Numbered from the stretch's first letter, positions 1 through 64,000 are shown. The stretch: DNA of 64,000 nt from an uncultured Zetaproteobacteria bacterium (GCA_964492895.1 CAZBLR010000002.1:41104-105103), one strand, 5' to 3'. Notes: generated from the sequence alone by a model not told the origin. A program made the numbers and translations.

Positions 1-559
1 GAAGCGTGAAACGCTCGACCTGTTCGGCACCGATGCGGCCGCCGGTCTTCTCGGCCACGTAGTCGGGCAGGTGGCTGTGCCGGTAGCCGAACACCGAATC
101 CCTGGCGAACTCCGTCTCGTGCACCGGCACGGCCTCGCCGTCGGCCAGCAGGTAATGGATCGAATCGCGCGTGAAACGCCCGCCCTCGAAGAAGGCCGGA
201 ACCAGGAAATGCGCATCGAACGGCCCTAGCTGATCGGCGATGACGTCGGTTTCGACCGGGTAGTGGCCGCGCAGCGTCGAATCGGAGCGGCTGACCAGGA
301 TCGGGTTGATCGGCCGGCCCTGTGCCGCCAGCTGCGCCAGCGCCGCGCGCACGTTGACGCAGGCCTCGCGCGTCACCGCCGCCGCCTTCGCCGCCGCCAT
401 GCCGCGCGTGTTGGTCAGCACGAAGAACAGCGGCGAAGCATCCGTGAGCGCCGTAACGAGTGTCGGTACGTCCCAGCGCGTCAGCAGCAGGCAGCCGTGC
501 ACCGTCTGCGACCCGGTCGGGTCGTCGTCGAGCACGATGATCTTCGTGACCTGCTCCAT
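1..559 (-). CDS. Four-carbon acid sugar kinase family protein (DUF1537, OtnK/DtnK-like), N-terminal part; the gene runs off the window edge
   Basis: It is absent from the ORF track because no stop lies in the window. Minus-strand translation from the ATG at 559-557 reads MEQVTKIIVLDDDPTGSQTVHGCLLLTRWDVPTLVTALTDASPLFFV. DDDPTGSQT is the N-terminal signature of DUF1537 kinases. The gene starts 4 nt after the stop of the upstream TPP-enzyme gene. Confidence 0.7.
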   Translation of the reverse strand, partial: MEQVTKIIVLDDDPTGSQTVHGCLLLTRWDVPTLVTALTDASPLFFVLTNTRGMAAAKAAAVTREACVNVRAALAQLAAQGRPINPILVSRSDSTLRGHYPVETDVIADQLGPFDAHFLVPAFFEGGRFTRDSIHYLLADGEAVPVHETEFARDSVFGYRHSHLPDYVAEKTGGRIGAEQVERFTL

Positions 560-563
560 GGGT

Positions 564-2756
564 CTATTTGAGCAGATTCCGCGCCCGCTCGGCCATGGCC
601 TCGGCGGTGATGCCGTTGAAGGCCATGATCTCGTCGGCCGAGGCGGTGGTCTCGCCGCGCTTCCAGCAGAAGGTGTCGCGCCTCGCCGCCCGCGTGCGCA
701 GCAGCACCGGCTCCAGCGACGCGGACGGCCCGCCGCTGACGCCGATCAGGGCATCGCCGTCGAACAGGGCGTTGAAGCGATCGTCGTCCATGAAGCTGTT
801 GTCCGGCTGGGACACGGTGTCCCAGGCCACGTCGGTCGGCCGGTACAGCAGGCGCGGGTTGACCGCGGCGACGATGCGCACGCGGTAGCCGTCGGCCTCC
901 AGCGCATCCTTGGCCGCGAACACCGGCAGCAGCACCATGTCGCCGGTCACGGCGAACACGACGGTGCCCTTGTCGCCGGCCGCACTCTCGTAGATCGCCG
1001 CCGCGCCCTCCTCGACCGCCTTCCTCGAGGTGTCCAGGTCCATGTACACCGGCAGCGGGCTCTTCGAGGCGATGATGACCATGCCCTTGTTGACGCTGTC
1101 GGTGGCGTATTCGTAGGCCGTCTGGATGCCGTTCGCATCGCAGGGGAACAGCGGGAACACGTTGCCGTTGCGCATCATCGCGGCGAACAGGTTCTCGATC
1201 TCCGGGCGCTGGTGCGTCCAGCCGTTGCGTCCCTGCTCCAGGGCGCCGGCCGTGAACATGCAGACGATCGACGGCGTCCTGCGGCGCAGCTCCGCCATCG
1301 CCTGGGTCACCGTCTGCACGATCGGCCAGCCGTTGATGGCGAACGACTCGTAGGACAGCCACAGGGCGCGCGAGCCGAACAGGGCCAGTCCGGCCGCCAG
1401 TCCGGCGCAGGCGTCCTCGTTCAGCGGCTCGTACACCTGGCCGTTCGGCTCCTGGTTGTACAGCGGGTCGCGCGAGGGGTGGCGGATCTTCAGCGCGTCG
1501 TTGATGTTCTTCATGGCCGAGGCCTCGTTGCCGTCGGCGTTGGTGACGACGAAGCGCGGATCGGCCTTGCCCATCTGGGCCACCAGCGCACCCATGGCGG
1601 TCGACGGCACGGCCTTGTCGCCGGGCTTGAAGGCCTCCATGGCCAGCTTCGGCATCGGCACGATGTCCAGCTCGCTTTCGGTGACCACGGTGCGGACGGC
1701 GGGGCCGCCGCCGGCGCGGGAGAAGTTGTCGCGCACGATCCGCCAGGCCTCGGGCGGCAGGGCGCGGCGCTTGAGTCCCTCGATGATGTGCGGCTGATCG
1801 AGCGTGTCCTTCGGGTACAGGTTGTGCGACTTGGCGCCGACGGTATGCACGCCGGCACCCTTCAGCTGCTTGATGATGAACGCGGTCAGTGTGCCGCCCA
1901 GGGACGAGCGGGCCGCCGCATCGACGCCCTGCAGCACGGCCTGGGCGAAGGCCAGGCGCCGGCCGTGCGAGAAGCGGGTGCTGTCGACGTAGGGCAGCTC
2001 CTGGCCGCTGTCGTCGAAGTCCTTGGCATCGACGAGCACGACCTGTTCGAAGCCGTGGCCCCGCCAGTAGGCGATCATCTCGTCGTTGGTCAGGCGCGAC
2101 ACCATCGAGTGGTGCTCCTGCGAGTAGCCGTTCCACACCAGCACCGGCAGGAAGTTCGTCACGTTCGGGAAGGCGGTGTGGAAATGCATCATGCTGTTCA
2201 GCACGTACGGCTCGCCCATGCCGCCGTCGCCGATGGTCACCGGGAACAGCTTGCCGGGATGCAGCAGGGCCCCGGCCATGGCGAAGTGCTGGCCCTGGCC
2301 GAGCGGGCCGGCCGGTGCCAGCAGGCCCGGCACGGCGCCGGACAGGTGGCCGAGCAGGCCGTGGCGCTCGCGGAAGCGCGCCATCATGTCGTCCATGGTA
2401 CGGATGCCCATCTCCTCCAGCGAGGAGTCGAGGAACATCGAGGAATAGAAGCCCGGCGCATGGTGGCCGACCTCGGTGACGATGTTGGTGTGCCCCAGCA
2501 TCACGAGGGCGGCATGCGCCTCGGCGCTGGAGGCGAAGCCGCCCGGATGGCCGGAGCCCTTGGAACCGGTCACCTGCAGCGTCAGGTAGCGCAGCGCATC
2601 CGCCGCCAGCAGCGCCTGGTAGGCGGCTTTGGCATCGGCCGCATCGGCGATGGCGGCCTGACCCTCGGCGATGACCGCCTGGTCGGCCTGGCTGTCGAAG
2701 TCCGGCCACTTGTCGCCGAAGTGCTGGATGCCCTGACAGAATTCCGGTGCGTTCAT
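564..2756 (-). CDS. Thiamine-diphosphate-dependent transketolase/phosphoketolase-like enzyme (about 730 aa)
   Basis: This is ORF 564..2774(-). The N-terminal half carries transketolase-type motifs: GSGHPGG, GPLGQGQ, and TIGDGGMGE followed by VWNGYSQ. The middle and C-terminal parts resemble phosphoketolase (WLSYESFAINGW, RNGWTHQRPE). The ATG at 2756 was preferred over the TTG at 2774 because a GAGGAG SD lies 8 nt upstream. Confidence 0.8.
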   Translation of the reverse strand: MNAPEFCQGIQHFGDKWPDFDSQADQAVIAEGQAAIADAADAKAAYQALLAADALRYLTLQVTGSKGSGHPGGFASSAEAHAALVMLGHTNIVTEVGHHAPGFYSSMFLDSSLEEMGIRTMDDMMARFRERHGLLGHLSGAVPGLLAPAGPLGQGQHFAMAGALLHPGKLFPVTIGDGGMGEPYVLNSMMHFHTAFPNVTNFLPVLVWNGYSQEHHSMVSRLTNDEMIAYWRGHGFEQVVLVDAKDFDDSGQELPYVDSTRFSHGRRLAFAQAVLQGVDAAARSSLGGTLTAFIIKQLKGAGVHTVGAKSHNLYPKDTLDQPHIIEGLKRRALPPEAWRIVRDNFSRAGGGPAVRTVVTESELDIVPMPKLAMEAFKPGDKAVPSTAMGALVAQMGKADPRFVVTNADGNEASAMKNINDALKIRHPSRDPLYNQEPNGQVYEPLNEDACAGLAAGLALFGSRALWLSYESFAINGWPIVQTVTQAMAELRRRTPSIVCMFTAGALEQGRNGWTHQRPEIENLFAAMMRNGNVFPLFPCDANGIQTAYEYATDSVNKGMVIIASKSPLPVYMDLDTSRKAVEEGAAAIYESAAGDKGTVVFAVTGDMVLLPVFAAKDALEADGYRVRIVAAVNPRLLYRPTDVAWDTVSQPDNSFMDDDRFNALFDGDALIGVSGGPSASLEPVLLRTRAARRDTFCWKRGETTASADEIMAFNGITAEAMAERARNLLK

Positions 2757-2830
2757 GGTGCTGCTCCTCAACAAAGAAATGACGGCGGCCGGCTGCCGGC
2801 CAGTGCCGATACCTTACCGAACCGGTCGTG

Positions 2831-2865
2831 ATTGCGCAATGCACAATTGATTTCATAATGTGAAA
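2831..2865. promoter_or_regulatory. Candidate operator palindromes in the divergent promoter region between the TPP-enzyme operon and the IclR gene
   Basis: A perfect 10-bp palindrome ATTGCGCAAT lies at 2831-2840. An inverted repeat TTTCA-N5-TGAAA lies at 2851-2865. Both sit in an AT-richer 107-nt intergenic region. Confidence 0.3.
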
Positions 2866-2881
2866 GATATATCCTCGGCCC

Positions 2882-3643
2882 ATGACGGCTACCTCGAACA
2901 TCCAGGTCATCGACCGTGCGGCGGCGCTGCTGGACAGCCTGGCGCAGCACGGCCAGGCCAGCCTCAAGCTGCTGGCCGCCGATACCGGCCTGCACAGCTC
3001 GACCGCCTTCCGCATCCTGGCCTCGTTGCAGCAGCACGGCTGGGTCGCGCGCGACGGCAGCGGCGCCTACCAGCTGGGCGGCGGCCTGATGCGCTATGCT
3101 GCGCGTGCGGGCCAGGGGATCGACCTGAAGCAGGCGGCCGTGCCCATCATGGCGGCGCTGCGGGACCAGACCGGCGAGACCGTGAACCTGACCCTGCGCG
3201 AGGGCGACGAGGTCATCTATGTCGAACGCGCCATCTCCCATCGCCTGATGCGGGTGGAGCAGGTCATCGGCAGCCGCGCGCCGCTGCACGTGACGGCGGT
3301 CGGCAAGCTGCTGCTGGGCGAGGAGACGACCGAGGGCTGCCTCGATTACGCCCGGCGTACCGGCCTGCCGGCCTATACGGACAACACCATCACCGATGCC
3401 GGGGCGCTGGTCGATGCGGTACGGCGCGCCAAGGCGCAGGGTTATGCCTACGATAACGAGGAGGCGGAGCTCGGCGTCGGCTGCATCGGCGTACTGGTGC
3501 GCGATGCCGGGGGCCGAGCCGTGGCCGGGCTGTCCATCTCGGCGCCACGGGAACGGCGCCGGGACGAATGGGTGCCGGTGTTGCAGGAGGCCGGCCGACA
3601 GCTGTCGCAACGGCTCGGCTATTTCGATCATCCGGCACCATGA
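2882..3643 (+). CDS. IclR family transcriptional regulator
   Basis: The 253-aa product has an N-terminal wHTH (VIDRAAALLDSLA...LKLLAADTGLHSSTAFRIL) and a C-terminal IclR effector domain (YAYDNEEAELGVGCIGVLV). It is divergent from the TPP-enzyme/kinase operon. Confidence 0.9.
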   Translation: MTATSNIQVIDRAAALLDSLAQHGQASLKLLAADTGLHSSTAFRILASLQQHGWVARDGSGAYQLGGGLMRYAARAGQGIDLKQAAVPIMAALRDQTGETVNLTLREGDEVIYVERAISHRLMRVEQVIGSRAPLHVTAVGKLLLGEETTEGCLDYARRTGLPAYTDNTITDAGALVDAVRRAKAQGYAYDNEEAELGVGCIGVLVRDAGGRAVAGLSISAPRERRRDEWVPVLQEAGRQLSQRLGYFDHPAP

Positions 3644-3751
3644 TGCCCTGGGCGGTTGAGTCCCGCCCTTCCCCTCCTTGACAAACCGGGTCGGTGGTCC
3701 ACGTTTCATAGCAGGCCTGCGGTATCCGTCGCCCGCGGAAAGGGGGCAGCA

Positions 3752-4834
3752 ATGGCAGCAACACAGCGATTGCATGACATCGGTCAGAGCCTCTGGCTCG
3801 ACAACATCACGCGCGATTTGCTGACCAGCGGTACGCTGGAGCGCTACATCCGTGAGCTTTCGGTTACGGGCCTGACCTCCAATCCCACGATCTTCGATCA
3901 TGCCATCACGGACGGTGATGCCTATGACGAGGCCATCCGCCAAAAGGCGCTCGCCGGCAAACCGGACGAGGCGCTGTTCTTCGAGCTGGCCCTGGAGGAC
4001 CTGGTGCAGGCCGCGGACCTGTTGCGTCCGGTCCACGACGCCAGCAGCGGCGTCGACGGCTGGGTGTCGCTCGAGGTATCGCCGCTGCTCGCGGACGATA
4101 CCGCCGCCAGCATCGAGGCGGCGTCGCGCCTGCACGCCCAGGCCCAGCGCCCCAACGTGTTCATCAAGATTCCGGGTACCGGTGCCGGGCTGCCCGCGAT
4201 CGAGGAGAGCATCTTCGCCGGAGTACCGGTCAACGTGACGCTGCTGTTCTCCCGCGAGCACTACCTGGCCGCGGCGGCGGCGTACATGCGCGGCCTCGAA
4301 CGGCGCCTCGCCGCCGGCCTGGACCCGGCCGTGGCCTCCGTGGCCTCGCTGTTCGTCAGCCGCTGGGACGTGGCCGTCCAGGACAGGGTCCCGCCCGCAT
4401 TGCGCAACCGTCTCGGTATCGCCGTCGCCATGGACAGCTACCGGGCCTACCGGGAGCTGCTGGCCTCGGAGCGCTGGCAAGGCCTGGCGGATGCCGGTGC
4501 CCGGCCGCAGCGTCTGCTGTGGGCCAGCACCGGCACCAAGAATCCCGAGGCCTCGGACATCCTGTACATCGAGGCGCTGGCCGCCCCCGATACGGTCAAC
4601 ACCATGCCCGAGAAGACGCTGCACGCCTTTGCCGGGCATGGCGAGGTCCGCGGCGTGCTGCCGGCCGATGGCGGCGATGCCGGGGAGACGCTCTCGGCCT
4701 TCGCCCGCGAGGGGATCGATGTCGAGGCGCTGGCCGCGCAGCTGCAGGAGGAGGGAGTCGACGCCTTCGCCCGGTCGTGGCGTGACCTGATGCAGCGCAT
4801 CGCGGCCAAGCGGGAGTCGCTGGGCCGTGGCTAG
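3752..4834 (+). CDS. tal: Transaldolase
   Basis: This is ORF 3656..4834. Motifs seen are SLWLDNITRD, TSNPTIF, VSLEVSP and the Schiff-base region NVFIKIPGT. The ATG at 3752 was chosen because of a GGAAAGGGGG SD just upstream. Confidence 0.9.
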   Translation: MAATQRLHDIGQSLWLDNITRDLLTSGTLERYIRELSVTGLTSNPTIFDHAITDGDAYDEAIRQKALAGKPDEALFFELALEDLVQAADLLRPVHDASSGVDGWVSLEVSPLLADDTAASIEAASRLHAQAQRPNVFIKIPGTGAGLPAIEESIFAGVPVNVTLLFSREHYLAAAAAYMRGLERRLAAGLDPAVASVASLFVSRWDVAVQDRVPPALRNRLGIAVAMDSYRAYRELLASERWQGLADAGARPQRLLWASTGTKNPEASDILYIEALAAPDTVNTMPEKTLHAFAGHGEVRGVLPADGGDAGETLSAFAREGIDVEALAAQLQEEGVDAFARSWRDLMQRIAAKRESLGRG

Positions 4835-4849
4835 GTAGGGGCCCTACAC

Positions 4850-4866
4850 CTTAAGTCGGCGTTAAG
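4850..4866 (+). promoter_or_regulatory. Direct-repeat box CTTAAG-N5-GTTAAG, a candidate OmpR-family response-regulator site, 24 nt upstream of the OMF start
   Basis: TTAAGTC occurs at 4851 and 4862, an 11-bp periodicity. A near-identical box lies at 10427-10443. The short distance to the ATG weakens the case for a classical activator site. Confidence 0.35.
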
Positions 4867-4889
4867 TCATATCGGGGCAGCGTGCGCCG

Positions 4890-6269
4890 ATGTGGCAGAG
4901 ATCGACGCTGGACCCCAATCGCTGCGCGCGGCCCGGGCTGTTGCTTGCCGGGCTGTTGCTGCTGGGCGGTTGTGCCCGCTATCAGGCCCTGCCCCTGAAC
5001 GATCATCCGCAATGGCCTTCGTCCTTCGCCCATCTTGACGTCACACGCGCCAGCCTGCCGTTCCCCCAGCTGGCCAGGCACCGGTTCGATCCGTCGGACG
5101 GCCTGGACATGACCGAGGTGGCGATGCTGGCCGTGGCCAACAATCCCGATCTCAGGCTGGCCCGCGATGATGCCGGTATCGGCCGGGCCCAGGCCTTCGC
5201 CGCCGGCCTGCTGCCCGATCCGCAGCTGAGCGTCAGCCGCGACCTGCCGGCCTCCTCCGCAACGGGTCTGGTCAGCGCCTACAGCATCAGCCCCGGCTAC
5301 GACCTGCAGAGCCTGCTCCTGCACGGCACTGGCCATGCGGCAGCCGAGGCCGATAGCCGGCAGATCGATCTGAACCTGTTGTGGCAGGAATGGCAGGTCG
5401 TGTCCCAGGCGAGGGTGCTGTTCTCGCGCGCGATCAGCCAGGACGCATTGCTTGGCTGGCTGCAGCAGAACCAGCGGATGCTGCATGATCGGTATGTCCG
5501 CACCAAGGCGGCAGCCGAGGCCGGCAATGTCACCGCCGATGCGGCCAATGCGAGCCTGGTGGCCTGGCAGGATATCGGCCGCCAGGTGAACGACCTGCAA
5601 CGCCAGCGGCTGCAGACGCGGCACGATCTGAATACGCTGCTCGGCCTGGCGCCGCAGACGGTGCTGCCGTTGCGAAACAGTGAATCGCTGGCGCTGCCGG
5701 ACAGGCAGGCGATCGATGCGGCGCTGGCCGAGCTGCCGCGGCGTCGCCCGGACCTGCTGGCGCTGCAGGCCGGCTATCGCGCCCAGGATGCGCGCTACCG
5801 CCAGGCCATCCTGGCCCAGTTCCCGCCGCTGAACCTGGCCTACGCCCTGGCACGCGATACCGGCGGCGTGGTCACGCACGGCCTGGCCCTGGCGATGGCC
5901 GTGCCGCTGCTGAACGGCAACCGCGGCCAGATCGCCGTCAGCAAGGCAACCCGGCAACGCCTGCACGATGCATACGAGAACCGGGTGCTGGCTGCCCGCG
6001 CCATGGTCCACCGCCTGCTGGCGGACAGCCGCCTGATCACGGCCCAGCTGGCCACGGTGCGGGCCGGCCTGCCGCAGCTGGATGCCGTGGCCGAAAGCGC
6101 CCGCCAAAGCCTGGAGCAAGGCGATATGGACGAGGCCGGCTTCGTGCCGATCGAGACCGCCCGCATCAACAAGCACATCGAGGCCATCACCCTGCAGCAG
6201 GCCCTGCTGGAAGACCGCATCGCCCTGCTGACCCTGCTCGGCCTCGACAGCGCAGGAGCCCACCCATGA
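4890..6269 (+). CDS. RND efflux outer-membrane factor lipoprotein (TolC/NodT family)
   Basis: The 459-aa product has a signal peptide with lipobox LLLLGGC. Its stop overlaps the MFP start (ATGA). Confidence 0.85.
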   Translation: MWQRSTLDPNRCARPGLLLAGLLLLGGCARYQALPLNDHPQWPSSFAHLDVTRASLPFPQLARHRFDPSDGLDMTEVAMLAVANNPDLRLARDDAGIGRAQAFAAGLLPDPQLSVSRDLPASSATGLVSAYSISPGYDLQSLLLHGTGHAAAEADSRQIDLNLLWQEWQVVSQARVLFSRAISQDALLGWLQQNQRMLHDRYVRTKAAAEAGNVTADAANASLVAWQDIGRQVNDLQRQRLQTRHDLNTLLGLAPQTVLPLRNSESLALPDRQAIDAALAELPRRRPDLLALQAGYRAQDARYRQAILAQFPPLNLAYALARDTGGVVTHGLALAMAVPLLNGNRGQIAVSKATRQRLHDAYENRVLAARAMVHRLLADSRLITAQLATVRAGLPQLDAVAESARQSLEQGDMDEAGFVPIETARINKHIEAITLQQALLEDRIALLTLLGLDSAGAHP

Positions 6270-7330
6270 AACATTTTTCGCTGATCATCCTTACAGCGGT
6301 GTGGGCCGCCATCATCGGCCCGGGGCCCGCCCTTGCCGACGATGGCGGCGGTGTCGTGGTGACGGTTCATCTGATCCCGCTGCAGCAGGGGAGCCTGCCA
6401 ACGTCCGTGACCACGTACGGCAGGGTGATGCCGTCCCAGAAAGCGCGACAGACGCTCTCAGCACCCGTTGCCGCCCGGGTGGGCAACGTCGAAGTCCAGG
6501 AAGGCGAGAGGGTTGGCCGGGGCGCACCGCTGGTGACGCTGGTCCCGAGCCCCGGGACGCGCTCAAACTACAAGCAGGCCGAACTGGCGCTCAAGGTCGC
6601 CCGGCAACTTTTGGCACGGAGCCGGCAGCTGGCCGCGGCACATCTGGAGACGGCTGCCCAGCTGGCGCAGGATGAAAAAAAGGCAGCAGATGCAAAGACC
6701 ACGCTGGAGGCGCTACGGGAGGAGGGCGCCAACGGCCCGAATACACTGAAGGCACCATTCGACGCCGTCATCACGCGCATCGCCGCGAGTTCCGGTGCAT
6801 TCGTTGCCCAGGGCGCGCCGGTCATCGAACTTGCCCGCCCGGCAGGGCTGGTATTCAAAACCGGGGTGGTGCCCGCCGAGGCCACAGAGATCAGGAACGG
6901 CGACGAAGCGATGATTACGCCGTTCAGCGGAAGCGGAACGTTTCACGGCAAGGTGGTCCTGCGCGGATCCGTTGTCTCAGCACAGAACGGCCTTGTCCCC
7001 ATCGAGATATCGCTTGCTGACAGTCCCTTGCTCACGGGGGAAATGGGCAAGGTGGTGATCGATACCGGCGTCAAACAGGGCTACGTCGTTCCTCACGAAG
7101 CGGTCCTGCTCAACACGAGCGGACAGACCTATATCGTGCAGTCGATCGACGATGTCGCCCGGCTGATCCCGGTGACGGTCGTGACATCCGAGGGCGACAG
7201 GGATCTGGTCCAGGGCGATCTTGTCGCCGGTGCGGCCGTGGTTGGCACGGGAAACTACCAGCTCGACGACGGCACAAGGATACGTGCGGCCGGGAACAGC
7301 GGCGGCGCGGCTGGTAACGGCAGCCGATGA
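6266..7330 (+). CDS. RND efflux periplasmic adaptor (membrane fusion protein)
   Basis: The 354-aa product has a signal/TM region, then coiled-coil (ELALKVARQLLARSRQLAAA...) and beta-barrel segments. ATGA overlaps join it to both neighbours. Confidence 0.85.
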   Translation: MKHFSLIILTAVWAAIIGPGPALADDGGGVVVTVHLIPLQQGSLPTSVTTYGRVMPSQKARQTLSAPVAARVGNVEVQEGERVGRGAPLVTLVPSPGTRSNYKQAELALKVARQLLARSRQLAAAHLETAAQLAQDEKKAADAKTTLEALREEGANGPNTLKAPFDAVITRIAASSGAFVAQGAPVIELARPAGLVFKTGVVPAEATEIRNGDEAMITPFSGSGTFHGKVVLRGSVVSAQNGLVPIEISLADSPLLTGEMGKVVIDTGVKQGYVVPHEAVLLNTSGQTYIVQSIDDVARLIPVTVVTSEGDRDLVQGDLVAGAAVVGTGNYQLDDGTRIRAAGNSGGAAGNGSR

Positions 7331-10300
7331 ACTTCATCAGCTGGGTTGAGAGCCACCGGCGGAGTCTGCTGTTTATCGCCTTTGCGGCGACGTTGGCGGG
7401 TGTCATGGCGGGCATCACACTCCCGATCCAGCTGTTCCCGACCGTCAATTTCCCGCGTATCCGGGTCGAGATCAACAGCGGCGAGATGCCGGCCAGCACC
7501 ATGCTGATCAAGGTGACGGAGCCCCTGGAAAAGGTGGCGCGTGCCGTACCGGGCGCGCTCAACGTCGAATCGACAACCACCCGCGGGTCGGCGGAGATCT
7601 TCGTCGATTTCCCGTGGGGCTACAACATGACCAATGCGCTGCTGCGCGTCGAGGCGGCCCTGGCACAGAAACTACCGGACCTGCCTCCGGGGACGGGCTA
7701 CGATGCACTGCAGATGGCGCCCAACGCGATCATGCCGTTCGTCTCCTTCGCGTTGATCTCCGACACGGTGTCACCGGCCGAGTTGCAGACCATGGCCAAA
7801 TACCAGATCGCGCCGCTGCTGACCGGGATACCCGGCATCCGGAAGGTCAGCACGCTCGGCGGCCAAACCAGCGAGGTCCAGGTTTACATCAGCCCGGAGC
7901 AACTCCAGGCCTACGGTCTGACGCCGACCGACGTCGCCCGTGCCGTCTCCGGGGCGAACTCACTGGAAGCGGTGGGGCGTCTCCAGGACAACGACCTGCT
8001 GTATCTGACGCTGACGAACAACCAGTTCACATCCATCCAGTCGGTCCGCAACGTCACCCTGCACACGAAGACCGGTGACCTCGTTCGCCTGGGCAACATC
8101 GCCAGGGTGGAAATGGGTTCGATCCCGCAGTGGCTGCTGGTGGATGACGATGGGCAGCCGTCGGTCAATATCAACGTCTTTCAGCAGGATAACGCCGACT
8201 CGCTGAAGCTGAAGAACGAGGTCGTTTCGAAACTCGACACCTTCATGAAGAAGGCGCCGAAGGGGATCACCGTCCATAAGTGGTATGACCAGACCGATCT
8301 CGTCAGCTCGTCCATCGGTGCCATGGAAGAGGCGATCGTCATCGGCCTGATCTTTGCCGCCTGCGTGGTGCTGGGATTCCTGCGCAACTGGCGCGCGGCG
8401 CTGGTGTCGATGATCACCGTGCCCATGTCCGTCCTGGCCACCTGCGTGCTGCTGTCCGCATTCGGGATGACATTCAACATCATGACCCTCGGCGGTATCG
8501 CCGCCGCCATCGGTCTGCTGATCGACGACGCGATCGTCATGGTCGAGCATGTGGCGCGTCGTGCGGGCGTCCCTGAACTGGAACAGCCGCAGCGGGCCGT
8601 GCTCGGGGCGGCGCGGGAGTTCCTGGCGCCCCTGACGGGATCCAGCAGCGCCACCATCATCATGTTCATCCCGCTGGCGTTCCTGTCCGGGGTGACGGGG
8701 GCGTTTTTCAAGTTCCTGTCGATCACCATGGCGTCGTCCCTGATCATCTCCTACGGCTTCACGGCCCTGCTGGTGCCGCTGATGGCCCGCGGGCTCATCG
8801 ACTTCAACAAGTGGCACGATCCGTCGCATGACAGCGAGGACTGGATGCGGCGCCTCCACGGGCGCCTGCTCGGCGGACTGTTCGCGCGGCCGTGGCTGGC
8901 CGTCGTCATCCTCGCTGTCGTCGCCGCTGTCGGTTATCTTGGCCAGCGGCACGCAGGTTCGGGCTTCCTGCCAAAGATGGACGAAGGCGGGTTCGTGCTG
9001 GATTATCAAACGGCACCCAGCACCTCATTCATCGAGACCAATCGGGAACTCGCACTCGTCGAGGCGATCCTCAAGAAAAATCCGTACGTGGAAACCTACT
9101 CGCGCCGCACCGGCGCCGGTCTGGGCGGCGACCTGATCATGCCCTACGGCGGTGATTTCTTCGTCGAGCTGGTTCCGCCGTCCAGGCGGCCGCCCATCTG
9201 GACCGTGATGGCCCAGATCCGGGAGAAAGTCGACGCCGCGGTTCCGGGGTTGACCTATGACACCCATCAGCTGCTGAGCGATATGATCGGGGACATGGTC
9301 GGCCGGCGACAGCCGGTGGTGATCAATCTCAGCGCGAACGATCCGGACATTCTGCCCGGCGTCGCCGGGAAGGTTGCGGATGCGATCGCCCACGCCGCCG
9401 GCATCCAGCCGTCGTCGGTCGATCCGGGTACGCTTCCCACCGGCGATGCCCTGAATATCCACGTCAATCAGGCGCAGGCCGCCATGAACGGCCTGACGGT
9501 GGCCGAGGTCAAGGACCAGGTCGCCCGCTATCTCAGGGGCGACGTCGTCACGGACTATATGGGCGTCGTGCAGCCTGTCGGGGTACGTATCTGGTCGCAG
9601 CCCCAGAATGCGCACTACCGGGAACACAGCCGGCTGCAGCGCGACGAAATCAAGAACCTTCTGATCCAGGCGCCGGACGGGCACACCTTCCCGCTGGGAT
9701 CGATGGCAACGGTCAAGTTCGTCTACGGACAGCCGGCGCTGTTCCGGGAGAACCTGGCGCAGATCATTCCGGTGACGGCCGAAACCAGCGGCAAGCTGGC
9801 CCTGAGCACGACCATCGCTTCGGTCAAAGCCACCCTGGACAAGGTGCTGCCCGAGGGGGTCTATTACACCTTGGGCGGCGCCTACAAGCAGGAGGCGAAG
9901 GCCGCGCGCGGCATGAAGATGGTGTTCGCCGCCGTCGCACTGGCCGAGGTCATTCTCCTGCTTTTCCTCTACGAAAACTGGTGGTTCCCGGTGATCATCC
10001 TGGGCACGTCAACCCTCTCCGCCGGTGCGGTATTCTTCGGTCTGTGGGTGACCGGTGTCGAACTCAATATCACCGCGATGATGGGAATGGTGATGATTCT
10101 CGGCATCGCGGTAGAGATGTCGATCTTCCTGTTTTCCGAGTTCCAGAACCTCCGAAACACGATGCCGCCGCGGCAGGCGATCTTTGAGGCGGCGCTCAAC
10201 CGGTTCCGTCCGATTATCATGAGCACCCTGGCCATGATCCTGGCGCTGCTGCCGCTGGGTGCTGCGATCAGCGGTTCCGGTGACCAGATGCTGCAGCCGC

Positions 10301-10431
10301 TCGCGATCGCGATCATCGCAGGTATCCTGGTGCAGCTGCCGCTGGTCGTCCTGGTGCAGCCGGTCCTGGTCAGGTGGACGCTGCCGAGGGAGGAAACACC
10401 CCCGCCGCCCGGACGCATGGCGCAAGGCTAA
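7327..10431 (+). CDS. RND efflux transporter permease (AcrB/HAE1-like proton-relay motif)
   Basis: The 1034-aa product has 12-TM RND architecture. TM4 reads AIGLLIDDAIVMVEHV, a DD pair as in AcrB rather than the CzcA/CusA-type motifs. Confidence 0.9.
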   Translation: MNFISWVESHRRSLLFIAFAATLAGVMAGITLPIQLFPTVNFPRIRVEINSGEMPASTMLIKVTEPLEKVARAVPGALNVESTTTRGSAEIFVDFPWGYNMTNALLRVEAALAQKLPDLPPGTGYDALQMAPNAIMPFVSFALISDTVSPAELQTMAKYQIAPLLTGIPGIRKVSTLGGQTSEVQVYISPEQLQAYGLTPTDVARAVSGANSLEAVGRLQDNDLLYLTLTNNQFTSIQSVRNVTLHTKTGDLVRLGNIARVEMGSIPQWLLVDDDGQPSVNINVFQQDNADSLKLKNEVVSKLDTFMKKAPKGITVHKWYDQTDLVSSSIGAMEEAIVIGLIFAACVVLGFLRNWRAALVSMITVPMSVLATCVLLSAFGMTFNIMTLGGIAAAIGLLIDDAIVMVEHVARRAGVPELEQPQRAVLGAAREFLAPLTGSSSATIIMFIPLAFLSGVTGAFFKFLSITMASSLIISYGFTALLVPLMARGLIDFNKWHDPSHDSEDWMRRLHGRLLGGLFARPWLAVVILAVVAAVGYLGQRHAGSGFLPKMDEGGFVLDYQTAPSTSFIETNRELALVEAILKKNPYVETYSRRTGAGLGGDLIMPYGGDFFVELVPPSRRPPIWTVMAQIREKVDAAVPGLTYDTHQLLSDMIGDMVGRRQPVVINLSANDPDILPGVAGKVADAIAHAAGIQPSSVDPGTLPTGDALNIHVNQAQAAMNGLTVAEVKDQVARYLRGDVVTDYMGVVQPVGVRIWSQPQNAHYREHSRLQRDEIKNLLIQAPDGHTFPLGSMATVKFVYGQPALFRENLAQIIPVTAETSGKLALSTTIASVKATLDKVLPEGVYYTLGGAYKQEAKAARGMKMVFAAVALAEVILLLFLYENWWFPVIILGTSTLSAGAVFFGLWVTGVELNITAMMGMVMILGIAVEMSIFLFSEFQNLRNTMPPRQAIFEAALNRFRPIIMSTLAMILALLPLGAAISGSGDQMLQPLAIAIIAGILVQLPLVVLVQPVLVRWTLPREETPPPPGRMAQG

Positions 10432-10443
10432 GTCTGCCTTAAG
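10427..10443 (+). promoter_or_regulatory. Direct-repeat box GCTAAG-N5-CTTAAG, a candidate response-regulator site, 46 nt upstream of the PepSY gene
   Basis: The motif and 11-bp spacing match those at 4850-4866. The box overlaps the RND stop codon. An AAGGAG SD lies at 10478-10483 before the ATG at 10489. Confidence 0.4.
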
Positions 10444-10488
10444 TCCGCCCCGGCATGATCCGTTCATACCCGATCGCAAGGAGATCCC

Positions 10489-10794
10489 ATGAACAGAACC
10501 CTGATATCCATGTCCGTCGCGACGGCCTTGCTGGCCCTGCCGGCCCTGGCCGGCGCCTATACCGGCGAGGCGCTTGCCGGCCAGGCGAAGATATCGCTGC
10601 AGCAGGCCCGCACCATTGCGCTCGGAGCATTTCCGGGAACAATCACGGATCAGGAGCTTGAACGGGAGCATGGTGGCAGCGGCCTGCGTTATGCGTTCGA
10701 TATCCGAAAGGGTGGCGTGGTGCATGAGGTGGGGGTCGATGCCGTCAGCGGCAAGGTGCTGGAGAACAGCCCCGAGGGCCCGCACCCGGACTGA
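10489..10794 (+). CDS. PepSY domain-containing periplasmic protein
   Basis: The 101-aa product has a signal peptide (ALLALPALAGA). The remainder is PepSY-like (ISLQQARTIALGAFPGTITDQELEREHGGSGLRYAFDIRKGGVVHEVGVDAVSGKVL). Confidence 0.75.
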   Translation: MNRTLISMSVATALLALPALAGAYTGEALAGQAKISLQQARTIALGAFPGTITDQELEREHGGSGLRYAFDIRKGGVVHEVGVDAVSGKVLENSPEGPHPD

Positions 10795-10825
10795 TCGGCT
10801 GGGAGGAGGCGGAGAGCGCGCGGGT

Positions 10826-11503
10826 ATGCGATTGCTTGTGGTGGAAGACGACCCGATGATCGGCGACAGCCTCAGGCGCGGCCTGAAGCTGGCGGATTTT
10901 GCCGTCGACTGGGTGCAGGACGGTCCAGCCGCGGAACTGGCCCTGCACAACGGCGTCTACGACATGATGATCCTCGATCTCGGGCTGCCCGGCAAATCCG
11001 GATTGCAGGTGCTGCAGGAGATGCGCCGGCGCGGAAACGAGCTGCCGGTGCTGATCGTCACCGCGCGCGATCTGGTCGATGACCGGGTCACCGGCCTGAA
11101 CCTCGGTGCCGACGACTATCTGGTCAAACCCTTCGACCTCGACGAGCTGAAGGCACGTATCCATGCGGTACTCCGCCGCCAGGGAGGCCGCGGCTCGCCG
11201 CTGATCCGCTACGGCCCGATCTGTCTCGATCCGATCAGCCACCAGGTGACGCTCAGGGGGCAAGCGGTGGCCCTGTCATCCAGGGAGTTCGCCCTGCTGC
11301 ATGCCCTGATGTCGCATCCCGGCGCCGTGCTTTCCCTGGCCCAGCTGGAGGATGCGCTGTACGGCTGGAACGAAGAGGTGGCCAGCAATGCCGTGGAGGT
11401 GCATATCCATCACCTGCGGCGCAAGCTGGGCAGCCACGCCATCCTGAACGTCAGGGGCGTCGGCTACCGCGTGGCCCGACTCGACGATGATCTCGATCCA
11501 TAA
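10826..11503 (+). CDS. OmpR/PhoB-family response regulator (QseB/PmrA/TctD-like)
   Basis: It lies within ORF 10574..11503. The receiver domain shows MRLLVVEDD...MMILDLGLPG...YLVKPF, and the winged helix shows VEVHIHHLRRKL...VRGVGYRV. The ATG is at 10826. Confidence 0.9.
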   Translation: MRLLVVEDDPMIGDSLRRGLKLADFAVDWVQDGPAAELALHNGVYDMMILDLGLPGKSGLQVLQEMRRRGNELPVLIVTARDLVDDRVTGLNLGADDYLVKPFDLDELKARIHAVLRRQGGRGSPLIRYGPICLDPISHQVTLRGQAVALSSREFALLHALMSHPGAVLSLAQLEDALYGWNEEVASNAVEVHIHHLRRKLGSHAILNVRGVGYRVARLDDDLDP

Positions 11504-12821
11504 GCGCCTGCTGATCTGGCTGCTGACCGGCCTGCTCGCCGTCAGCAGCATCGCCGGCATCGCCACCTACCGGAAGATGCTGGAAGAGGTCAACGAGATG
11601 CAGGACTTCGAGCTGCGCCAGGTGGCCAATGCCATCGAATACGCCAGCCGGGCGTTGCCGGCCGGCGTCAATGCCCTGAAGCCGCGCGAGACCGCCAATC
11701 CGTCCTTCCTGGTGCAGCTGTGGCGGCCCGGTGCGAGGTTGCAGTACTCCTCCCAGCCGGACGTGGACCTGCCGCTTGCGGCCGGGCGCGGCTTCTCCTT
11801 CATCGACCGCGGCGATGAACGCTGGCGGGTGTTCAGCCTCGACGCCGGCGACCGCATCGTGCAAACGGCGCAGTCCGTCGAGGATCGCCAGGAGACGGCC
11901 GCCGACATGAGCCTGCGCATGCTGATTCCCTTCCTGGTGCTGGTGCCGGTGCTGGCGGTGCTGGTGTTGCTGGCGGTGCGGCGCGGTCTGTCCCCGCTCG
12001 GGCGGATCGCTGCCGATATCGGCCGCCGGGATTCGACCACGATGCAGCCGCTGGACGAGGGGGCGTTGCCGGCGGAGATCCGCCCGCTCGTTTCCGCCCT
12101 GAACGACCTGCTGGGGCGGCTGGCCGAGGCCATGGACGCGCAGCGCCGCTTCGTCGCCGATGCCGCGCATGAGCTGCGCACGCCGTTGACGGCACTGACC
12201 CTGCAGGCGCAGCTGGTGCAGCAGTCCGCAGACGAGGGCGAGCGCCGCCAGGCCGTCGCCGATCTGAGGCAGGGCATCGGCCGCGCCGCGCACCTGGTGC
12301 AGCAGCTGCTGGACATGGCCCACCAGGAACCGGGCTCGCCGCACGCCACCTCCCGCCTGAATCTGGCCGAACTGGTCCGGGTCAGGGTCGGTGAGCTGGC
12401 GCCGCTGGCGGCGGCCAGGGAGATCGACCTGGGCGTGACGGCGGACCGACCCCAATGGATCGATGGGGATGAACCATCGCTGCGCATCCTGGTCGGCAAT
12501 CTGGTCGACAATGCCGTGCGCTATACGCAGGCGGGGGGGAAGGTGGATGTCTCGGTCGGCGCCGATGCCGAGGGCGTGTGGCTGGCCGTCGCCGACAACG
12601 GCCCGGGCATCCCTGAGGAGGAACGGGAGCGCGTGTTCGAGCGCTTCTACCGCCCGGCCGGCCAGCCGACACCGGGCAGCGGCCTGGGCCTGTCCATCGT
12701 CAGGCAGGTGGCGAGCCTGCATCGGGCGGATATCCGTCTCGAAGCGCCGGCATCCGGCCCGGGCGCGGTGTTCCGGGTGCGCTTCCCCTTCCCGGTCCCG
12801 CGCGAAGCAGGTCCGGGTTGA
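11487..12821 (+). CDS. Sensor histidine kinase (two TM segments, periplasmic loop, HisKA + HATPase)
   Basis: The 444-aa product has H-box FVADAAHELRTPLT, N-box LVDNAVRYT and G-box GSGLGLSIV. It overlaps the end of the response-regulator gene by 17 nt. Confidence 0.9.
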   Translation: MISIHKRLLIWLLTGLLAVSSIAGIATYRKMLEEVNEMQDFELRQVANAIEYASRALPAGVNALKPRETANPSFLVQLWRPGARLQYSSQPDVDLPLAAGRGFSFIDRGDERWRVFSLDAGDRIVQTAQSVEDRQETAADMSLRMLIPFLVLVPVLAVLVLLAVRRGLSPLGRIAADIGRRDSTTMQPLDEGALPAEIRPLVSALNDLLGRLAEAMDAQRRFVADAAHELRTPLTALTLQAQLVQQSADEGERRQAVADLRQGIGRAAHLVQQLLDMAHQEPGSPHATSRLNLAELVRVRVGELAPLAAAREIDLGVTADRPQWIDGDEPSLRILVGNLVDNAVRYTQAGGKVDVSVGADAEGVWLAVADNGPGIPEEERERVFERFYRPAGQPTPGSGLGLSIVRQVASLHRADIRLEAPASGPGAVFRVRFPFPVPREAGPG

Positions 12822-12862
12822 CGAAGCGGTTGCGCATGTGCGTGCTGGGATGGATCGGGAAA

Positions 12863-12939
12863 TGGCGCACCCTAGAGGATTCGAACCTCTGGCCTCAGCC
12901 TTCGGAGGGCTGCGCTCTATCCAGCTGAGCTAAGGGTGC
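12863..12939 (-). tRNA. tRNA-Arg (anticodon CCG), CCA encoded
   Basis: The reverse complement folds as a cloverleaf. The acceptor stem is GCACCCU/AGGGUGC and the D stem is GCUC/GAGC. The anticodon stem is CAGCC/GGCUG with loop CUCCGAA. The T stem is AGAGG/CCUCU with loop UUCGAAU. Total length is 77 nt. Confidence 0.95.
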
Positions 12940-12989
12940 GTTGGCGCGCATCATAAAGCCCCGGGCGGGGGCAGGCAAATATCGGGTGG

Positions 12990-15900
12990 CTATTCCCGGG
13001 CGTCCATCTCGACGCCGACGATGCGCGACACGCCCGGCTCGGGCATGGATACGCCGATCAGGCGATCAGCCAGCTGCATGGTGATCTTGTTGTGGGTGAT
13101 GGCCAAAAACTGCACGTTCTCGGTCAGCTCGCGCACCATCTCGCCGAAGCGGCCGACATTGGCATCGTCCATCGGCGCATCGACCTCGTCGAGGATGCAG
13201 AACGGTGCCGGCTTGATGCGGAAGATCGAGAACACCAGGGCCACCGCCGTCAACGCCTTCTCGCCGCCGGACAGCAGGCTGACGTCCTGCAGACGCTTGC
13301 CCGGCGGCTGGGCGATGACCTCGACGCCGGCGGTCAACACGTCGTCCGAATCCAGGCGCAGCTCGGCGCGGCCGCCGCCGAACAGGCGCGGGAAGGTCTG
13401 TTGGAACAGGGCGTTGGTCTGCTCGAACACATCGCGGAAGCGCTGGCGGGTGGTGCGGTCGATGCGGGCGATGGTCTCGGTCAGCGTCTCCAGGCTCGCC
13501 TCGAGATCGCGGGACTGCTCGGACAGGAAACGCTCGCGCTCGGCCGCCTGCTCGTATTCCTCGATGGCCAGCAGGTTGACCGGGCCGAAGCGCTCCAGGC
13601 GCTCCTCCATATCGCGCGCCTGGCCGAGCACCGTCTCCGGGTCGGGGGCCTCGACCATGCCGGCGATGCGCGCGACCAGCTCCTCGGCCGGGACGTGGCA
13701 GCGCTGGGTGATCTCCTCGCCCAGATCCTGCACGCGGGCCTCGTCGGCGGCGATGCGCACCGCCGCCTCCTGACGTCGTGAGGTCCCTTCCTGCCATTGC
13801 TGCCGTGCCCTGCGCTCGGCCTGCTCCTGCTCGTGCGCCGACTGCTGCAGGGCATGCCCCTGCTGGCGCAGTTCGCTGAGCTCGGCATGCATGCGGTCGA
13901 CGTCGGCCGCGGCCTGCGCCAGCTGCCGGTCGAGTTCGTCGTGGCGCTCGCTCTCGGCCAGCTCCACCTCGGTACGTTGCCGGCGCGCCTCGTCCTCCTC
14001 GCCCTGCCTTTGCAGGCGGGCCTGCTCGGCCTGCAGCCGTTCGCGCTCGCGCAACAGGCTCTGCTGGGACTGGTCGAATAGCGCCAGGGCCTGTTCGGCT
14101 GCGGCCACGCCCTCGCGGGCCTGGCCCATCGCCTGTTCAGCCTGCTTCATCGATTCGCTCTGGCGATCCAGGGTCTCGCGGGCGGCGTCCAGTTCGCGGC
14201 GATCCAGCGCCGTATGTCCGTCGAGCTGGCCCTGCCATTGCGCCAGCTCCTCGCCCAGCTCCTGCTGCTCGTGGCCGAGGCGCTCCAGGCGCTCGCGCAG
14301 GGTCTCGGCCCCGGCGTGCAGGCGCTGCTCCGTCGCCTGTCCGTTGTGCAGGGCGCTCTGGGCCTCGGTGGTCTCCAGGTGGCGCTGCTGCCAGGCGATC
14401 TGTTGTTCCGTCAACGCCTGTTCGGCCGTCTCGAAGCGGGATTTCGCCTGCTCCAGCGCCGCCGTCTCGTCCTGAAGCTGGCTCTCGGCCTCGCGCAGCT
14501 GACGCTTCAGGGCCAGGCGCCGGGCCGTCTGGTTGCCGGCCGGCGGCACCAGCCATCCGTCGGCCTCCCGGCGCCAGCCGGCGCGACTGACCGCGCATTG
14601 TCCCTCCGGGGCATGCACGATGTCGTCGACCAGCGCCACGGCGGCGAACATGTGGTACAGCGGATGTCCGGTGTCCAGTTGCAGCACCGCGGCCAGGCTA
14701 TCGGCCACGGCAGCGGACGGGGCGGCCTGTTCGGCATATAGGGCGATGGGGGCATCGGCTGCCTGAGCCATAGCCTCGCGCCAGGTCTCCGTGCCGGCAT
14801 CGGGTGGCATGCGTGCGTCCGCGGCCCGGCCGCGCAGCGCCGCCGCCACCGCCGGCTCCAGACCCTCCGGTACCTGCAGCTGCTCGTCGACCCAGAGCCC
14901 GCCCTTGTCGCGGATCAGCCCGCGCAGTGCGGCCGGCACGTCCTGGCCGGACAGCTGCGCACGCAGCTCCTGGCTCACGCCGGATAGTTCGCGCACCCGC
15001 GATTCGCCTTCGTTCAGTGCCTTGGACGCCGCCTCGCGCTCTTCCCGGCATGCGTCCAGCGCCTGCTGGGCCGCGGCGAGGTCCTGCTCGGCCCGCGCCA
15101 GGCGCTTGGCGAGCGCGTCGATGGCGGCCCTGGCCTCGGCGTGGGCGGCATCGGCCAGGCGCTGCTCGTCCTCGCTGCGCCCGACCTGTTCGGCCAGGCG
15201 TTGCCGGCGCTCCTCCAGGCGGGCCAGGGAGGTATGGATCTGTTCCTTGCGGCGTCCGGCATCCTCGAAGGCATGGCGGATGCGCTCATAGGCGGAAAGC
15301 AGCCCGTCGCGCTGCTGGCTCTGCTCGGCATAGTGCTTGCGGGCTGCCTCCAGCGTCTGCTGTGCCTCGGCGAGCCTGGACTTCAGCGTCTCGTCGTTCT
15401 GCTCGGCGAGTCTTCCGGCCAGCTCAGTCTCCTCGCGGGTGAGCTGGGCCAGCCGCTCGCCGGCCTCGGCGATGCGTTGCGCCAGCATGCCCTTGCGCTC
15501 GGCCAGTAGCCGGCGTTCGCCGGCCTGGCGCTCCGTCTCCTGCTGCCAGCGCGCGCGTTCCTGCTCGGCCTGGCGCAGCCGGTCCTGCAGGCCCTGCACC
15601 TGCTCCTCGTGGTGGACCGAGGCCTGGCGCGCGTCGGCCAGGGTGCGTTCGATCTGCGCATGCCTGCCGGCCAGCTCCGTCTCGGCGGTCTTGACCTCGT
15701 CCAGCTCCCGGCGCCGGCCGGCCAGCTGTTCCGTCGCCTGCTGGTAGCGGAAGCCGAAGCTCAGCGCCTGCAGGTCCTTGAACTCGTCCTGCATCTTCCT
15801 GAAGCGCTCGGCGCGCGAGGCCTGCTGCTTGAGGCTGCGGCACTGGGTGGCTACCTCCTCCAGCAGGTCGGTGACGCGCTCCAGGTTCTGCCGCGTGTCC

Positions 15901-16454
15901 TGCATCTTGCGCTCGGCCTCGCGGCGGCGGTGGCGGTATTTGACGACGCCGGCCGCCTCCTCGAGCAGCTCGCGCCGCTCCTCGGCCTTGGCCGTGATCA
16001 TGCGCGCGATGGCGCCCTGCTCGATGATGGCGTAGGCGCGCGTGGAGATGCCGGTATCGAGGAACAGGTCGACGATGTCCTTCAGGCGCACCATCTTGCC
16101 GTTGATGAAGGCGTCGGATCCGGATTCGCGGTGCATGCGCCGGCGGATGCGGATCTCGTCCATCTCGTGGTAGGGCGGGGGCAGTTGTCCCGGTTTCACG
16201 GCGAAGGTCAGTTCGACATCGCACATGGCCACCGGGGAGCGGGAATCGGAGCCCTGGAAGATCAGGTCGTCCATGACGCCGCCGCGCAGCTGTTTGGCCG
16301 AATGCTCGCCGAGCACCCAGCGCAGCGCGTCGACGATGTTCGATTTTCCGGAGCCGTTCGGGCCGACGATGGAGGTGATGCCCTCGCCGATCTCGATCTT
16401 CGTCGGGTCGACGAAGGACTTGAAGCCGGCCAGCTCGATGCGCTTCAGTCTCAT
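12990..16454 (-). CDS. smc: Chromosome segregation protein SMC
   Basis: The 1154-aa product has Walker A GPNGSGKSN, long coiled coils with a hinge, the signature LSGGEKALTAVAL and Walker B ILDEVDAPMD. Confidence 0.95.
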   Translation of the reverse strand: MRLKRIELAGFKSFVDPTKIEIGEGITSIVGPNGSGKSNIVDALRWVLGEHSAKQLRGGVMDDLIFQGSDSRSPVAMCDVELTFAVKPGQLPPPYHEMDEIRIRRRMHRESGSDAFINGKMVRLKDIVDLFLDTGISTRAYAIIEQGAIARMITAKAEERRELLEEAAGVVKYRHRRREAERKMQDTRQNLERVTDLLEEVATQCRSLKQQASRAERFRKMQDEFKDLQALSFGFRYQQATEQLAGRRRELDEVKTAETELAGRHAQIERTLADARQASVHHEEQVQGLQDRLRQAEQERARWQQETERQAGERRLLAERKGMLAQRIAEAGERLAQLTREETELAGRLAEQNDETLKSRLAEAQQTLEAARKHYAEQSQQRDGLLSAYERIRHAFEDAGRRKEQIHTSLARLEERRQRLAEQVGRSEDEQRLADAAHAEARAAIDALAKRLARAEQDLAAAQQALDACREEREAASKALNEGESRVRELSGVSQELRAQLSGQDVPAALRGLIRDKGGLWVDEQLQVPEGLEPAVAAALRGRAADARMPPDAGTETWREAMAQAADAPIALYAEQAAPSAAVADSLAAVLQLDTGHPLYHMFAAVALVDDIVHAPEGQCAVSRAGWRREADGWLVPPAGNQTARRLALKRQLREAESQLQDETAALEQAKSRFETAEQALTEQQIAWQQRHLETTEAQSALHNGQATEQRLHAGAETLRERLERLGHEQQELGEELAQWQGQLDGHTALDRRELDAARETLDRQSESMKQAEQAMGQAREGVAAAEQALALFDQSQQSLLRERERLQAEQARLQRQGEEDEARRQRTEVELAESERHDELDRQLAQAAADVDRMHAELSELRQQGHALQQSAHEQEQAERRARQQWQEGTSRRQEAAVRIAADEARVQDLGEEITQRCHVPAEELVARIAGMVEAPDPETVLGQARDMEERLERFGPVNLLAIEEYEQAAERERFLSEQSRDLEASLETLTETIARIDRTTRQRFRDVFEQTNALFQQTFPRLFGGGRAELRLDSDDVLTAGVEVIAQPPGKRLQDVSLLSGGEKALTAVALVFSIFRIKPAPFCILDEVDAPMDDANVGRFGEMVRELTENVQFLAITHNKITMQLADRLIGVSMPEPGVSRIVGVEMDARE

Positions 16455-16467
16455 GGCGTCCGCCCCC

Positions 16468-17148
16468 TCAGGCCCTGGCCGGCTGCAGGCGGTCGAGCAT
16501 CATGAAGCTGACCATGCAGGCGGTGAAACTGGAGGCCACGATCATGTACAGCACGATCAGCTGGGCGCTGGCCGCCGCGATCGGCGCGGCGCCGGCGAGC
16601 ACCATGCCGACGAAGATGCCGGGCATGTGCACCAGGCCGACGATGCGCAGCGTATCCACCGGCGGGATCATCGCCTGGCGCAGGCCGGGCATGGCCCCGC
16701 CCTCGCCGTCCATGCGGTTGAACATCAGTGAGATGGTGTTCATGCCGTTGGCCACCAGCATGCTGCCCAGCGGAATCAGCGAGCGGGTGTCGGCATGGAT
16801 CGCACCCGAAAACGCCAGCCAGGGCAGGGTGACGGCGCAGGCCGCGGCCAGCCCGAGGCTGGCGGCCGGCCAGGCCAGTTTCGGATCGGGGTGATGCGTG
16901 GCGGAGGTGCGCGCGGCGATGACGCAGAAGCACAGCAACAGCCCTGCCTGCGCCCAGTGCGAGCGGATGTCGAAGATCCAGTGCAGCACCAAGGCCAACA
17001 GCAGCAGCTGTAGCGGCCCGCGCAGGCTGGCCACCAGCATGCGCCGGCTGAGCCCCAGCTTCTCGTGCCATGCCCAGGCGGCGGCTCCGCCGAGCAATAG
17101 CCAGGCGGCGGCCAGTCCGGTCAGCGTATGGAGATCCGGCAGTTGCAT
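16468..17148 (-). CDS. UPF0014/YbbM (FetB-like) ABC-type permease family membrane protein
   Basis: This is ORF 16468..17151. It is multi-TM, with the FetB-like C-terminal block IPPVDTLRIVGLVHMPGIFVGMVLAG. The ATG at 17148 overlaps the glyS stop (TGATG). Confidence 0.7.
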   Translation of the reverse strand: MQLPDLHTLTGLAAAWLLLGGAAAWAWHEKLGLSRRMLVASLRGPLQLLLLALVLHWIFDIRSHWAQAGLLLCFCVIAARTSATHHPDPKLAWPAASLGLAAACAVTLPWLAFSGAIHADTRSLIPLGSMLVANGMNTISLMFNRMDGEGGAMPGLRQAMIPPVDTLRIVGLVHMPGIFVGMVLAGAAPIAAASAQLIVLYMIVASSFTACMVSFMMLDRLQPARA

Positions 17149-19235
17149 CAAAGCCGTGAAATATCCGCAAGCGTCAGGAACAGCCCACGCAGGCGGGCCA
17201 GCATGGCCAGGCGGTTATCGCGCACCGCTTCATCCTCGCACATCACCATGACGTCGTCGAAGAACCGGTCCACCGGCTGGCGCAGGGTGGCCAGCGTGTC
17301 CAGCATCTGTTCGGGATCGGCGGCACCGATGGCGTTTTCGGCCTTGATCAGGGCGGCGAACAGGTGTTTCTCGGCATCGAGCTCGAACAGGTGCGCCTTG
17401 ACGCCGTTCTCCCCCGCCTCGGCCTTCTTCAGGATGTTGGCGATGCGCTTGTTGGCGGCGGCCACGGCCTGGCCGGTTTCGGAATCGGCGAAGCCGGTCA
17501 ACAGGCGTGCCACCGCGATCACCTGATGCAGCGGGCGCTTGGTGCTCGATGCCAGGGCCGCCTCGACGGACGAGCGGGAGCAGTCGAAGGCGCCGGCCAT
17601 GCCGAGCAGGCGCTCGAGGATGAACAGATAGACCTGCTTCTGCACGTCCACCGCGATGGAGGTGGTGATGCGCTGCTGGTTCCATTGCTTGGCCGACTGC
17701 TGCAGCAGCACCGGCAGGCCGACCGTGGCCGGATGCGTGCCGTCGGCCAGCAACCGCACCAGGGTGATGGCGGCGCGGCGCAGGCCGAACGGGTCGGCAT
17801 TGGCGCTGGGGATGCGCCCGAGATGGAAATAGCCCAGCAGCTTGTCCAGGCGCTCGGCGACGGCGATGGCCCGGGCCTCGGGGTTGCCCGGCAGGGCGTC
17901 GTCGGCGCCGGCCGGCCGGTAATGATCGGCGATGGCGGCCTGGACGGCGCCGGACTCGCCGCTCTGGGCGGCATAGATCGCGCCCATATAGCCCTGCAGC
18001 TCCGGGAACTCGGCCACGACGCCGGTGGTCAGGTCGGACTTGCACAGATAGGCGGCGCGCTGGGTCGCCTCGGGATCGGCGCCCAGCTGGCGGGCGTTAT
18101 CGAGCACGAAGCTGCGCAGGCGCATCACCTGGTCGCCGACGGTGCCCAGGCCCTCCTGGAACACGATCTGGTTCAGGCGCTCGACCCTGGCCTCCAGGGA
18201 CTCCTGCGGGTCGCGGTCGAAATAGAAGGCGGCGTCCGCCAGGCGGGCGTTGACCACGCGGGCGTTGCCGTGGGCCACCTGCGCCTCGTCCGTCGAGGGG
18301 ATGTTCGCCACGGCGATGAAGCGGTTGGCGATGCGCCCGCTGCGCTGATCGTAGGTGATGAAGCAGCGCTGGTGCTGCTTGAGCACGATGCGGATCAGCT
18401 GCTCGGGCAGGCGCAGGTATTCCTCCTGGAACGCGCACAGCACCGGTACCGGCCATTCGGTCAGATCGGCGACCTCGTCGATCAGGCCCGCGTCGGCGTG
18501 GATCTGCAGGCCGGCCTCGGCGGCGATGCGTTCCATGGCCTCGGCGATATGCTTGCGGCGCGCCGGACGCTCCGCCATCACATACCGCTTCTCCAGCCAC
18601 GCGAAGGGATCGCGCACGTCGAGCACGCCCTGGCGGCCCAGGATGCGGTGGCCGTGGCTGGTCCTGCCGCTGGCCACCCCGGCGAACGTGAACGGGATGA
18701 CCGTGGCCCCGAGGCGGGCCACGATCCAGCGCACCGGACGGATGAAGGCATCGTCCCGGCCGTCACCGTCCTGCCAGCGCATCTGCTTCGGGGCCGGCAG
18801 CTTGTTCAGGATGCCCGGCAGGGCGTCGGCCAGGATGTCGGCGACCGGGCGGCCCGGACGGTGCACGACGGCCTTCAGGTAGCAGGCCTTGCCGTCGCCC
18901 TTGTCCTCCAGCGTGCACTCGGCCAGCGCCACGCCGGCCTTCCTGGCGAAGCCCTCGGCCGCAGGCGTGGGCCGCCCGTCGCGGTAGGCCGCGGTCTCGG
19001 GCGGGCCCCACAGCACCTCGTCGCGGTCCGGCTGGCGATCCGGGCAGGCGGACCAGTGCAGCAACAGGCGGCGCGGCGTGCAGCCCTCGCGCAGGCGCCC
19101 GACGCCGATGTCGTGGGCGGTGAACAGCGCCTCGAGCTCGGTGCGCAGGGCGGCGAGCAATGCCCCGGACACGCCGGCCGGCATCTCCTCGACGCCGATC
19201 TCGATCAACAGCGGGCGGCTCCGGGCCTTCGTCAT
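17148..19235 (-). CDS. glyS: Glycine--tRNA ligase beta subunit
   Basis: It occupies the C-terminal 695 codons of ORF 17148..20036 and starts [21 protein letters not shown]. Its ATG at 19235 overlaps the glyQ stop (ATGA). Confidence 0.95.
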
Positions 19236-20122
19236 GGCGCCACCCCCGCATAGGCCTGGGCCACGGTGCGGGCCAGCCCCCGCACGCGTCCGATGAAGCG
19301 GGCGCGTTCGGCCACCGAGATCGCACCCCGGGCATCGAGCAGGTTGAAGGCGTGGCTGGCCTTCATGACCTCCTCGTAGGCGGGCAGCACCAGGCGGCTT
19401 TCGGTCAGGCGCCGGCATTCGGCCTCGGCGCGGTCGAACTGTTCGTGCAGCCAGGCCGTGTCGGCCGCGTCGAAGTTGTAGGCGGAGAACTCGACCTCGT
19501 TGCGGTGGAAGACCTCGCCGTATGTCACGGTGCTGCCGTCCGGGGCCTCGACCCAGACGAGGTCGAAGACGTTCTCCACGCCCTGCAGGTACATGGCCAG
19601 CCGCTCCAGACCGTAGGTGATCTCGCCGGGGGTGCGGCTCAGCTCCACGCCGCCGACCTGCTGGAAGTAGGTGAACTGCGTGATCTCCATGCCGTTCAGC
19701 CACACCTCCCAGCCCAGGCCCCAGGCACCGAGCGTGGGTGATTCCCAGTCGTCCTCGACGAAGCGGATGTCGTGCACCCTGGTGTCGATACCGATGCGCT
19801 TCAGCGAGGCCAGGTACAGATCGAGGATGTCGGCCGGCGCCGGCTTCAGGATCACCTGGAACTGGTAGTAATGCTGCAGGCGGTTCGGGTTCTCGCCGTA
19901 GCGGCCGTCGGTCGGGCGGCGACAGGGCTGCACATAGGCGGTGCGCCAGTCCTTGTCGTCCAGCACGCGCAGGAAGGTGGCCGGGTGGAAGGTGCCGGCG
20001 CCCATGGCGCAGTCGTACGGCTGCTGGACCACGCATCCCTGTTCGGCCCAGAAGCGCTGCAGGGTCAGGATCAGTTCTTGGAATGTCACGCGCGTGTTAC
20101 TCCCCGACGATAGGCTCGCCAT
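19232..20122 (-). CDS. glyQ: Glycine--tRNA ligase alpha subunit
   Basis: The 296-aa product shows [41 protein letters not shown] and [21 protein letters not shown]. Confidence 0.95.
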
Positions 20123-20264
20123 AGCCTAGCGTTACCCCGCATGGCCTGCCAGTTCAAACGGCATGCGAATATGGTATAAACGGCCGCTGAGGGCGGGTGA
20201 CCGCCGTCACGGAGGCCGGAATCGGTGCCTTTACGGTCCGTTCACGGTGACAGGAGAAGGACGT

Positions 20265-20726
20265 ATGTCGGTCGATTTCGCATGGATGGAGCAGCGCATT
20301 CTGGGCAGAAGCCTCAGCGATCACGAGAAGGGACTGCTCGCCATCATGATCACGGAGCTGCACCTGCAGGCCGGCGAGGCCGTCTGCATCGAGCCGGGAC
20401 ACGGCGGCACCCTGTACCTGCTGCGCTCCGGCGAGGCCGAGGTGCTGCTGGAATGGGGCGATGAATGCCTGCGCGTGCCGCGGATCAGCGAGGGCGCCCA
20501 GCTCGGGGATATGGCCTCGCTGCTCGATGGCGCGACCTGCGCCACCCTGATCGCCCGCGACGACTGCGTGGCCTACCGCATCCGTCGCCGGGCCTTCGAC
20601 GCCCTGCTCGCCTGCCGTCAGCCCCTGGCCTGCGATATCGCCTACGGCGTGCTCGCCCGTACCGCCCGCGCCATCCGCGAGTTGCACATGCGCCGTGCCG
20701 GCCGGTTGCCGGACACGTGGGCCTGA
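20265..20726 (+). CDS. Stand-alone cyclic-nucleotide-binding-like domain protein (about 153 aa)
   Basis: It lies within ORF 20163..20726. The ATG at 20265 follows an AGGAGAAGG SD. It has a beta-barrel pattern (GEAVCIEPGHGGTLYLLRSGEAEV...EGAQLGDMASLLDG) with no fused output domain. Confidence 0.65.
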   Translation: MSVDFAWMEQRILGRSLSDHEKGLLAIMITELHLQAGEAVCIEPGHGGTLYLLRSGEAEVLLEWGDECLRVPRISEGAQLGDMASLLDGATCATLIARDDCVAYRIRRRAFDALLACRQPLACDIAYGVLARTARAIRELHMRRAGRLPDTWA

Positions 20727-20784
20727 GCCGTCCGTCCGGCGGCGTTTGCGTCACGCCCGACCGGCAATTATCCTCCCTTGTTCG

Positions 20785-22155
<1,371 letters not shown>

Positions 22156-22179
22156 TCCTTCATCCCCTTTGATCCTGTT

Positions 22180-23136
22180 ATGAGCGTGCATCTTTCGCTG
22201 AGCGAGCTGACGCCGGATGCCCTGCGCATCCTGACCGGCACCGACAACCGCATCCTGCGTCGCATCGAGACGCATTTCGACGTGCATGTGCTCGGGCATG
22301 TCGGCGACTGGCAGGTCGAGGGCGCGCGCGCCGAGGCGGCCGCCGACGTGCTGCTGCGCCTGGCTGCCAAGGCCGCGCACGGGGCCCTGGACGACATGGA
22401 TGTCGAGGCCATGCTGCGTTCCGGGGACGAGGAGATCGAGGCGGGCGACGACAGCACGGTGCTGGTCGCCGGCCGCCGGCACGTGCGCGGCAAGACGGCG
22501 AACCAGCGCCGGTATCTGGAGGTGATCGGCAAGCGCGTGCTGACCATCGCCATCGGCCCGGCCGGCTCCGGCAAGACCTATCTGGCGGTGGCGGCGGCGG
22601 TGGCGGCACTGAACGGGCATCAGGTCGAGCGCATCATCCTGACCCGGCCGGCCGTGGAGGCCGGGGAGCGCCTGGGCTTCCTGCCGGGCGATCTGCAGCA
22701 GAAGGTCGATCCGTACCTGCGGCCGCTGTTCGATGCCCTGTCCGACATGCTCGGCGTGGAGAAGATGAACGCGCTGATGGAGGGCGGGCGCATCGAGGTG
22801 GCGCCGCTGGCCTATATGCGCGGGCGCACGCTGAACGATGCCTTCATCATTCTCGACGAGGCGCAGAACACCACGCAGGCCCAGATGAAGATGTTCCTGA
22901 CCCGTCTGGGTTTCGGCTCGAAGATGGTGGTGACCGGCGACGTGACGCAGATCGATCTCGAGCACAAGCGCGGCAGCGGCCTGGCCCATGCCCTGAAGGT
23001 GCTGGACGGCGTGGCCGACATCGGCATCTGCCGCCTGACCGGCCGCGACGTGGTGCGCCACCGGCTGGTCGAGCGCATCGTCACGGCCTATGAGGATGCC
23101 GAGGGCAAGGCGGGCGACAAGGATATCCCGGCATGA
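22180..23136 (+). CDS. ybeZ: PhoH family ATPase (YbeZ-like)
   Basis: The 318-aa product has Walker [13 protein letters not shown] and the block [20 protein letters not shown]. It shows conserved synteny with miaB and ybeY. Confidence 0.9.
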
Positions 23137-23618
23137 TCGACGTCGTCGTCGATGCGGGCGTGGACATGGGCCGGATGCCGGATGCGGTGCGGGTGGCGGA
23201 TGCGGTGCGTGCGGGCTGCGCCGTGGCCGGGGCATCCGCTGCAGACCCCGATCTGTGTGTCCGCTTTGCCGATGACGCTGCCGTACGCGAGCTGAACCGC
23301 GACTGGCGCGCCAGGGACAGCGTCACGGACGTGCTGTCCTTCCCGATGCAGGAGGGCGATATCGATGCCGCGGCATACCTCGGGGACATCGTCCTGGCCG
23401 TGCCGTATGTCGGGCGGGAGGCGGCGCGGCTGGCGCTGGCGCCTGCGGATCATGCGCTGCACCTGATCGTGCACGGCGTGCTGCATCTTCTGGGCTTTGA
23501 TCACGAGGACGATGCCGAGGCCGAACGCATGCAGGCGCTGGAGCGGCAGGCGCTGGCCCGGCTGGGATTGCACGATCCCTACCCGGGAACGGCGGAAGAG
23601 AGGGCACATGTGGGATAA
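23133..23618 (+). CDS. ybeY: rRNA maturation RNase YbeY
   Basis: The 161-aa product carries the zinc motif [11 protein letters not shown]. An ATGA overlap joins it to ybeZ. Confidence 0.9.
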
Positions 23619-24411
23619 GTGGCGCGAACGCCTGCGCAGCAGGATGCTGACCCGGCTGCGTCCCGGGCGCGACGAGGCGGAGCTGATGGCGCTGATCGAG
23701 CGCTCCGATGCGGTGCATTCGGATGAGCATCGCCAGATGCTTCAGCGCCTGGTCGGCTTTCAGGACATCCGCGTGCGGGAGATCATGGTGCCGCGCTCGT
23801 CCATCGATGCGGTCGAGCTGGGCATGTCGCTGGACAAGGTCGAGGAGAAGTTCGTCGAGAGCGAGGCCAGCCGGATGCCGGTGATGGCCGAGGACCTGGA
23901 CCATATCGAGGGCGTGGTCGAACTGTGGGATGTGTTCTCGGCGCGCGTGCGCCACAAGAAGCCGACGCTGGCGGAGATCATGCGCCCGTGCCTGAAGGTG
24001 TCCGAGCTGCAGCAGATCTCCGGCGTGCTTTCGGAAATGCGCGCCTCGTCGCACCGCCTGGCCATCGTCATCGACGAGTACGGCGGCACCGCGGGGCTGG
24101 TGGCGATGTCGGACCTGCTCGAGGAGATCGTCGGCCCGATGGACGAACAGGAGAATGACCCTGAGCTGGTGCGCATGCCGGACGGCGGTTACCTCGTGCA
24201 GGCGCTGATGCATATCGAGGATCTGGAGAACCTGCTGGGCCGGGAGTTCCCCGAAGGGGATTACGATACGGTGGGCGGGCTGATCGTCACCAGCCTCGGC
24301 CGCATCCCGGCCGCCAACGAGCGGGTCGAGGTCGAGGGCATGGATATCAAGATTCTCGAGGCCGATCCGCGCCGGGTCTTACGCATCCGCATCGAACCAC
24401 TCCCGGCATAG
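23608..24411 (+). CDS. corC: CBS-pair/CorC_HlyC domain magnesium-cobalt efflux-associated protein (YbeX/CorC-like)
   Basis: It lies within ORF 23497..24411 and starts MWDKWRERL at 23608. CBS pairs (IMVPRSSIDAV, RLAIVIDEYGGTAGLV) and a C-terminal transporter-associated domain are present. Confidence 0.85.
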   Translation: MWDKWRERLRSRMLTRLRPGRDEAELMALIERSDAVHSDEHRQMLQRLVGFQDIRVREIMVPRSSIDAVELGMSLDKVEEKFVESEASRMPVMAEDLDHIEGVVELWDVFSARVRHKKPTLAEIMRPCLKVSELQQISGVLSEMRASSHRLAIVIDEYGGTAGLVAMSDLLEEIVGPMDEQENDPELVRMPDGGYLVQALMHIEDLENLLGREFPEGDYDTVGGLIVTSLGRIPAANERVEVEGMDIKILEADPRRVLRIRIEPLPA

Positions 24412-24418
24412 GCCGACC

Positions 24419-25897
24419 ATGGCATTGATGTTCCATCGACGCAGCCGCAAGGCCGGCCCCCTGATCCTGGGCTTCGCCCTGGGGGCGCTGATGCCGTTCG
24501 CATATGCGCCCTACGGCCATGCCTGGCTAGGGGTGCTGGCACTGTCGGGCTGGCTGGCGCTGGCCAGGCGCGGCCATGCCGGATGGATCGGGCTGGCCTT
24601 CGGCCTCGGCTGGTTCGGCACCGGTGCCTGGTGGCTGGCGCCCACCTTCCATCTCTACGGCGGGCTGCCGTATGCCGTGGCAGCCTTGTGCGTGCTGCTC
24701 GTGGGCCTGGCGCTGGGCGCCTTCCCGGCCCTGTGGATGTGGGCGACGCAGGCCCTGACGAAACGGGACGCCTGGCTGCTGGTGACGTTCCCGGTGCTGG
24801 CGGTCGGCGAGGAATGGTTGCGCGGTCACCTGTTCACCGGGCTGCCGTGGACGGCACTGGGCGACCTGGTGCTGGGCACCCCGGGCGTGGGCTGGGCGGC
24901 CTGGGTGGGCGTGTACGGCGTGACCCTGCTGCCGGCGCTGGCGGCGGCGGCGCTGGCGCTGATCTGGCGGGGGGCGTACCGCTGGGGAGGGATCGGGCTG
25001 CTGGTGGTGCTGGCGCTGGGGCTGCTTGCCCCGAAGCCCTATGCCGCCGACGGGCCCGAGAGACAGGCGGCGCTGGTGCAGGCGAACATCCCGCAGGACG
25101 AGAAGTGGGATGCGGCCTTCGTCAACAGCATCATGCAGCGTTATGCGCAGTTGTCGGCGCTGGCGGCGGCGGGGCATCCCGATCTGATCATCTGGCCGGA
25201 GGCGGCGGTGCCGTTCTTCCTGTCGCGGGCGCCGGACTGGAACGCCTGGCTGCAGACGCAGATCCGGGCATGGAACGCGCCGCTGGTGTTCGGCGGCCTG
25301 AAGCTGATGAAGGACGGGGAGCACGGCGAGAACGGCGTGTTCCTGGCCATGCCGGATGGCGCCCGCAGCTTCGTCGGCAAGCAGCATCTGGTGCCGTTCG
25401 GCGAATACGTGCCGTCCTGGCTGCCGTTCCTGCATGCGCTGGTGCCGTCGATCGCCGAATGGACCCCCGGGACCGGCACGGGGGTGCTGCGCGGCCCGCG
25501 CGGCCCGCTGGGCATCCTCGTCTGCTACGAGTCGATCTTTCCGGAGCAGGCGCGGGAACGGGTGCGCTCGGGTGCGGACGTGCTGATCAACGTGACCAAC
25601 GACGCCTGGTACGGCCATAGCCCGGCCGCCTGGCAGTCGATGCAGGCGGCGCGCATGCGCGCCGTGGAAACCGGGCGCTACGTGCTCCGGGCGGCGAATA
25701 CCGGCGTCTCCGTGATCATCGCGCCCGACGGGCGGATCACGGCCACCCGCCCCTGGTGGACGGAGGGGCTGGTTCGGGGTACATATCGTGTGTCGGACCG
25801 CATCACGCCGTACGTGCGCTGGGGCGATAAGCCCTTGCTGGCCGGATTCGTGTTTCTGGCGCTGGCCGTGTGGTTCGATCGCAGGAGGAAGCACTAA
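24419..25897 (+). CDS. lnt: Apolipoprotein N-acyltransferase
   Basis: The 492-aa product has a multi-TM N-terminus and a nitrilase-like domain with catalytic Cys in ILVCYESIFPE. Confidence 0.9.
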   Translation: MALMFHRRSRKAGPLILGFALGALMPFAYAPYGHAWLGVLALSGWLALARRGHAGWIGLAFGLGWFGTGAWWLAPTFHLYGGLPYAVAALCVLLVGLALGAFPALWMWATQALTKRDAWLLVTFPVLAVGEEWLRGHLFTGLPWTALGDLVLGTPGVGWAAWVGVYGVTLLPALAAAALALIWRGAYRWGGIGLLVVLALGLLAPKPYAADGPERQAALVQANIPQDEKWDAAFVNSIMQRYAQLSALAAAGHPDLIIWPEAAVPFFLSRAPDWNAWLQTQIRAWNAPLVFGGLKLMKDGEHGENGVFLAMPDGARSFVGKQHLVPFGEYVPSWLPFLHALVPSIAEWTPGTGTGVLRGPRGPLGILVCYESIFPEQARERVRSGADVLINVTNDAWYGHSPAAWQSMQAARMRAVETGRYVLRAANTGVSVIIAPDGRITATRPWWTEGLVRGTYRVSDRITPYVRWGDKPLLAGFVFLALAVWFDRRRKH

Positions 25898-25898
25898 G

Positions 25899-26879
25899 AT
25901 GCCGGTTTGTGTGATTGGTGCGGGTTCCTGGGGGACGGCCCTGGCGACGGCCCTGGCGCGCGGCGGCCGCGATGTGCGCCTCGTGGCGCATACGGCGGAA
26001 AAGGCGGCCGCGATGCAGCAGGCGCGGGAGAATGCGCGCTACCTGCCGGGCATCGGCTTTCCGGAGGGGCTGCAGGTCACGGCTGATGCCGCCGCGGTGC
26101 TGCCGCGGGCGCGGGCCGTGATCGTGGCCACGCCCAGCGCCGCGGCCGAAGCGGTGCTGCCGCTGGTGGCCGAGCGTGCGCATGCACCGGTGATCGGTGC
26201 CTTCAAGGGCCTGCATCCGGTGACGCTGGAGCGCAGCGACGAGGTGCTGTGCCGCTATCTCGGGCGGGAACGCGTGGCCCTGCTTTCCGGTCCGTCGTTC
26301 GCCGAGGAAGTGGCCCGTGGCATGCCCACCGGCGTGACGCTGGCGGCCTATGACCTGGAGCTGGCGCATCACGTGGCCACGTTGTTCGACGGCACGAATT
26401 TCCGTATCTACACCTCCTCGGACATGGTCGGCGTGGCCATCGGCGGCGCCTTGAAGAACGTCATCGCCATCGCCGCGGGCTCGGCCGAGGGTCTGCATCT
26501 CGGACACAACTCGGTGGCGGCCCTGATCACGCGCGGCATCGTCGAGATCTCCCGCCTGGCCGTGGTCTGCGGCGGTGCCGAGGAGACCCTGCGCGGGTTG
26601 TCCGGCTTGGGGGATCTGGTACTGACCTGCACCGGGGCGCTGTCGCGCAACCGGCGGCTCGGCATGGCCCTGGCCCGGGGCAAGCCGCTGGACCAGGCCT
26701 TGCAGGAGATCGGGCAGGTGGTCGAGGGCGTGCGCACGGCCGCCGCGGCGCTCAGGCTGGCGGCCAAGCATGGTGTGGAGCTGCCGATCACCGAGGCGGT
26801 GCAGGCGGTGCTCACCGGCAACATGCGCCCGGACGAGGCCGCTTTCGAGCTGATGGCGCGGCCGATCAAGGACGAATAG
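25899..26879 (+). CDS. gpsA: NAD(P)H-dependent glycerol-3-phosphate dehydrogenase
   Basis: It lies within ORF 25788..26879. It starts MPVCVIGAGSWGTALA (Rossmann fold) and shows GALKNVIAIAAG. The ATG is at 25899. Confidence 0.9.
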   Translation: MPVCVIGAGSWGTALATALARGGRDVRLVAHTAEKAAAMQQARENARYLPGIGFPEGLQVTADAAAVLPRARAVIVATPSAAAEAVLPLVAERAHAPVIGAFKGLHPVTLERSDEVLCRYLGRERVALLSGPSFAEEVARGMPTGVTLAAYDLELAHHVATLFDGTNFRIYTSSDMVGVAIGGALKNVIAIAAGSAEGLHLGHNSVAALITRGIVEISRLAVVCGGAEETLRGLSGLGDLVLTCTGALSRNRRLGMALARGKPLDQALQEIGQVVEGVRTAAAALRLAAKHGVELPITEAVQAVLTGNMRPDEAAFELMARPIKDE

Positions 26880-26888
26880 GGGCGACGC

Positions 26889-27416
26889 ATGGCCGCCGAC
26901 GGTGATCCGGAGGACGATCTCTTCGCCAAGGCCATGCGGGGCGTGCGCCCGGTGCGCAAGCGCGCCCGCATCGTTCCCGCGTCGCCGGCACCGGCCACAC
27001 GGCCGGCGTCTCCTCAGCCCGACAGGATTCCGGTACCGCCGTCCGATTCCGCCCATGCGCCGGTCACCGGCGAGGCGCCGTGGACGCTGTTCGCCAGCGG
27101 CGTATCGCGGGAACGCCTGCGCCGCCTCGCGGGCGAGCCGGTGGAATCCGAAATCGATCTGCATGGCCACACGCGCGACGAGGCGTTGCGGGCCCTGGAA
27201 GCCGCGATCATGGCGGCGCTGGCGGGCGGGCAGCGTACGCTGTGCATCGTGCATGGCCGGGGCCTGCATTCGCAGGGAAACCCGGTACTGAAGCAGGCGG
27301 TGTTCCAGTGGCTGCGCGAGGGGCCCTGCGCCGGTCTCGTGCTGGCGGCGGTGCCCCGGAACGGCAGCGGCGGCGGCGCCTCGACGGTCCTGCTCAGGCG
27401 GCAGGGACGACGTTGA
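26889..27416 (+). CDS. Smr domain-containing protein
   Basis: The 175-aa product has a C-terminal Smr domain (IDLHGHTRDEALRALE...LCIVHGRGLHS). Confidence 0.75.
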   Translation: MAADGDPEDDLFAKAMRGVRPVRKRARIVPASPAPATRPASPQPDRIPVPPSDSAHAPVTGEAPWTLFASGVSRERLRRLAGEPVESEIDLHGHTRDEALRALEAAIMAALAGGQRTLCIVHGRGLHSQGNPVLKQAVFQWLREGPCAGLVLAAVPRNGSGGGASTVLLRRQGRR

Positions 27417-27419
27417 TCC

Positions 27420-27437
27420 GGGCCTGGTAACAGGCCC
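27420..27437. terminator. GC-rich hairpin between convergent genes (possible bidirectional terminator)
   Basis: The stem is GGGCCTG/CAGGCCC (7 bp) with loop GTAA. It lies between the Smr stop (27416) and the Yip1-like stop (27437). No U-tract is present on either strand. Confidence 0.3.
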
Positions 27438-28012
27438 TAGAAAAGCCGTTCGACCGGCGGTTGCGGCGCCTGCGCCAGGTAGACGCCGAGCAGGATGGCC
27501 AGCACGGCCCCGGAAACGAGCAGCACGATCAGCGGCACGAAGATGATCATCAGCGCCTTGCCGCCGCTGACGCCGGCATAGGCGGTCAGCCCCTTCCATT
27601 CCAGGTAGATGCTCCACACGCCCATGACGACGTTGACCAGCGGCACCCAGCTGAACAGGCTCGGGATATTGCTGTAGGCGTAAAGCTGGAACGCGTCCAT
27701 GGTGCTCAGCTGGCCGCTGGTGAAACGGTGCACCGCCCAGCTCAGATACCAGGCCCAGAGCCAGGCGGCGGCCAGGGCGAACGGGATGGCGACGAGCAGC
27801 ATCACGGGCATCAGGTGCAGGCCGAGCCCTCCCGTGAACAGGATGCCGAGCAGGATGGGCAGGGCCAGCATCAGGATCAGCAGGATCACGCCCTCCTTGT
27901 AGGAGGTGGCCTGCGGCATCTGCCGGAAGAATTCGGTGGGGCGGGTGAAGACGTCCCGGACGGCACCGGCCAGCGAGCCCAGGAAATCGGTGGTCGAAAA
28001 ATACGTGGCCAT
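27437..28012 (-). CDS. Yip1-domain-like integral membrane protein
   Basis: This is ORF 27437..28084. The ATG at 28012 was preferred because a GGGGAGAA SD lies 5 nt upstream. Five predicted TM helices are present, and the family assignment was made by eye. Confidence 0.6.
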   Translation of the reverse strand: MATYFSTTDFLGSLAGAVRDVFTRPTEFFRQMPQATSYKEGVILLILMLALPILLGILFTGGLGLHLMPVMLLVAIPFALAAAWLWAWYLSWAVHRFTSGQLSTMDAFQLYAYSNIPSLFSWVPLVNVVMGVWSIYLEWKGLTAYAGVSGGKALMIIFVPLIVLLVSGAVLAILLGVYLAQAPQPPVERLF

Positions 28013-28071
28013 GATCGTTCTCCCCATATTGCCGCTGGCGAAAGGCGTCGGCAGCTGGCTATAATCAAAGC

Positions 28072-28482
28072 ATGAAAATTTCACTGCTGCCAGCCCTGTT
28101 TGCCGTCATGGCGTTCCTGTCCCCCATTTCGGTCCCGTCGGCCATTGCCGCCGAGCCGGAGGCGCTGCCGCCGCCGTCGCATGCGGATGGCGATGTGCCT
28201 GATGCGGCCGTGGGGTCGGACGACAGGACGGGCATGCAGAAGGAGTTGACACCGCCTGCGCCGCAGCAGGGGGTGCAGGTCCGTTCCTATCAGCGCTCGG
28301 ACGGCACCGGCATCACCGAATACTCCATGCATGGCAAGGTCTACATGGTCAAGGTGCAGCCGCCGGGCGGCATGCCCGCCTATATCCTGTACGACAGCAA
28401 CGGTGACGGCCGTTTCGACCGCCGCCTTCCCGGGAACTACAAACGCCTGTCGCCGCCGGCATGGGTCATTAAGCGTTTTTGA
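28072..28482 (+). CDS. Secreted DUF2782-like protein
   Basis: The 136-aa product has a signal peptide (AFLSPISVPSAIAA). The C-terminal block is ITEYSMHGKVYMVKVQPPGGMPAYILYDSNGDGRFD. Confidence 0.55.
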   Translation: MKISLLPALFAVMAFLSPISVPSAIAAEPEALPPPSHADGDVPDAAVGSDDRTGMQKELTPPAPQQGVQVRSYQRSDGTGITEYSMHGKVYMVKVQPPGGMPAYILYDSNGDGRFDRRLPGNYKRLSPPAWVIKRF

Positions 28483-28504
28483 CGGCATCCGGGGTGACGG
28501 AGGC

Positions 28505-29119
28505 ATGATTCCTCCCTCGCTTATCCTGATCACCGACAGCCGGCGTCTGGAGCCGGAGGCCTTCATCGGCCGGGTCGGGGCCGCGTTGCGCGGCGGTGCC
28601 GATGCGGTGCTGGTGCGCGAGAAGCAGATGGATTCGGCCCGGCTGCTCGCCTTCGCCTCCCGCCTGCGGCTGCTGACCCGGGATCACGGGGCACGACTGA
28701 TCGTGCATACGCAGGCGGATGTGGCCGTCGCCGTCGATGCCGACGGCGTACATGTGGGCGCGGCGGATATCGGGGATCTGCCCGGCATGCGCCACTGGCT
28801 GGGCGGTATGGCGATGAGCCTGTCGGCGTCGTGCCATTCGGCAGGGGAACTGGCGGATGCGGCGGCGGCCGGGGCCGATTTCGCCTTGCTGTCGCCGGTG
28901 TTCCCGACATCCAGCCATCCGGACGCCGCACAGCTGGGCGTGGCGCAATTCCGCCGGCTGGCGGACGCTGCCCCGCTGCCGGTACTGGCCCTGGGCGGGA
29001 TCACGGTGGCCAACCGGGCGTTGCTGGCCGGCTTCGGGGTCGCGGTCATCGGCGCCCTGCTCGATGCGGCCGATGCCGAGGCGGCGGCCGAGTCCTTGAG
29101 AGGATGCGATGAAGCTTGA
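28505..29119 (+). CDS. thiE: Thiamine-phosphate synthase
   Basis: It lies within ORF 28331..29119 and starts MIPPSLILITD. ThiE/TenI-like blocks are VLVREK, DGVHVG, ADFALLSPVFPT and VLALGGI. Confidence 0.8.
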   Translation: MIPPSLILITDSRRLEPEAFIGRVGAALRGGADAVLVREKQMDSARLLAFASRLRLLTRDHGARLIVHTQADVAVAVDADGVHVGAADIGDLPGMRHWLGGMAMSLSASCHSAGELADAAAAGADFALLSPVFPTSSHPDAAQLGVAQFRRLADAAPLPVLALGGITVANRALLAGFGVAVIGALLDAADAEAAAESLRGCDEA

Positions 29120-30281
29120 CGTCGTGCTGCTGGTGATCACCAGCGCCCTGACCTGCGCGCTACTGCTGGCTTACCTGCTGCGCCTGTTCCGGCTGCCGGC
29201 GGCCGTGGCCTATATCCTGACCGGCCTGATCCTCGGGCCTTCCGGCTTCGCCTTCGTCCGCGACCAGCAGATGGTGGCGCACATCGGCGAGCTCGGCGTG
29301 ATCATGCTGATGTTCTTCATCGGCATGGAGGTATCGCTGCCGCGGCTGATCGCCGGCTGGCGCATCGCCGTGCTCGGGGCGATGGCGCAGATGGCCGTCA
29401 GCGTGGCCGTATGCATGCTCGCCGCCGTACTGTTCGGCTGGCCGTGGAAGCTCGGCCTGCTGCTCGGCTTCATCATCAGCATGAGCTCGACGGCCGTGGT
29501 CATGGTCATGCTCAAGGATGCCAACGAGCTGGGCACCCCGTTCGGGCAGAATGCCCTGGGCGTGCTGTTGATGCAGGACATGGCCATCGTGCCGATCATG
29601 ATCGTGCTCGGCATGCTGGGGGACAACGGCGGGTCGGTGTCGTTCGTCAAGGTCGGCGGCCAGATGCTGGGCGGGGCGGCCCTGGTGGCCGTGGCCGTGT
29701 GGCTGATGCGCAGCCGGCGCCTGCGTATCCCGGTGTCCGGCGACATGTCGCTGGACCGCAAGGTGCTGCTCGGGCTGCTGCTGTGTTTCGCATCGGCCGC
29801 CGTCACCTCGGTGATGGGCCTGTCGGCCGCCTTCGGGGCCTTCCTGGCCGGCATGGTGGTGCATTCCTCCGACCAGGGCGTATGGGTGCGCGAGCATCTG
29901 GAATCGCTGCGCGTCGTGTTCGTGGCCATCTTCTTCCTGTCGATCGGCCTGTTGGTCGACATCCATTTCCTGGCCGGGCACCTGCTGTACCTGGCGGGGC
30001 TGACGATCGGCGTGTTCGTGCTGAACTCGGGCATCAACATGCTGGTGCTGCGCGGGCTCGGCGAATCCTGGGACATGGCCATCGTCACCGGCGGCCTGCT
30101 CAGTCAGATCGGCGAGTTCTCGTTCCTGCTCGCCGCCCTGGGGGTAGAGACGGGCATCCTGCCGCAGAGCGCCTACCAGACGGTGCTGGCGGTGATCGCG
30201 CTGACGCTGATGCTCAGCCCGATGTGGACGATGATGGTGCGCCGCATGCTGGGCGGCGAGGTGGCCCTGTCCGAGTCCTAG
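29109..30281 (+). CDS. Cation:proton antiporter (CPA2/Kef-type membrane domain, no RCK domain)
   Basis: The 390-aa product has about 11-12 TM segments. The N-terminal block is PAAVAYILTGLILGPSGF...ELGVIMLMFFIGMEV. Confidence 0.85.
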   Translation: MKLDVVLLVITSALTCALLLAYLLRLFRLPAAVAYILTGLILGPSGFAFVRDQQMVAHIGELGVIMLMFFIGMEVSLPRLIAGWRIAVLGAMAQMAVSVAVCMLAAVLFGWPWKLGLLLGFIISMSSTAVVMVMLKDANELGTPFGQNALGVLLMQDMAIVPIMIVLGMLGDNGGSVSFVKVGGQMLGGAALVAVAVWLMRSRRLRIPVSGDMSLDRKVLLGLLLCFASAAVTSVMGLSAAFGAFLAGMVVHSSDQGVWVREHLESLRVVFVAIFFLSIGLLVDIHFLAGHLLYLAGLTIGVFVLNSGINMLVLRGLGESWDMAIVTGGLLSQIGEFSFLLAALGVETGILPQSAYQTVLAVIALTLMLSPMWTMMVRRMLGGEVALSES

Positions 30282-30718
30282 GTCGGGGAAGCTCCGGTCT
30301 TCCTGCCCACGGCGGTGATGAAGCTGCGGATGTGCCGGTACAGGTCGTTGCGGGTGACCATGAAGGCCTCGATGATGTCCTCGACGTGGCCGCCCACCAG
30401 CAAGGGATCCGCGATGTCCCAGTGCAGGTACAGGGCGCCGTCCGCGTCCGGCCAGGCGGTGGCCGCATCGCCGATGGAGATGACCCAATCGAAGGCCTGT
30501 CCCGCGAAGGCGCTCACGGGCTTGCTCTGCATGCCGGCCATGTCGACGCTGAGGTGGCGCATCACCTCCTCGGCCATCGGGTGCACCGGCACCGGGGTCA
30601 GGCCGGCACTGCACACTTCGAAACGGTCTGCCGCCAGCGATGTCAGGATGGCCTCGGCCATCTGCGAGGCGCCAGCATTGGTCGTGCACAAAAACAGTAC
30701 GCGGGTCTTGTCAGCCAT
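30278..30718 (-). CDS. ArsC/LMW-PTP-fold protein with a degenerate catalytic loop
   Basis: It lies within ORF 30278..30796 and starts MADKTRVLFLCTTNAGASQMAEA. The P-loop is CTTNAGAS rather than CTGNSCRS, so the Arg is lost. The two downstream redox Cys residues are also absent (WVISIGDAATAWPDADG). Confidence 0.7.
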   Translation of the reverse strand: MADKTRVLFLCTTNAGASQMAEAILTSLAADRFEVCSAGLTPVPVHPMAEEVMRHLSVDMAGMQSKPVSAFAGQAFDWVISIGDAATAWPDADGALYLHWDIADPLLVGGHVEDIIEAFMVTRNDLYRHIRSFITAVGRKTGASPT

Positions 30719-30880
30719 GGCTTGAAGATACCAGCCGCACGTGCACTTGACGATGCCGACGGTGGGGCCGGGCCAGCATCCGCACACGCACGGCAAAGAC
30801 CAGATCGGTGCAGCCGGTGCCTTGCGTCACGTCATGTCCGGCCAGCGCTGGCTATGATGTCGATCGGTAAGGAGGGCACC

Positions 30881-31204
30881 ATGAAACATCTGCCGTTGAT
30901 CCTGTCCCTGTGTCTGGCCCTGTCCGCCTGCGCCACCGACGAGCAAACCCATGCCGCCGTCACGGGCGGTGCGGTCGGTGCGGCCGCCGGCGCCCTGATG
31001 AGTGATCAGCCCGTGGAAGGGGCGATCGTCGGCGGTGCCATCGGCGCCGCGACCGGTGCCGTACTGGCCGATCCCAACCGGCGGGGCGATCGCAGGGAAT
31101 ATCGCCGCGATCGTGGTTGGCATCGGGGCGAATACCGGCGTGATGAAGGGGATGATGGCTATCGCCATGATCGCCGTCGCGACGACGGCGAGGGCGATGA
31201 CTGA
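30881..31204 (+). CDS. Glycine-zipper lipoprotein with an Arg/Asp-rich tail
   Basis: The ATG at 30881 follows an AAGGAGGG SD. The lipobox is LALSAC and the Gly-zipper is GGAVGAAAGAL...GAIVGGAIGAATGAV. The C-terminus reads RRGDRREYRRDRGWHRGEYRRDEGDDGYRHDRRRDDGEGDD. It is the tail of a much longer spurious ORF in the track. Confidence 0.65.
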   Translation: MKHLPLILSLCLALSACATDEQTHAAVTGGAVGAAAGALMSDQPVEGAIVGGAIGAATGAVLADPNRRGDRREYRRDRGWHRGEYRRDEGDDGYRHDRRRDDGEGDD

Positions 31205-31235
31205 GGCCGGCTCCACCGGAGCAACATCGATTCCC

Positions 31236-31646
31236 TTACGCCACGAACGCCTCGATGCGGGCGCGGATCTGGTCGCGCACGCGCCGGAACTCGGCCATGA
31301 TCTGATTCTCGCTGCCCGTGGCCCTGGCCGGATCGTCGAACGGCCAGTGCTGTTTGGCGCAGGCGGCCGGCACCGCCGGGCAGGTCTCGTCGGCATGACC
31401 GCAGACCGTCACCAGCAGATCGAGATCGTCCAGCATCTGCGGCGTCACCACCTTCGAGGACTGGCCGCTGATGTCCACGCCGGCCTCACGCATCACGGCG
31501 ATGGCGCGCGGGTTCTGACCGTGCGCCTCGATGCCGGCGCTCATCGCCTCGAAGCGGTCGCCGGCGAGAAAGCGCAGCCAGCCCTCGGCCATCTGCGAGC
31601 GGCAGGAATTGCCGGTACACAGGAACAGCACGCGCGTCTTAGGCAT
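31236..31646 (-). CDS. arsC: Arsenate reductase, thioredoxin-coupled LMW-PTP type
   Basis: It starts MPKTRVLFLCTGNSCRSQMAEG. The canonical CX5R(S) loop, the Cys pair in VCGHADETCP and the Asp in WPFDDP are all present. It overlaps the ACR3 stop by 8 nt. Confidence 0.9.
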   Translation of the reverse strand: MPKTRVLFLCTGNSCRSQMAEGWLRFLAGDRFEAMSAGIEAHGQNPRAIAVMREAGVDISGQSSKVVTPQMLDDLDLLVTVCGHADETCPAVPAACAKQHWPFDDPARATGSENQIMAEFRRVRDQIRARIEAFVA

Positions 31647-32691
31647 GGTTTCCCTCCTGCGCCAGGGCATACCAGCCGCGCGTGCGGTTGACGATGCCGA
31701 CGACAGAGAGCATCACCGGCACCTCGACGAGTACGCCGACGACGGTGGCCAGTGCCGCTCCCGATTCGAAGCCGAACAGGGCGATGGCCGTGGCCACGGC
31801 CAGCTCGAAGAAGTTCGAAGCGCCGATCAGGGCCGACGGCCCGGCCACGCTGTGCGCGACGCCGAGCCTGCGATTCAGCCAGTAGGCCAGCATTGAATTG
31901 AAGTACACCTGCACCGTGATCGGCACGGCCAGCATCAGGATCACCAGCGGCTGGGCCAGGATCTCCCGACCCTGGAAGCCGAACAGCAGCACCACGGTGG
32001 CGATCAGCGCCGCCATCGAGGCCGGGTCCAAGCGATGCAGGACGTCGTCCAGCATGCCTTTCGCCAGCAGGATCCTGCGGCCCAGCCAGGCCAGCGCCAC
32101 CGGGATGACGATGTACAGCAGCACCGACAGCAGCAGCGTGTCCCAGGGCACGTGGATGCGGGCCACCCCGAGCAGCAGGCCGACGATGGGGGCGAAGGCG
32201 AAGATCATGATCACGTCGTTTAGCGCCACCTGGGACAGGGTGAACTGCGGGTGGCCGCCAACCAGCCGGGACCAGACGAACACCATGGCCGTGCACGGGG
32301 CGGCGGCCAGCAGGATCAGGCCGGCGATGTAGGAATCGATCTTCGCCGCGTCGAGGTAGGGGGCGAACAGCAGGCGGATGAACAGGTAGCCGAGCAGTGC
32401 CATCGAGAACGGCTTGACCAGCCAGTTGACGGCCAGCGTCACGCCGATGCCGCGCCGGTGCTGCCACACCTCGTGCAGCGCCGAATAATCGATCTTCAGC
32501 AGCATCGGCAGGATCATGGCCCAGACCAGCGCCGCTACCGGCAGGTTGATGTGCGCGACCTGCAGATCGCCGAGCGTGTGGAACAGGGCGGGGAATCGCT
32601 CGCCGAGGCCGATGCCGGCTACGATGGCGAGCAGCACCCAGGCGCTGAGATAGCGGGCGAAGATGCCCATGGGTTTGTTTTCTTTGCTCAT
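31639..32691 (-). CDS. acr3: Arsenite efflux permease, ACR3 family
   Basis: It lies within ORF 31639..32757 and starts MSKENKPMGIFARYLS. It has about 10 TM segments and the conserved block LILLAAAPCTAMVFVWS. Confidence 0.9.
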   Translation of the reverse strand: MSKENKPMGIFARYLSAWVLLAIVAGIGLGERFPALFHTLGDLQVAHINLPVAALVWAMILPMLLKIDYSALHEVWQHRRGIGVTLAVNWLVKPFSMALLGYLFIRLLFAPYLDAAKIDSYIAGLILLAAAPCTAMVFVWSRLVGGHPQFTLSQVALNDVIMIFAFAPIVGLLLGVARIHVPWDTLLLSVLLYIVIPVALAWLGRRILLAKGMLDDVLHRLDPASMAALIATVVLLFGFQGREILAQPLVILMLAVPITVQVYFNSMLAYWLNRRLGVAHSVAGPSALIGASNFFELAVATAIALFGFESGAALATVVGVLVEVPVMLSVVGIVNRTRGWYALAQEGNHA

Positions 32692-32781
32692 GGCCGTATC
32701 ATATCCGTTCATCCAAATATGTAAATTTTTTCTGCCGGGGTGAAACCCCGGTGTCACAATGCCCCCCTAAGCTTCGGCGGC

Positions 32782-34512
32782 ATGATGCAGTGGTTCCGTA
32801 CAAATGCGTCCGTAGCTCTGATGGTTCTGGGAGCCATCATTGGCCTGTGGCTTCTCCGCAAGCTGTGGGTCCGCCTGAGGCTGTCGCGCGCCAAGCATCC
32901 ATCGTTGCGCGGTCATGCCCGCTGGTCGCGGCGGGTGGCCCGGCTGGTCCCGTTCTTCGCGTACGACGAGCAGCGTTTTTACAGCTGCGATGGTGCCCCG
33001 GAGGCGGTCAGTCGGCAACGTCGCCTGGCCTTCGCGGAGCTGGCGGCACGCCTGCAGCAGCAGGCCCCGGCAAGCATTGCGTTCAGCGAGTCGCTGGCGT
33101 CCTCGATCTCGGACGTCCAGTTCACCGATGCCTACCGCGTGCCCTTTCCCTTCCGCAACCATGTGCGCCGGCACCTGAAGCTGGGCAGTGTGGTCGAGGA
33201 AACGGCCGATGTGCGCGTCAGGGACCTGGACGGCAACTGGCGATACGACCTGACCGGCGCCTACGGCGTCAACGTCTTCGGGTACGACTTCTACAAGGCA
33301 TGCATGGAACAGGGCTGGGAGATGGTTCGGGGGCTGGGGCCGGTGCTCGGTCCGTATCACCCGGTGATCCGCGACAATGCCGAGCGGCTCAAGGCGATCT
33401 CGGGGCAGGGCGAGGTGTCCTTCCACATGTCCGGCACCGAGGCGGTGATGCAGGCGGTGCGCATGGCCCGCTACCACACCGGCCGCACGCACCTGGTCAT
33501 GCTGTGCGGGGCCTATCACGGCTGGTGGGACGGCGTGCAGCCCGGCGTAGGCGGTGAGCGCCGGACCGACGACGTCTACATGCTGCGGGACATGCACGAG
33601 GCGACGCTGAAGGTACTGGAAACCCGGCACGACATCGCCTGCGTGCTGATCAATCCGCTGCAGTCGCTGCATCCGAACGCCGGGGCGGCCAGCGACGGCT
33701 CGCTGATCGCCAGCGACCGGCGGGCGGGCCTGGACCGCGAAGCCTATGCGGCGTGGCTCAAGAGGATCCGGGACGTCTGCAGCCGCCGCGGCATCGTATT
33801 GATCTTCGACGAGGTGTTCACCGGCTTCCGGCTGGCCCACCGCGGGGCCCAGGCGTACTTCGGCGTGCAGGCGGATCTCGTGACCTACGGCAAGACCCTG
33901 GGCGGCGGCCTGCCGGTCGGCGTGCTGTGCGGCAGCCATGCCCTGATGAGGCGTTTCCGGGACGAGCAGCCGCTGAACATCAGCTTCGCCCGCGGCACCT
34001 TCAATTCGCACCCCTTCGTCATGGCGTCGATGAACGCCTTCCTGCAGCGCATCGAGGCGCCCGAAATCCAGCAGCAGTACGCCGGGCTGGAGGCGCAGTG
34101 GAACGCGCGCGTCGAACGGCTGAACCGGCGCCTGGAGGCGGAGGGATTGCCGGTGCGCATCGCCCATCTGGTGTCGATCTGGACGATCCTGTACACCCGC
34201 CCTTCGCGCTACAACTGGATGTACCAGTACTACCTGCGCGCCGAGGGCATCGCCCTGAGCTGGGTCGGCAGCGGGCGCGTGATCATGAGCCACAACTTCG
34301 ATGATGCGGCCTTCGACGAGGTCGTCGAACGCTTCGTGCGTGCGGGCCGGGCGATGCAGGACGGCGGCTGGTGGTGGCCGCGGCCGGGGATGACCGACAA
34401 GGCCATCAAGCGGCAGCTGCTGCGCGAGATGGTGACGGCGCGCCTGCCGCTTCTGGCCCGCTTCTGGCGGGAGCCGCTGGCGCCCGAACCGACGGGGAGA
34501 GACGCGCCATGA
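32782..34512 (+). CDS. Membrane-anchored class-III PLP aminotransferase/aminomutase (HemL-like)
   Basis: This is ORF 32740..34512. An N-terminal TM helix (VALMVLGAIIGLWLL) is followed by a long linker. HemL-like blocks are HMSGTEAVMQAVRMAR, IFDEVFTGFRL and the PLP-Lys region TYGKTLGGGLPVG. The start at the ATG doublet 32782/32785 is uncertain. Confidence 0.8.
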   Translation: MMQWFRTNASVALMVLGAIIGLWLLRKLWVRLRLSRAKHPSLRGHARWSRRVARLVPFFAYDEQRFYSCDGAPEAVSRQRRLAFAELAARLQQQAPASIAFSESLASSISDVQFTDAYRVPFPFRNHVRRHLKLGSVVEETADVRVRDLDGNWRYDLTGAYGVNVFGYDFYKACMEQGWEMVRGLGPVLGPYHPVIRDNAERLKAISGQGEVSFHMSGTEAVMQAVRMARYHTGRTHLVMLCGAYHGWWDGVQPGVGGERRTDDVYMLRDMHEATLKVLETRHDIACVLINPLQSLHPNAGAASDGSLIASDRRAGLDREAYAAWLKRIRDVCSRRGIVLIFDEVFTGFRLAHRGAQAYFGVQADLVTYGKTLGGGLPVGVLCGSHALMRRFRDEQPLNISFARGTFNSHPFVMASMNAFLQRIEAPEIQQQYAGLEAQWNARVERLNRRLEAEGLPVRIAHLVSIWTILYTRPSRYNWMYQYYLRAEGIALSWVGSGRVIMSHNFDDAAFDEVVERFVRAGRAMQDGGWWWPRPGMTDKAIKRQLLREMVTARLPLLARFWREPLAPEPTGRDAP

Positions 34513-37187
34513 TCGATTTCATCCACAGCCAGGGCATGGGCGAGTTCCGCCAGTCGCTGTACCGGGAGCTCAAGGGCTACCTCGACGAGCAGCGGTTGCA
34601 GAGCGATCCGGCCAACTGCCTCAGGCTGGACATGCACTGCCACGATAAGAACAGCGACGTGCCGGACGAGCTGTGGGGGCGCATCCTGGGCCTGCCGGAA
34701 ACCTGGCTGAAGACCGGCAAGCTGGTGAAATGCCTGAAGGGCAACGGCTGCGACGTCATCACCGTGACCAACCACAACAACGCCCGCTCGTGCTGGGAGC
34801 TGCGCGACAAGGGCGAGGATGTACTGGTCGGTGCGGAGTTCACCTGCCACTTCCCCGAGTACCAGCTGTTCGTGCACGTGCTGGCCTACGGCTTCACGCC
34901 GGAGCAGGAGGCGGAACTCAACCGCCGGCGCGAGAACATCTACGGCTTCGTGCGCTATGCCGCGGCCGAGGACATCCCGCTGGTGCTGCCGCATCCGATG
35001 TATTTCTATACGCGCAACGACCATATCGACCTGGAGCTGTTCGAGAAGCTGGCCGTGCTGTTCGAGCGCTTCGAGCTGGTCAACGGCCAGCGCGACCAGT
35101 GGCAGAGTGTGCTGACGCTGAACTGGATCCGCGGCATCACGCCCGAGAAGATCCGCGACTGGGCGGCCAAGCATGACCTGGATCCGGCCGAGTTCGGCGT
35201 CGATCCGGAGCGGCCCAAGGTGATGACGGGCGGCTCGGACGACCACATGGGCATTTTCGCTGGCGAGTGCGGTTCGCTGCTGCACGTGCCCGACCTGGCC
35301 GAGCGCCTGAAGACGCAGAAGCCGTCGGAACTGGCGCTCGAGGCGATCCGGGCCGGTCGCATCCGCCCGTACGGCAGCGTCGGCGAGAACCAGCGCCTGA
35401 ACATCGCCCTGCTCGACTATTTCGCGCAGGTGGCGACGCACATCAAGGATCCGGGGCTGCTGCGCATCCTGTTCCACCGCGGCGAGACCTCGGACAAGGT
35501 GGCCTGCTTCACGATCAGCAACCTGATGCTGGAGATGCGGAAGCACAAGAACACCCAGAAGTTCTACGACGCCATCCACGGCGCCCTGCACGGCAAGAAG
35601 GTCAAGAAGCTGGTCAAGTGGAACGCCAAGAAGGACTACCGCTTCTGCATCGACTACCTGGAGCAGATCGCCGAAAGCAGGAACAAGTCCCCCGAGGCCT
35701 TCATGGCCACGGTCAGCCGTGCCATCCCCGAACTCATCGCCGGCCTGAGCCGGTTGATCATCTCGCGTCTGGAGAAATCGGGGCTGGGCGGCTCGAAGCA
35801 CAAGCTCAGCAAGCTCACCAGCGAGGAGATCGTGCGGCATTTCGAGGTCCCGAGCCAGCTGACTTCGCTGGTGTTCGGCAGCGACAGCCGGCAGGCGGGC
35901 CTGAGCAAGCTGAATGTCAGCATGGTGCTCGACAGCCTGTCCTTCCCGGTGCTGGTCAGCATCGTGCTGCTGGGAACGTCGATGGGCAGCACGCGCCTGC
36001 TGTACCAGAACCGCCAGTTCCTGAACGATTTCGCCGATCACATCGGCAACAGCCATTTCCCCCGGCGTGCCCTGTACCTGACGGATACGCTGCGCGACAA
36101 GAACGGCGTCTCCAGCTCGCTGAGCGGCAAACTTGCGGAGATCCAGCGCCAGGACCTGCCCATCGACTTCCTGATCTGCCACGCCGACGCGGCGCCGGAA
36201 CCGCACCTGCACGTGGTGCGGCCGCTGACCAGCTTCTCGTTCCCGGACCTCGGCGAGCAGGAGCTGCGCGTGCCCGACGTCATGGAGATCGCCCGCATCT
36301 TCTACGAGGGCGGCTACGACCGCATCGTCTGCTCCACCGAGGGGCCAATGGCCATCATGTCGCTGCTGATCAAGCACATGTTCAACGTGCCCAATTACTT
36401 CTTCATGCATACCGACTGGCTGGACTTCATCAAGGACAATACCGACCTGAACCAGCACGAGCGGGACCGCATCCGCCGGGCCCTGCGCTTCTTCTACAAG
36501 CTGTACAAGGGCGTGTTCGTGCTCAACAACGACCATCGCGACTGGCTGATCGGGCACGAGATGCAGCTCGACGAGGACGCCGTGATGCTGACGGCCCACC
36601 ACACGCAGCCGCGCGATGCGGGCGTGACGCCGGTCGACAAGTCCGCGCTGTTCCCCGATGCCGGCGCCGACACGCCGGTGTTGCTGGCGGCCGGTCGCCT
36701 GAGCCGGGAGAAGGGCATCTTCGACTTGCCCGGGATCATGGCGCGGGTACGGGAGCGCCTGCCGGATGCGCGCCTCGTGGTCGCCGGAACCGGCCCGGCC
36801 GAAGCCGAGCTGAAGAAGCAGCTGCCGGATGCGCTGTTCCTCGGCTGGGTCGACAAGCCGCGCATCCGCGAGCTCTATGCCGGCCTCGACCTGTTCGTGT
36901 TCCCGTCCCGCTTCGACACCTTCGGCAACGTCGTGCTCGAAGCCTTCACCTACGGCATGCCGGTGGTCGCCTACAACTGCAAGGGGCCGAAGGACATCAT
37001 CGAGGATGGGAGCAGCGGCTATCTGGTCGACGACGTGGTCGGGATGGGCGAACGCATCACGGGCTTCTTCGCCGACGATGCGGCTCGCCAGGCCATGCGC
37101 GAGCAGGCCATGCGCCGCAGCCAGGCCTACCAGGCGGAACCGATCATGCAGCGCTTCCTGATCGATCTGGGGCTGGCCGATGCATAA
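34509..37187 (+). CDS. PHP-domain phosphoesterase fused to a GT4 (GT-B) glycosyltransferase (892 aa)
   Basis: It lies within ORF 34371..37187, and its ATG at 34509 overlaps the upstream stop (ATGA). PHP motifs are LDMHCHDKNSD, VTNHNN, AEFTCH and GGSDDHMG. A hydrophobic mid-segment reads LSFPVLVSIVLLGTSMG. The C-terminal GT4 block is FVFPSRFDTFGNVVLEAFTYGMPVVA. Confidence 0.8.
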   Translation: MIDFIHSQGMGEFRQSLYRELKGYLDEQRLQSDPANCLRLDMHCHDKNSDVPDELWGRILGLPETWLKTGKLVKCLKGNGCDVITVTNHNNARSCWELRDKGEDVLVGAEFTCHFPEYQLFVHVLAYGFTPEQEAELNRRRENIYGFVRYAAAEDIPLVLPHPMYFYTRNDHIDLELFEKLAVLFERFELVNGQRDQWQSVLTLNWIRGITPEKIRDWAAKHDLDPAEFGVDPERPKVMTGGSDDHMGIFAGECGSLLHVPDLAERLKTQKPSELALEAIRAGRIRPYGSVGENQRLNIALLDYFAQVATHIKDPGLLRILFHRGETSDKVACFTISNLMLEMRKHKNTQKFYDAIHGALHGKKVKKLVKWNAKKDYRFCIDYLEQIAESRNKSPEAFMATVSRAIPELIAGLSRLIISRLEKSGLGGSKHKLSKLTSEEIVRHFEVPSQLTSLVFGSDSRQAGLSKLNVSMVLDSLSFPVLVSIVLLGTSMGSTRLLYQNRQFLNDFADHIGNSHFPRRALYLTDTLRDKNGVSSSLSGKLAEIQRQDLPIDFLICHADAAPEPHLHVVRPLTSFSFPDLGEQELRVPDVMEIARIFYEGGYDRIVCSTEGPMAIMSLLIKHMFNVPNYFFMHTDWLDFIKDNTDLNQHERDRIRRALRFFYKLYKGVFVLNNDHRDWLIGHEMQLDEDAVMLTAHHTQPRDAGVTPVDKSALFPDAGADTPVLLAAGRLSREKGIFDLPGIMARVRERLPDARLVVAGTGPAEAELKKQLPDALFLGWVDKPRIRELYAGLDLFVFPSRFDTFGNVVLEAFTYGMPVVAYNCKGPKDIIEDGSSGYLVDDVVGMGERITGFFADDAARQAMREQAMRRSQAYQAEPIMQRFLIDLGLADA

Positions 37188-37290
37188 GGCCATGCGCCCA
37201 CGCCTGCCGAAGCGTCTGCCCCGGCCCAGGCGCTGGCCGATGCGCCGGCGCGGGCCGCGGCCACTGCATGCGCTGAGCTGGCGCGAGCGC

Positions 37291-38127
37291 ATGAATTTCC
37301 TGGTGACCAACCGCGTGCCGCGCAAGGCGCTGACGCACTGGATGGGATGGTACAGCGGCATCGAGAGCCCGCGGCTGACGCGCGTGTCCATCCGTGTCTG
37401 GCGCCTGTTCGCACGCGACCTGGATCTGAAGGAGTCGAAACACCGCGTCTTCACCAGCCTGCACGACTGCTTCGTGCGCGAGCTCAAGGACGGGGCGCGT
37501 CCGGTCGATCCGCGGCCCGGCATCGTGGTCAGCCCCTGCGATGCCATCGTCGGCACCTGCGGCACCATCGAAGGGACGACGGTGTACCAGGCCAAGGGAT
37601 TCCCGTACGAGCTGGCGGAGTTGATCCCCGATCCCGGGCTGCGCGAGCGCTACCGCGACGGCGTCTACGTCACGCTGCGCCTGAAATCGAGCATGTACCA
37701 CCGCTTCCATGCCCCGGTGGATTGCGAGGTGCGGGCCATCGACTACATCTCCGGCGACACCTGGAACGTCAACCCGCCGGCGCTCAAGCGCATCGAGAAG
37801 CTCTATTGCCGCAACGAGCGGGCCGTGGTGCCCCTGCACGGCGAGGACGGGGAGAACGACATCATGCTGGTGCCGGTCGCCGCCATCCTCGTGGCCAGCA
37901 TGCGTTTCCATTGCCTGGAAAACGATCTGAACCTGCGGTATCGCGGCCCGAACCGCCTTTCCTGTTATGCGCAGTTCCGCAAGGGCGACGAGATGGGGTA
38001 CTTCCGGCACGGCTCGACCATCATCCTGTTCGCCACCCATCGCTACGCCCTGTGCCCGCACGTGCACAGCGGCATGCATATCCGCATGGGCGAGGCCCTG
38101 TTGACCACAGCGGGGCACGCATCGTGA
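37291..38127 (+). CDS. psd: Phosphatidylserine decarboxylase-like pyruvoyl enzyme (short form)
   Basis: It lies within ORF 37180..38127. PSD blocks are LRLKSSMYHRFHAPVD and the self-cleavage-type motif FRHGSTIILF. The ATG at 37291 was preferred. An alternative ATG at 37180 overlaps the upstream stop but would add an Arg/Pro-rich extension. Confidence 0.8.
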   Translation: MNFLVTNRVPRKALTHWMGWYSGIESPRLTRVSIRVWRLFARDLDLKESKHRVFTSLHDCFVRELKDGARPVDPRPGIVVSPCDAIVGTCGTIEGTTVYQAKGFPYELAELIPDPGLRERYRDGVYVTLRLKSSMYHRFHAPVDCEVRAIDYISGDTWNVNPPALKRIEKLYCRNERAVVPLHGEDGENDIMLVPVAAILVASMRFHCLENDLNLRYRGPNRLSCYAQFRKGDEMGYFRHGSTIILFATHRYALCPHVHSGMHIRMGEALLTTAGHAS

Positions 38128-38200
38128 CCAGCTCCTGACATGCGACTGACACCGGCATGTCACATGCCGGGGCGAGCGTTGGCCGAAATACCTTCGGGGG

Positions 38201-38833
38201 ATGACTACCATGGAAATCATGCAGGAACTGCGCAAGCAGCGCTGGGACGACCACCGCTTCTACCACCAGAACCGTATCAATCAGACCCTGCACCTGTGGA
38301 GTGCCATGTGTTTTGTCACCAGCTACGTGTGGCTGTTTTTCGATCCGGCCATGGCCGTGCTGTTCGGCTGGGTGATCGGCCAGCTGCCCCGCCAGGCCGG
38401 GCACTTCTTCTTCGAGTCGCATGATTTCGACGAGGTCAACCAGGCCACGCACGAATACAAGGAGAGCGTCAAGCCCGGCTACAACCTGAAGCGCAAGGTG
38501 GTGCTGCTCTCCATCTGGATCGGGGGTTCGATCCTGCTGTATCTCGAGCCTTCGCTGTGGGGCCTGCTCAGCGCGGAGCAGGTGGCCCAGGGCTTTTTGC
38601 ACAATCTCGGCATGTACTGGCTGGCCGTGACCGTCGGCGCCCTGCTGTTCCGCACGTTCCAGCTCATGTTCAAGGTGAATGTCCGGCATGGCCTCGCATG
38701 GTTCGTCAAGATCCTCACCGATCCGTTCCACGACATCATGATCTACTACAAGGCGCCGTATTACCTGCTGAAGGGCGAGATGTTCGACGACATGAGCCAC
38801 TGGTACGACAAGTCCCTGCAGACCGGTGTATAA
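38201..38833 (+). CDS. DUF962/Mpo1-like membrane protein
   Basis: The 210-aa product carries the signature spacing Y-H-x4-N-x3-H (FYHQNRINQTLHLWS). Hydrophobic segments follow, and FFFESHDF and DPFHD motifs are present. The family assignment was made by eye. Confidence 0.55.
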   Translation: MTTMEIMQELRKQRWDDHRFYHQNRINQTLHLWSAMCFVTSYVWLFFDPAMAVLFGWVIGQLPRQAGHFFFESHDFDEVNQATHEYKESVKPGYNLKRKVVLLSIWIGGSILLYLEPSLWGLLSAEQVAQGFLHNLGMYWLAVTVGALLFRTFQLMFKVNVRHGLAWFVKILTDPFHDIMIYYKAPYYLLKGEMFDDMSHWYDKSLQTGV

Positions 38834-38893
38834 GGCAGTCCTCCGGGGAGGCGGGGCTTGCCGCCTTCCCGACTTTCCCGTCCGGAATCAGCC

Positions 38894-40069
38894 ATGAGCA
38901 AGAAGATCACCGTCGTCGGCGCCGGCTACGTCGGACTGTCGAACGCCATCCTGCTGGCCCAGCATCACGAGGTCGTGGTGCTGGACATCTGCGCGGAGCG
39001 GGTGGACATGGTCAATCGCCGCCATGCGCCGATCGTGGATGCCGAGATCGAGGACTACCTGCAGAACCGGCCGCTACGGCTTTCGGCGACGCTGGACCGG
39101 CAACAGGCCTACCAGGGTGCCGATGTCGTCATCATCGCCACGCCGACCGACTACGACCCGGAATCGAACTACTTCAACACCGGCTCGGTGGAATCGGTGA
39201 TCCGGGATGTCATGCAGTACAATCCAGAGGCGCTGGCGGTCATCAAGTCGACCGTGCCCGTCGGCTTCACCGCCCAGGCGCGCGCGCGCTTCGGCTGCGA
39301 GCGCCTGATCTTCTCGCCGGAGTTCCTGCGCGAGGGCAAGGCGCTGTACGACAACCTGCACCCCTCCCGCATCATCGTCGGCGACGATTCGGACGCAGCC
39401 AGGCAGTTCGCCGGCATGCTGGTCGAGGGCGCCATCGACAAGGACGTGCCGGTGCGCTTCACCGGCGCCACCGAGGCCGAGGCGATCAAGCTGTTCGCCA
39501 ACACGTATCTCGCCATGCGCGTCGCCTATTTCAACGAGCTGGACTCCTACGCCCTGGCGCACGGGCTGGATACGCGCCAGATCATCGAGGGCGTGGGCCT
39601 GGACCCGCGCATCGGCGGCCACTACAACAACCCCTCGTTCGGCTACGGCGGCTACTGCCTGCCCAAGGACACGCAGCAGCTGCTGGCCAACTACTTCGAG
39701 GTACCGCAGAACCTGATCCGCGCCATCGTCGATGCGAACAACACGCGCAAGGACTTCATCGCCCAGGACATCCTGAAGCGCAAGCCCGGCGTGGTCGGCG
39801 TCTACCGCCTGGTCATGAAGTCGGGCTCCGACAATTTCCGGGCCTCGTCGGTGCAGGGCGTGATGAAGCGCATCAAGGGCAAGGGCGTCGAGGTCATCGT
39901 GCACGAACCGGTGTTCGGCGATGCGCATTTCTTCCATTCGCGCGTCGTCAACGATCTCGCCGCCTTCAAGGACGAGGCCGACGTCATCATCGCCAACCGC
40001 ATGGACGCGGACCTGGCCGATGTCGCGCACAAGGTCTACACCCGCGACCTGTTCGGCTGCGACAGCTGA
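38894..40069 (+). CDS. ugd: UDP-glucose 6-dehydrogenase
   Basis: It lies within ORF 38858..40069 and starts [18 protein letters not shown]. Blocks seen are [17 protein letters not shown] and the catalytic Cys region [10 protein letters not shown]. Confidence 0.9.
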
Positions 40070-40236
40070 GTCGGCGTCAATCGCTGGGCACGGGACATGA
40101 ATCGCCCGGGCTAAGGGGGAATTATTCCCCACCCTTCGGCACAGGGTATTCCCTATAACGGGCTGGAAATAAGCTAAGTGTTCGTTCTTACGTGATTTCA
40201 CGTGTCACATCCGATGACTCGGATATGACACATAAG

Positions 40237-40277
40237 CCTCCCTAGGTTCGCTAAATCACATCACGCACCTAGGGAGG
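40237..40277 (+). promoter_or_regulatory. Hairpin sequestering the SD in the 5' leader of the TonB-dependent receptor gene
   Basis: A perfect 10-bp stem pairs CCTCCCTAGG (40237-40246) with CCTAGGGAGG (40268-40277), with a 21-nt loop. The 3' arm holds the only SD-like element (AGGGAGG), 13 nt upstream of the ATG at 40291. Confidence 0.4.
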
Positions 40278-40290
40278 CCTAGTAATTAGT

Positions 40291-42513
40291 ATGTATCGAT
40301 CTCTGAAAAAATCAATGCGCACGGCGCTGTTCGCGAGCCTGTGCACGCTTATCGGCGTGCCGGCCGCGTGGAGCGCCCAGTCGTCCGTCGACATCGGCAC
40401 GGTGCAGGCGACGGCAACCGGAAACGGCAACGGCACGGCCAACGATACCGCGGCCGGCAATGCACCCTCGAAGACCCCGCTGCACGTCTCGCAGCCGACG
40501 TCGGTGGTCAGCAAGAAGTTCATCCAGAACAACGTGGTTCCGTCCAGCAACTACGACGAAACGGTCAAGCACACGCCCAGTGTCGCCGCCATCGCCCCCA
40601 ACGGCCCCGGCCTGATGGAGAACATGGGCATGAGTATCCGCGGCTTCCAGGACGGGCAGTTCAACGTCACCTTCGACGGCATGCCGTGGGGCGACTCCAA
40701 CGACTTCACGCATCACACGACGTCGTATTTCATGTCGCACGACATCACGCAGGCCTCCGTGGACCGCGGCCCGGGTACGGCGGCCACGGTGGGCGAGGCG
40801 ACCTTCGGCGGCACCATCAGCCTGCAGTCGCGCGATCCCGGCACCACGACCTCGATCAACCCCTATGCGACGTTCGGCAGCTGGAACACCCAGCTGTACG
40901 GCCTCGAATTCGATACCGGCGTCATGCCCAATTACCACGGCATGTCGGCCCTGTTCGACTTCGAGAAGCTGACGTCGGACGGCTATCTGACCAACGCCGG
41001 CCAGCGCCGCGAGAACATGTTCATCAAGGCGATGAGCCCGGTCAGCGACGAGACGACCGTCACGGTTGCCGCCATGTACAACCAGGTCAACCAGAACGTG
41101 CCGGCCGGCAAGTCGATGGCCCAGATCGCCCAGAAAGGATGGAACTGGGGCCTGAGCAACGACCCGACCCAGGAAAACTACGCCGGCTACAACTACGACA
41201 ACATCCACACGGATTTCGAGTACATCGACCTGCAGTCCTACCTGGGCAACGAGTGGAACCTGGACAACAAGCTGTACACCTTCGGCTACTATCATAACGG
41301 CGCCAACGGCAACGATCCCAGCGGCCTGTCGCGCAACGGCCTGGATACGACCGGCGGCGGCGGTACCGTGATCTACGGCGGCGCCTACGCCAACGACGCC
41401 ATCGGCCAGAAGATGGAGATGATGTACCGCTCCGTCGGCGATTTCTTCCGCCTGGCCAAGGGCACGAGCATCGGCACCATCAACATGGGCCTGTGGTACG
41501 AGCACCAGTACAACGACCGCTACGAGTACGACGTCAACTGGACGCTGGGCGGGGTCCGCATGGCCAACCTCGCGGGTTCCGGTGCCCCGGCATGGAACCG
41601 CCTGATGCACGACACCTTCGACAATGCCCAGCCCTACGTGGAGCTGGCCTGGAAGGTCACCCCGAACCTGACCGTCACGCCCGGCGTCAAGTACGCCTGG
41701 TTCCAGCGCCACCTGAACGCCACGGTGAACCAGAAGACGGGCGCGCCGCTGGTCTACACCAAGTCCTGGTCCTCGGTGCTGCCGGCCCTGGATATCCACT
41801 ACAAGATCCAGCCCGGCTGGGTGGCCTACGCCCAGGTGGCGAAGGGCTTTTTGGCGCCGAATCTGAACACGTTCTACGTGACCAATCCGTCCGCCAGCGA
41901 CTTCAAGCCTGAGCAGACCTGGAACTATCAGGTCGGCACCACGTGGAACAGCAAGCGCCTGACCCTGTCGGCCGACGCCTACTACATCGACTTCAACAAC
42001 CTGGTCGGCAGCAAGAACGTCGGCGGCGTCACGGTGTTCTACAACAACGGCGGCGTGATCTACAAGGGTCTCGAAGCCGAGGGCACCGTGTATGTCGGCG
42101 ATGGGTTCAGCGTCTATGCCAACGGCAGCGTGAACAGCGCCAAAACCAAGGATACGAAGCAGTGGGTGCCGTATGCACCGGACGCCACGGCCGCGGGCGG
42201 CATCCTGTACGACCACAACGGCTGGAACGCCTCGCTGATGGACAAGTACATCGGCAAGAGCTACGGCGATGTCGGCCAGGCCTATCCGATCAGCGCCTAC
42301 GGCGTGATGGACGGGACGCTCGGCTACACCCTGGCGGGTGACGACGCACCGGGCTGGCTGCAGAAGGCCCGGATCAACCTGCAGGTCAACAACGTGCTGG
42401 ACAAGAAGGGCATCAGCACCTTCTTCGGCAACGCAGGGGATTCCGCCGGTACGCCTTTGTACTGGACCATCCCGGAGCGCAGCTACTTCGTGACCCTGTC
42501 GGCGCATCTCTGA
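40291..42513 (+). CDS. TonB-dependent outer-membrane receptor
   Basis: The 740-aa product has a signal peptide (ASLCTLIGVPAAWSA) and a TonB-box-like DIGTVQATAT. A plug domain (SIRGF...DGMPWGD) and a beta-barrel with many aromatic-ended strands follow. Confidence 0.9.
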   Translation: MYRSLKKSMRTALFASLCTLIGVPAAWSAQSSVDIGTVQATATGNGNGTANDTAAGNAPSKTPLHVSQPTSVVSKKFIQNNVVPSSNYDETVKHTPSVAAIAPNGPGLMENMGMSIRGFQDGQFNVTFDGMPWGDSNDFTHHTTSYFMSHDITQASVDRGPGTAATVGEATFGGTISLQSRDPGTTTSINPYATFGSWNTQLYGLEFDTGVMPNYHGMSALFDFEKLTSDGYLTNAGQRRENMFIKAMSPVSDETTVTVAAMYNQVNQNVPAGKSMAQIAQKGWNWGLSNDPTQENYAGYNYDNIHTDFEYIDLQSYLGNEWNLDNKLYTFGYYHNGANGNDPSGLSRNGLDTTGGGGTVIYGGAYANDAIGQKMEMMYRSVGDFFRLAKGTSIGTINMGLWYEHQYNDRYEYDVNWTLGGVRMANLAGSGAPAWNRLMHDTFDNAQPYVELAWKVTPNLTVTPGVKYAWFQRHLNATVNQKTGAPLVYTKSWSSVLPALDIHYKIQPGWVAYAQVAKGFLAPNLNTFYVTNPSASDFKPEQTWNYQVGTTWNSKRLTLSADAYYIDFNNLVGSKNVGGVTVFYNNGGVIYKGLEAEGTVYVGDGFSVYANGSVNSAKTKDTKQWVPYAPDATAAGGILYDHNGWNASLMDKYIGKSYGDVGQAYPISAYGVMDGTLGYTLAGDDAPGWLQKARINLQVNNVLDKKGISTFFGNAGDSAGTPLYWTIPERSYFVTLSAHL

Positions 42514-42529
42514 TCGCCGACGAACGCAG

Positions 42530-42552
42530 GCCGGCGGGCCAGGGCCGCCGGC
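42530..42552 (+). terminator. GC-rich hairpin after the receptor gene (possible terminator or attenuator)
   Basis: The stem is GCCGGCGG/CCGCCGGC (8 bp) with loop GCCAGGG, 17 nt after the stop. No U-tract is present. A second 14-bp imperfect hairpin lies at 42567-42600. Confidence 0.3.
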
Positions 42553-42660
42553 AATGATGCAACCAGTCCGTCGCTCGGATCGTCCCTGATCCGAGCGGCG
42601 GTCCGGTTGTTCATCGGTTCGTGGAACCGGTGAGCCCCTGAATGTTGATAGGAGTACTGC

Positions 42661-43350
42661 ATGACCATCGATCGCTTTATCCATATCGCCTCCGCCTCGG
42701 GAGGCATTCTCTATATCATGGCCGTGGTGCTGCTGGTGGCACTGACCGTGATCGTCGAACGCAGCTGGTACCTGAAACGGGTGATCCGCATGGGGGGTGC
42801 CATCTCGCACGCCATCTCGTCGCTGCATCATCTCGACAGGAATTCGATCGCGGAGCTGTCGCTGCGTGCGGATCGCTTCCCCCACGGCGCCCTGTTGTCG
42901 GTGCCGTTGCGCTATCCCGAGGTCCGCGATCCCAATCGCCTGTCGGAACTGCTGGAAGAGTCCATCCTGTGGCAGGCGCCGAGGATCGATCATAGCCTGT
43001 GGCTGCTCGACACCATCGTGACCCTGGCGCCGCTGCTCGGCCTGCTGGGCACGATCATCGGCATGTTCAACGCCTTCCAGGTCCTGGGCAGTGCCGGAAG
43101 CGCGCCCACCCAGATCACCGGCGGTGTCGCCGAGGCCCTGGTCGCCACCGCCAGCGGCCTGTTCATCGCCATCGTCGGCCTGGTCTTCTTCAACGGCCTC
43201 AGCAACCACGTGCGCCTGATCATCCACCAGCTGGAAACCATCAAGGTCATGCTGGTCAACCGGCTGGCCACACCGCGCAAGCCGATCGGCGTCGAGGCCG
43301 GGGAGAGCACGGCCCAGCCGGCCTTCGCCCCGGATGCGGAGGCCGCCTGA
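42661..43350 (+). CDS. exbB: MotA/TolQ/ExbB proton-channel protein
   Basis: The 229-aa product shows LAPLLGLLGTIIGMFNAF and GGVAEALVATASGL. An AGGAG SD precedes it. Confidence 0.85.
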   Translation: MTIDRFIHIASASGGILYIMAVVLLVALTVIVERSWYLKRVIRMGGAISHAISSLHHLDRNSIAELSLRADRFPHGALLSVPLRYPEVRDPNRLSELLEESILWQAPRIDHSLWLLDTIVTLAPLLGLLGTIIGMFNAFQVLGSAGSAPTQITGGVAEALVATASGLFIAIVGLVFFNGLSNHVRLIIHQLETIKVMLVNRLATPRKPIGVEAGESTAQPAFAPDAEAA

Positions 43351-43352
43351 CC

Positions 43353-43748
43353 ATGCGCTATTTCGAGGCACGCAAGGCGCGCATCGAGATCATTCCGATG
43401 ATCGACATCATGTTCTTCCTGCTGGTGTTCTTCATCATGATCACCCTGAAGATGATTCCGAACACGGGCATCTCCTCGCAGCTGCCGCAGAGCAGCACGG
43501 CCCAGGAGCTGAACCACCCGAAGGTGATCGTCAGCCTGCTCGCCGACGGGGGGATCGAGGTGCAAGGCCGCAAGCTGACGCCGGCGGCCCTGACCGCGCT
43601 GCTCGCGGCGGAGCCGGATCCGGCGAAGGCGGTGGTCACCATCGCCGGTGCCAGATCGACCTCGCTGCAGAACCTGCTTGCCGTCATGGACGCCTGCCGC
43701 AAGGCCGGGGTGACTGAGATCGGCGTCGCCGCCAGGCAGGCGCACTGA
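43353..43748 (+). CDS. exbD: Biopolymer transport protein ExbD/TolR
   Basis: It lies within ORF 42999..43748 and starts MRYFEARKARIEIIPMIDIMFFLLVFF. It begins 2 nt after the exbB stop. Confidence 0.85.
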   Translation: MRYFEARKARIEIIPMIDIMFFLLVFFIMITLKMIPNTGISSQLPQSSTAQELNHPKVIVSLLADGGIEVQGRKLTPAALTALLAAEPDPAKAVVTIAGARSTSLQNLLAVMDACRKAGVTEIGVAARQAH

Positions 43749-43749
43749 G

Positions 43750-44442
43750 GTGGCGGCACTGGACGAGGGTTTTCATCACCGGCCTTTCGAGCAGGAGGGA
43801 CTGCACCGGGCTGCCGGATTCGCCGTGCTGCTGGAGTGCCTGCTGGTGGCCGTCATCCTGTGGTGGATGATGGACGGGCATCACATCGCGCCGGCCGCGG
43901 TCAAGGCGCCGATGCGCGTCTCGCTGGTCACACTGCCGCCGGCAAAGCCGAAGCCGACCCCGCCGAAGCCGGTTGTGCCCAAACCGAAACCGAAGCCGCT
44001 GCCCAAACCCAAGCCGGTCCAGCACGTCCATGCGAAGCGGGCACCGATGGCGAAGCCGGTACCCAGGCCGCCGCTTCCCACGCCGGTGGTGAAGAAGACA
44101 CCGCCCCCGCCCCCGCCGCAGCCCGTCGAGGCGGTGGCGGCGAGCCCCGACGAGATGGCGCAGTTCGAGGCCCGGGTCAATGCGGCCGTGCAGGCAGCAG
44201 TCCGTTACCCGCCGGCGGCCCGCATGCTGCACCGCCAGGGACGGGTGCGGGTGGGATTCGACTACCTGGACGGCGTCGTCAGCAACGTGCTGCTGGTGGC
44301 ATCGAGCGGCATCCCGTCGCTCGATACCGCCGCCCTTGCCGCCGTGCAAAGCGCCCGTTACCCGCCGCCGCTGGCGCAGCTGCGGAAGCATCGGCTGCAC
44401 ATGACCGTGTGGGTCCGGTTCCGCGAAACGGATGACGATTGA
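43750..44442 (+). CDS. tonB: Energy transducer TonB
   Basis: The 230-aa product starts at a GTG. It has a TM anchor and a Pro/Lys-rich linker (PKPKPTPPKPVVPKPKPKPLPKPKP). The C-terminal TonB domain shows YPPAARMLHRQGRVRVGF. Confidence 0.85.
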   Translation: MAALDEGFHHRPFEQEGLHRAAGFAVLLECLLVAVILWWMMDGHHIAPAAVKAPMRVSLVTLPPAKPKPTPPKPVVPKPKPKPLPKPKPVQHVHAKRAPMAKPVPRPPLPTPVVKKTPPPPPPQPVEAVAASPDEMAQFEARVNAAVQAAVRYPPAARMLHRQGRVRVGFDYLDGVVSNVLLVASSGIPSLDTAALAAVQSARYPPPLAQLRKHRLHMTVWVRFRETDDD

Positions 44443-44467
44443 TCGATAGGCATAGAGGAGAGACTTC

Positions 44468-45490
44468 ATGAAGCGGATCTGGATACCGGTAACCCTGCTC
44501 GTCGCCATCATTGGCGGCAGTGTCTGGGCCTTGTGGCCACGTAGCCAGCAGGGGCTGGTTCTCTATAACGCGGTGGACTACGGCGCCGACGTGGCGGCGG
44601 CCTTTACCAAGGAGACGGGCATCAAGGTGACGGTGATCGAGCTTACGACCGGGGCCCTGCTCGCGAAGATCTCAGCCGAAGGACGCCGTCCGGCCTGGGC
44701 GCTGGCCTGGTTCGATGGCGATCTGGCGGCAGCAGCGCTGGATCACGCAGGGCTCGTGTCGCAGCATACCCTGCCGTCGTCTCTGCCATGGACGAAGGAG
44801 GGGCGCTCCCTGATCCCGGCCGATGGCAGCTACACACCGACCGGCCTGACTCTGGCCGGTGCATTTACCTACCACCCGGCCGTGCTGTCCAACCCACCGC
44901 AAACCTGGACCGATCTGGAGAATCCGGCTTTGCACGGTGAAATCGGCATGAACAATCCCTCTATCTCCGGCCCCATGTATCCGATGCTGGCGGGCATGCT
45001 GGCACAGGGCGGTGGCTGGCCCAGGGGGCAGGCGTTTGTCATGAAGTTGAAGGACAATGGCCTGCACGTCTATGCCAAGAACAAGGCGACGCTGGCCGCT
45101 CTCAGGGAAGGCGATATCAAGGTGGCGATCACGCAGTCATCGGCCGCCTGGTATCTGGCGTCCAAGGATCCGACCCTGCGCGTGCGCATTCCGAAGCCTG
45201 CGTTCGCGCTGCCCAGCGTGCTGGTCGTGGCGGCCGGGATTCCATCGCAACAGAAGGCTGCCGCCGAGCGTTTCATCCGCTTCGCGATGACGCATGACAT
45301 CCAGAAGCTGCGTATCGGCGAGGGTGAGGGGGACAGCTATTATTGGCCGCTGACCTCCGATGCCCCCCAACCGAAAGCGGGAATGCCAGCCCTGGATACA
45401 TTGTCGATCAAGCGCCTTGATCCCGAGCATTGGGGTCCGATCGAGCCGCAGGTCAACCAATGGTTTAGCCAGGCGATCATCGGCCAATGA
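44468..45490 (+). CDS. ABC transporter periplasmic substrate-binding protein (iron(III)/thiamine-type PBP family)
   Basis: The 340-aa product has an N-terminal signal/anchor. It shows an FbpA/AfuA-like pattern (LVLYNAVDY...TGIKVTVIELTTGALLAKI). It lies in an operon with a two-domain permease and an ATPase. Confidence 0.75.
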   Translation: MKRIWIPVTLLVAIIGGSVWALWPRSQQGLVLYNAVDYGADVAAAFTKETGIKVTVIELTTGALLAKISAEGRRPAWALAWFDGDLAAAALDHAGLVSQHTLPSSLPWTKEGRSLIPADGSYTPTGLTLAGAFTYHPAVLSNPPQTWTDLENPALHGEIGMNNPSISGPMYPMLAGMLAQGGGWPRGQAFVMKLKDNGLHVYAKNKATLAALREGDIKVAITQSSAAWYLASKDPTLRVRIPKPAFALPSVLVVAAGIPSQQKAAAERFIRFAMTHDIQKLRIGEGEGDSYYWPLTSDAPQPKAGMPALDTLSIKRLDPEHWGPIEPQVNQWFSQAIIGQ

Positions 45491-47109
45491 GCATCGTTTC
45501 GGTGCATAAGGCCAGGCGGGCAGCTTTCTCCAGCCTGCTGTTCCTGGTGTTTGCAGGCTTGTTCGCCTATCCCATCGCCCGCCTGTTGTTGATGCCGTGG
45601 ATTCCGGCCCTGGAACCGGTCGGCGGCATCGGTGTGCACGCGTCCACCATTGGGCTATCGGCAGACGCCATCGTCAATACCATTCGCCTGGGGCTGGCCA
45701 GCACGCTGGTGGCGGTGCCGCTTGGCCTTGGCTTCGGTTGGCTGCTGGAACGCCGGCATTGGCGTGGCAAGAGCCTGTTTATGCTGACGCTGTGGTTGAT
45801 CTTCCTGACCCCCAGTTATCTGCTGACCACTGGCTGGCAGATCGTGTTCTCGCTGCCGATGCTGCATCACGGACACCTGGCCCAATTGTTCTTCGGTCAG
45901 GCGGGCATCATTGCATTGCTTGGCCTGAAAGGGCTCCCATTCGCCTGCCTGGCGGCGCGCGGAAGCTGGCGCGCCATCGGTACCGAGATCGTCGATGCCG
46001 CGCGTATTCATGTTGCCGGCGCATGGCAGCGGCACGGCGTGCTGCTGCGACTGTTGTTGCCGGCGGTCGGCTCCGCCTTCGCGATCGTGTTCATCGAGAG
46101 TATCCAGGAATTCGGCATCCCGGCCACGCTGGGGGCACAGATTCACCTGCCCATCATCACCTACGCCATCTATGAGCGCCTGGCCATGACGCCGGTGGAT
46201 TTCACCCATGCCGCTTTGCTGAGCTGGACCCTGGTCGTGCTCGCGGCTGGTGCCGCCTCCGCACACTTCTATCTCGGCAGACGTTTCGGCAGCGCGCTGG
46301 TGCATGGGCGGCAGCGCCAAAGCGTACCGCCAGGCTGCGGTCGCGCGGAAGGCGCCGTCGCCGGCGTCGCGGCCACGGCACTCTTCACCTTCGGTATCGC
46401 CATGCCGGGGGCGGCCATCATCCACGCCGCACTGTGGCAAATCGATCCGTATGCGTCCGTGCCGGTGCCGTGGCACACCCTGCTCTATTCGACGCTGTAT
46501 GCATCCATCGCCGCCCTGCTCGCCGTATCCGTGGCGATGCTGCTGATTTCCGGGCAAAGGCGCGCACGTGGCGGCATGGCGCATATGGCGGACGCGATGA
46601 CGCTGGGCAACATGGCCATTCCGGGGCTGGTGCTGGGTGCGGCCTACATCATCGCCTTCAATGATTCATGGTTGCCCCTGTACGGTACGCCCACCTTGCT
46701 GGTCATCGCCTATGTGGCAGCGCAGGTGCCGGTGCTGGTGCGTTTTCTTCAGGCGCCGATGGGGCAGGTGCACGCCAGCATGTCGGATGCCGCTCGCCTG
46801 CACGGGATGCCATGGGTCAACCGGGTCGCGGATATCCAGGCGCCGTTGCTGATGTCACCGTTTTTGTGGGGGTGGACGATGGCCTTCGGCCAGGTGTTCT
46901 TCGAGCTGCCGATATCCGAACTGCTGTATCCCGCCGGCCGCGCACCCGTGGGCGTGGCCATCGTCACCCTCAATCAAAAACTCCACTACACGGCGGAGGC
47001 ACGCCTGGCCCTGGCCGGCATCGCATTGTCGCTTGCCGTAGCCGGTTTCATGGCGCTCATGCTGCGCTTCGCCATGGTTCCGAATATGGCCAAGGAGCAG
47101 GCTGCGTGA
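45487..47109 (+). CDS. ABC transporter permease, fused double domain (FbpB-like)
   Basis: The 540-aa product has about 12 TM segments in two repeated permease halves. An ATGA overlap joins it to the binding-protein gene. Confidence 0.85.
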   Translation: MSIVSVHKARRAAFSSLLFLVFAGLFAYPIARLLLMPWIPALEPVGGIGVHASTIGLSADAIVNTIRLGLASTLVAVPLGLGFGWLLERRHWRGKSLFMLTLWLIFLTPSYLLTTGWQIVFSLPMLHHGHLAQLFFGQAGIIALLGLKGLPFACLAARGSWRAIGTEIVDAARIHVAGAWQRHGVLLRLLLPAVGSAFAIVFIESIQEFGIPATLGAQIHLPIITYAIYERLAMTPVDFTHAALLSWTLVVLAAGAASAHFYLGRRFGSALVHGRQRQSVPPGCGRAEGAVAGVAATALFTFGIAMPGAAIIHAALWQIDPYASVPVPWHTLLYSTLYASIAALLAVSVAMLLISGQRRARGGMAHMADAMTLGNMAIPGLVLGAAYIIAFNDSWLPLYGTPTLLVIAYVAAQVPVLVRFLQAPMGQVHASMSDAARLHGMPWVNRVADIQAPLLMSPFLWGWTMAFGQVFFELPISELLYPAGRAPVGVAIVTLNQKLHYTAEARLALAGIALSLAVAGFMALMLRFAMVPNMAKEQAA

Positions 47110-48170
47110 GTGCACTGTTGGACGTTGAGGCGGTCGGCAAGCGCTATGGCGGCCAGCCGGTACTTGCCGGCGTCGACCTTCGCCTGCAACCCGGCGAATT
47201 TGTCGTGCTTATCGGTGGTTCGGGATCGGGAAAGACCACGCTACTCAGGCTTGTGGGTGGTCTGGAGATGGCCGATCAGGGTGTCATCCGCCTGCGCTCC
47301 CAAGTCGTGGACGCGCCGGGTGACGGCATCTGGCTTCCGCCTGAGCGCCGGCGGTTGGGCATGGTATTCCAGGACTACGCGCTGTGGCCGCATATGACAT
47401 GCCTGGAGAACGTCATGGCGGTGCTGCCAACGCGTACACCGGACAGGAAAAAGGCCGCCATGACGCTGCTTGAGCAGGTTGGTGTGGCTGTGATGGCGAA
47501 CAGGAGACCGCAGCAGATGTCCGGCGGCCAGCAGCAGCGTGTCGGGATTGCGCGTGCCCTGGCTGCGAAGCCGGATCTGCTGCTCCTGGACGAACCGCTG
47601 TCGGGGCTCGATGTCGATACGCGCGAGCATTTGCGCATGCAGATTCGCAGTCTGACACGCGAGTACGGGGCTGGTGCATTATTCGTCAGCCATGATCCGA
47701 TCGATGCCTGGCGTCTGGCCGATCGCGTCGTGGTGCTGGAGCATGGCGTCCTGACCCAGGCCGATGCGCCGGAGGCACTCTATGCCGCACCTGCCACTGC
47801 CCGTATCGCCCGCTTCACGGGAGCTCAGGGTGGATTCGATGCTCGGCTGCGCCGACAGGATGAATCCCTGGGTATCGATCTGGCCGGGAGCTTTTTCCCA
47901 GCTACGCCGGTGGGCGTGAAAGAAGGAGAGATGGGTATCGCCTTCGTTCGTCCGTCCGGCGTGCGCCTGCATGAACATGGGGTGCCGGCGGATCTGGTTC
48001 ACTGTGCCTTCGAGGCCGGCAGCTACCGGGCTTACTGGCGCATTGCCGGATTGGATGAGCCCCTGTGCAGCCTGGAAGCCGCCCCGCCGGCGGCGCCGAC
48101 GGCGCAGCTGTCTATCGATCCGGAACACATCTTCATCTATCCGTTGCAAGGAGAAAACGCGTATGTCTGA
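47106..48170 (+). CDS. ABC transporter ATP-binding protein (FbpC-like, with a C-terminal regulatory/OB-like extension)
   Basis: It lies within ORF 46668..48170, and its GTG at 47106 overlaps the permease stop (GTGA). Walker A is GGSGSGKTT, the signature is MSGGQQQR and Walker B is LLLLDEPLSGLD. Confidence 0.9.
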   Translation: MSALLDVEAVGKRYGGQPVLAGVDLRLQPGEFVVLIGGSGSGKTTLLRLVGGLEMADQGVIRLRSQVVDAPGDGIWLPPERRRLGMVFQDYALWPHMTCLENVMAVLPTRTPDRKKAAMTLLEQVGVAVMANRRPQQMSGGQQQRVGIARALAAKPDLLLLDEPLSGLDVDTREHLRMQIRSLTREYGAGALFVSHDPIDAWRLADRVVVLEHGVLTQADAPEALYAAPATARIARFTGAQGGFDARLRRQDESLGIDLAGSFFPATPVGVKEGEMGIAFVRPSGVRLHEHGVPADLVHCAFEAGSYRAYWRIAGLDEPLCSLEAAPPAAPTAQLSIDPEHIFIYPLQGENAYV

Positions 48171-48903
48171 TTGGGGAATATTCCTGGCGACCTTCCTGGC
48201 CGCCACCGTCGAATGGGTGGAGGCCTTCACCATCGTGCTTGCCGTCAGCCTGACCATCGGCTGGGCCCGTTCCGCCGGCGCCGCCGCCACGGCCCTGCTG
48301 GTGCTGGCAGGGATGACGGCGGCCACCGGCGGTGTCCTGCGCCTGGGCCTGGAGATGCACTGGCTGCAGCTCATCATCGGCGTCTTCCTGCTGCTGTTCG
48401 GCGTGCGCTGGCTGGCCAAGGCGGTTGCCCGCCAGGCCGGCCTGAAGGCGATGCATGACGAGGAAGAGGAGTTCGAGGAGACACGGGAGGCGCTGGAGAA
48501 GGGCGACCAGCATGCCGCCTGGCTGATCGCCTTCAAGGGCGTGCTGCTGGAAGGGCTCGAGGTATGGCTGATCGTCGTGGCACTCGGCATCAAGGCCCAT
48601 CATTCGGCCACGGCCGTCGGCGCCGCCCTCGCGGCCCTGCTGGTCGTGACGCTGGTGGGCCTGATGGTGCGCGCACCGCTCAGGCGCGTGCCCGAGAATG
48701 CCATCAAGTTCGTGGTCGGTGCCATGATCGTCACCTTCGGCACCTTCTGGACGATCGAGGCGCTCGGTGGGGAGGCGGCCTGGCCGCTGGGTGACTGGAG
48801 CCTGCCGGCCCTGGTCGCCTTCTACCTGCTGGGCGGCCTTGGCATGGCCGCCATCCTGCGCCGCCGGCGTGCGCAGGCGGCGTTACAGGAGGAATTGTCA
48901 TGA
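48163..48903 (+). CDS. Seven-TM membrane protein with two ExxE motifs in repeated halves (uncharacterised family)
   Basis: It lies within ORF 47971..48903 and starts MSDWGIFLATFLAATVEWVEAF. A second repeat reads AAWLIAFKGVLLEGLEVWLIVVALG. An acidic loop HDEEEEFEETREALEKGD lies between the halves. It overlaps the ATPase stop by 8 nt. Confidence 0.6.
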   Translation: MSDWGIFLATFLAATVEWVEAFTIVLAVSLTIGWARSAGAAATALLVLAGMTAATGGVLRLGLEMHWLQLIIGVFLLLFGVRWLAKAVARQAGLKAMHDEEEEFEETREALEKGDQHAAWLIAFKGVLLEGLEVWLIVVALGIKAHHSATAVGAALAALLVVTLVGLMVRAPLRRVPENAIKFVVGAMIVTFGTFWTIEALGGEAAWPLGDWSLPALVAFYLLGGLGMAAILRRRRAQAALQEELS

Positions 48904-49067
48904 AGGCCTTTTTCAAGACGCTGTTCGGTGACTGGCTGAACCTGGGCTTCGTCACCCTAGTCGTGGCCGTCGAGGCGGGCCTGGTCAGGGCCGGTTATGC
49001 ACATCACGCCGGTGAGGTCACCCCGTTGCTGATCCTGGCCGGCGTGGGCTGGCTGGCCACGCGCTGA
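48900..49067 (+). CDS. Small (55 aa) hydrophobic protein, translationally coupled
   Basis: It appears to fall below the size range of the ORF track (no listed ORF is shorter than 60 aa). It reads MKAFFKTLFGDWLNLGFVTLVVAVEAGLVRAGYAHHAGEVTPLLILAGVGWLATR, with two hydrophobic stretches. Its ATG overlaps the upstream stop (ATGA). Confidence 0.4.
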   Translation: MKAFFKTLFGDWLNLGFVTLVVAVEAGLVRAGYAHHAGEVTPLLILAGVGWLATR

Positions 49068-49086
49068 CCCGGCTGCCGGGTCTGGG

Positions 49087-49404
49087 TCAGTCGCAGGCCT
49101 TGGTGACGGACGCCAGGCGGTCGGCATCGGCGCGCTGGGTGTCGTCGGTCTTTTCCCCCACCACGGCGGCCAGGGTCCGGGCCATGTCGCCGTACAGGCG
49201 GTAATGGATCCATTTGCCTTCCCGCCGGGTGTCGACGAGCCCGGCATGGCGCAGCACGGCCAGGTGCCGGGATACGGTGCTCTGGGGCAGCTGCAGGGCG
49301 TCGGTCAGATGGCAGACGCAGAGTTCGTTTTCCAGTGACAGCAGGTGGAACAGGCGCAGGCGAATAGGATCGCCCAGCGCCTTGAAGGCGTCCGCAGTCG
49401 TCAC
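49087..49404 (-). CDS. ArsR/SmtB family metalloregulator
   Basis: The 105-aa product starts at a GTG. It shows LGDPIRLRLFHLL, the alpha3 metal-site motif ELCVCHL and the HTH QSTVSRHLAVLRHAGLV. Confidence 0.85.
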   Translation of the reverse strand: MTTADAFKALGDPIRLRLFHLLSLENELCVCHLTDALQLPQSTVSRHLAVLRHAGLVDTRREGKWIHYRLYGDMARTLAAVVGEKTDDTQRADADRLASVTKACD

Positions 49405-49410
49405 CGGTGG

Positions 49411-50001
49411 CTAGTCCCTGGCGAGCGGCGAGATGCGCGGCAGCAGGTTGTGTCCCTTGATCTTGTGCAGCGCCACCATGCCGACATGGCCGATCAGGTA
49501 GGCCCAGACCAGGTTGCCGCCGGTGCCGTGGATTTCCTCGATAGCATGCACGAACGGGCTCATGTGGCCGGTCAGCTCGTCCATGCCGAAGAAGATCACG
49601 GTGCCGGTGCCGGCCATGCCCAGCACCAGCAGCAGGCCCAGGCCGTGCACGGTGCCGGCCAGGGCGCTTTCCTCGGCCGTCTCGTGCAGCTTGCCGGTCA
49701 GCCAGCCGGGGATGGTCTTGATCTCGTCGACGATGGCCCTGCGGCCATCGGCGGACAGGTACGGGAACAGCCGCGCGAATCCCCCTTTCGCGGTGCCGAA
49801 GGCGCTCCACAGGATATGCAGCACCACGATGGCGCAGGCGGCCAGCCCGACCCATTCGTGCATCTCGAAGAAGAAGGCCTCGCTGCTCGTGCGGATGCGC
49901 CCCAGTTTCGGCAGGCGCATGAACGACTCGCTCAACAGCTGCAGCGGTATGGCCAGGGCCAGCCCTGCGTGCAGCCAGCGTGTCAGGCGATCATATCCCA
50001 T
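49411..50001 (-). CDS. Cytochrome b561 family protein (CybB/YceJ-like)
   Basis: It lies within ORF 49411..50172 and starts MGYDRLTRWLHAGLALAI. It has four TM helices with conserved His residues (EMHEWVGL, HGLGLL, IGHVGMVALH). An AAGGAGA SD lies 10 nt after the argG stop. Confidence 0.8.
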   Translation of the reverse strand: MGYDRLTRWLHAGLALAIPLQLLSESFMRLPKLGRIRTSSEAFFFEMHEWVGLAACAIVVLHILWSAFGTAKGGFARLFPYLSADGRRAIVDEIKTIPGWLTGKLHETAEESALAGTVHGLGLLLVLGMAGTGTVIFFGMDELTGHMSPFVHAIEEIHGTGGNLVWAYLIGHVGMVALHKIKGHNLLPRISPLARD

Positions 50002-50011
50002 CGGTGTCTCC

Positions 50012-51238
<1,227 letters not shown>

Positions 51239-51307
51239 CTTCAACCCCTGTGTTCGGCCCGGGAGCCGGGCCGCAGTGTAAGCCCAACTCGCGGCAAGAC
51301 AATGCCC

Positions 51308-52216
51308 CTATTGCGTGAGCAGGAATTCCATCAGCGCCTTCTGCACGTGCAGGCGGTTCTCGGCCTCGTCCCAGACCACCGACTGCGGGCCGTCGATGAC
51401 CTCGGCCGTGACCTCCTCGCCGCGGTGTGCCGGCAGGCAGTGCATGAACAGGGCGTCGTCGTGCGCCTCGGCCATCAGGCTCGCATCCACGGTGAAGCCG
51501 GCGAAGGCCTGCTCGCGCTCGGTCTGCTCGGCCTCCTGGCCCATCGAGGCCCAGACATCGGTGGTCACGAGATCGGCGCCGGCCGCCGCCTCGAACGGCT
51601 GGTCGGACAGCTGGATCTCTGCCCCGCGCGCCCGCGCCGCGGCCAGCAGGCCCTCATCCGGCCGATAGCCATCGGGGCAGGCCAGGTTCAGGCGGTAGCC
51701 GAAGGTCACGGCGCCGTTGATCCAGGAATGGGCCATGTTGTTGCCGTCGCCGATCCAGGCCACGGTGTGTCCGGCGATGTCGCCGCGCTGCTCGGTGTAG
51801 GTGAACACGTCGGCCAGGATCTGGCACGGATGGGTGGCATCGGTCAGGGCGTTGATCACCGGCACCGATGAGTATGCGGCGAAGCGCTGCAGGGTATCGT
51901 GGCCGAAGGTGCGGATCATGATCAGGTCGACCATGCGCGACAGCACGCGCGCCGAGTCCTCGATCGGTTCGCCGCGCCCGAGCTGCGTGGCCCCGGAATG
52001 CAGGAACAGCGCATGGCCGCCGAGCTGGAACATGCCGACCTCGAAGGACACGCGCGTGCGCGTACTGGCCTTGTCGAAGATCATGCCCAGCGTCCTGCCT
52101 TCCAGCGTGCGATGCGCGGTGCCCTGCTTCTGCATGCGTTTCATGTCGGCGGCGCGGGCGAGCAGCGCGTGCGCCTCGTCCGTCGTGATGTCCAGCAGGG
52201 TCAGGAAATGTCTCAC
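51308..52216 (-). CDS. argF: Ornithine carbamoyltransferase
   Basis: The 302-aa product starts at a GTG. It shows [21 protein letters not shown] and [12 protein letters not shown]. Confidence 0.95.
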
Positions 52217-52226
52217 GGCGCGTCCT

Positions 52227-53384
52227 TTACGGCAGGCAGCGGTCCACGATGGCCAGCGCCTCGTCGATCTCGTCCGCCGACACGTTCAGCGGGGGCAGGA
52301 AGCGCATGACTTTGGGCCCGGCCAGCAGCAAAAGCAAGCCTGCGTCCCGGCAGGCAACGATGAACGGCGCGGCGTCACAGTCGAGCTCCAGGCCGGCGAT
52401 CAGGCCAAGGCCGCGTACCGCGCGCACCGCCCTGTGACGTTCGGCGATGGCGTTCAGGCCCGCCAGCAGGCGTTCGCCCTGGGCCCTGGCGTTGGCCACC
52501 AGATGCTCGCGCTCGACGGTGCCCAATACGGACAGCGCCGCCGTGCAGGCCAGCGGGTTGCCGCCGAAGGTGGTGCCGTGGCTGCCGGGGGTGAAGGCGG
52601 CGGCCACCTTCCCCGTGGCCAGCATGGCGCCGATCGGAAATCCGCTGCCCAGGCCCTTGGCCAGCGACAGGATGTCCGGCAATGCCGCCTCGTGCTGGTA
52701 GGCGAACATGGTGCCGGTGCGGCCGATGCCGGTCTGGATCTCGTCGAGGATCAACAGCACGCCCTCGTTGTCGCACAGCTCGCGCACGGCGGACAGATAG
52801 CCGCCCTCGGGCATGTTGACGCCGCCCTCGCCCTGGATCGGTTCGAGCATGATGGCGGCGGTATCCTCGTCGATGGCGGCCTCCAGCGCCGCGACATCGC
52901 CGTACGGCACGTGCAGGAAGCCCGGCATCAGCGGATCGAAGCCGATCTTGACCTTGTCCTGGCCGGTGGCGGACAGCGTGTTCAGGGTGCGCCCGTGGAA
53001 GGACTGCGTGGCGGTGATGATGGTGCGCCGCGGCGAGCCCTGGTCGTGCCAGTAGCGGCGGGCCAGCTTGATGGCCGCCTCGTTGGCCTCCGCACCCGAG
53101 TTGCAGAAGAAGGCCTGGTCCAGCCCGGAGAGCCGGCACAGGGTCTCGGCCAGCTGTTCCTGCTGCGGGATGTGGAACAGGTTCGAGCAGTGGATCAGCG
53201 TTTCGGCCTGCCGGCACACGGCCTCGGCCAGCGCCGGATGGGCGTGGCCGAGCGTGTTGACGGCAATGCCGGAGATGAAATCGAGGTAGCACTTGCCGCG
53301 GTCGTCCCAGGCGCGGCTGCCCCGGCCCTTGACCAGGCGCACCGGGAAACGGGCATAGGTGTTCATCAGATACGGGCTGTTCAT
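52227..53384 (-). CDS. argD: Acetylornithine aminotransferase
   Basis: This is ORF 52227..53447. It shows [24 protein letters not shown] and the PLP-Lys region [14 protein letters not shown]. The start at 53384 is typical for the family, and 53447 is an alternative. Confidence 0.9.
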
Positions 53385-53440
53385 CGTTCGAAGTGTAGGG
53401 AACAGGCCGGAAAATGCATCTGTTCCGGCGGTGCGGATGC

Positions 53441-54334
53441 TCAGCATCCCTCGTCGGGGCAGACGATTTCCGGCTGCAGCGTGGCATGGCTGACACCGAG
53501 ATCATGAAGCCGTTCGAGCAGTTGCGGCAGGATGGTGTTCCAGTCCTCCATGGCCTCGATGCGCACGTGCGCCGACAGGGCCACCTGCCCGCTCGGCAGC
53601 TTCCACACATGCACGTGGTGGCTGCCGGTCACACCGTCGGCGGCGTTCAGGGCATCCTGCAGCTCGTGCACGTGGAAGCCCGCCGGCACCGATTCCATGA
53701 GCTCCAACGTCGTCTCGCGCAGCAGCCGCCAGCCGCCCCAGACCAGGATGCCGGCCACCAGGAAGGACAGGATCGGATCGATGGGCATCCAGCCGGTCAG
53801 CAGGATCACGACGCCGGCGACGATGGCGGCGACGGAGCCCACGGCGTCGCCGAGCACGTGCCAGAAGGCGGCGCGCGTGTTCAGATCGTCGTCACCATGC
53901 AGCCAGCGCAGGATCAGCAGATTGACCAACAGGCCGACGACGGCGATGGCCAGCAGGATGGCGCCCTTGACGGGGTGCGGGGTCGTCAGGCGCTCGAAGG
54001 CCTCCCAGACGATCCAGACGCTCAGGAGCCATAGTGCCAGGCCGTTGATCTGGGCCGCGAACAGCTTGGCACGGCCGTAGCCGTAGCTCATGCGGTCGGT
54101 GGCGGGACGCTGGGCGATGCGGCTGGCTGTCAGTGCCAGGCCCAGGGCCACGATGTCGGAGGCCATGTGCGCGGCATCGGCGAGCAGGGCCAGCGAGCCG
54201 GAGATGAGGCCGCCGCCGAGCTCAACCAGCGCGAACAGCGTCGTCAGCATCACGGCCTTGTTCAGCGGCGCGTGGTGATCGTGCCCGTGGCCGTGCCCGT
54301 GATCGTGCCCGTGGTCGTGATGGTGGGTGCTCAT
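53441..54334 (-). CDS. Cation diffusion facilitator (CzcD/ZitB-like) with a His-rich N-terminus
   Basis: The 297-aa product starts MSTHHHDHGHDHGHGHGHDHH. It has six TM segments with the metal-site motifs AHMASD and WHVLGD, and a C-terminal cytoplasmic domain. Confidence 0.9.
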   Translation of the reverse strand: MSTHHHDHGHDHGHGHGHDHHAPLNKAVMLTTLFALVELGGGLISGSLALLADAAHMASDIVALGLALTASRIAQRPATDRMSYGYGRAKLFAAQINGLALWLLSVWIVWEAFERLTTPHPVKGAILLAIAVVGLLVNLLILRWLHGDDDLNTRAAFWHVLGDAVGSVAAIVAGVVILLTGWMPIDPILSFLVAGILVWGGWRLLRETTLELMESVPAGFHVHELQDALNAADGVTGSHHVHVWKLPSGQVALSAHVRIEAMEDWNTILPQLLERLHDLGVSHATLQPEIVCPDEGC

Positions 54335-55128
54335 GCGTTCCCCGGCACCGCCTGGTACCAGCCGCCGGATTCGAGCAAGCTCACCGGTGTCTCGAACAGT
54401 TCCTCGAGCCTGGCCGCCGTCAGCGTATCGCGCTTGGGCCCGTCGGCGAGGATGCGCCCCTGTCTGAGCAGGATCACGCGTCCGATCTCCGGCGGGATCT
54501 CGTGGATGTGATGGGTCACGAGAACCAGGGTCTTGCCGGCCTGCATCAGCGAGCGCATCAGGGCCAGGTACTGGAAGGTGGCGGTCAGGTCCAGGCCGCT
54601 CGTCGGTTCATCGAGCACCAGCACGCCGGGATCGTGGATCAGGGCCCGGCCGAGCAGGCAGCGCCGTTGCTGGCCGGTGGACATGTGTTCAAAGGGCGTG
54701 TGCGCGAGCCCGGCGATGCCGAGCAGCGCCATCAGCTCGCGGGCCCGTGCCATGTCCTGTTCGCCGTACGACTGATGGGCATGGATGCCGATGCTGGCGT
54801 ACAGGCCGGACAGGATGATCTCCAGGCCGCGCGCATCCGGCTCGTAATCGTTCTGCAGGTCCTGCGACACGATGCCCAGGTGCCGGCGCAGGTCCCGGAT
54901 GTCCCAGCGCTCCTGGCCGAACAGGGTCATGCGGCTGTGTTCGCGGTGCAGCGGGTAGAGCTCCCGCGTCATCAGCTTCAGCAGGGTGGACTTGCCGGCG
55001 CCGTTCGGGCCGAGGATGGCCACATGCTCGCCGACATGCAGGCTCAGGCTCAGATCCTCGAACACCCGGGTCTGTTCGCGGTTCGCCGCGACATGGCGCA
55101 ATTCGACGATGGCGGCGGGTGCGGGCAT
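54331..55128 (-). CDS. Stand-alone ABC ATP-binding protein (ModF/YlmA-like half)
   Basis: The 265-aa product has Walker A GPNGAGKST, signature MSTGQQRR and Walker B VLVLDEPTSGLD. No permease gene is adjacent. Its stop overlaps the CDF start (ATGA). Confidence 0.85.
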   Translation of the reverse strand: MPAPAAIVELRHVAANREQTRVFEDLSLSLHVGEHVAILGPNGAGKSTLLKLMTRELYPLHREHSRMTLFGQERWDIRDLRRHLGIVSQDLQNDYEPDARGLEIILSGLYASIGIHAHQSYGEQDMARARELMALLGIAGLAHTPFEHMSTGQQRRCLLGRALIHDPGVLVLDEPTSGLDLTATFQYLALMRSLMQAGKTLVLVTHHIHEIPPEIGRVILLRQGRILADGPKRDTLTAARLEELFETPVSLLESGGWYQAVPGNA

Positions 55129-55197
55129 CGGCCCACGCTAGCGCAGAAACGCGGCTGCGAGTAGCGCGGCAAGCCCTTGCTTTGATAGGGTTCGGCG

Positions 55198-55847
55198 ATG
55201 GATACGTCCGTCTTGCGGTATCGGACCCGCATCAAGGTCTGCGGCATCACCCGCAAGCAGGACGCGCTGTTGGCGGCCGGGCTCGGCGCCGATGCCGTCG
55301 GTTTCGTGTTCTATGACAAATCCCCGCGTTATATCGCACCGGAAAAGGCCGCCGCCATCCTGCGCGCGCTGCCGCCCTTCGTGTCCGCGGTCGGCCTGTT
55401 CGTGAACCCGACGCAGGACGAGGTCGATGCCACGCTCACGCTCTGCCCGCTGGACGTGCTGCAGCTGCACGGCGACGAGACGCCGGAGTTCTGCGAGGCC
55501 CAGGCCCGGCGCGTGCTGAAGGCCGTGCCGGTTTCGGGGCGGGAGGATCTCAAGCGGGTGCATCGCTTCGACGTGCCGGTGCTGCTCGACGCGCGCGCGC
55601 CGGAGGGGGTCTACGGTGGCACCGGCGTCCGTTTCGACTGGGGCCTGCTCGACGGGTTCACGCATGCCCGGCCCCTGGTCCTGGCCGGAGGCCTGGATGC
55701 ACAGAACGTGGCCGAGGCGCTGGCGGTTCGCCAATGGTTCGCGCTGGATGTATCCTCCGGGGTCGAGGCCTTGCCTGGCATCAAGGATGAGGGGAAGATG
55801 CGGGCCTTTTTTGACGCCGTGTGGCGGGCGGAGGAGCGAGCGCAGCC

Positions 55848-55851
<4 letters not shown>
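55198..55851 (+). CDS. trpF: Phosphoribosylanthranilate isomerase
   Basis: The 217-aa product shows [15 protein letters not shown] and DVSSGVE. Confidence 0.9.
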
Positions 55852-57073
<1,222 letters not shown>

Positions 57074-57077
<4 letters not shown>

Positions 57078-57907
57078 GTCACACCGATCGTCTCGCCGCG
57101 CGCTTCGCCGCCTGCCGCGCCGCTGGCCGCGCCGCCCTGGTCGGCTACCTGACCGCGGGGGATCCCGATCCGGCCGATTCCGAGTCGCTGCTGACATCGC
57201 TGGCGGCGGAGGTCGACGTGCTGGAGATCGGCATGCCGTTCTCCGACCCGATGGCCGACGGACCGGTGATCCAGGCCGCGAGCGAGCGGGCGCTGGCCGC
57301 CGGCACGCACATGGACGACGTGTTTCGCCTGGCCGAGGCGGTGCGCAAGGCGCAGCCGGACATCGGTATCGTGCTGATGGGTTATGCCAACACGCCGTAT
57401 GCCATGGGCTTCGAGCGCTTTGCCGAGCGTGCCCGTGAATGTGGCGTCGACGGCGTGCTGCTGGTGGACATCCCGCCCGAGGAGTCGGCGCTGTGCCGCG
57501 ACGTGCTGCGCTCCCGCGGTCTGCACCAGATCTTCCTGCTGTCGCCGACCTCGACGGACCGCCGCATCGATCTTGTGGCTGAAAACGGCAGCGGCTTCAT
57601 CTATTATGTATCGCTGACGGGCATTACCGGGGCCGAGATGGGCGAGATCGGGCAGGTGCGCGACAGCGTGGCACGTATCCGGGCGCGCACCGAACTGCCG
57701 GTGTGCGTCGGCTTCGGCATCAAATCCCCGTCGCAGGCGGAGGCGGTTGCCGCGTTCGCCGATGGCGTGGTCGTGGGCAGTCATTTCGTCACGCAGGTGA
57801 CGGCCCATGCCGGCGATGTCGGTGCTGCGGGTACCGCCATCCGGACGGCCGCAGCGGCCATGCACGAGGCCATGACGCGCACGCCCGTCGCAGGAGAGAT
57901 GGTTTGA
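57074..57907 (+). CDS. trpA: Tryptophan synthase alpha chain
   Basis: The 277-aa product shows [18 protein letters not shown] and VGFGI. An ATGA overlap joins it to trpB. Confidence 0.95.
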
Positions 57908-58689
57908 AGATCAAGGTGCTTGGATGCTACGGGGGGCAGCTGCTCGGGTTTCACCTGACCTCGTTCCTGGTCAACGAAACCATCCTGCTCGATGCCGGCT
58001 GTCCGACGGAGGCGCTGAGCCTGGAGGAACAGCATGGCATTCGTCACCTGTTCATCTCCCACACGCATCTGGACCACATCAAGGATATCGGCTTTCTGGC
58101 CGACAACCGCTCGCTGAAACGCCTCGGCGGCAACGCCGACAACCGCTCCGTGGCCATCTACAGCCTGCAGGAGAACATCGATGTCCTGAAGGCACATTAC
58201 CTGAACAACAAGGTGTGGCCGGATTTCACCTGTCTGCCGACGGCCGAGGATCCGATCCTGAAGCTGCAGGCGATCGAGGCCGAGAAGACCATCACCGTGG
58301 ACGGCGTATCCATCACGCCGATCCCGGTTCACCATCCCGTTCCCTGCACCGGCTTCCTGCTGGAGCAGAACGGCACGCAGTTCATCTATACCGCGGATAC
58401 CGGCCATACCGACCGCATCTGGGAGGTGGCCAACGCGCAGCCGAACCTGAGGGGCATCATCCTCGACTGCTCCTTCCCGAATGCCTATGAGCGTCTGGCG
58501 GGCATCAGCGGCCACCTGACCGCGAACGGCGTGGCCACGGAGCTGAAGAAACTGGAGCGCCTGGGCAGGGTCCCGGTCTACCTGTACCACATGAAGCCGG
58601 AGACGCTGAATGTGATGACGGCCGAGATCGAGAAACTGAACATTCCGCACCTGCGCATGCTGACGCAGGTCGACGAGCTTCTTCTCTAG
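57904..58689 (+). CDS. MBL-fold hydrolase resembling class II 3',5'-cyclic-nucleotide phosphodiesterases
   Basis: It lies within ORF 57703..58689. The TTG at 57904 overlaps the trpA stop (TTGA), and an AGGAGAG SD lies 5 nt upstream. It starts (M)[10 protein letters not shown] and shows the metal motif ISHTHLDHIKD and the later block TADTGH. Confidence 0.7.
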   Translation: MKIKVLGCYGGQLLGFHLTSFLVNETILLDAGCPTEALSLEEQHGIRHLFISHTHLDHIKDIGFLADNRSLKRLGGNADNRSVAIYSLQENIDVLKAHYLNNKVWPDFTCLPTAEDPILKLQAIEAEKTITVDGVSITPIPVHHPVPCTGFLLEQNGTQFIYTADTGHTDRIWEVANAQPNLRGIILDCSFPNAYERLAGISGHLTANGVATELKKLERLGRVPVYLYHMKPETLNVMTAEIEKLNIPHLRMLTQVDELLL

Positions 58690-58709
58690 GATCAGGAAAC
58701 ACCATCGAC

Positions 58710-59567
58710 ATGAACTGGCTTACCCGACTCATCGAACTTCCGAAGCAGGCGAAACCCAAGGAGGCGCCGGAGGGGCTGTGGGTGAAATGCCCCAGCTGCA
58801 GCGAGGCCATCTACCACAAGGAGCTGCTGCGCAGCCAGATGGTGTGTCCGAAATGCGGATACCACCATCGCATCGATGCCGGGCTGCGTGCCGAGATGCT
58901 GTTCGACAAGGACACCGTCGAGGTGCACGACGGCGAGCTGCGTTCCGAGGATCCGCTGTCCTTCAAGGACAAGAAGCGCTACCGCGACCGCGTGCGTGAT
59001 GCCGCCAAGAGCGCCGGCACCGACGATGCCGTGCACAACTATGTCGGCGATATCATGGGCCGCACCGTCTCCGTATCCATGTTCGAGTTCGGCTTCATGG
59101 GCGGCAGCATGGGGTCGGTCGCCGGCGAGAAGATCGTGCGCGGCATGGAGCGGGCGCTGGAGCGTCGCTGCCCCTATCTGCTGGTCACCGCGTCCGGCGG
59201 CGCCCGCATGCAGGAGGGCATCCTCTCCCTGATGCAGATGGCCAAGACCTCGGCGGTGGTCAACCGCATGCATGCGGAAAAGCTGCCCTTCGTCTGCCTG
59301 TTGACCGATCCGACCATGGGCGGCGTATCCGCCTCGGTAGGCTGGCTGGGCGATGTCATCCTGGCCGAGCCCGGGGCACTGATCGGATTTGCCGGACCGC
59401 GCGTGATCCAGGAGACCGTGGGCCAGGAACTGCCGAAGGGCTTCCAGCGGCCGGACTTCCTGGTCGAGCACGGCCTGATCGATGCCGTGGTGGACCGGCG
59501 CCAGCAGCGCGAATACCTGTCCTCGCTGCTGGACAAGCTCTGCCAGCGTCCCTACCACCAGTCCTGA
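58710..59567 (+). CDS. accD: Acetyl-CoA carboxylase carboxyltransferase beta subunit
   Basis: The 285-aa product has the zinc ribbon CPSCSEAIYHKELLRSQMVCPKCGYH and the block FGFMGGSMG. Confidence 0.95.
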   Translation: MNWLTRLIELPKQAKPKEAPEGLWVKCPSCSEAIYHKELLRSQMVCPKCGYHHRIDAGLRAEMLFDKDTVEVHDGELRSEDPLSFKDKKRYRDRVRDAAKSAGTDDAVHNYVGDIMGRTVSVSMFEFGFMGGSMGSVAGEKIVRGMERALERRCPYLLVTASGGARMQEGILSLMQMAKTSAVVNRMHAEKLPFVCLLTDPTMGGVSASVGWLGDVILAEPGALIGFAGPRVIQETVGQELPKGFQRPDFLVEHGLIDAVVDRRQQREYLSSLLDKLCQRPYHQS

Positions 59568-59589
59568 TTCCCCGCACTGCGGGAGCCCC

Positions 59590-60753
59590 ATGACGGATAA
59601 GCCCGATTCGATCGAGGCGTGGCTGGCCCAGTTGGGCCGGCCGGCCGCCGACCGCGACTACCGTCCAGGCCATGCCCGCATGCAGGCGCTGCTCGCGGGC
59701 CTGCCTCTGCGTCGTCCGCGGCTGCGCATCCGGGTGGCCGGCACCAACGGCAAGGGCTCGACGGCGATGATGCTGGCCGCGGCACTCGAGGCCAGCGGCT
59801 GCCGGGTCGGCCTGTACACCTCGCCGCATCTGCGGCGCTTCAACGAACGCATCCGCATCGACGGCGGGGAGGCGGACGACGCGTCCCTCGCGGCCTGTCT
59901 GGAACGGCTGATGCCGCGGGCGCTGGCCGTCGGTGCCTCCTATTTCGAGGTGGCCACGGCCATGGCCCTGATCTGTTTTTCCGAGGCCGGGGTGGATGCC
60001 GAGATCCTGGAGGCGGGGGTGGGGGCGCGCCTGGATGCCACGACCGCCGTGCCGGCCGATGCGGCGGTGCTGACCCCGGTCGGCCTCGATCATCAGGGCT
60101 GGCTCGGCGATACGCTGGAGGCGATCGCCGGCGAGAAGGCCTGGGCCATGGACGGATGTGCCGTGGCGCTGTCCTCCCCCCAGGCCCCTGCGGTGATGCG
60201 CGTATTGCAGGCCCAGCGGCCGGACCTGGCCGTGCTCGCTGCGGACGAGGCCGAGGCCCTGCCGGAACTGCGTGCGGCGGGTGCCCATCAGCGGCTGAAT
60301 GCGGCGCTGGCCTGGCGCATGCTCTGCCTGCTGTCGCAAAAGGGGATGCTTGCCCTGCGTCAGGCGGAGGCGCTAAGCGCCATTGCGGCGACCGACATCC
60401 CGGGGCGGCTGCAGCGCATCGACTGGGGCGAGCGCCGGATCTGGCTGGATGTGGCGCACAACCTGCCTGCCGTCGAGGCCCTGGTGCCGAGCCTGGCGGG
60501 GCTCTGCGACCGTTTCGAGGCCATCGTGGTGCTGACGCGCGAGGACCGCGATCTTCAGGACGCAGCGCCGCTGCTGCAGCCTCTGGCCGGGCGGCTGGTG
60601 ATCGGCCGCGGCAACGACCGCGAGGCGGTGTTCCGGGTGCTGGATGCCCAGATCGGGGCCCAGGGCGCGGGGGATTATCTGGTGATGGGCTCGTTCGTCA
60701 CGGTGGGGCTGGCCGGCGAATGGCTGGAGCGGATGCGCGGGTCCGGCGCCTAG
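59590..60753 (+). CDS. folC: Bifunctional folylpolyglutamate synthase/dihydrofolate synthase
   Basis: It lies within ORF 59482..60753 and starts MTDKPDSIEAWL. The P-loop is VAGTNGKGST, and the blocks YTSPHL and GLDH are present. Confidence 0.9.
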   Translation: MTDKPDSIEAWLAQLGRPAADRDYRPGHARMQALLAGLPLRRPRLRIRVAGTNGKGSTAMMLAAALEASGCRVGLYTSPHLRRFNERIRIDGGEADDASLAACLERLMPRALAVGASYFEVATAMALICFSEAGVDAEILEAGVGARLDATTAVPADAAVLTPVGLDHQGWLGDTLEAIAGEKAWAMDGCAVALSSPQAPAVMRVLQAQRPDLAVLAADEAEALPELRAAGAHQRLNAALAWRMLCLLSQKGMLALRQAEALSAIAATDIPGRLQRIDWGERRIWLDVAHNLPAVEALVPSLAGLCDRFEAIVVLTREDRDLQDAAPLLQPLAGRLVIGRGNDREAVFRVLDAQIGAQGAGDYLVMGSFVTVGLAGEWLERMRGSGA

Positions 60754-61243
60754 CTGTCGACCGTGAAGCCGCTGGCACCTCGACGCATGCCGACCGGGCC
60801 GGTGCGCGTCATCTCGATGACGCCGAGCGGGTCAAGCATGCGCAGGAAGGCCTCGAGCTTGTTGGCCTTGCCGGTCAGCTCGACGGTGTAGCTGGCCTCC
60901 GAGACGTCGACGACCTTGGCACGGAACACGTCGGCCATGCGCAGCACCTCGGCGCGGGTGTCGTCCGTGGCGCGCACCTTGACCAGCAGCATCTCGCGTT
61001 CCATGTGCGCCGTCTGGGAGATGTCCTCGGCCTTGATCACCGGGATCAGCTTGTTCACCTGCTTCTTGATCTGCTCGATGACGGTCTCGTCGCCGCGCGT
61101 GACCAGGGTCATGCGGCTGACCGTCGGGTCCAGCGTGGCCGCGACGTTCAGGCTCTCGATGTTGTAGCCGCGCGCCGAGAACAGGCCGGCCACGCGCGTG
61201 AGCACGCCGAACTCGTTCTCGACCAGGATGGTGATCACATGCC

Positions 61244-61247
<4 letters not shown>
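60750..61247 (-). CDS. ilvH: Acetolactate synthase small (regulatory) subunit
   Basis: It occupies the C-terminal 165 codons of ORF 60750..61901. It starts [33 protein letters not shown] (ACT domain). Its ATG overlaps the ilvI stop (ATGA). Confidence 0.95.
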
Positions 61248-62944
<1,697 letters not shown>

Positions 62945-63028
62945 GCTGTTGTGCCTTTGATGTCCACGAAATGCAGACCGGCGAACATAGGCAGGGGGTC
63001 AGGGCGTGTCAAGCGCGAGGGCTTGAAA

Positions 63029-63502
63029 CTAAACGTTTCCATGGGATTCCCGTGCGGACGTAAGCGGGCGCATCATCAGCATGGCATCCTCCCGCCGGGC
63101 GCCTCCCGACAGGGGCGGATAATACTCGCGCCGGTGGCCGGCGATGCGGAATCCCAGCGAGGCATACAGCTGCTGGGCGGGCACGTTGGAGGCGCGCACC
63201 TCCAGGTAGACCGCGGACAGGCCGGCCTTGTGCGTGAATAGCGCGCGGCCGAGGCGCGTGGCCAGGCCCTGGCGCTGGAAATCGGGATGGACGGCGATCT
63301 GCAGCAGATGCACCTCGTCGAGCATGTCGTGGCTGAGCAGGTAGGCGATGATGCGCTTGTGGTGCTCGGCCACGATCAGTTCGTGCCCGGATGCCAGGGC
63401 GTGCAGGATGCTTGTCTCGGACCAGGCCTCCGGCAGCAGCAGCCGGTTCAGCGCATACACGGCCGGCAGGTCGGCCTCCGTTCCCGGCCGGATGCGGATC
63501 AC
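63029..63502 (-). CDS. rimI: GNAT acetyltransferase, ribosomal-protein-alanine N-acetyltransferase-like
   Basis: The 157-aa product starts at a GTG that overlaps the topA stop (GTGA). The acetyl-CoA motif is IAVHPDFQRQGLATRLG, and LEVRASNVPAQQLYASLGF is also present. Confidence 0.8.
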   Translation of the reverse strand: MIRIRPGTEADLPAVYALNRLLLPEAWSETSILHALASGHELIVAEHHKRIIAYLLSHDMLDEVHLLQIAVHPDFQRQGLATRLGRALFTHKAGLSAVYLEVRASNVPAQQLYASLGFRIAGHRREYYPPLSGGARREDAMLMMRPLTSARESHGNV

Positions 63503-64000
63503 GCGTCCTCGGGTGGGGCGACCTGCTCCTTCCAGCCACAGCCCTCATGGACGCAGATGTGCTCGGTGCCGCGGCGCTTGGTGATCTTCTCGGTCACGAA
63601 GGGCGCGCCGCACTGGGGGCAGGGACGGTCCACCGGCTTGTCCCACAGCGCGTTCTTGCACTTGGGATAGCGCGAGCAGGAATAGAAGACCTTGCCGCGC
63701 CGGGATTTCTTCTCGAGGAAGGTGCCCTGGCCGCAGGCCGGGCAGGTGATGCCGGTGTCCTTGGGCTTTTCCAGCGGCTGGATGTTCTTGCATGTGGGGT
63801 AGTTCGAGCAGCCGAGGAACGGCCCGAAACGGCCCTGCTTGATCTCCATCGGCGCACCGCATTTGTCGCAGACCTGGTCGGTCAGCTGCTTGGGCTGTTC
63901 GCCGGCCGGCTCCCCCTTCTTGGCCAGCGGACGGCTGTACTTGCATTCGGGATAGCCGGTGCAGGCCAGGAAGCGGCCGAAGCGGCCGAGCTTGATGGCC
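63499..64000 (-). CDS. topA: DNA topoisomerase I, C-terminal zinc-ribbon region (partial; continues beyond the window)
   Basis: Minus-strand translation to the window edge reads ...AIKLGRFGRFLACTGYPECKYSRP...CDKCGAPMEIKQGRFGPFLGCSNYPTCK...CPACG...CPQCGAPF. These are repeated topo-I-type Zn ribbons. Confidence 0.85.
   Translation of the reverse strand, partial: AIKLGRFGRFLACTGYPECKYSRPLAKKGEPAGEQPKQLTDQVCDKCGAPMEIKQGRFGPFLGCSNYPTCKNIQPLEKPKDTGITCPACGQGTFLEKKSRRGKVFYSCSRYPKCKNALWDKPVDRPCPQCGAPFVTEKITKRRGTEHICVHEGCGWKEQVAPPEDA

Follow-up and report, generated by a model that had tools for sequence, protein, structure and literature searches.

When phosphate is scarce, a major adaptation in marine and soil bacteria is to exchange phospholipids for lipids that lack phosphorus, which also alters susceptibility to antibiotics and phages. 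The known replacement route depends on PlcP. Lipid renovation by PlcP and Agt has been described in SAR11, roseobacters, Agrobacterium and Pseudomonas, in operons that carry Pho boxes; their GT4 enzymes, Agt and GTcp, take UDP-Glc and UDP-GlcA as sugar donors (PMC4796936, PMC8231724). Here we compare this system with a block of genes that an earlier note had presented as a five-gene module resembling no textbook pathway. The module does in fact parallel the PlcP-Agt logic. Both are preceded by a Pho box and combine a phosphoesterase with a retaining GT4 glycosyltransferase, both are linked to UDP-glucose or UDP-glucuronate, sometimes beside btaA/btaB, and by analogy the expected output would be alike: glucosyl or glucuronosyl diacylglycerol in place of phospholipid. 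The likeness to Agt is one of GT4 family and GT-B fold. The differences are equally specific. PlcP is a calcineurin-type Mn metallophosphoesterase whereas the cassette phosphoesterase has a PHP fold; the cassette fuses both activities in a protein of ~900 aa, whose halves are joined by a helical, hydrophobic stretch of 230 residues; and PlcP-Agt operons have nothing that corresponds to its aminotransferase, PSD paralogue and Mpo1-like protein.

The features of the locus are listed below, in coordinates of the window, by which we mean the whole 64-kb stretch of DNA that was analysed.

32741 to 32757, plus strand: Pho-box-like direct repeat TGAAAC-cccg-G-TGTCAC, at the −35 position of the gene 1 promoter
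32768 to 32773, plus strand: −10 hexamer TAAGCT, exactly 10 nt past the Pho box
32782 to 34512, plus strand: gene 1, membrane-anchored PLP enzyme of class-III fold (PF00202, hydropathy, N-terminal conservation)
34509 to 37187, plus strand: gene 2, PHP-GT4 fusion (Pfam GT4, Foldseek, invariant residues)
34614 to 35378, plus strand: PHP phosphoesterase domain of gene 2, ~aa 36-290 (Foldseek, metal-ligand pattern)
35916 to 35972, plus strand: conserved hydrophobic helix within the helical linker of gene 2, aa 470-488
36066 to 37184, plus strand: retaining GT4 glycosyltransferase domain of gene 2, GT-B fold, aa 520-892 (PF00534/PF13692, E ~1e-28)
37291 to 38127, plus strand: gene 3, proenzyme of a PSD-family pyruvoyl decarboxylase (PF02666, TIGR00163)
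38147 to 38163, plus strand: second Pho-box-like repeat TGACAC-cggc-A-TGTCAC, 5' of gene 4
38210 to 38833, plus strand: gene 4, Mpo1-like/DUF962 membrane protein, 207 aa (weak PF06127 match)
38844 to 38871, plus strand: 11-bp GC-rich hairpin between genes 4 and 5, from folding, without a proper U-tract
38894 to 40069, plus strand: gene 5, UDP-glucose 6-dehydrogenase (UGD), 391 aa (TIGR03026, NF011631)

All five plus-strand reading frames claimed earlier are present. Genes 1 and 2 overlap by ATGA at 34509-34512 as described, and the gaps from gene 2 to gene 5, given before as about 60-100 nt, measure 103, 82 and 60 nt; the most likely start of gene 3 is 37291, not 37180, and that of gene 4 is 38210. 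The flanks also agree with the earlier description: the divergent promoter region 5' of gene 1 spans 90 nt and holds a sigma-70-like promoter for a minus-strand ACR3 gene, and the leader of the next operon is 221 nt long and strongly structured (z −4.1). However, the conserved unit consists of four genes rather than five. When gene neighbourhoods were compared, genes 1-4 were found to travel together while gene 5, which is optional, is missing from most loci. The order and strand of genes 1-4 are kept in 61 of the 66 evaluable loci, across Zetaproteobacteria, many Gammaproteobacteria and other MAGs; the flanking genes vary from genome to genome, and the entire block relocates between genomic contexts. 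The clustering of genes 1-4 is far beyond chance, and that of gene 5 is not.

Gene 5 is a lineage-specific accessory gene of the module. Its identification as a UDP-glucose 6-dehydrogenase is confirmed by TIGR03026 (325 bits, cut-off 189.8) and by the equivalog NF011631 (E 1e-198, 660 bits, just under the 757-bit cut-off), and PF03721, PF00984 and PF03720 match as well. UGD adjoins the cassette in only 4 of 80 fetched loci and is fixed in the window's own lineage; the adjacency was seen only in L017, L023, L035, L038, L081-L083 and L089. The suggested link to UDP-glucuronate is to this extent borne out, since the adjacency is repeated, though not universal. Where the hairpin lies between genes 4 and 5, L083, a relative with 85% identity, has a hairpin plus UUUU (z −3.5) that makes a clean terminator.

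The view of the block as a membrane module acting on lipids or glycoconjugates is backed by the synteny, by membrane anchoring and by neighbouring lipid enzymes. Hydrophobic or amphipathic membrane elements occur in all four cassette proteins. Eight loci have an OlsF-like acyltransferase beside the cassette, and two have a patatin-like phospholipase there. PADLOC anti-phage defence models gave zero matches to the five proteins, and a literature search on the cassette found no publications.

The promoter of gene 1 (32741-32773) follows a consensus in which TGnAAC-N4-nTGTCA(C/T) stands exactly 10 nt 5' of a TAnnnT −10 box, and the repeat matches the published definition of a PHO box (PMC4415409). 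Because the ATG of gene 1 lies 8 nt past the −10 hexamer, the mRNA may be leaderless. The strict pattern is found on the gene strand in 21 of 52 orthologous upstream regions, where ~0.2 are expected (background 0.0034 matches per 250 nt; shuffle mean 0.054), and a relaxed pattern in 34 of 52, where ~1 is expected. In all 21 strict sites the T, the A and the final T of the −10 box are invariant at the fixed offset, and these positions lay outside the search pattern. Only two matches occur within the window, 5' of gene 1 and 5' of gene 4. The second overlaps an 8-bp perfect hairpin (38152-38170), and the same motif stands 5' of gene 4 in L004, L016, L017, L018 and L021. Pho boxes also precede an OlsF-like gene in one locus (L005) and stand-alone copies of gene 2. 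Alteromonadales have tandem 11-bp repeats in place of the Pho box. Judged from these motifs, the cassette is apparently switched on by phosphate starvation, putatively via PhoB; against PhoB, 11-bp direct repeats are also bound by other OmpR-family regulators. The conserved promoter, together with the phosphate-starvation contexts of PHP-GT4 relatives described below, lends strong indirect support to the earlier guess of a phosphate-free product.

The fusion proposed for gene 2 is recovered by Pfam for the GT4 half; the PHP half is recovered by fold and residue pattern but not by Pfam. Orthologues are 60-92% identical over their full length. A search with Pfam PHP (PF02811) left the window's gene 2 unmatched and matched 2 of 8 homologues, at E 0.03; distant relatives match PHP or PHP_C weakly, and a search with metallophosphoesterase Pfam models gave no match to gene 2. 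In Foldseek, the ten best matches to the N-terminal model, a low-confidence one, are all PHP proteins (E 4e-5 to 1e-2); with pLDDT 68 and 60, both structure models are modest in quality. The same region has an invariant HxH...D...H...E...H...H...DxH pattern, and H43, H45, D50, H89, E110, H123, H162, D244 and H246, all invariant or nearly so, would be metal ligands as mapped by inspection. For the GT-B domain the nearest Foldseek neighbours are BshA, MshA, SPS and PimA. NCBIfam gave a BshA match at E 2e-17, weak matches to LPS galactosyl- and GlcNAc-transferase models and no specific equivalog match. L086 has an Agt-sized GT4 with which the domain shares 26% identity.

The N-terminal region of the fusion recovers 521 representative clusters at E ≤ 1e-10, from Zetaproteobacteria, Alteromonadales, Marinobacter, Halieaceae, Nevskia, methanotrophs and others. 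In distant clades the fusion persists in several contexts: with a DUF3419 gene (PF11899) and methyltransferase pair, which we take to be btaA/btaB-like, near an Agt-sized GT4 and a phosphoglucomutase; with a phosphate-porin-like and a purple-acid-phosphatase-like gene; with UGD and alkaline phosphatase; and with an MMPL transporter. Since these clades carry it without genes 1, 3 and 4, and since it also occurs as a stand-alone Pho-box gene without them, gene 2 is the core of the system and genes 1, 3 and 4 are an add-on.

From the gene content, folds and domains, synteny, promoter motif and contexts we infer PhoB regulation, a substrate for every enzyme and an order of steps: the block would be a PhoB-controlled phosphate-starvation operon for membrane-lipid renovation, converting phospholipids to phosphorus-free glycolipids, a reading that we consider to have about an even chance of being correct. 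Gene 2 would be a two-step enzyme on the cytoplasmic face of the inner membrane. Its PHP domain would strip the phosphate or phospho-head group from phosphatidate or a phospholipid, yielding diacylglycerol, and the fused GT4 would add a sugar from UDP-glucose or UDP-glucuronate, the latter supplied by gene 5 in the window's lineage, to give glucosyl- or glucuronosyl-DAG. With these two steps gene 2 would match PlcP and Agt in function, as a fused but non-homologous analogue of the pair. Against this, we know of no PHP enzyme that acts on lipids, the closest PHP structures in Foldseek are nucleotide or RNA phosphoesterases, and BshA, MshA and SPS use soluble acceptors that are often phosphorylated.

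Of the add-on genes, gene 3 matches PF02666 (E 8e-55, 186 bits, cut-off 22), TIGR00163 (154.6 bits, above the 111.75 cut-off) and E. coli Psd (E 2e-25, ~30% identity), and the GST cleavage motif previously noted lies at 38011-38019, within HGST at 38008-38019. It shares with E. coli Psd (7cnw/6l06; PMC7952604) the PF02666 fold, aligned N-terminal amphipathic membrane helices, and residues equivalent to the Asp90-His144-Ser254 triad and to the site of G-S-T cleavage; D90, H144 and G-S-T have equivalents in 66 of 66 orthologues. Unlike E. coli Psd, gene 3 has its head-group contacts replaced, is behind a phosphate-starvation-type promoter and in at least one genome is found alongside a canonical psd. 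Specifically, Y137->R and S166->N (E. coli numbering) are found in 66 of 66 orthologues, D142->M and L252->H are further changes, and the acyl-chain surface has stayed largely hydrophobic; Tyr137 and Ser166 contact the phosphoserine in E. coli Psd (PMC7952604). Because L018 also has a canonical E. coli-type psd, which retains both residues, gene 3 is an extra paralogue in at least that genome.

Gene 1 had been called a TM-anchored HemL-like enzyme. The anchor and the class-III fold stand: there is a single N-terminal hydrophobic helix (aa 7-25) followed by a conserved basic juxtamembrane segment, RLRLSRAKH, and PF00202 matches with E 3e-32 (112 bits, cut-off 30.5). However, with 153 bits against a cut-off of 527 for TIGR00713 and 154 against 398 for NF000818, gene 1 falls far below the HemL equivalog cut-offs and is not HemL. 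Among solved structures the aminotransferase domain of MycA, from mycosubtilin synthase, comes closest (6kfm, E 9e-49 over 384 residues), ahead of HemL (~1e-31). Gene 1 shares with both the class-III PLP fold and the lysine motif YGK(T/I)(L/I)GGG; its PLP lysine is Lys371 in YGKTLGGG, aligned with the MycA motif. Unlike the MycA domain, gene 1 stands alone, has a TM anchor and the basic juxtamembrane segment, and lacks a carrier-protein partner.

Gene 4 resembles yeast Mpo1, a 2-hydroxy fatty acid dioxygenase (PF06127), as a small multi-pass membrane protein with conserved histidines (invariant H18, H22, H31, H68, E72, H177 and D178, numbered from 38201). Unlike Mpo1 it falls below the Pfam gathering threshold (E 8e-4, 19.9 bits against 24), and its C-terminal half is family-specific; many orthologues do match PF06127 or are named Mpo1-like/DUF962. 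No bacterial Mpo1-like member with a tested function was found in the searchable literature.

Within the renovation reading, we suggest with low confidence that genes 3, 1 and 4 dismantle aminophospholipid head groups and so feed the large PS/PE pool to gene 2. Gene 3 would convert PS to PE, gene 1, as a class-III aminotransferase of the omega-amine type, would turn the amine of PE into an aldehyde, and gene 4, as an Mpo1-like Fe-dioxygenase, would take off what is left of the head group, a C2 unit, by alpha-oxidation, so that the PHP domain receives phosphatidate. The scheme needs an aldehyde oxidation for which the block has no dedicated gene, and it offers no reason for the changed phosphate and carboxylate contacts in gene 3. 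In addition, the MycA domain aminates beta-ketoacyl thioesters and does not deaminate amines.

The model of the earlier note, which we regard as unlikely, is a new polar lipid, free of phosphorus, with both a hexuronic acid and an amine on its head group. Here GT4 would make glucuronosyl or glycosyl diacylglycerol, the Mpo1-like protein would oxidise a head-group hydroxyl, the aminotransferase would install an amine and the PSD-type enzyme would decarboxylate a serine-like head group that is not a phospholipid. The Pho box and the lipid contexts apply equally, UGD is tied to the module, and a gene 3 with phosphate and carboxylate contacts replaced in all 66 orthologues and a hydrophobic acyl surface fits a lipid with a different polar part. 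C-6' aminotransferases are among the PDB matches of gene 1, and pairs of an oxidase and a class-III aminotransferase convert sugar hydroxyls to amines. The Arn pathway (Ugd, ArnA, ArnB, ArnC, ArnT) also combines UGD, oxidative decarboxylation, an aminotransferase and glycosyl transfer, and its product is an amine-bearing lipid modification; however, the cassette lacks homologues of ArnA, ArnC and ArnT, has a class-III aminotransferase where Arn has the DegT/ArnB type, and would be under Pho-type rather than PmrA-type regulation. Moreover, the block has no gene whose product could join an alpha-amino acid such as serine to a glycolipid, Mpo1 chemistry is an oxidative decarboxylation of 2-hydroxy acids and not an alcohol oxidation, and most loci lack UGD. 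A pyruvoyl enzyme needs an alpha-amino acid, and a pyranose uronic acid has no place for an amine on the carbon beside its carboxylate, so that the decarboxylase is left with no obvious substrate.

The nearest glycosyltransferase structures, BshA, MshA and sucrose-phosphate synthase, fit a synthase-phosphatase for a soluble glycoside, in which GT4 would glycosylate a small phosphorylated acceptor, PHP would dephosphorylate it and the other three proteins would modify or supply the aglycone. PHP enzymes are mostly phosphomonoesterases on small molecules, and synthase-phosphatase fusions are common. The SPS/SPP and MshA/MshA2 pairs likewise join a GT4 GT-B enzyme to a phosphatase, but theirs is of HAD type whereas that of gene 2 is of PHP type, membrane-associated and found in lipid-related contexts. 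We consider this reading improbable: all partners are membrane-bound or membrane-associated, gene 2 has its conserved hydrophobic helix, the neighbours (OlsF-like, patatin-like, btaA/btaB-like, MMPL) are lipid enzymes and transporters, and a phosphate-starvation promoter is at odds with a compatible-solute role.

Still less probable is a remodelling of an envelope glycoconjugate (such as LPS inner core or lipid A) in phosphate starvation, with PHP stripping a sugar phosphate and GT4 adding glucuronate. WaaH, which is PhoB-regulated in E. coli, is a precedent for glucuronate replacing a sugar phosphate, and the Pho box, the UGD link, the presence of LPS core transferases in GT4 and the weak NCBIfam LPS transferase matches agree with such a role. 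However, LPS core or lipid A genes never recur beside the cassette, the recurrent neighbours are glycerolipid and aminolipid enzymes, and a PSD-type enzyme with an acyl-chain-binding surface has no part in core remodelling. That there is no pathway at all, only a housekeeping psd among unrelated co-directional neighbours, is very hard to believe and largely refuted by the synteny: gene 3 does pass the generic PSD model and the flanking genes do vary, but genes 1-4 keep their order across classes despite those flanks, the block shifts as a whole, a shared promoter motif is present and a canonical psd coexists in L018.

Returning to phosphate-starvation renovation of membrane lipids as the preferred reading, we think it possible, if on balance doubtful, that genes 1, 3 and 4 form an undescribed lipid head-group route in which a PSD-family enzyme works outside housekeeping PE synthesis, either catabolically or synthetically. 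In the catabolic version, decarboxylation, omega-transamination and alpha-oxidation to phosphatidate would dismantle membrane PS and PE; the main phospholipid pool would then pass into phosphorus-free glycolipid, with both phosphate and nitrogen recovered. In the synthetic version the three genes would make a new amine-bearing phosphorus-free lipid in place of PE.

The comparison points to the cassette as a second, widespread route to phosphorus-free membranes, unrelated to PlcP. For lipid biochemists it would be a defined target of four genes in strains that can be cultured, and for oceanographers a new marker gene for phosphorus stress; it would also be a first clue to what bacterial Mpo1-like proteins and a divergent PSD subfamily do.

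All five plus-strand genes that the earlier note had described are found in the window, in the following setting.

Genes of the module and its flanks (window positions)
30278-32757, minus strand: arsenic-resistance cluster, an ACR3-type carrier (SBF family match) and two low-molecular-weight phosphatase-type ArsC-like genes
32782-34512, plus strand: gene 1, class-III aminotransferase domain (PF00202, E 3e-32) with one N-terminal hydrophobic helix
34509-37187, plus strand: gene 2, clear C-terminal GT4 domain, overlapping gene 1 by ATGA
start most plausibly 37291, plus strand: gene 3, PSD-family proenzyme with an HGST motif
start most plausibly 38210, plus strand: gene 4, 207 aa, weak Mpo1-like match
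38894-40069, plus strand: gene 5, UDP-glucose 6-dehydrogenase (UGD)
40291-42513: TonB-dependent receptor gene, the first behind the leader at 40070-40290

The overlap between genes 1 and 2 is confirmed, and so are the two borders proposed for the block. Upstream, 90 nt form a divergent promoter region that gene 1 has in common with the ACR3 arsenite carrier gene of the divergent arsenic-resistance cluster, and a sigma-70-like promoter lies inside this intergenic region at 32725-32698. Downstream, the 221-nt leader of the next operon (40070-40290) has a minimum free energy of -82.4 kcal/mol (z -4.1 against shuffles) and two long hairpins (~40202-40231 and ~40236-40277); a search of this leader against Rfam gave no family match. 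The operon behind it also holds ExbB, TonB, a ferric-type ABC binding protein with its permease and an OFeT permease, and looks like one for iron uptake. Within the five-gene block no canonical terminators were found. The very GC-rich spacer between genes 2 and 3 (37188-37290) folds strongly, with -65.6 kcal/mol and z -2.8 for 37188-37293 and no shuffle equally stable. The GC content of the cassette, as we call genes 1-4, is 0.61-0.68, near the overall range of the window, and the end around genes 4-5 has some of the lowest values. The window is chromosomal, since it carries a conserved housekeeping cluster (miaB, phoH-like ybeZ, corC and lnt at 20695-25897) as well as SMC (12990-16454) and glyS (17148-20036), both on the minus strand.

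Relatives of gene 2 were scanned with one genome per species, and 80 loci were fetched (L numbers below), 66 of which have enough flanking DNA for gene order and strand to be counted. Genes 1-2-3-4 stand in the same order and on the same strand in 61 of these 66, gene 2 stands alone in four, and in one locus a gap breaks the cassette; L065 would be a fifth case of gene 2 alone, but its upstream flank is too short and it lies outside the 66. Identities across all four cassette proteins are 53-73%. Carriers belong to the Zetaproteobacteria and to many Gammaproteobacteria, including Paraglaciecola, Colwellia, Psychromonas, Marinobacter, Nevskia, Halieaceae, Cycloclasticus and Methylococcales, with a few MAGs labelled Binatia, Margulisiibacteriota or Flavobacteriales. 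Strains in culture that carry it include Marinobacter metalliresistant CuT 6, Nevskia soli DSM 19509, Paraglaciecola arctica BSs20135, Psychrosphaera saromensis and Aliikangiella maris. The cassettes of L026, L043, L045 and L054, ~62% identical to that of the window, carry the MAG labels Flavobacteriales, Margulisiibacteriota, Binatia and Rhodospirillales, which points to horizontal transfer or binning errors. The genes that flank the cassette are not conserved between loci, and the neighbours upstream of gene 1 are lineage-specific and uninformative.

The fifth gene behaves differently: UGD adjoins the cassette in 4 of the 80 fetched loci, co-directionally in L017 and L023 and convergently in L035 and L038. 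It is kept in the window's own lineage, and an 85%-identical relative, L083, bears genes 1-5 in another genomic context. Between genes 4 and 5, L083 has a clean terminator hairpin and the window a hairpin that lacks a U-tract, so that UGD may be only partly co-transcribed with the cassette. Of the five-gene module put forward in the earlier note, then, genes 1-4 do travel together across genomes, but UGD is mostly absent. Genes 1, 3 and 4 (the trio) are confined to a proteobacterial clade with at least 60% identity, whereas the gene 2 family reaches well beyond them. Judged by synteny, four genes make up the conserved unit, and gene 2 is its core; this reach, together with the occurrence of gene 2 alone behind a Pho box, shows gene 2 to be, by all appearances, functionally self-sufficient.

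Gene 2 had been described as a PHP phosphoesterase fused to a GT4 glycosyltransferase. The GT4 part is clear by Pfam; its GT-B domain is structurally nearest BshA, MshA, sucrose-phosphate synthase and PimA/PimB, and matched no specific equivalog in NCBIfam. For the N-terminus, a Pfam search of the window protein gave no PHP match, two of eight homologues match PHP at E 0.03, and PDB profile searches with the whole of gene 2 and with an N-terminal profile returned GT4 matches only, none of them for the N-terminus. By contrast, the Foldseek top ten for a model of residues 1-300 (pLDDT 60) consists of PHP proteins only (E 4e-5 to 1e-2), among them RNase AM, BAD_1165, Cv1693, BVU_3505 and the PHP domains of PolC/PolIII. 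The predicted PHP domain is thus visible by fold comparison only, not by sequence models, and the two structure models used are both of modest confidence. The fusion reading stands with that qualification, helped by a His/Asp/Glu pattern typical of PHP metal sites that is invariant across the family and by weak PHP and PHP_C matches in distant relatives. The stretch between the two parts holds a conserved hydrophobic helix (aa 470-488). HMMER with residues 1-520 finds 521 representative clusters at E <= 1e-10, and the fusion is kept even in distant clades (proteins of 780-920 aa). A separate search for split versions with the same residues gave full-length fusions only among its best 120 matches. 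The exact protein is on record in two metagenome assemblies only. A weak 'GT4-conflict' Pfam match was set aside because none of the five proteins matches a PADLOC defence model.

The description of gene 1 as HemL-like holds for its fold only: its top NCBIfam matches are HemL models, but far below their cut-offs, and these equivalog scores rule out identity with HemL. Among solved structures the closest is the aminotransferase domain of the mycosubtilin synthase MycA (E 9e-49), which aminates beta-ketoacyl thioesters; HemL comes next (~1e-31), and sugar C-6' aminotransferases also appear. With HemL and MycA-type enzymes as its nearest relatives, a role as phosphoethanolamine phospho-lyase finds no support. 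From the charge distribution around the transmembrane helix we infer that the catalytic domain lies in the cytoplasm. Gene 4 was expected to be DUF962/Mpo1-like, and although the window protein itself matches weakly, many of its 5,681 detectable relatives carry PF06127 or are named Mpo1-like/DUF962; it has an invariant His/Glu/Asp set.

Gene 3 is, as proposed, a PSD-like proenzyme. Its alignment with E. coli Psd begins at the N-terminal membrane helices, and the equivalents of Asp90, His144 and Gly-Ser-Thr are present in all 66 orthologues. Its acyl-chain surface stays mostly hydrophobic. The phosphate and carboxylate contacts of E. coli Psd have been named (PMC7952604), and throughout the orthologues these head-group contacts are changed (Tyr137 to Arg, residue 127 in gene 3, and Ser166 to Asn, residue 159), with Met at Asp142 and His at Leu252 besides. 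That gene 3 might simply be the sole housekeeping psd does not hold in L018, a Methylococcales MAG, where a canonical E. coli-type psd (11004-11882, minus strand; 49% identical to E. coli Psd, with Tyr137, Asp142 and Ser166 kept) lies ~1.2 kb downstream of the cassette; with both on one contig, the cassette gene is there, to judge from sequence comparison, an additional paralogue rather than the housekeeping enzyme. The altered pocket would speak for a possible alternative, proposed in the earlier note, in which the operon builds a phosphorus-free head group bearing an amine and a uronate. However, such a pathway has no enzyme to attach an alpha-amino acid, and its pyruvoyl decarboxylase would be without a plausible sugar substrate.

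The promoter region gives the cassette a likely regulatory context. Among the 250 nt upstream of gene 1, k-mer enrichment yields words of the TGTCA(C/T) type, and the aligned sites give nTG(A/C)AA(C/T)-N4-nTGTCA(C/T)-N10-TAnnnT. The motif came out of enrichment and site alignment only, not of consensus scanning; exact E. coli Pho box and Fur box consensus sequences, with up to three mismatches, gave few matches. Of 52 upstream regions, 21 contain the strict pattern on the gene strand, among them that of the window (32741-32757); the background rate within these loci is 0.0034 per 250 nt, and shuffled controls average 0.054 sequences. When two phased half-sites suffice, 34 of the 52 regions qualify versus 2.7% of random windows, and Alteromonadales loci have three to four tandem 11-bp repeats instead. 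In the -10 hexamer, T, A and T were left out of the strict search pattern, yet they are invariant at a fixed distance of 10 nt in all 21 strict sites, and a TG extended -10 element is common among them. In PhoB promoters the box takes the place of the -35 element, with 10 bp between it and the -10. As a predicted site, the motif fits the PHO box as defined in the literature, a pair of 7-nt direct repeats 4 nt apart, of which CTGTCAT is the best-conserved unit in E. coli (PMC4415409).

The same motif precedes stand-alone gene 2 in L005, L067 and L076, and an OlsF-like gene in L005. A further copy in the window, at 38147-38163, is one of only two motif matches within the 64 kb; at 38147-38170, just upstream of gene 4, this Pho-box-like repeat overlaps a perfect 8-bp hairpin, CCGGCATG-tca-CATGCCGG. 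Five other loci also have the motif ahead of gene 4, which suggests that there is a phosphate-responsive promoter within the operon. For gene 1, the predicted -10 hexamer (in the region 32768-32784) ends 8 nt before the ATG, with a similar geometry in L083, so that the mRNA of gene 1 may be leaderless or the true start codon may lie elsewhere. All these regulatory assignments are deduced from sequence.

The gene neighbourhoods suggest a link with phosphorus stress and lipids. An OlsF-type bifunctional acyltransferase (PF19576 plus GNAT PF13444, ~585 aa), of the kind that makes ornithine or other aminolipids, adjoins the cassette in eight loci (L003, with the gene at 8101-9858, L005-L008, L010, L012 and L073), directly downstream and co-directional in three of them; a patatin-like phospholipase is near it in two loci and a START-like lipid-binding protein in one. 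An unannotated family of ~270-aa membrane proteins, with no Pfam match, stands beside the cassette on either side and strand in eight loci (L007 6287-7132, L011, L016, L019, L021, L022, L069 and L074). More distant PHP-GT4 relatives, those of L086, L088 and L089 from AT-rich, non-proteobacterial DNA, have telling company as well. In L086 a 45%-identical relative (region 5007-14252) is divergent from a DUF3419 and SAM-methyltransferase pair, which we take to be the btaA/btaB arrangement for the betaine lipid DGTS (PF11899), and nearby are a phosphoglucomutase and an Agt-sized GT4 (337 aa) whose N-terminus resembles monoglucosyl-diacylglycerol synthase. The whole has the look of an island for phosphorus-free lipids, and the small GT4 recurs in L073 as a 50%-identical copy ~3 kb upstream of the cassette. 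The relative in L088 is followed by phosphate-porin-like and purple-acid-phosphatase-like genes, that in L089 has UGD before it and alkaline phosphatase near, and that in L084 has an MMPL lipid transporter behind it. Since it is enzymes for glycerolipids and aminolipids that recur as neighbours, a soluble glycoside as the product of gene 2, or remodelling of LPS by the operon, is a weaker explanation. An Arn-like pathway is ruled out, ArnA, ArnC and ArnT being absent.

The best-supported reading is that the cassette is a PhoB-type, phosphate-starvation-induced operon for lipid renovation. The PHP phosphoesterase would convert phosphatidate or phospholipid to diacylglycerol, onto which the GT4 domain of gene 2 would transfer glucose or glucuronate, with UGD, where present, as the source of the glucuronate donor. 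For the trio we infer, purely on paper, that head groups are dismantled: the PSD paralogue would act on PS, whose head group is an alpha-amino acid, to give PE with its primary amine, gene 1 would convert that amine, the substrate type of class-III omega-amine aminotransferases, to an aldehyde, and the Mpo1-like dioxygenase of gene 4 would strip what is left of the C2 unit by alpha-oxidation, so that the PHP domain receives phosphatidate. Such a scheme would use every domain in a chemically coherent line and explain why all cassette proteins are membrane-bound. It would also need an aldehyde oxidation step with no assigned gene, and it leaves the altered pocket of gene 3 unexplained. The substrates named are likewise read from sequence.

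The closest known counterpart is the Pho-regulated pair of PlcP and Agt. plcP is reported to lie beside btaAB or the GT4 gene agt, the kind of neighbourhood seen for distant PHP-GT4 relatives, and behind Pho boxes (PMC4796936), and Agt and GTcp are retaining GT4 enzymes that transfer from UDP-Glc and UDP-GlcA onto diacylglycerol (PMC8231724). We propose gene 2 as a fused, non-homologous analogue of PlcP plus Agt. Unlike calcineurin-type PlcP, its phosphoesterase is of the PHP type and fused to the glycosyltransferase, and the cassette adds the conserved trio with its divergent PSD paralogue. In the literature we found no paper on the cassette or on the function of bacterial DUF962. The Pho-regulated swap of phospholipids for glycolipids is already known; what would be new here is different machinery for it, in a cassette that is widespread and has culturable carriers, and whose predictions are sharp and testable.
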